Shown one piece after another: positions 1 to 24,000 of a stretch of 24,000 nt of DNA (the stretch's first letter is position 1; each line of letters opens with the position of its first letter). The position numbers and the translations under genes are program-made. A model generated the notes under the pieces. That model was given only the letters and a program-made list of their open reading frames with translations, was not told where the DNA came from and searched no databases. The stretch comes from Phormidiaceae cyanobacterium CTOTU46633 (GTDB taxonomy: Bacteria; Cyanobacteriota; Cyanobacteriia; Cyanobacteriales; Aerosakkonemataceae), in contig DALYJX010000004.1 of NCBI GenBank assembly GCA_031969655.1, forward strand, positions 48,112 to 72,111, given 5' to 3'.

Positions 1-275
1 ATAGCGGAAGGACAAAGGCCCAATTAGTGTCAGCGTGAACCAAAAAACTTAACTATGTATTATTCAGTTCTTTAGTCCAACGAGAAATAGATAAAGTTGG
101 TATGTTTGTGTGTAGTTATATTGCAGCGAAGCCCAAAATGCACAATCAGTTGCTTTTGTCAATATCCTAAATTGGTCAATTAATTCTCCGATTTGAAGCT
201 CAGGTTGGTTACAACAGGCGCGATGCTCTCAATCAATATTGACTGTGAGGCGATCGAGAATTTAGCTCTTTTGAG

Positions 276-332
276 GTTGGGTCGAGGGGGGATATTATTC
301 CCCGCCCCTCCCGTTTAGATCTGGGCGTGCGG
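276..332 (-). mobile_element. 3' remnant of the older group II intron (3' half of domain V plus a domain VI-like hairpin). Its 5' half of domain V lies at 2760-2779
   Basis: Joining 2779-2760 (GAGCUGGGUGCGGGGAAAGC) to 332-318 (CCGCACGCCCAGAUC) gives a near-canonical domain V: a GAGC start, a 9-bp lower helix, an AC bulge, a 5-bp upper helix and a GAAA-type loop. A GAGGGG...CCCCUC hairpin with a GA bulge follows, then ...CCCAAC. The 3' end near 276 is approximate. Confidence 0.65.
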
Positions 333-390
333 GTAGGGTAGGTAGCCAGCGAGTTACCAGGATAGGCACTTTTCCAACCACCCCCCTCCA

Positions 391-423
391 AACTACGCAT
401 GACCGTTTCCGTATCACGTAGCT
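391..423 (-). ncRNA. Candidate catalytic domain V of the intact intron
   Basis: The minus strand reads AGCUACGUGAUACG-GAAA-CGGUCAUGCGUAGUU. It has an AGC triad at the 5' base, a 9-bp lower helix with wobble pairs, a 2-nt bulge on the 3' strand and a GAAA tetraloop. The upper helix is imperfect. The IEP stop codon UGA lies inside it. Confidence 0.5.
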
Positions 424-2225
424 TTCCAGTAGCTTTTACGTTTGAGTGCTTCACCGTCGTAGCGTCCATATTGGATTTTCTCGTGACATTGACGACAAAC
501 TACTAAAGTTTTACGTTTGCGTGCAGACATTTTCTTCATCCATTCTGGGCGTTGTGAACATCCTTTTTGCTTAATATCTGCTAGTTTACGAATATGATGG
601 ACTTCAATATTGTCCTTGGCTCCGCAAAGAGCACACTCTTGGGCTAAAAGACGTTGAACAACTTGGCTACGTCCGTTCCAGATATGATTAGCCTGGTTAT
701 CATCAATTTTGACCCACTTATTCCAACGCAGAGAAACACCACCGAAATAAGTTATCAGAGGTTTCTTAGCATCACGTTCCACTGTTACTTGTAATACCTT
801 ATAAGTACCATCTTTTGTCTCAATGGTTGTGCGATAACGCTGGTAAATTTTCTGGCAAGTAGTTTTAAACTTCTTAGCCAAAGTTTTTACAAGGGAAAGC
901 TCCATAACCCGTTTCAGCAAAGATAGCGTGTGGAGGTTATAAGCCATGCGGTAATACTGGACTACTCCTCGATATTCCGCTTGATACTGGCTAACTATGC
1001 TGTAGGCATCGTCCGATACTCTTTGTGTCAGGTGTATTGGTTTTCCAGAGCGCATATATTTAACACAATGGTCTTTGATTACGCTTTTGGGAACCCTTAG
1101 CCCCACACTGCCATTGATACATCTTTGACCACGATGGTCGTGTTTATCATCGGCGTGTAGGATGTGAATTTCGTAACCCAGGAATTTAGCAGCTTCATCC
1201 CTGGCATGGGTAATCAGCGTCTTTTCATCACTGAGTGACAGTTTTAACTCGTCACGTAAGAAAGTGGCGATTTTCTGTTTGATTTCCACAGCTGAGGATT
1301 TTGAACCTACCACCCCTAGCAAGAAATCATCGGCATACCTTGTGTACCAAAGGCGACGAAAGTTTGGATCGTTGGGGTCGCGAGACGGAATTGATTGTGC
1401 CTTTTGGCTCAGTTTCCTTGCTTCTTCCAGTTTTCCAGCATTTCGTGCTTTTGACGCAGCTTTGGTTAAGTCTCTGTATGGTGGATAGACACTCCTTCGT
1501 TGACCTCGTGTGTATGCTGGTATCAGTTCGTGTTCGATGTATTTGTCCAGCTTGTCTAGCACCAGATTGGAAAGTATTGGGCTTACTACTGCACCCTGCG
1601 GCACCCCGCTATAGGTAGCATGATATTTCCAGTTTTCCAAATACCCTGCATCCAGCAACCCCTTAATTAGTCGAAGAAAGCGATTGTCGTGGATTTTCTG
1701 TTGTAGTATTTTTAACAGGATAGTATGGTCTATTCTGTCAAAACAGGCACAGATGTCTCCTTCGATAAACCACTTAGTAGCTCGGCCTTTTTGGGTAATT
1801 TCCTTCAGGGCTGTATGACATCCGCGTAGGGGTCGAAAACCGTGGGAATGTTCGCTAAACTGTGGCTCGTAGTAGGCTTCTAGGATGGAACGAATTACTT
1901 CTTGGAGTAATTTATCTGACCAAGAAGGCATACCAAGAGGTCTTAGTTTACCGTTTTTCTTGGGGATATAGGTACGTCGCACTGGTGTCCATCTATAGCG
2001 CTCATATCTAAGAGCATCAATCATGGTGTTAATTTTCTCCAGGGACATCCCATCCACTGTTTCCGGTGTAGCGCCTGGTGTCATTGCACCTGCGTTGCTG
2101 TTTAGCTTGGCATAGGCACGTAAATACAAGTCTCGGTTATATAGCAGTCGATACACATCTTCTACTGGCAACCCACCTTGTCCGCGTTTACGTATGATGT
2201 TCAGTATCGTTTCGGCTGTTCGCAT
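414..2225 (-). CDS. Group II intron reverse transcriptase/maturase with a C-terminal HNH/zinc-finger endonuclease domain
   Basis: Long ORF with these motifs: RT palm YADD (RYADDFLLGV), RT motifs IPKKNGKLRPLG and SPILSNLVL, a maturase X region, and C-terminal CALCG...HHIRK...CRQCHEKI. The track ORF runs up to 2375. The ATG at 2225 (MRTAETILNIIRKRG...) is the usual N-terminus for this family. Confidence 0.9.
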   Translation of the reverse strand: MRTAETILNIIRKRGQGGLPVEDVYRLLYNRDLYLRAYAKLNSNAGAMTPGATPETVDGMSLEKINTMIDALRYERYRWTPVRRTYIPKKNGKLRPLGMPSWSDKLLQEVIRSILEAYYEPQFSEHSHGFRPLRGCHTALKEITQKGRATKWFIEGDICACFDRIDHTILLKILQQKIHDNRFLRLIKGLLDAGYLENWKYHATYSGVPQGAVVSPILSNLVLDKLDKYIEHELIPAYTRGQRRSVYPPYRDLTKAASKARNAGKLEEARKLSQKAQSIPSRDPNDPNFRRLWYTRYADDFLLGVVGSKSSAVEIKQKIATFLRDELKLSLSDEKTLITHARDEAAKFLGYEIHILHADDKHDHRGQRCINGSVGLRVPKSVIKDHCVKYMRSGKPIHLTQRVSDDAYSIVSQYQAEYRGVVQYYRMAYNLHTLSLLKRVMELSLVKTLAKKFKTTCQKIYQRYRTTIETKDGTYKVLQVTVERDAKKPLITYFGGVSLRWNKWVKIDDNQANHIWNGRSQVVQRLLAQECALCGAKDNIEVHHIRKLADIKQKGCSQRPEWMKKMSARKRKTLVVCRQCHEKIQYGRYDGEALKRKSYWKAT

Positions 2226-2788
2226 CTCGCGTACCTCCCGATTTCTTTTACATCCAATTACCTGTTCCACTTTGCCCTGTAAACGGCTCTCCCGTTCTCC
2301 CTGGTGGGGCGTAACTCCCACGACTACTATTGGAACTCCGTTACCATAGGACTCGCGTCCCGTAGGCAATCCCATGTTCCGTCACTGATGAACGTCTAAA
2401 GAACGACTTAGGCTCCTACTCATATCCTTGAATGAGTTCATTACTCATCGCTTATCGGTCAGGGTGTACCATTAACGAAAGTTGATTTAATGGCTACCGA
2501 TAACATCGGTGTACGGACGTGCTACCGAAGGATGTGCAGTTCCACCGCAGGATATTAGGGTTTAAGCAGTTTGGCTTTAGCCATATCGTTCAGGCGTTGC
2601 AGAACCGTAACATACACGTCTTCTGTTACTTTCCGCTTTACGAACATGCTCTTGTCCCCTTACCCTTTCGGGTTTAGGTTAGTTGTTCGCCTTGGAGTCA
2701 ATTACCCTGAACTCCAGCCAACTTTGTTGGCAATTCAATCAGTGCGTACCACGGCGCACGCTTTCCCCGCACCCAGCTCCCGATGTTC

Positions 2789-3205
2789 TTAGCTTTCGCT
2801 TTTGCTCATGTGGATGTAGTCGTGGCAGCTTTCATGAATAGCTAGAAGGTTGTTTTTCTTCCAATTTTTGTGGTTTCCATCTACATGATGGAGATGTACC
2901 CTCTCGTCACTTAGCATCTTTAATCCACAATATCCACAGGTATGGTTTTGCCGTTTTAGGGCTTTAGAGGTTTCGCCATCATAGAGTTTGCTATTGCGCT
3001 CGCTCCAGTAGACAATATCTCCGTCAAATGGTGATTTTTCCCCTTTGACGTTGATATGTTTGTTTTCAGAGTAAGGAACAGATGGGAACGCTTTATTCAG
3101 TAATTTCTTGCTAGATTTACGATTGTGTTTCGTTTCCTTATTACAGCGGTTCCATTCGTGCCAGGTTAAGAAAGTGAAACTTTTGTCAATCAGTGAATAT
3201 GCTCA
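2789..3205 (-). pseudogene. 5'-truncated group II intron IEP; only the C-terminal maturase/HNH part remains
   Basis: This minus-strand frame is open for about 138 codons and has no plausible start. It reads ...KGEKSPFDGDIVYWSERNSKLYDGETSKALKRQNHTCGYCGLKMLSDERVHLHHVDGNHKNWKKNNLLAIHESCHDYIHMSKSES*, a typical IEP C-terminus with an HNH domain. No RT domain lies upstream. Confidence 0.75.
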
Positions 3206-3245
3206 AAAAAGTTCTGAATAAAAATGAGAATCTTCTCTGGTCGGG

Positions 3246-3282
3246 GAGAGGAAAAAGCAATCTCCGATTGCCTTTTCCTCTC
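3246..3282. repeat. Inverted repeat / hairpin (17-nt arms, one mismatch, 3-nt loop)
   Basis: gagaggaaaaagcaatc TCC gattgccttttcctctc. It lies just beyond the truncation point of the old intron fragment. Confidence 0.6.
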
Positions 3283-3639
3283 TGTATGATTATCATTCTC
3301 GTTCAAACTTGGCAACCCTTAGCGATGGAGGATAAAAAATTAGTTAATTACCTAGTGTAAATCATATAAATATGACAATTCCCCTCTCTAGCAGATATAA
3401 AGGTTGACTTTTGATTGTTTCAATAATATACAGCTTTTTTAATCAGCCATCTTGATGCCTTGATAAAATTCCAGGGAAGCTCCGTATCTACTGCTGTAAT
3501 AAAGTTGAGCCTCTCATAACCAATCTGGTTGAAAAAACCCTTTTTGCTGCGAGTCTTCAAAACCAGATGCAGAATTTAGTTGGTTGCTCATAAAAGGGGT
3601 AACTAACCCGGATTTGGTATCATTGGCTCTTTGATTACC

Positions 3640-3682
3640 GGAGGGAGATGGTTTTTACTTCTAGGAAAAACCATCTCCCTCC
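3640..3682. repeat. Perfect 17-bp inverted repeat with a 9-nt loop
   Basis: ggagggagatggttttt ACTTCTAGG aaaaaccatctccctcc. There is no flanking U-run on either strand, so it is not a classic intrinsic terminator. Confidence 0.65.
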
Positions 3683-3910
3683 AATAAATGGTGCTACAAC
3701 AATCCAATTTTTCTAACCCATTTTCAAATGAGCGAACCGTGAGTATTTAGGGAGGTTTAGGGAGAAATAAGTAGATTTTTTCTAACTGTTTTTACCCCTT
3801 AATCAAGGTTGCGCGAACAGACACGATATTAATCGACTATTGGGACAACTGCACCAACTGCTGCGCCGTCACTTCCATCAGTTTCTTACGATGCGCGATC
3901 GCACAAATAA

Positions 3911-5047
3911 CTACTTCTGTCCCAAAACCGCTTCAATCTCTGCCAATTTTTGACGCAGTACCTCCTGAAACTCTACCAACTGCTCTGGATCGGCAGCCTG
4001 CAACGACTCTATAGAAAGTTTTTGGAGACGACGAGCTTCCACAGACACAGGTTTTGTTTTAGCGGTGGATGTTGAATCAGGCTGAGCTTGAGCAACAACT
4101 ACTTCCCCCACTAATTTCCGAGTTTGGGAAGCCGATAATTTGTCAGAAATTACCTGCTGCGTTGTCTTAACCCGGATCTCTCTCGCTTCCTCCTCTGAGA
4201 CTCCCAAATTTTTCACCGATAATTTGGATAGCGCGATCGCATGAACCCCTTTAAGTCCTTGTTCTCGAATCGCACTCTTAAGGTCATCAGCCAAGGACAG
4301 CATCGGAAAAATATTGGCATCAACAGAAGCTGGATTGAGCTGTAAATCCAAAATTACTCCAAATACAGCTCGTTCTTTCTCATCTAATGCCAAAGCCGAT
4401 AATCCTTGCTGTTGTTCCTCAACGGTTGCAGTAATCAGTTCAACCACAGCATTCATTCGTTTCTGTGCGCCCAACCGTCGTACAGCAGTGGACAAAATAC
4501 GAGGAATATCTGAACCAGTCAAACCCGTATTAGTTTCTATTTCCCGCACAATTGCTTCCGCTTTGTCAAGGGGATTGAGGTCTTCTCGATGGAGGGAAGT
4601 CAACAAAGCCTTACGGTGTAAAGCATCGGGTTCGGGAATAACCACAGCAGTAAGCGTCTGCCAACCCAAGGCTTTAGCACTGCGCCAACGCCGTTCCCCA
4701 TCAAACAGCACTAAGTTCTCCCGCTGCATCAAAATAATCGGTTGGAGTTGTCCATCTTTCTCTAAAGAACGGGACATTGATTCAATGCTTTCTGCTAAAA
4801 ACGTTTGCCTGGGTTGCTCTAGGTTTGGTTGAATTTGGTCAAGGGGAATTGACAAGATGCCAGACTGAGATTGGAGTTGGTTCCGCAGCTGGGCAAGTTG
4901 TGCTTCCAACTCAGTTTCGCCTGAGTTCCGCAGTTGTTCAATTTCTGCCTTGAGTCTCTGAATTTCTTCTTCAGCAGCGGATAGTTGCTGGGATTGTTTG
5001 GCAGAAGAAAAATAATCCGTGATGTCTGGAGCTTTACGGGCAGCCAT
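3911..5047 (-). CDS. parB: ParB-family partition protein with an N-terminal coiled-coil extension
   Basis: It has a ParB/Srx box, FDGERRWRSAKALG (the GERRxRA motif), and sits downstream of parA on the same strand. The Q/E/L-rich N-terminal 60 aa look like a coiled coil. Confidence 0.85.
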   Translation of the reverse strand: MAARKAPDITDYFSSAKQSQQLSAAEEEIQRLKAEIEQLRNSGETELEAQLAQLRNQLQSQSGILSIPLDQIQPNLEQPRQTFLAESIESMSRSLEKDGQLQPIILMQRENLVLFDGERRWRSAKALGWQTLTAVVIPEPDALHRKALLTSLHREDLNPLDKAEAIVREIETNTGLTGSDIPRILSTAVRRLGAQKRMNAVVELITATVEEQQQGLSALALDEKERAVFGVILDLQLNPASVDANIFPMLSLADDLKSAIREQGLKGVHAIALSKLSVKNLGVSEEEAREIRVKTTQQVISDKLSASQTRKLVGEVVVAQAQPDSTSTAKTKPVSVEARRLQKLSIESLQAADPEQLVEFQEVLRQKLAEIEAVLGQK

Positions 5048-5153
5048 ATTGATTAGTTCAGTAACCTTAAATCTGTTTAACTGCTAACAACAAAGCCAGG
5101 AACTAGCAACGCATTTAGGGGCTAGAAACTGTAACTTGTTTTCTTTCCACCAA

Positions 5154-5271
5154 GGTGTGATGACTCAACAATCTTCGCTTGAGCGAAAATTGCACGCGGA
5201 AGACGCTTTTTCCAGATCTAACAAGCTAGGGCTAGTTCTTTCTAGGTTTTTCGGAGCGGTGTTATGACTCA
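5154..5271. repeat. Two direct copies of a 14-mer (13/14 identical) in the parA-parB spacer; candidate centromere or operator sites
   Basis: ggtgtgatgactca at 5154-5167 and ggtgttatgactca at 5258-5271, 104 bp apart. A small palindrome, ttcgct-tg-agcgaa (5174-5187), lies between them. Confidence 0.5.
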
Positions 5272-5338
5272 GATAACGGCTCTTATTGGCATAGAGGTCT
5301 GGTAAGTATGGCTTTTATGGCTTATGCCTGAAGCCTCG

Positions 5339-6190
5339 TTACTGAGCGTGTTCTTTTGCTGATTTCTTCTGTTGTATTCCTTTGTTTGACTTCGATGCTT
5401 CTGTTTTGCCTAAGATGGATGCTAAATAAACAGCCAGTTCCTTGAAGTCCTTACATGCGGAATGAATTGGGCGGTAAAGATGTAAGGGCAAACCAACCCC
5501 ACTCGCATTGACAAATTCAGCACTATCGCGAATAGCACCGAAGGCACGAATGTTCATTGACTCTAACTGTTTTGGCAGCGATTCTAGAAGCTGTCGATGA
5601 GCAGCACGTCTAGAATCGTACTGATTGGGGACAAATCCTACAATTTCCGGGGGGGGATTGAGGCGCAGGTGTTTGCAGTGGAAATAATACCATTCGAGTA
5701 AACGAGCTGCGCCCTGAATGGACTTGGGTTCTAGTTGGACGGGAATAACGACGTGACTAGAGGCTGCCAGTGCCATCAAAGGTAAGGGTCCAAGTGTAGC
5801 CGGACAGTCAAAAATAATTAAGTCATGTTCCAAAGGATAATCAGCCAAACGGTCTGCTAATAGGTAAGCTCCTCGCTTGTGCAGTACTAATTCATCTGCT
5901 GTCTGTGTCAGCACCATTCCTCCCTGACAGATAACAACTTTATCAGTGTGCGCGCTCCAACAGGAAACCAAAGGCCAATTGCCATCAAAACTATCTCGCA
6001 GTACGGCAGCTAAGGTGTGTGAAGGTTCGGGAGGAGTTAAGCCGCAAAACAGAGTCAGCGACCCTTGGGGGTCGAGATCCATAAGAGCTACGTTGAATCG
6101 GCTAAGGCCGAGTTCATACGCGAGATGGACTGAAAGTGTAGTTTTACCACTCCCACCCGCATTACTGATTACAGCCAGTCGAATTTGCAT
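5339..6190 (-). CDS. parA: ParA/Soj-family partition ATPase
   Basis: N-terminal deviant Walker A (ISNAGGSGKTTLSVHLA), Walker A' (DLDPQGS) and Walker B-like IIFDCP. It lies upstream of parB. Confidence 0.9.
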   Translation of the reverse strand: MQIRLAVISNAGGSGKTTLSVHLAYELGLSRFNVALMDLDPQGSLTLFCGLTPPEPSHTLAAVLRDSFDGNWPLVSCWSAHTDKVVICQGGMVLTQTADELVLHKRGAYLLADRLADYPLEHDLIIFDCPATLGPLPLMALAASSHVVIPVQLEPKSIQGAARLLEWYYFHCKHLRLNPPPEIVGFVPNQYDSRRAAHRQLLESLPKQLESMNIRAFGAIRDSAEFVNASGVGLPLHLYRPIHSACKDFKELAVYLASILGKTEASKSNKGIQQKKSAKEHAQ

Positions 6191-6220
6191 GGGGATGAAG
6201 ATTAGGTAGGTAGGTTTTCT

Positions 6221-6354
6221 CAGATATCGATATACAAGGTCACGGTGAAATTATCAGATATCGATATGCAATGCTCTCTAATTTGACCGTATCATACATC
6301 GTTATCCAAAAGACCTGATATAAAATTTTGTAATTGGATATCAATATACAAGGT
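6221..6354. promoter_or_regulatory. Three copies of a ~19-bp repeat with a palindromic ATATCGATAT core upstream of parA; candidate par operator or centromere
   Basis: cagatatcgatatacaaggt at 6221-6240, cagatatcgatatgcaatg at 6255-6273 and ggatatcaatatacaaggt at 6336-6354. They begin 31 bp upstream of the parA start. Confidence 0.55.
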
Positions 6355-6926
6355 TGTATAAACTACCCCATCGGCAGATTGACCGAATACTATAAATTTG
6401 AGCAATGTGATGATGCTTTACCGCAGGGATGGGATGCGATCGCTCGAATGGTTGTGGGAGTGCCGTTCATGGGTGCGGCCTCGTTTGCCGTTCCTGGTCA
6501 GGGCAATTGCACCTATCTTCTGACAACAGACTTTTAACTTGGTGGGAAGTCAGCAATCTTTCTGTAGTCAGTTAAGACAATCTGAGGAATATCGCGATAT
6601 TTTTTTACCTGCCCGCTGACATAAGCATAACCACGACCGCCGATATCTTCAACACCTTGCTTGCGAGCAGCATAACGCTGTCCAATCAGATTGATGATTG
6701 CAATACTTTCGTCTTCAAAACTAACATCTCTAAAGTTAAATTTTCAGTAGCTTAAAAATCAACGATTTATATTGAGACAAAAAACTTACTTACCATCAGG
6801 GAATAATGGCTATCGCCAAGATAGAAAAGATGATTTCATATCAAACTAATCCCAGTTTAATAGTGATGTAGGTGCGATGCGATCGCGCTACATTTGTCCT
6901 CACAATCTAACCCAATATAACCAAAG

Positions 6927-8174
6927 ATGAACCAACTTTTCTATCTTAACACAAATACCTCGAATTCAAACAGTTTACTGGAACTGGTTTGTTTTGAAAA
7001 TCCAGATTTAGAACTAATAGAAGTAGTGGCAGTTTTTGGAACATCACTTCCCAATTCAAAACTGCCAACACAGCATTCCTTTCAGTTAGGCGATATCGTG
7101 ACTCAAGGGCGACAATATGGTATAGTGACTTCCTTAAATGAAACTGACCGACCCGTGACTATTACATGGGATGAAAGCAGTGAATTTGAACCCGATGTCT
7201 TCGCATACACGCTTGACGAAATCCGATTTTTTAATATTTCAATCGTTCCCCAGCTAGTACCCTTCAAAACAATTGTAGAGTTACCAGCGAACATAACAAT
7301 TAAACTAGCTAATACCCAACTCGTAAAGTTTAGTCAGGCGAAATATTTCTTAGTTGAATCTATCACCGATGATTGCTTAATTATCCGTTCGCTTGAGTCG
7401 CGATATTGCTTTACCAAGGAATTATTGCCCGGACGCTTATTTGCTTGTGTCATAGATCTCCCGAACTGTAGGCAAATAGAAACTGCTAGCAGTTTGTCTT
7501 TCCCAAACCTCAAAACAAGGGTAAAACTACATTTAGAGCTATTTTTTAAGGACAATTTGGAATTCCTCACTCCTACAAAGAAACAGCAACTATTTGATGA
7601 GCTAGTTTCGTTACTAGCAGGACAGAATTATGATACTTTTGCTCTAAATGCTGCTTGGGAAGAAGTTTGGAAGCAACAGATTGAAACTTTAGCTCAAGAC
7701 CAAGGTTTTCACGGGATACGACTAGGTGCGCGTATCCTGAGACAGCGAGGTGGTACAGAACTATTCGGAACAATTGTTGAGCTAAATATTGAATTAACAC
7801 GACCTTTTCAAATTCAATGGGATAGTGGAAAACTTCAAAGTTACAGCTTAACTGAACTTAGATGCTTGGGTATTACTCAAATCAAGCCCGTCATCCAATT
7901 ATCGCCAAATGTTGCTTACCAAATCAGCGAAGATGGTTGCTACTTTAAAGCTTGGATTGGCTTTCGCACCAAAGCGTTAGCAAAAGCTTGGTGGCGTTTA
8001 ATCAAACAGCAAGTTGGTTACCTCAGCCACTTGCAAGACTGCTATAGTCCAGAACTTCGGCATACGGATAAACGGTATGAGTATCTGGTGGAAAAGCCTC
8101 GACAGAAAACGTTAACCAAACGTCTAGAGTCTCTACAAAAAGTAGCGGAACTCATTCTAGAACAAATGCCATAA
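6927..8174 (+). CDS. Hypothetical protein with two copies of a ~55-aa module
   Basis: A 415-aa ORF with an ATG start. I recognise no catalytic motifs. There is an internal repeat: LGDIVTQGRQYGIVTSLNETDRPVTITWDE...YTLDEIRF versus LGARILRQRGGTELFGTIVELNIELTRPFQIQWDS...YSLTELRC. Confidence 0.6.
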   Translation: MNQLFYLNTNTSNSNSLLELVCFENPDLELIEVVAVFGTSLPNSKLPTQHSFQLGDIVTQGRQYGIVTSLNETDRPVTITWDESSEFEPDVFAYTLDEIRFFNISIVPQLVPFKTIVELPANITIKLANTQLVKFSQAKYFLVESITDDCLIIRSLESRYCFTKELLPGRLFACVIDLPNCRQIETASSLSFPNLKTRVKLHLELFFKDNLEFLTPTKKQQLFDELVSLLAGQNYDTFALNAAWEEVWKQQIETLAQDQGFHGIRLGARILRQRGGTELFGTIVELNIELTRPFQIQWDSGKLQSYSLTELRCLGITQIKPVIQLSPNVAYQISEDGCYFKAWIGFRTKALAKAWWRLIKQQVGYLSHLQDCYSPELRHTDKRYEYLVEKPRQKTLTKRLESLQKVAELILEQMP

Positions 8175-8176
8175 AC

Positions 8177-8319
8177 GTTAACTAACTCAAGTTGTTAGTT
8201 ACAATTACTAAAGTTATTGATCCCTTTTAAAATAGGGAAACGCTCAAAATTTTCTTTAAAAAGGGGGATGCAAAGGGGAGTGGAAAAGGTTAAGCTTGTA
8301 ACTAGCAACTTAGGTTAAC
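8177..8319. repeat. Imperfect inverted repeat (arms ~22-26 nt) enclosing ~95 bp
   Basis: The left arm is gttaactaactcaagttgttagttac (8177-8202). The right arm is gtaactagcaacttaggttaac (8298-8319), whose reverse complement is gttaacctaagttgctagttac. It starts 3 nt after the stop of the 415-aa ORF. Confidence 0.55.
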
Positions 8320-8424
8320 TAAGAAATATTATCCCTTGCATAATGATTTTTTTCAAGATTCTGGTTGAAAAATAAGCTAACGCTTAATTCGGGAGTTGAT
8401 GAGATGAGCGATTGAGTTAAATCG

Positions 8425-9846
8425 ATGATTCAAAGCTTACTTAACCCTCCCCAGCTAATCCATTCATATTCCTTCGTTCCTAAACCCCAGCAGCAACTAG
8501 CTCTCGATAAAATGAGAGAATTCTTGACGAGTACAGAATCGTTCTTTCTGCTGTGCGGCTACGCTGGAACCGGAAAAAGCAGCATAGTTTTCCAAATTGT
8601 CAAAGAACTCCTACAACAAGGCAAGCGAATTGCTCTTACTGCCCCCACCAATAAGGCTATCGGTATCCTCAAAAAGATGGCAGCCAATCAAGGTATCTTC
8701 GGGGTTGATTTTCTGACTATACACCAGCTATTGGGGTTAGGCATGGTCAGCAAAGAACAAGATAAAGTCCTAGAACAGACTACCTCCAGCAGTCTTCACC
8801 TTTATGACATTATCTTCCTCGATGAATGTTCGATGGTCGGAACTCAATTATGGAACTGGATACAACGGAGTTTTGAAAGAACGCTCTTTAACCACCGCCA
8901 GCTAATTTTAATGGGAGATCCGGCTCAACTTAATCCAGTAGGAGAAAAACGAAGTCCTAGCTTTAGCGTCACTAATCGAGTAGTCCTAACTGAAGTGGTT
9001 AGGCAAGCTGGTGAAAGTCCAGTTCTCGACTTTATCACCTCTTGTCGCAAGGCAGTCAAGAGTAAAACTCCTACCTCATTTTTCCTGCCAAACTCTCAAT
9101 ATAAAAAGGGAGATAAATCCAACGGAGCGTTCAAAGTCAAGTCAGAAACCTTACTGCAATATGCGATTAAAGTCATCAAGCGTAAGTTTGATAACAATCC
9201 CGATTGCTTTAGAATTCTGTGCTGGACAAACAAACGGGTAGACTATTACAACCAGCTGATTCGGAAACAAATCTATAGTTCCACTGCACCCCGATTTGTT
9301 GTAGGAGAAAGATTAATTACCAAAAAGCCAGTAATGGCTCCTGATGGCAAGACAGTAATTTTGCCAACCTCAACCGAATTTACAGTCAAGGAAGTTGAAA
9401 CGAGCTTGCATTATGGCTATCGAGTCTGGCTGCTCAAAATTGCCACCGATGAAGGATTAATACGGCAAATTCTTGTGCTGCACGAATCGGAGAAAAAGCG
9501 CTACGAAGCAGAACTGGAACAGAAGCTTAAAAGTGCCAAGCTCAATCCTTTTATGTGGCGCAAGTACTATTGGTTCAGAGATGATGTATTTGCTGAAGTT
9601 GACAATTGCTTTGCGCTGACAATTCACAATTCACAAGGTAGCAGTTTTGACGAAATAGGGATTGATGGAGATGACCTTTTAACTCGATTATTGATTGGGG
9701 ATGATATGAGCAACCAGGAAAAAATAAAAGAGTACCATCGTCTGTGGTATGTGGGAGCATCAAGGTGTAGGCGACGGCTCTTATTTGTGGCTCCCAAAAA
9801 ACACCGAATTTTGAATGTAACTCGAAAACAGATAAAGCTTTGTTAA
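8425..9846 (+). CDS. SF1B Dda/RecD/Pif1-like DNA helicase (AAA_30-type ATPase)
   Basis: Walker A GYAGTGKSS, Walker B IIFLDECSM, motif III LILMGDPAQLNPV, VVRQ, motif V ALTIHNSQGSSFD and motif VI WYVGASRCRRRL. Confidence 0.85.
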   Translation: MIQSLLNPPQLIHSYSFVPKPQQQLALDKMREFLTSTESFFLLCGYAGTGKSSIVFQIVKELLQQGKRIALTAPTNKAIGILKKMAANQGIFGVDFLTIHQLLGLGMVSKEQDKVLEQTTSSSLHLYDIIFLDECSMVGTQLWNWIQRSFERTLFNHRQLILMGDPAQLNPVGEKRSPSFSVTNRVVLTEVVRQAGESPVLDFITSCRKAVKSKTPTSFFLPNSQYKKGDKSNGAFKVKSETLLQYAIKVIKRKFDNNPDCFRILCWTNKRVDYYNQLIRKQIYSSTAPRFVVGERLITKKPVMAPDGKTVILPTSTEFTVKEVETSLHYGYRVWLLKIATDEGLIRQILVLHESEKKRYEAELEQKLKSAKLNPFMWRKYYWFRDDVFAEVDNCFALTIHNSQGSSFDEIGIDGDDLLTRLLIGDDMSNQEKIKEYHRLWYVGASRCRRRLLFVAPKKHRILNVTRKQIKLC

Positions 9847-10023
9847 GCTGCCAAAAGCATTAAAATTGGCTGCAATAGGATGGTCTTATAAACCATCCAG
9901 ATGTATGACTTGGCTGGGACGTGGGAGAATCATCACTTCAGTTCATTGGAGGGGCAAGCGCTTTTTTGAGTTGTTGCAAGCTGCTGTCGCAGCGAAAGCT
10001 CAGATAATTAAACTGGGCAAATC

Positions 10024-11466
10024 ATGACAAAACCCAAATTCAAAAAAACTGTCACCGTAGAAGCAGATGCTGATTCAATAGTAGCATCTAAAAAAAAGCG
10101 CCCATCAACTACTAAAACCAAGGCTGTAACTGAAGAGAAAGTAAATAGAGACAAAGCTGCCTCATCTCTAACTAACGAATCAGAAACAGTCGCTCCAGAT
10201 AAGGCCGAACAAATTCCCGAATCATTAACCCCAACCGACTCAACTGGAGCTGAAGTTGAAATCATCTGCAATTCCAGAGAATTCAACGATTACATACAGG
10301 CTCTCAAAACCATCATTCCTAACAATAGCACCCATCCTATCTTGTGCAATGTGCTAATTGAAGCAGATGCAGCAGTACAACAATTGTATCTAACAACCTA
10401 TAACCTAGAATTTGGCTTGCAAGTCGGTTTTGATGCCACAGTCAATCAACCAGGTAAACTCACACTTCCTGCACCCATACTTGCTGATATTTTAGGCAAG
10501 TTTCCATCTGGTCGTCTGACTTTAAATAGTCAACTGACGACTTCTAAAGGTAATGAAACTTCCTCGGTTACTGCCACCATGAAGATGTCAGGAAGCCATC
10601 ACGTTCTGCGGGGGCTTTTAAGCGATGAATTTCCTGCTATTCCTAACGTAGAACAAAAGTTGCTTTCTCTCCCTGCCAGTGTATTGCTAGCAGCGCTTAA
10701 AGGTAGTTTATTTGCAGTCAGCTCTGATGAAGTCAAACGTATTATAACAGGCGCTTACTTTCAACTGAGCCACGATAGCGATCGCAGAATCGACCAGTTG
10801 CGAATCTGGACAACGGACGGTCATCGAATCGCAATGATTCTGGGGTTAAGCGAAAGCACTGCTGACCCAAATCCTTTGATTGATTCTCCGGTGCAGTTCA
10901 CTGTCCCTGCAAAAGTCCTCAAGGTGTTAGAGCGCAATGTAAACCCCACTGACCGAATTTCTATCTACTACAATGCCTCGGCTCAAGCTCCGCAAAACTT
11001 TGTAGCTTTCAAATGGAAAAATTGGCGACTAACAAGCCAACTACTAGAGGGACAGTATCCGAATTGCAACCAAATTATCGACCCCTTCCGGAGTCAATTT
11101 AGCCACCAATTGCTGATTGAACGGCTATCTTTGTTAAAAGCTTTAGAACGATTATCAACTCACAGTGACAAGTCCCACGTTACGGTGATTTTAGATTTTG
11201 ACTCGACCCATCAGCAAGTTCAAGCGTCAATTAACAATGCAATCAGTTCCGGTATTGAAGTAATCGATGCCCAAATTAACGGTGGCGACTTTCGGATTAA
11301 GTGCGATATTCGCTACTTGATAGACACAATCAAGGCTATTTCTAACTCAGATGTGCGGATGCTTTTTGCAACACCTACCACCCCAATTTTGATAGTCCCT
11401 TTTGGGACGCCAGCTTCGGGGGAAGCCGCAATCGAGTCGGAGTACGTTATCGCGCCGCAAGAGTGA
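10024..11466 (+). CDS. dnaN: DNA polymerase III beta sliding-clamp paralogue with an ~85-aa low-complexity N-terminal extension
   Basis: From about residue 86 the sequence follows the DnaN pattern: HPILCNVLIEADAAVQQLYLTTYNLEFGLQV...GKLTLPAPILADILGKFP. Length beyond the extension is about 390 aa, and the C-terminus EYVIAPQE resembles the YLIMPV ending of DnaN. Confidence 0.8.
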   Translation: MTKPKFKKTVTVEADADSIVASKKKRPSTTKTKAVTEEKVNRDKAASSLTNESETVAPDKAEQIPESLTPTDSTGAEVEIICNSREFNDYIQALKTIIPNNSTHPILCNVLIEADAAVQQLYLTTYNLEFGLQVGFDATVNQPGKLTLPAPILADILGKFPSGRLTLNSQLTTSKGNETSSVTATMKMSGSHHVLRGLLSDEFPAIPNVEQKLLSLPASVLLAALKGSLFAVSSDEVKRIITGAYFQLSHDSDRRIDQLRIWTTDGHRIAMILGLSESTADPNPLIDSPVQFTVPAKVLKVLERNVNPTDRISIYYNASAQAPQNFVAFKWKNWRLTSQLLEGQYPNCNQIIDPFRSQFSHQLLIERLSLLKALERLSTHSDKSHVTVILDFDSTHQQVQASINNAISSGIEVIDAQINGGDFRIKCDIRYLIDTIKAISNSDVRMLFATPTTPILIVPFGTPASGEAAIESEYVIAPQE

Positions 11467-11505
11467 TAAGTTGAACTACCTAGAGTGACCTTCGGTAGAC
11501 TGTAG

Positions 11506-11643
11506 GTAGTTCAAGGCATCGGGGATACGGCGTATAATGATTTCTTTAAGCGTGAGTTTACGATTGCTATCGTGGAAGATTACCAATTAAAGTTGTTGGT
11601 ATATGACGTGGAATCAGAGGTAATTGTTTTATGGAAAAGGTAG
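11506..11643 (+). pseudogene. xisH: xisH 3' fragment (last ~45 codons only)
   Basis: The frame is open only from the TAG at 11503. It reads VVQGIGDTAYNDFFKREFTIAIVEDYQLKLLVYDVESEVIVLWKR*. This matches the XisH C-terminal pattern, and it overlaps the xisI start in the usual xisH-xisI arrangement. The N-terminal ~90 codons are absent. Confidence 0.6.
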
Positions 11644-11966
11644 AAAAGTATCGGGATTGTATCAAAAAAATTCTTTCGGAATATGCTGCCTACAAGCCTT
11701 CCTATGGAGATGTGGAAGTGCAAATTATTTTTGATATGGAACGCGATCGCTATCAAGTTATTCGAGTGGGGTGGGATAATAAACAGCGAGTTTATGGTTG
11801 TTCTATGCATCTCGATATTAAGGATGGCAAGATCTGGATTCAGCAGAATGCAACAGAAATTGATATAGGACAAGAGTTGGTTAATTTAGGTGTGCCTTCG
11901 TCGGATATTGTCGTTGGTTTTCATCCACCTTATATGCGTCAGTTCACAGAATTTGCCGTGAGTTGA
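11631..11966 (+). CDS. xisI: XisI family protein (fdxN-element excision controlling factor-like)
   Basis: A 111-aa ORF, MEKVEKYRDCIKKILSEYA...DRYQVIRVGWDNKQRVYGCSMHLDIKDGKIWIQQNATEIDIGQELVNLGVPSSDIVVGFHPP. I recognise this as the characteristic XisI sequence pattern. Confidence 0.85.
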   Translation: MEKVEKYRDCIKKILSEYAAYKPSYGDVEVQIIFDMERDRYQVIRVGWDNKQRVYGCSMHLDIKDGKIWIQQNATEIDIGQELVNLGVPSSDIVVGFHPPYMRQFTEFAVS

Positions 11967-12005
11967 TGGGGAGCGATCGCTACTCTTTAAATATCCCGAT
12001 AAAAA

Positions 12006-12044
12006 ATCGAATCTGAGTATGTTATCTATCGCACCGCAAGAGCG
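12006..12044 (+). repeat. Relic second copy of the dnaN-like 3' end; direct-repeat partner of 11431-11466
   Basis: atcgaatctgagtatgttatcTATCgcaccgcaagagcga versus atcgagtcggagtacgttatcgcgccgcaagagtga. Both encode IESEYVI, with differences at third codon positions. The relic has a 4-nt tatc tandem duplication and CGA in place of the TGA stop. Confidence 0.75.
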
Positions 12045-12054
12045 AGCGGGTTCA

Positions 12055-12087
12055 GGGGAGAAGGAGTTTTTACTTTTCCTGCTCCCC
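12055..12087. terminator. Stem-loop downstream of the truncated rpn-like gene and of the dnaN relic
   Basis: ggggagaagga ... tcctgctcccc, with GGGGAG/CTCCCC plus AGGA/TCCT pairing. It lies 11 nt from the stop of the minus-strand ORF. Confidence 0.35.
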
Positions 12088-12097
12088 AATTCCTAAA

Positions 12098-12469
12098 TCA
12101 CTCATTTTCTACTGATTGGAACTGAGCGATAAATTGTTGAAAATCAGACAGCGATTCAATCGTAACAGCTTGCCTATGCAGCGTTTTCAGTAAATCAGAA
12201 TCTTGCACGTCAGTAATGGCGTCTACTAACTCATTCGGCACCTCTCCAAACCGAATTTTAAGAACTTCAATGATATACTCGTACCGAACTAAACGTTCAG
12301 GAGTGGTAGCGTAAGGCATTTTGTTTTCCTCCTCATAGCGGTTGATTTCTTGATTAAACTCGCCCTCCAAATTTTTTGGAAGCGTCATCATCCAGCCAAT
12401 TAATCTAAATAACTCTCGAATCTCAGCTCTATTATACCCCCGCTGAAACAGACTCTTGACAATGCTCAA
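12098..12469 (-). CDS. Rpn/YhgA-like putative transposase, C-terminal fragment with a DUF4351-like tail (probably truncated)
   Basis: SLFQRGYNRAEIRELFRLIGWMMTLPKNLE...MPYATTPERL, followed by RFGEVPNELVDAITDVQDSDLLKTLHRQAVTIESLSDFQQFI. This is the pattern I recall for C-termini of cyanobacterial Rpn/DUF4351 proteins. The N-terminal PD-(D/E)XK nuclease part is missing. The only start is a TTG, and the frame is open for just 7 codons upstream. Confidence 0.55.
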   Translation of the reverse strand: MSIVKSLFQRGYNRAEIRELFRLIGWMMTLPKNLEGEFNQEINRYEEENKMPYATTPERLVRYEYIIEVLKIRFGEVPNELVDAITDVQDSDLLKTLHRQAVTIESLSDFQQFIAQFQSVENE

Positions 12470-12607
12470 TTTCCACTCTAACCATGTTATTCAATATCTT
12501 TGCAAAAAAATTAGTCATAATCGCTCATTAGCAAGGGTTAATAAAAATTAAAAAATCCTAATCCCCTAGCGGGGAGTTCCAAAGAACTGAACTAAAAACT
12601 TCCAATC

Positions 12608-14104
12608 ATGCACCAACCTTTACCTCTCAAATACCGACCTAAAACGCTACAAGAATTGGTCGGTCAAGACGCCATCAAAACTGCCTTAACCAATGCGATC
12701 GCTTCTGCTAAAATTGCCCCAGCTTATCTGTTTACAGGGCCAAGAGGAACTGGTAAAACCTCAACCGCCCGCATTCTTGCCAAATCGCTCAATTGTCTTA
12801 ATAGCCAAACTCCCACAGCAACTCCCTGCAACAAATGTGCGTCATGCAAAGCAATTGATTCTAGCAACAGTTTGGATGTGAGCGAAATTGATGCAGCTAG
12901 CCATAACGGGGTAGAAGATGCCAGAGAATTAATCTCCCGCAGCAACTTTGCCCCGGCTATGAGTCGGTATCGCGTATCCGTGTTAGATGAATTTCATATG
13001 ACAACGGTTTCGGCTCAAAATGCCCTTCTCAAATGTATCGAAGAACCTCCCCCTCATGTAGTCTTTATTCTGTGTACGACGGAAGCTCATAAGGTACTGC
13101 CAACTATCGCTTCACGCTGTCAAATCTTTAACTTCAAAGCTTTGTCAATCGATGCAATTGTGGGACAATTACACCAAGTGGCTATCAGCGAATCCATTGC
13201 CATTACGGATGAAGCAATAAGCGCGATCGCTCGGCACTCAGATGGCGGTTTGAGAGACGCTTTGCAACTACTTTCCCAACTATCTCTACTTGGAAAAGAA
13301 ATTACAACTGACCATGTTATCGAGGTGTCTGGCGGTATCCGAGAAAGCGACTTAACTACGATAATTCAAGCTATCTGTGCAGGCGATGTGCTGACGGTAT
13401 TGCAATCGGCTAGAACCCTTGTTGATAGCGGCAGGGCACCCAAACTTATCTTGAGTAGCCTGCTGGCAGTTTATCGCGATTTACTGATTGTTAAAAGCGT
13501 ACCCAAAAGTCAGAATGCGATCGCCGGATCTCTCGGTTATTCGCAACTGCGACAAGTTGCTAGCAATCTTGAGTTTGAAACCATTGATGCTGCTTTGATG
13601 CAACTGCACTCGTCAGAAAGTCAACTGAGGGTTACGACTAATGCTGCCACTTGGTTAGAAGTATGTTTGCTCAATTTGATCCAAAATAAGGATCGCCAGA
13701 CGTTCCAAAAGCAGCAAGAAAGCTACCAGCAGCAAAATGGACTCGCCAACAATTTGCACAATAAAGGTAACGTAAAGCAGCAAGAAAGTCACCAACAGCA
13801 AAATGGACTCGCCAACAATTTGCACAATAACGGGACCAAAAATGGCACAACTAAAGACTTGGATGCAGTTTGGACTACTGTTATTGAAGCAACAAAACCA
13901 GCTAATCGCGCACTACTCTCGCGCGCTCAATTAGTGAGTTTAAATAACGGCAAGTGCGTGTTAGCAGTCCACTCCCATGATGCCAGAAAATTTCAAACTC
14001 ACATCGCATCAATTGAGCGCATTGTTAGCAAAGCTTTGGGCTATCCCTTGATGGTTGCAGTTGAACAACGGGAGGAAGTTTTAGCGTCAACGACCCGCCA
14101 CTAA
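12608..14104 (+). CDS. dnaX: DNA polymerase III gamma/tau (DnaX) clamp-loader ATPase paralogue
   Basis: YRPKTLQELVGQ, Walker A GPRGTGKTS, zinc module CNKCASCKAI, Walker B VLDEFH, IEEPPPHVVFILCTTE, SRC motif IASRCQ and sensor 2 GGLRDALQLL. A Q/N-rich linker and a C-terminal domain follow. Confidence 0.9.
   Translation: MHQPLPLKYRPKTLQELVGQDAIKTALTNAIASAKIAPAYLFTGPRGTGKTSTARILAKSLNCLNSQTPTATPCNKCASCKAIDSSNSLDVSEIDAASHNGVEDARELISRSNFAPAMSRYRVSVLDEFHMTTVSAQNALLKCIEEPPPHVVFILCTTEAHKVLPTIASRCQIFNFKALSIDAIVGQLHQVAISESIAITDEAISAIARHSDGGLRDALQLLSQLSLLGKEITTDHVIEVSGGIRESDLTTIIQAICAGDVLTVLQSARTLVDSGRAPKLILSSLLAVYRDLLIVKSVPKSQNAIAGSLGYSQLRQVASNLEFETIDAALMQLHSSESQLRVTTNAATWLEVCLLNLIQNKDRQTFQKQQESYQQQNGLANNLHNKGNVKQQESHQQQNGLANNLHNNGTKNGTTKDLDAVWTTVIEATKPANRALLSRAQLVSLNNGKCVLAVHSHDARKFQTHIASIERIVSKALGYPLMVAVEQREEVLASTTRH
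13711..13842 (+). repeat. Two tandem copies of a 66-bp (22-codon) unit inside dnaX
   Basis: 13711-13776 and 13777-13842 encode KQQESYQQQNGLANNLHNKGNV and KQQESHQQQNGLANNLHNNGTK. The first ~55 nt of each unit differ at 3 positions. Confidence 0.85.
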
Positions 14105-14325
14105 ATCAAAGATTATAGTGGGGGCTTCATAAAAGTCCATAGTTGACCCGCCATTCGTCTTAATTGACTACGTTATCTAGGTCATAGTACCAAAGAATGC
14201 TTCAACAGTTCTTTGCTCTACTGTCAGTCATTAAACGTCCGAGTTGGGTTTAGGCAGTGTGGCTGACATAACAAGCCTAGATAACATTGGCTAGTTGAAC
14301 TTTACCCTAGTAATAGGAGTTTTCA
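14105..14325 (+). ncRNA. Candidate IscB omega RNA (guide plus scaffold) in the 221-nt region upstream of iscB
   Basis: The position and length match the known IscB arrangement, in which the omega RNA lies just 5' of the ORF. A 10-bp long-range helix pairs gttatctagg (14172-14181) with cctagataac (14276-14285). There is a local hairpin, caaagaa...ttctttg (14191-14215), and a further partial gtcag/ctgac pairing. The exact ends are unknown. Confidence 0.5.
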
Positions 14326-15726
14326 ATGTCAAACAGAAACGCAGTATTTGTATTGGATAGCTCGCGCAATCCATGTAATCCAGTGCATCCGGCTGTTGCC
14401 AGAAAGATGTTGTCTCAAGGCATTGCGGCAGTGTTTCGCCAATATCCATTTTCAATTATTTTGAAGGAGGGAAAATGTGATAACCCAAAGCAATTAAGGA
14501 TTAAAATTGACCCTGGTGCGAGGTTCACTGGTTTAGCTTTAGTCTCAGATACCAATATTGTCTGGGCGGCTGAACTAGAACATCGTGGCTTTGCTATCAG
14601 AGACTCTTTGACCATACGACTCCAACAACGCAGAAGTCGCCGCCAACGTAAAACCAGATACCGTAAACCAAGATTTCTTAATCGCCGTCGTCAGGATGGT
14701 TGGCTCCCACCTAGTTTAATGTCTCGCGTTTACAACATTCAAACTTGGGTTAATCGTTTGTGTAAACTTGCACCAGTCTTTGCTATTAGTCAAGAATTGG
14801 TTAAGTTTGACATGCAGAAGATAGTAAATCCTGAAGTTAATGGGATTGAGTATCAGCATGGTGAACTATGGGGTTATGAAGTTAAACAATATTTGCTTGA
14901 AAAGTTTAACCATACCTGTGTTTATTGCGGTGCTACTGACAAACCTTTTAACTTAGATCACTTTCATCCAAAATCTAAAGGCGGTAGCGATCAAGTTAGC
15001 AACTTTGTCTTGTCTTGTGTTGACTGTAACCAGGCTAAAAGTAATAAACTACCTGCTGAGTTTTTGAGCGATCGCCCAGATATTTTTGCCAAAATTGATA
15101 AACAGCGGAAACAGCCGTTAGCTGATGCTGCTGCTGTCAATACTACTCGATGGAAGTTAAAACAGGTTCTTGAATCTCTTGGCTTACCTGTTGAATTAGG
15201 TTCTGGTGGATTAACCAAATATAATCGCCAAAGACTAGGGATTCAGAAAAGTCATTGGGCAGATGCAGTTTGTGTTGGTCATTCTACGCCTAATAGCTTT
15301 AACATTACTGGTTATCAACCGTTGATTATCAAGGCTATGGGCAGAGGTTCTAGGCAAATGGTTAACCCAGATAAATATGGATTTCCTAGAACTAAGCCCA
15401 AACTTAGGCAGAAGGCGTTTTACGGTTTTCAAACTGGCGATATAGTCAAAGCTGTAGTTACCAAAGGTAAAAAGGTAGGCACTTATGTTGGTAGGATTGC
15501 TGTTCGTAAAACTGGCAGTTTCAACATTAAAACTAAAACTGATACTGTTCAAGGTATCAGCCATAAATATTGTCGTATTTTACACAAATCTGATGGCTAT
15601 ACTTACAGTTTTGGTGAAGCTTTAAATCAAAAATCTAGTCAACTAAAACCAAAAGTAACCGAAACTAAACTTAAAGAGTTTCAAGAATTTAAAGGATTCC
15701 AAGGCGAACAATTAAGTTTGTTCTAA
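14326..15726 (+). CDS. iscB: IscB RNA-guided endonuclease (OMEGA system): PLMP-like N-domain, split RuvC, arginine-rich bridge helix, HNH insertion and a C-terminal TAM-interaction-like domain
   Basis: N-terminus VFVLDSSRNPCNPVHPAVARKML...YPFSIIL. RuvC-I is IKIDPGARFTGLAL. The bridge helix is RLQQRRSRRQRKTRYRKPRFLNRRR (RRXRR type), followed by GWLPPSL and QELVKFD. The HNH domain is CVYCGATDKPFNLDHFHPKSKGGSDQVSNFVLSCVDCNQAKSNK. RuvC-III is KSHWADAVCVG. The tail reads FQTGDIVKAVVTKGKKVGTYVGRIAVRKTGSFNI. An AGGAG RBS lies 7 nt upstream of the ATG. Confidence 0.85.
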   Translation: MSNRNAVFVLDSSRNPCNPVHPAVARKMLSQGIAAVFRQYPFSIILKEGKCDNPKQLRIKIDPGARFTGLALVSDTNIVWAAELEHRGFAIRDSLTIRLQQRRSRRQRKTRYRKPRFLNRRRQDGWLPPSLMSRVYNIQTWVNRLCKLAPVFAISQELVKFDMQKIVNPEVNGIEYQHGELWGYEVKQYLLEKFNHTCVYCGATDKPFNLDHFHPKSKGGSDQVSNFVLSCVDCNQAKSNKLPAEFLSDRPDIFAKIDKQRKQPLADAAAVNTTRWKLKQVLESLGLPVELGSGGLTKYNRQRLGIQKSHWADAVCVGHSTPNSFNITGYQPLIIKAMGRGSRQMVNPDKYGFPRTKPKLRQKAFYGFQTGDIVKAVVTKGKKVGTYVGRIAVRKTGSFNIKTKTDTVQGISHKYCRILHKSDGYTYSFGEALNQKSSQLKPKVTETKLKEFQEFKGFQGEQLSLF

Positions 15727-15735
15727 TTTCAAACT

Positions 15736-15769
15736 GAGGAAAGTAGTTTATATGCTGGCTGCTTTCCTC
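15736..15769 (+). terminator. Hairpin downstream of iscB (8-bp stem, 18-nt loop); a terminator or an element-end structure
   Basis: gaggaaag (15736-15743) pairs with ctttcctc (15762-15769). It starts 10 nt after the iscB stop. Confidence 0.35.
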
Positions 15770-15816
15770 TCGACCACTAACATTCGTATAGTGGGAGTCT
15801 CCAGCAGTTATTTCTG

Positions 15817-16776
15817 ATGATTACGCTACTCGTTGGTAACGATACAGAAGCGATTGGGCGAGAACTTGTTGCGTTAAAGGCGCTTCCTCACCCGGTGTGG
15901 CGAGATTTCAACGTGCATCGATTTAGTGCCGAACAATTAAGTGCCGCCCTGTCTGCTGCTTTCTCGGTTCCCTTTGGAGAAGGGAGTAAACTGATTGTTG
16001 TGGAGAATTGCGATTTTAAGCAGTTTGGCGAAACGGGGTTAGAACTTCTTCAACCTTTATCTCAATTGCCTGCAACTACGCATTTGGTATTTATCGCGAC
16101 TTTTATCGATAAACGACTCAAAGTTGCCAAGTATCTGCTATCGTTGGGTAAGCTCAAAGAGTTTACCCTGATTCCACCTTGGCGTATTGATTTAATTGAG
16201 AGTGCGATCGCAACTACTGCTAAACAAATGCAGATCGATATTGCCCGCGATGCTGTCAGCTATCTAGCCGCAGCAATTGGCAATGACACTACCAGAATGG
16301 TAAAAGAACTAGAAAAGCTGGCTATTTTTGCACCAGGCTCGCGCATTACCAAAGCACAAGCAACTGCACTGGTATCAACAACGACAACCAGTAGTTTACA
16401 ACTCGCCCTTGCACTATTAAAAGGTCATGCTGCTGCCGTGATTCGGCTGGTAAACGAGTTGCTATCTCTGGCAGAATTTCCCCTCTGTATTGTTGCTACT
16501 CTGATCGCTCAATTCAAAACTTGGTTGTGGGCGAAAGCGGCACTGAAATCTAAGCGTTCTGATGCTGAGATTGCCACTTTATGCGGGTTGGGTAATCCCA
16601 AGCGCCTGTATTTTTTACGTCTTGAAGTGCAAGGGGTTTCTTTGAGGTACTTATCACAAGCACTTTCGATGCTGTTTGAATTGGAAGTCTTGCTCAAAAG
16701 TGGAGAAAAGTCTGATTTAATCGTGCCAGCATTGCTCAGAATTGTACGATTGAAACAACAAAAGAGCGATGAGTGA
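15817..16776 (+). CDS. holA: DNA polymerase III delta (HolA) clamp-loader subunit paralogue
   Basis: The motifs match my recollection of cyanobacterial HolA: FTLIPPW, IGNDTTRMVKELEKLAIF, SSLQLALALLKG, CIVATLIAQFKTWLW, GNPKRLYFLRLEV and LFELEVLLKSGE. Confidence 0.8.
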   Translation: MITLLVGNDTEAIGRELVALKALPHPVWRDFNVHRFSAEQLSAALSAAFSVPFGEGSKLIVVENCDFKQFGETGLELLQPLSQLPATTHLVFIATFIDKRLKVAKYLLSLGKLKEFTLIPPWRIDLIESAIATTAKQMQIDIARDAVSYLAAAIGNDTTRMVKELEKLAIFAPGSRITKAQATALVSTTTTSSLQLALALLKGHAAAVIRLVNELLSLAEFPLCIVATLIAQFKTWLWAKAALKSKRSDAEIATLCGLGNPKRLYFLRLEVQGVSLRYLSQALSMLFELEVLLKSGEKSDLIVPALLRIVRLKQQKSDE

Positions 16777-16814
16777 AGTTTGGGGAGTAGGAACGATTCT
16801 TGTCCTACTTCTCT

Positions 16815-17225
16815 TCAAGAAAGTTCTTCCTCCCAATCTTCAATTTGTAACCCATTTACTCTACTAAATTCGCCTGTATTATGCGTGACCAGTATTAGGT
16901 TATTCACAAGAGCAATTGCTGCAATCTGCAAATCATAAGGACCAATGGGAGTTCCCAATGCTGCCAATTCTGCCCTAATCCGCCCTGCGACTCTTGCTGC
17001 TCGTGCATCCAAAGGCAGAACAGTAAACCGACTGAAAAACCTTTCCAATATGGCTAAATTTTGTTCTGAATAAGCACTGCGATACGCTCCATAACAAAGC
17101 TCCATTTGAACAACCGTACAGACATAAATATTCTCTGGTTGTTGGGCAGCAAGTCGAGCAACTGCTGCCCGACTGCTATTGTTTATCAGTCGAATACAAA
17201 CATTAGTATCAAGCAGATAGGTCAA
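16815..17225 (-). CDS. vapC: PIN-domain toxin (VapC family)
   Basis: YLLDTNVCI (first acidic residue), VVQMELCYG, and THNTGEF near the C-terminus. Length is 136 aa. The TTG start overlaps the stop of the upstream antitoxin ORF. Confidence 0.8.
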   Translation of the reverse strand: MTYLLDTNVCIRLINNSSRAAVARLAAQQPENIYVCTVVQMELCYGAYRSAYSEQNLAILERFFSRFTVLPLDARAARVAGRIRAELAALGTPIGPYDLQIAAIALVNNLILVTHNTGEFSRVNGLQIEDWEEELS

Positions 17226-17476
17226 AATAGTGGCTCCCTTGTCTCGAACTCACCCTGTTCCGCCCGCTCTAATGGTTCTCCTACCCACCCTCCAATCACC
17301 TCTTCAAAAAAACCAGGAGGCCATCCCAATTCTTCTGGCGTTTTTGCGGGTAGAGGCGCTTCTAGCGGCTGAAAAATTACCATTACTTCTAAATCTTTCT
17401 CTGTAATCCCCACCGGGATTTCTAAATGTAAAATTCCATCGATTCCCACCCGATAGCGGAATTTAATACTTTGCAT
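17222..17476 (-). CDS. Putative antitoxin partner of VapC
   Basis: An 84-aa ORF directly upstream of vapC, overlapping it by 4 nt (start and stop within TTGA). It has an ATG start. The family was not recognised from sequence. Confidence 0.6.
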   Translation of the reverse strand: MQSIKFRYRVGIDGILHLEIPVGITEKDLEVMVIFQPLEAPLPAKTPEELGWPPGFFEEVIGGWVGEPLERAEQGEFETREPLF

Positions 17477-17662
17477 GACAATTTCCTCCTACTAATTTTT
17501 AGTATAAAAGCAACGACCCATTTTTTTCATCTCTTTCTCTAGCCATATTATTGAATTTGTGAAAGTACCTATTTCGCTATTATACCAACAATTTATTAAA
17601 ATTTTGTTTCTTTTTCACGGGCGATCGCCGCTCTTGCTCAGACCTACACCAATTCTGAGCTA

Positions 17663-18367
17663 ATGCACCTGCTAACGTTATCTGACCTCAAACCAACCCG
17701 AAGCAACGAACCAGTCCCTCTAGTTTCTGCCTGCATTCAAGAACGCCTGCAACTACTCGTTAAGCAAATGCGGATGGGATTGCCTGTAGAGCCAATTCTC
17801 AACAATTATCCCCAGTTTCAACAATGGGTTTGGCAGCTAAAAGAACTATCGCCCACTCTATTTATGCCGCGTAAAAAGTTATTGGTTGACATCCCGCTTA
17901 CTGCCAAACTTGAACTGAATATACCCACCCGCAAGAAGTCTTTCTCTACTCCCACTTTAAAGATCGTAGAAGTTCGCGCAAATGTCGGCATTGTAAGAGG
18001 AAAAGTCCGGCTATTTGAGTGGGCAATTCGACATCCGATACTCAGTTGGCAAGACCGAGTTAAGTTATGGGTGGCTGCCGAATATTTTAACCTACAGCCT
18101 GACGATCTGAAACTGATTGTTTTAGCACTGCACCCCAGCCAGAAAGCCCAAAAAGTCTCATTTAGCTGGGATAGCAAGCAGCACCAGCAAACCCGAAATT
18201 GGTTAATTGCCACAATTGCCCAACAAACAAATCAACCATTTCAGCCATCTATTGCTAGAAGCAAGACTGCTACAGCGACAGACAATTTGGCAGATCAACC
18301 AGATGATATAGAGCTAGCGAGATCTCTCGCAAAAACCATCGATGAAATCGATGAAGTGTCCCTATAA
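17663..18367 (+). CDS. Hypothetical protein
   Basis: A 234-aa ORF with an ATG start, divergent from the TA pair. No motifs were recognised with confidence. The C-terminus is acidic. Confidence 0.5.
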   Translation: MHLLTLSDLKPTRSNEPVPLVSACIQERLQLLVKQMRMGLPVEPILNNYPQFQQWVWQLKELSPTLFMPRKKLLVDIPLTAKLELNIPTRKKSFSTPTLKIVEVRANVGIVRGKVRLFEWAIRHPILSWQDRVKLWVAAEYFNLQPDDLKLIVLALHPSQKAQKVSFSWDSKQHQQTRNWLIATIAQQTNQPFQPSIARSKTATATDNLADQPDDIELARSLAKTIDEIDEVSL

Positions 18368-18683
18368 CCTTCAGAAAAAATTGATGTCTCTGTCTGTTGT
18401 ATTCTATATCGGCTGCCACCAGCCAGCCGATTCCAGTGCTTGGTCAAAAGCGGCACAACTATAAAAATTGAGACGCGGCAGCAACTCTAACAATCCAGCC
18501 TCTTCAAGCGCTTACTTGAAGATCGCATACCATTTAAAGATGCCTATGTCAACCGTATTATTCCCGATGCCATATAAAAGCTGTAAAAAAAGTCACTACT
18601 TATTCTTCCCATCGGCTGATGCCACTCCTAATCTGCGCCGGAAAAGATAGTTGAAGAAACAAGAGTCTGGAGAAGAGGTAAAA

Positions 18684-19346
18684 ATGACTACCAGAGCTGA
18701 GACAAAACCAAAAACTGTTCTGATTGTGGAAGACAATCCCATGTTGCAGGTGGGACTGCGGCACGCGCTCTCTACGCAACCTGCACTGAAAGCGATCGCC
18801 CAGGTCGAGGATGGTTTATCTGCGGTGAGTACAGCGCTCGAACTGGAGCCAGACATTGCCTTGATAGACATCGATCTGCCTGGAATAGATGGTATTACGG
18901 TCACGCAGCGAATCAAAGAGGTACTGCCCGATACGCGCGTCATTATTTTTACTCACTACACCAACCCAACACGGGTAATGGCAGCTTTATCGAGTGGGGC
19001 TAATGGCTATTGCATCAAAGGCACAGATATCCCTCAACTCTTAGCAGCAATTACCGCTGTGGGTGAAGGCAACTGCTACTTGGATGCTAAGATTGCCAAC
19101 TGCGTCTTGCAAAACTTGAGACAACCCCTGCCTGATGGCGAGGAACTAAAAGAAGTGAAGTTGACTGAGCGAGAAATGCAAGTGTTGCAACAACTTGTTG
19201 AGGGCAAAAGCAATACAGAAATTGGCATCATTCTGGGAGTGAGTGCAAACACGATTAAAGGTCACGTACAGCAGATTATCCATAAGCTTAAAGCGAGCGA
19301 TCGCACTCAGGCAGCAGTTAAAGCACTGCGCTTGGGGTTAGTGTGA
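18684..19346 (+). CDS. NarL/FixJ-type response regulator (REC plus LuxR-type HTH)
   Basis: REC motifs: LIVEDNPM, the phospho-acceptor context ALIDIDLPGIDG, IIFTHY and YCIKG. HTH: LTEREMQVLQQLVEGKSNTEIGIILGVSANTIKGHVQQIIHKL. The track ORF starts at a TTG at 18651. The ATG at 18684 is preceded by GGAGAAGAGG and is more likely the real start. Confidence 0.88.
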   Translation: MTTRAETKPKTVLIVEDNPMLQVGLRHALSTQPALKAIAQVEDGLSAVSTALELEPDIALIDIDLPGIDGITVTQRIKEVLPDTRVIIFTHYTNPTRVMAALSSGANGYCIKGTDIPQLLAAITAVGEGNCYLDAKIANCVLQNLRQPLPDGEELKEVKLTEREMQVLQQLVEGKSNTEIGIILGVSANTIKGHVQQIIHKLKASDRTQAAVKALRLGLV

Positions 19347-19458
19347 AGGCGAAAGGGGAGGTGAAGGGGAAGGAATTGATTTCATCGACATAATCAGGTA
19401 TTCTATATGCCGAGAATAGTACATTTTGAAACGGACTTCTCAATTTACCGCTATCGCG

Positions 19459-19578
19459 GAGTTATGAGTTATGAGTGCTGAGTTGTAAGAGAGTTCTGAG
19501 TTCTCAGTTTTGAGTTCTGAGTTAGAAGAAAATTCAACTCAAAACTCAAAACTCAAAACTCAAAACTCAAAACTTTGA
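19459..19578. repeat. Heptamer tandem arrays in palindromic arrangement (a degenerate GAGTTNT array facing 5 perfect ACTCAAA units)
   Basis: 19459-19525 is a period-7 array, gagttat gagttat gagtgct gagttgt ... ttttgag ttctgag. 19537-19571 is 5 x actcaaa followed by actttga. The two arrays are roughly reverse-complementary around position 19530. Confidence 0.8.
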
Positions 19579-19652
19579 ATGTTGGAGAGCGCTGTCTAGG
19601 CGTCGAACAATTAGGCGTCCTTATTTCAATCCTCGCATGGACGGCAGGGGTA

Positions 19653-19687
19653 ACTCAAAACTCAAAACTCAAAACTCAAAACTTTGA
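19653..19687. repeat. Second ACTCAAA heptamer array (4 copies plus the same actttga terminus)
   Basis: 4 x actcaaa at 19653-19680, then actttga. It ends 13 nt from the stop codon of the kinase gene. Confidence 0.8.
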
Positions 19688-19699
19688 ACTTCCCCTTCT

Positions 19700-20866
19700 T
19701 CAAGACAGCGGCAAAGTAAACCAGAACCGCACGCCTTTACCCAACTCGCTCTCAACCCCAATTTGTCCGCCATGAGCTTCCACAATTTGCCGACAAATAT
19801 AAAGCCCTAAACCCGCTCCAGCACGACGAAGAGCGCTAGTTCCCCGCACGTACAAATCAAACAAGGAAGCACATTCAGTCTCAGGAATACCCACTCCATT
19901 ATCTGCAACAATAACTCGCAACATTGAAGAAGTTGCATCTACCTTGGCATCCAATGTCAGCACAAAACCTGGTGGGTTGTATTTGAGTGCGTTCCCAATC
20001 AAATTTTCAAACACTCGCCACAACTGATCCACATCGGCACTGATATCAGGTAAGTTAGGAGCAATGAGGTAATTGAGGACAACCTGATATTTGGCGAACA
20101 TCGGTTCCCACGCTTTGATAATACGGCTTGTTAAAGCATGGATTGAAGTGGATTGCAAGTTTAACGGGTATCCCGAAACTTCTAATTGTTGCATTTCCAC
20201 TAAAGAATCAATCAGATGGATCTGACGTTTGCAGCTATCGAGCATAACTTCTACAATCTGCCTATTGATGACAACATTTTCTCGAGTTTTATCCAGATAA
20301 CTTTGCAACAACAACGAGGTTCCCGTAACTGGGTTTCGCAAGTCGTGGGAAACCGCGTGAACGAACACTTTCAAACGTGCTTCTGCCTGCTTTCGCTCTT
20401 TGATCTCCTGAGAAAGTTGGACATTTTGTGCCGCCAGTTGCGCGTTAGTAGCCCGAAGTTGCATTTGGCAGCGACACAGTGCTAATTGCTGCTTGACTCG
20501 CGCTAACACTTCAATCGGCTCAAATGGTTTAGTAATGTAGTCCGCACCCCCAACTTCAAACGCTTTTACTTTGTCAAAAACATCATCCACAGCACTAACA
20601 AAAATGACAGGAATCTCCTTCGTGATATCCGATGCTTTGAGCCGTCGGCACACTTCATAACCGTCCATATGTGGCATCCTGATATCTAATAAAATCAGGT
20701 CAGGTACTTGCAGATCGACGGCTTTTAACGCCTCTTCGCCACCGATCGCTTCTCGGACTCGATAGCCCCTTCCAACAAACATTGACGATAGCAGGTAAAT
20801 GTTATCAGGAAAGTCGTCAACTATCAGAATGTCAGGTGGAACTAAGTTTTCACTCACGGCGAACAC
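19700..20866 (-). CDS. Hybrid sensor histidine kinase (N-terminal REC, coiled-coil linker, HisKA, HATPase_c) with no transmembrane or sensor domain
   Basis: REC: [23 protein letters not shown] and ADYITKPF. H-box [14 protein letters not shown]-box IGNALKYN, G1 DNGVGIP, G2 [16 protein letters not shown] start at 20866 (alternative GTG at 20857). Confidence 0.88.
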
Positions 20867-22775
20867 CCCTAATTGCTGTACATTTAAGTTGTTCCCGAAT
20901 TTTGCTTAAAAATATCTCTCCAGCAGCTTTTTGGCTTGATTGCACATCAGCGGTTGTTACTGGGTCGGTAGGGTCGTTGGGATGCGGTAACAATTCATAA
21001 GCAGCGCGAATGCGATTGTCCAGTTCTTCGTCGATGTTGATTGACCGCCCAGTTTGGCGGTCAATTGACTGCTGAATGGCTCGTTTTTCCAGTTGCGGTC
21101 GGATGTGAGTGTCCCACAATGCTTCCGATTCTTTGGCGCGTTTGATGTCGCTAGGTTTTACAGGAATTTTCAAGGGATAGGGAAACAATGCTTCCGTCTC
21201 CGAACCGTAAGCAGGAGAAGTAATGACGCACTTACCTTGGGGAAACCTTAAAATCTCGTCAGCACTAATGAGCGGTTTCTTTTGCAATTGTTCGCTCCAG
21301 TTGACAGAACGACTGGTTTGTTGACCCATTGAGCTACCCGTAGAGCGATTTTTCACCAGTACTTCCACTTCCCCGTAGCGTTTGGAATATTTCTCTGCTG
21401 TGTCAAAATCGCCGGGATTAAACAGCACGTGCGTTGAGAGGGCGCTGGCGATCGCAGCACCCTTTTTATCACCATAAAGGTTGTCTAGTTGGTTCAAACT
21501 TTGAATCCCAACAATCGGTACGCCACCTGCACTGCGATATTCATTTGCCCATTGATCCATTCGGTCAAATTTAAGCGAAGGAAATTCATCGAGGCAATAT
21601 ACGAATGGCTCAGTACGCACCCTGGATAGATTGCTGACAACGCACAAGTGAATCGCCGCTGCTAAAAGAGGCCCGACAACGGCTCGCCTTTGGTCGTCTA
21701 ATTTAAAAATAATGCACTTTTTTCCTTCTAGTACAATCGGAATTGTGCTGCAACCAATAAATGCCCGCAGCAAGTCTTTTTGAATAAAAGCCGAATAGGT
21801 TGCTTCTGCCGTTGCTTTGATACCTGCCACTGTTTTTTCGGCATCTTTTGAACTTAAAAGTTGGGAAAAACTAGAAGCAATCCACCTATCCATTTTTAAG
21901 GGATGACCGTCAGGACGACGAACGGCATGGTCGATACGTTTGACTAAATCTGGCAATTGAATAATTGCATAAATCATTGCTAAATCTGGATAAGGACTGC
22001 TCTTAGCTAGCTGGACTAAACCTTTAGCCATCAACTCCCCAGCTTTCTCAAAAAACTCGTTTCCTTTGCTGTCTCCTAAACTGGCATTACGAGCAATAAC
22101 CGAGCCAATTTCTGCCGCCATCACCGCATCTTGAGCATCTCTCATAAAATCGAGCGGATTAATAACACCCGAATAAGCTTCACCAGGGGCAAATACTTGC
22201 ACATCGTAGCCGTAGCGGACGGCTAAGGGTGCGTGCAGTTTCATTTGGTCGCCTTTTTTGTCATAAATAATGACAGGAAATCCTTGCTGAAATGCACTTT
22301 CTACCAGGCGGTCAATGACGCTAAAAGTTTTACCGCTCCCCGGCGCACCAATTACTAAAATACCGCGTTCTGAGTGGGGAAACCAAACGGTAGGAGACGC
22401 GCCCAGCATCGTTTGCAACTGAGCTATTAAACCCTTCCACTTGCCAGCTAACCAATAAGTTGGCGTACCGCTCCACAACGTCACAGGTTGCCGCTTTTTT
22501 TCTTTCATTTGATTTAAAGCTAGACCCGTCGCTGTCATCTTTTCAGCCGTCCCGCACAAGCGTCCTGAAGTTACTTTACCCTTGCTTGTTCCAACTATTT
22601 TGGAAAAGATGACTAACCCCAGCAATAGCCCTAACATTGCCAGTCCTTCTGGGTTCATAAACTGACCGAATAAGCCCCTAAAATCAACGCCAAATAGTGG
22701 ACGTTTCGGCGGTTGGCTAGCTGTTTGAAGCAAAACAGCTTGAGATTTTTGAGGTAAAAATTGAGATGATTTCAT
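20850..22775 (-). CDS. Type IV secretion / conjugative coupling protein (VirD4/TraG/TraD family)
   Basis: A 641-aa ORF with an N-terminal hydrophobic segment [13 protein letters not shown], Walker [12 protein letters not shown] and a Walker B-like [10 protein letters not shown]. The size and overall layout fit a T4CP. Confidence 0.8.
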
Positions 22776-22944
22776 AGTTTCTTGTTAATTATGTTCAGCC
22801 ATCGTTAGTGTTTGAGAGTGAATGCTTAATCCATTGACAGCATAAATTCATTGATTTTTACGGTTGCAACCAACCTAAATCGCTAATAACTTATCAACGG
22901 CTATCGCCTCTTTAGGAAACAACAGCTAATGGGATTTAAAGATA

Positions 22945-23940
22945 ATGGTTAAAACCAATCCTACCCGCTCTAAAACTCAAGATTCACCAGAAGAAAAACA
23001 AACAAATCAGTTTGAAGTAGACCCCGAATTGCTCAGCCCTGAATACAATCAAACCCGGCGACCTTCCTTGCCTTATGGCATCATCATCAATGACAACCCG
23101 GCTGGTATTTTAATCCCCAATGACCAACTCGTGAAAGCGGAATGGAAACCCATGCCTGCTGAAGAAGAGTTGACCACAGTCGAGCTAACTGAACCTGTCA
23201 GTGGACTATTTCTCGCTAATGTTCGCATCTTAGTGTTAGCCTTTGTGCCTGAGTACATTCGCTACAAAGATATAGAGGAAAATGACGAACTTGCTGGAAC
23301 ATTTGTTGGGTTATATGACGAGTATCGTCAGGTTCTAGATAAGAAAACGCAGGAAGTTTGTTCGGAACACGCGCTGATTTTCCTCAATCCCAAGAACCAA
23401 CCTTTGCATAAAGTCCCCATTGTCGTCCGTTTTAAGAATGTAGCACTCTGGAGTTTCAAGAGTGCGAGAGAAGATTTTTACCGCAACTTGGAAAGGGTAT
23501 TCGCTGATTACTTTGAAGTAGACTACAGCGGCAAGAATGACAAATGGCGCTCCTTGGGTGTTCTCAATATTAAATTCCAAGCTCTCAAAGAAGGAGAAGG
23601 GAAAAATAAGTCCTTTTGCTGCAAAACCTCTAGCATCACTAAGCCAACTTTGGCGAACTTACCTAAACTGTATTTAGGAAATCTTCAACAGAAGAAGATG
23701 GTTTGGGGTCTGCATAACAACATCGCTGGATTTATTGAAGCTGGAGAAGCACAATTGCCAGCTTTGGCTAAGAGTGCAGAACCAGAAGTTCAGGTATTAC
23801 CTCCTGAGAATAGCCATCGGGGTAAAAATAAATCCAAACCTCCGCGCAAAATTCAACAAATTGAGGAAGAAGATGCAGAACTAGAAGAATTAGACAACTT
23901 TGATTCAGCAGAGGTTGAAGTAGAGGCCGAAACTGACTAA
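22945..23940 (+). CDS. Hypothetical protein with a strongly acidic C-terminal tail
   Basis: A 331-aa ORF with an ATG start, divergent from the T4CP gene. A basic patch (HRGKNKSKPPRK) is followed by EEEDAELEELDNFDSAEVEVEAETD. No catalytic motifs were recognised. Confidence 0.55.
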   Translation: MVKTNPTRSKTQDSPEEKQTNQFEVDPELLSPEYNQTRRPSLPYGIIINDNPAGILIPNDQLVKAEWKPMPAEEELTTVELTEPVSGLFLANVRILVLAFVPEYIRYKDIEENDELAGTFVGLYDEYRQVLDKKTQEVCSEHALIFLNPKNQPLHKVPIVVRFKNVALWSFKSAREDFYRNLERVFADYFEVDYSGKNDKWRSLGVLNIKFQALKEGEGKNKSFCCKTSSITKPTLANLPKLYLGNLQQKKMVWGLHNNIAGFIEAGEAQLPALAKSAEPEVQVLPPENSHRGKNKSKPPRKIQQIEEEDAELEELDNFDSAEVEVEAETD

Positions 23941-24000
23941 AATTTTTACTTTACTTCAATCCTCGTCTGAACGTTCCGTGTCCCCCCGTCCCCGCGTCCT

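What the first reader, a model, noticed from the sequence alone, without database searches (positions are those of the whole stretch)
14105..15816. IscB (OMEGA) RNA-guided nuclease with a candidate omega RNA inserted exactly between the dnaX and holA paralogues
The 466-aa ORF has the complete IscB architecture. All nuclease motifs look intact: IDPG, QELVKFD, DHFHP...N...CN and HWADAV.

The 221-nt gap between the dnaX stop and the iscB ATG matches the expected size and position of an omega RNA. It contains a 10-bp long-range helix (14172-14181 with 14276-14285) and a local 7-bp hairpin.

No tnpA is present in the window, so the unit is non-autonomous.

Two things make it interesting. It is a seemingly active programmable nuclease, and it has split a clamp-loader operon on a mobile element. 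If the operon is still functional, holA expression now depends on read-through or on a promoter inside the element.
Basis: partly seen in the sequence, partly recalled or inferred. Interest (0 to 1): 0.65.

Follow-up and report, generated by a model that had tools for sequence, protein, structure and literature searches.

The report
IscB transposon between dnaX and holA
This is an ordinary, intact copy of a well-known mobile element, an IscB RNA-guided nuclease with its HEARO guide RNA, which landed exactly on the four-base ATGA overlap that once joined two plasmid replication genes.

Summary

**Identity.** ORF 14326-15726 (466 aa) is an IscB nuclease. It scores 418 bits on the NCBIfam guided_IscB equivalog (cut-off 175), and every catalytic residue is intact. 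The upstream region is a full-length HEARO RNA (Rfam RF02033, 133.5 bits, gathering score 83). HEARO is the published IscB omega RNA.

**Corrected boundaries.** Two close relatives that lack the element define its limits. The element is 14086-15816 (1731 bp) with no target duplication. Its left end lies 19 nt inside the present dnaX ORF, not at 14105.

**Insertion site.** The element inserted into the ATGA stop/start overlap of dnaX and holA.
- dnaX now ends in five element-encoded residues (STTRH).
- holA keeps its ATG but has lost translational coupling.

**Guide and TAM.** The inferred 16-nt guide, GGGAGGAAGTTTTAGC (14070-14085), is dnaX coding sequence. The inferred TAM is ATGA, which is also the holA start. 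In the TnpA convention this reads NTCAT, the same motif as the tested GstIscB TAM, TTCAT.

**Other points.** No tnpA is in the window, which is the norm for iscB.

**Verdict.** This is a textbook non-autonomous IS200/IS605-type OMEGA element. The kind is already known, and interest is low to moderate.

The parts
14086..15816 (+). Whole non-autonomous IS200/IS605-type IscB element (1731 bp, no target-site duplication).
   Evidence: Homology with five related elements starts at GTCAAC (14086) and ends at ...TTATTTCTG (15816). Empty-site relatives L100 and L104 read ...GGGAGGAAGTTTCAGC|ATGATTTCGC across the junction.
14070..14085 (+). Inferred omega RNA guide, GGGAGGAAGTTTTAGC. It is the 16 nt of dnaX coding sequence immediately 5' of the scaffold and lies outside the element.
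   Evidence: The position follows from the published IscB omega RNA architecture, in which the guide is 5'-adjacent and outside the transposon boundary. The sequence is unique in the window at up to 3 mismatches. The 16-nt length is assumed from characterised IscBs.
14086..14318 (+). Omega RNA scaffold. The HEARO match covers 14086-14305, followed by a 3' GNRA-loop hairpin at 14306-14317 that overlaps the iscB Shine-Dalgarno AGGAG (14315-14319).
   Evidence: Rfam RF02033 scores 133.5 bits against a gathering score of 83, over model positions 1-211 of 211. In an alignment of 11 loci, 38 of 55 pairs show compensatory changes. The MFE fold reproduces the consensus with z = -3.45.
14094..14124 (+). 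Imperfect subterminal hairpin, CCCGCCACTA...TAGTGGGGG. It lies inside omega RNA stem P1 (14086-14091 with 14142-14147) and is the candidate TnpA-binding hairpin of the 'RE' end in the TnpA convention.
   Evidence: DNA fold. The same CCACTA/TAGTGG core is present at the other end of the element. This hairpin is part of the HEARO consensus.
14172..14285 (+). Long-range helix, 14172-14181 with 14276-14285. It encloses the 7-bp hairpin 14191-14197 with 14209-14215 and a third stem.
14326..15726 (+). iscB CDS, 466 aa. Key residues are RuvC D62, E157, H310 and D313; HNH H212, N226 and N235; and zinc-binding Cys 198, 201, 231 and 234.
   Evidence: Pfam RRXRR 4.9e-66 plus HNH. NCBIfam guided_IscB scores 418 bits against a cut-off of 175. 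Alignment to OgeuIscB places D62 at D61 and E157 at E193. These residues are invariant or nearly so in 114 homologues. dN/dS against relatives is 0.12-0.15.
15736..15797 (+). Two hairpins at the distal end, the 'LE' end in the TnpA convention. The first is GAGGAAAGTAGT...GCTGCTTTCCTC (15736-15769). The second has the core CCACTA...TAGTGG (15774-15794) and extends to CTC/GAG (15769-15797).
   Evidence: DNA fold. This stretch is conserved in L012, L017, L006 and L007.
15817..15822 (+). Inferred TAM and target motif, ATGA(TT). On the opposite strand it reads AATCAT. It is also the holA start codon and, before insertion, held the dnaX TGA stop.
   Evidence: The right flank I assigned by eye, the first ATGA beyond the conserved end, begins with ATGA in 11 related elements; 1 more has ATGG and 3 could not be placed. 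Empty sites show the ATGA overlap. The tested GstIscB TAM is TTCAT.
12608..14104 (+). dnaX-like gene, 498 aa. Its last 19 nt, encoding (A)STTRH plus the stop, come from the element.
   Evidence: Uninterrupted relatives are 493 aa and end ...EEVSA*.
15817..16776 (+). holA-like gene, 319 aa and intact. It is now separated from dnaX by 1731 bp.
   Evidence: TIGR01128 holA scores 172.6 bits. It is 94% identical in amino acids to the L100 holA, with dN/dS 0.29.

Best explanation
Window 14086-15816 is a non-autonomous IS200/IS605-family OMEGA element. It carries an HEARO-type omega RNA scaffold and an intact iscB gene.

**Shown.**
- The element inserted, without target duplication, into the ATGA stop/start overlap that coupled a plasmid-borne dnaX to holA.
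- Insertion gave DnaX a 5-residue element-encoded tail.
- Insertion placed the omega RNA, iscB and holA one after another on the same strand.

**Inferred from the published mechanism of IscB elements.**
- Transcription coming from dnaX reads across the element boundary.
- This produces an omega RNA whose 5' guide is the last roughly 16 nt of dnaX before the junction (GGGAGGAAGTTTTAGC).
- IscB loaded with this RNA recognises that sequence only when it is followed by the TAM ATGA. That arrangement occurs only at an empty or excised site.
- IscB cuts both strands there with its RuvC and HNH domains.
- Recombinational repair from an occupied plasmid copy restores the element.

The occupied site is immune because the scaffold (GTCAAC...) replaces the TAM. 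Movement to new sites needs a Y1 TnpA supplied in trans. holA must now be expressed by read-through and independent initiation at its own ATG.
For: **Protein.**
- NCBIfam guided_IscB equivalog: 418 bits over the whole profile, against a cut-off of 175.
- Pfam RRXRR plus HNH.
- Solved IscB structures are the best PDB sequence hits.
- Catalytic D62, E157, H212, N226/N235, H310 and D313 and the four zinc cysteines are present, and they are invariant or nearly so in 114 homologues.
- dN/dS is 0.12-0.15.

**RNA.**
- A full-length HEARO hit above the gathering score.
- The same RNA sits at the same spacing upstream of 14 of the 19 relatives scanned.
- 38 of 55 pairs covary.
- Fold z-score is -3.45.

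**Boundaries and insertion.**
- Homology breakpoints among related elements.
- Two empty-site relatives with conserved downstream synteny.
- A more distant empty site with the same ATGA overlap.

**TAM.**
- ATGA follows the element end in 11 related insertions.
- GstIscB was shown to use TTCAT next to the element end.
- DtIsrB uses NTGA.

**Mechanism.** Meers et al. showed the donor-joint cleavage model, the RE-bounded HEARO, the guide outside the element, the dependence on upstream transcription and the rarity of tnpA.
Against: - No expression, processing or cleavage data exist for this copy.
- No TnpA is visible in the 24 kb, so current mobility is unknown.
- The exact protein was found only at this one locus, so there is no evidence of recent transposition.
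- The guide length (16 nt) and the 5' end of the RNA are assumed from other IscBs.
- The TAM is inferred from flanks, not assayed. One related element (L017) has ATGG rather than ATGA at the expected place.
- No promoter or terminator call in the region exceeds the chance level. The routes of omega RNA and holA expression therefore remain inference.
Confidence: 0.7

Rival explanations
1. The element is a stranded, effectively immobile insertion. No compatible TnpA exists in the host, so excision never occurs and the nuclease has no empty site to cut. iscB is intact only because the insertion is recent or drift has been slow.
For: - No tnpA lies in the window.
- The exact protein is seen only at this locus.
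- The measured dN/dS reflects the history of the whole lineage, not selection since this insertion.
Against: - Both ends, both subterminal hairpins, the RNA and every catalytic residue are intact.
- Lack of a linked tnpA is the norm for iscB, at about 1.5% linkage.
- Other elements in this clade show damaged ends (L016, L006), so decay is visible where it has happened.
Confidence: 0.2
2. The insertion is retained because it benefits the plasmid. The nuclease destroys competing sibling plasmids that carry the uninterrupted dnaX-holA junction, so it acts as a plasmid-competition or addiction device rather than only as transposon self-preservation.
For: - The guide plus TAM match the uninterrupted junction of related plasmids with 1 mismatch (L100) and 2 mismatches (L104).
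- The host replicon looks like a conjugative plasmid, with ParA/ParB and a T4SS coupling protein.
Against: - This is a side effect of the standard mechanism, and nothing in the sequence distinguishes it from that.
- The mismatches lie in the TAM-proximal half of the guide.
- There is no experimental support.
Confidence: 0.07
3. The ORF is a protein-only HNH homing endonuclease, and the upstream structured RNA is a cis-regulatory leader. This was the view of HEARO before 2021.
For: - The HNH domain is present.
- The 3' hairpin of the RNA overlaps the iscB ribosome-binding site.
Against: - The protein has the full IscB architecture, including the split RuvC domain.
- HEARO RNAs have been shown to be the guide RNAs of IscB.
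Confidence: 0.02

Closest known systems
GstIscB / ISGst5 of Geobacillus stearothermophilus (Meers et al., 10.1101/2023.03.14.532601)
   Same: - A non-autonomous IS200/IS605-type element.
- A HEARO-type omega RNA bounded by the transposon end, with the guide 5' and outside the element.
- The same TAM core: TTCAT there and NTCAT here (ATGAN on the iscB strand).
- Insertion downstream of, and co-oriented with, a gene.
   Different: - The host here is a cyanobacterial plasmid.
- No functional data exist for this copy.
- This copy sits exactly on a stop/start overlap of two replication genes.
OgeuIscB (PDB 7utn, 7xht, 8csz)
   Same: - The same domain order.
- The catalytic residues align: D62 to D61, E157 to E193, the DH motif of HNH, and the H..D motif of RuvC III.
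- The omega RNA lies upstream.
   Different: - The relationship is distant, with a phmmer E-value of about 1e-18.
- From my own knowledge, the OgeuIscB TAM is NWRRNA, not ATGA.
- The protein here carries a C-terminal extension of about 37 aa shared only with its close relatives.
HEARO RNA, Rfam RF02033 (Weinberg et al. 2009, from my own knowledge)
   Same: A full-length match above the gathering score, in the canonical position upstream of an HNH/RRXRR ORF. HEARO is common in cyanobacteria.
   Different: Nothing of note. As Meers et al. remarked, the Rfam model stops short of a 3' hairpin, which is present here at 14306-14317.
DtIsrB (PMC9581776)
   Same: A related OMEGA effector with an omega RNA and an NTGA TAM.
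   Different: IsrB lacks the HNH domain and only nicks. The protein here has an intact HNH domain.

Membership tests
IscB (OMEGA RNA-guided endonuclease; NCBIfam NF040563) | Whole-protein match to the curated equivalog model above its cut-off. | tested here: met
   418.3 bits against a cut-off of 175, covering profile positions 1-314 of 314. Pfam RRXRR scores 222 bits.
IscB (OMEGA RNA-guided endonuclease; NCBIfam NF040563) | Split RuvC domain with its catalytic D, E and H..D residues. | tested here: met
   D62, E157, H310 and D313 align to the OgeuIscB catalytic positions. They are invariant or nearly so in 114 homologues.
IscB (OMEGA RNA-guided endonuclease; NCBIfam NF040563) | HNH nuclease inserted in RuvC, with its catalytic His/Asn and zinc cysteines. 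| tested here: met
   Pfam HNH at residues 198-241. H212, N226, N235 and C198/C201/C231/C234 are conserved.
IscB (OMEGA RNA-guided endonuclease; NCBIfam NF040563) | C-terminal TAM-interacting domain. | not tested
   Residues from about 320 to 430 are conserved among homologues. No structure prediction or fold comparison was run.
IscB (OMEGA RNA-guided endonuclease; NCBIfam NF040563) | Guide-RNA-dependent cleavage of double-stranded DNA next to a TAM. | not testable with these tools
   This needs biochemistry. The guide and TAM are inferred only.
HEARO / IscB omega RNA (Rfam RF02033) | Covariance-model score at or above the gathering score, over the full model. | tested here: met
   133.5 bits against 83, model positions 1-211 of 211, E = 6e-28.
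HEARO / IscB omega RNA (Rfam RF02033) | Secondary structure maintained by compensatory changes, and a position directly upstream of iscB. | tested here: met
   38 of 55 pairs show changes on both sides across 11 loci. The RNA ends about 20 nt before the ATG, here and in 14 of the 19 relatives scanned.
IS200/IS605-family transposable element | Insertion without target-site duplication, next to a short conserved motif. | tested here: met
   The left and right flanks rejoin exactly into the sequence of the empty sites. ATGA flanks 11 related elements.
IS200/IS605-family transposable element | Subterminal imperfect hairpins at both ends. | tested here: met
   CCACTA...TAGTGG hairpins, each with a bulge, lie at 14094-14124 and at 15769-15797. 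These are predictions only.
IS200/IS605-family transposable element | Mobilisation by a Y1 (HUH) TnpA, in cis or in trans. | not testable with these tools
   No ORF of 100 aa or more in the window gives a Y1_Tnp hit. The rest of the genome is not visible. Only about 1.5% of iscB genes have a tnpA nearby.

The most novel reading that the evidence does not exclude
An ATGA TAM may steer this clade of IscB elements onto start codons and onto ATGA stop/start overlaps inside operons. Such a site automatically gives a co-oriented downstream gene and, within operons, a transcribed upstream gene that supplies the guide. This would offer a sequence-level cause for the published orientation bias of iscB insertions.

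On multicopy conjugative plasmids, the same geometry would make the element behave as a gene drive against uninterrupted sibling plasmids.

Among 25 loci examined, about 9 have the TAM's ATG serving as the start codon of a co-oriented gene. Two of these sit between parA and parB.
Probability: 0.3. Interest if true: 0.4.

Novelty: already known. Interest (0 to 1): 0.2.

Why it matters
**For annotation.**
- The last 19 nt of the 'dnaX' ORF are transposon sequence.
- The true element boundaries are 14086 and 15816.
- holA has been uncoupled from dnaX.

**As a natural example.** With empty-site relatives available, the locus gives an unusually clean prediction of guide, TAM and target for an uncharacterised IscB: guide GGGAGGAAGTTTTAGC and TAM ATGA. 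This can be tested directly in a cleavage assay.

**Beyond that.** It adds nothing new in kind. IscB with HEARO has been a characterised system since 2021. It has curated Rfam and NCBIfam models and is annotated routinely on cyanobacterial plasmids.

Tried and rejected
- **Plasmid megablast.** Megablast of 12600-16800 against plasmids found nothing. Only the more sensitive blastn gave distant hits.
- **Protein scans of genome and metagenome contigs.** They returned only 6 and 8 loci. Most comparators came instead from exact-protein look-ups.
- **Viral-contig scan.** A scan with the conserved end motif GTCTCCARCARYTATTT gave 55 hits, but none carries an IscB, so all were chance matches.
- **Other copies of the exact protein.** A look-up found only this same locus, in several assemblies. 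Other copies of this same element could therefore not be used to define its ends; related elements and empty sites were used instead.
- **Promoter and terminator scans.** Results were at chance level and were not used as evidence.
- **Literature search.** A search for 'HEARO' with 'ATGA' returned irrelevant papers.
- **Readings considered and rejected.**
  - A degraded or inactive IscB: all catalytic residues are intact.
  - A protein-only HNH homing endonuclease.
  - ATGA being part of the element rather than flank: the empty sites carry ATGA, and it is the holA start codon.
Full report
**1. Observation**

The window holds an ORF at 14326-15726 on the + strand, 466 aa long. It lies 221 nt downstream of the stop of a dnaX-like gene (12608-14104) and 90 nt upstream of a holA-like gene (15817-16776).

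- IDPG at aa 61.
- QELVKFD at aa 156.
- DHFHP at aa 211.
- CVYCG at aa 198 and CVDCN at aa 231.
- HWADAV at aa 310.

The 10-bp helix 14172-14181 with 14276-14285 is a perfect duplex. A 7-bp hairpin lies at 14191-14197 with 14209-14215.

**2. Identity of the protein**

- Pfam gives RRXRR (E = 4.9e-66, full length) plus HNH.
- NCBIfam gives the equivalog 'RNA-guided endonuclease IscB' at 418 bits against a cut-off of 175, over the whole profile.
- The best solved-structure relatives by sequence are IscBs: TbaIscB at 3e-38, OgeuIscB at about 1e-18, and HfmIscB.
- In the OgeuIscB alignment, D62 matches D61 and E157 matches E193. The DH of 'LDHFHP' matches the HNH catalytic histidine region, and H310/D313 match the RuvC III 'DHYLDA' motif.
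- Among 114 full-length homologues, the zinc cysteines, N226, N235, H310 and D313 are invariant, and D62, E157 and H212 are each present in all but one or two.
- dN/dS against four relatives of 80-85% identity is 0.12-0.15.

Nothing suggests inactivation.

**3. Identity of the RNA**

- Rfam's HEARO model (RF02033) matches 14086-14305 over its full length, at 133.5 bits against a gathering score of 83 (E = 6e-28).
- Of 19 related loci scanned, 14 carry the same RNA at the same distance from the start codon.
- In an alignment of 11 of these RNAs, RNAalifold recovers the HEARO architecture.
- The single-sequence fold reproduces the same structure, with z = -3.45.
- A further small GNRA-loop hairpin (14306-14317) lies beyond the end of the Rfam model and overlaps the iscB Shine-Dalgarno sequence. 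It also covaries. Meers et al. had noted that RF02033 lacks downstream elements.

HEARO is the published omega RNA of IscB.

**4. Boundaries and insertion site**

Aligning the flanks of related elements shows where homology begins and ends. The relatives used were L012, L016, L017, L006 and L007.
- Homology begins exactly at GTCAAC (14086).
- Homology ends at ...GTCTCCAGCAGTTATTTCTG (15816).

A search with the dnaX product found relatives of 91% and 89% identity that are 493 aa long rather than 498 aa. At those loci:
- dnaX overlaps holA by four bases.
- In L100, the same downstream genes follow as in the window: a PIN toxin, its 84-aa partner and a response regulator.

The junctions read as follows:
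- L100: ...GGGAGGAAGTTTCAGC|ATGATTTCGC
- L104: ...GGGAGGAATTGTTAGC|ATGATAACGC
- Window, left: ...GGGAGGAAGTTTTAGC|GTCAAC...
- Window, right: ...TTTCTG|ATGATTACGC

The element is therefore 14086-15816 (1731 bp). It inserted without target duplication into the ATGA overlap. A more distant plasmid, from Oscillatoria nigro-viridis PCC 7112, has the same gcagcATGAtta overlap.

Consequences:
- The last 19 nt of today's dnaX ORF are element sequence.
- DnaX gained the tail STTRH.
- holA kept its own ATG but lost translational coupling.
- holA is intact: 94% identical to the L100 protein, with dN/dS 0.29.

**5. Ends and TAM**

Both ends carry an imperfect hairpin with the same core, CCACTA...TAGTGG. 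These lie at 14094-14124 and at 15769-15797. This is what is expected of IS200/IS605 ends.

The right flank, taken as the first ATGA I could see beyond the conserved end, begins with ATGA in the window and in 10 related elements. One more has ATGG, and 3 could not be placed.

On the other strand this reads NTCAT. Meers et al. found experimentally that GstIscB and its TnpA both use TTCAT next to the element end. They also place HEARO at the end that is 'RE' in the TnpA convention. DtIsrB uses NTGA.

The reconstructed empty site therefore presents a 16-nt match to the sequence immediately 5' of the scaffold, followed by a 3' TAM. This is the geometry IscB requires. The occupied site lacks the TAM and so is protected.

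**6. Mechanism**

Shown here:
- The element's anatomy and its exact insertion.
- Intact catalytic residues.
- A conserved, covarying RNA.

Inferred from published work on homologues:
- The guide is transcribed from outside the element, by read-through from dnaX.
- IscB with the omega RNA cuts the empty or excised joint.
- Recombination with an occupied copy restores the element.
- Mobility needs a TnpA supplied in trans.

Other points:
- No ORF of 100 aa or more in the window resembles a Y1 transposase. This is normal, since only about 1.5% of iscB genes have a linked tnpA.
- Promoter and terminator scans were at chance level. How holA and the omega RNA are expressed remains inference.

**7. 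Context**

The window looks like part of a conjugative plasmid of a filamentous cyanobacterium. It carries:
- ParA and ParB.
- A helicase.
- dnaN-, dnaX- and holA-like genes.
- XisI.
- A PIN toxin pair.
- A T4SS coupling protein.
- A group II intron.

Similar dnaX-holA modules occur on many cyanobacterial plasmids. IscB genes are also common there and are already annotated as such. Whether these replication genes are 'paralogues' of chromosomal copies cannot be checked from 24 kb.

**8. Comparison with known systems, and novelty**

Every defining feature of IscB, HEARO and IS200/IS605 ends that could be tested was met. Cleavage activity, TnpA dependence and the TAM-interacting domain were not testable or not tested.

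This is a member of a known, curated and experimentally characterised kind. What is specific to this copy:
- The clean empty-site reconstruction.
- The ATGA stop/start overlap serving as the TAM.
- The 5-aa tail added to DnaX.

**9. Side result**

I examined 25 IscB loci: the window, 10 relatives and 14 annotated plasmid loci.
- Most have ATGA at the expected place.
- In about 9, that ATG is the start codon of a co-oriented gene.
- In two, IscB sits between parA and parB (L087, L105).

If only intergenic ATGA sites are tolerated, a fraction of roughly a quarter would be expected anyway. That figure is my own rough estimate, so the enrichment is modest. The pattern could contribute to the orientation bias reported by Meers et al., but this has not been established.

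**10. Verdict**

The kind is already known, so I score interest at 0.2.

Noticed in passing
window 15817-15820; L012 3984; L019 3003; L087 3031; L105 2160; L106 2231; L111 2223; L113 2190; L116 2169: In about 9 of 25 IscB loci examined, the ATGA that follows the element end is also the start codon of a co-oriented downstream gene. IscB sits between parA and parB in two of these loci (L087, L105). A few loci show GTGA in place of ATGA (L112, L114). The enrichment over a rough expectation for intergenic ATGA sites is modest.
   Followed up: partly
window 333-2375 (- strand): A group II intron. Its reverse transcriptase/maturase/HNH ORF is at 414-2375, and Rfam Intron_gpII (domains V/VI) matches 333-426.
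   Followed up: no
window 3911-11466 and 20850-23940: A plasmid-like backbone:
- ParB (3911-5047) and ParA (5339-6190).
- A RecD/PIF1-like helicase (8425-9846).
- A dnaN-like clamp gene with an N-terminal extension of about 75 aa (10024-11466).
- A T4SS coupling protein (20850-22775).
- DUF5895 (22945-23940).

Together with dnaX and holA, the plasmid encodes its own clamp and part of a clamp loader. Many cyanobacterial plasmids in PLSDB do the same.
   Followed up: partly
window 13712-13828: DnaX contains a 22-aa period tandem duplication, QQES[YH]QQQNGLANNLHN, at aa 369-385 and 391-407. It lies in the linker before the C-terminal domain and is also present in the empty-site relative L100.
   Followed up: no
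window 11631-11966 and 16815-17476: An XisI-family gene with no obvious XisH partner lies at 11631-11966. A VapC/PIN toxin (16815-17225, - strand) overlaps an 84-aa putative antitoxin (17222-17476, - strand).
   Followed up: no
L088 and L089, 1-1611: In these two loci, a group II intron reverse-transcriptase ORF overlaps the start of an IscB homologue of 84% identity. Rfam Intron_gpII matches just inside the called iscB ORF, and no HEARO is detected. This suggests that an intron disrupted the omega RNA end of that element.
   Followed up: no
L016 about 3920-4000; L006 about 2250-2290: Two related elements have one damaged end. In L016, the distal end is replaced by CCAACCTAC-type repeats. In L006, the first strand of omega RNA stem P1 is missing.
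   Followed up: no
L001 4413-5368 (NC_019764.1): On Oscillatoria nigro-viridis plasmid pOSC7112.04, holA is frameshifted and is annotated as two CDSs.
   Followed up: no
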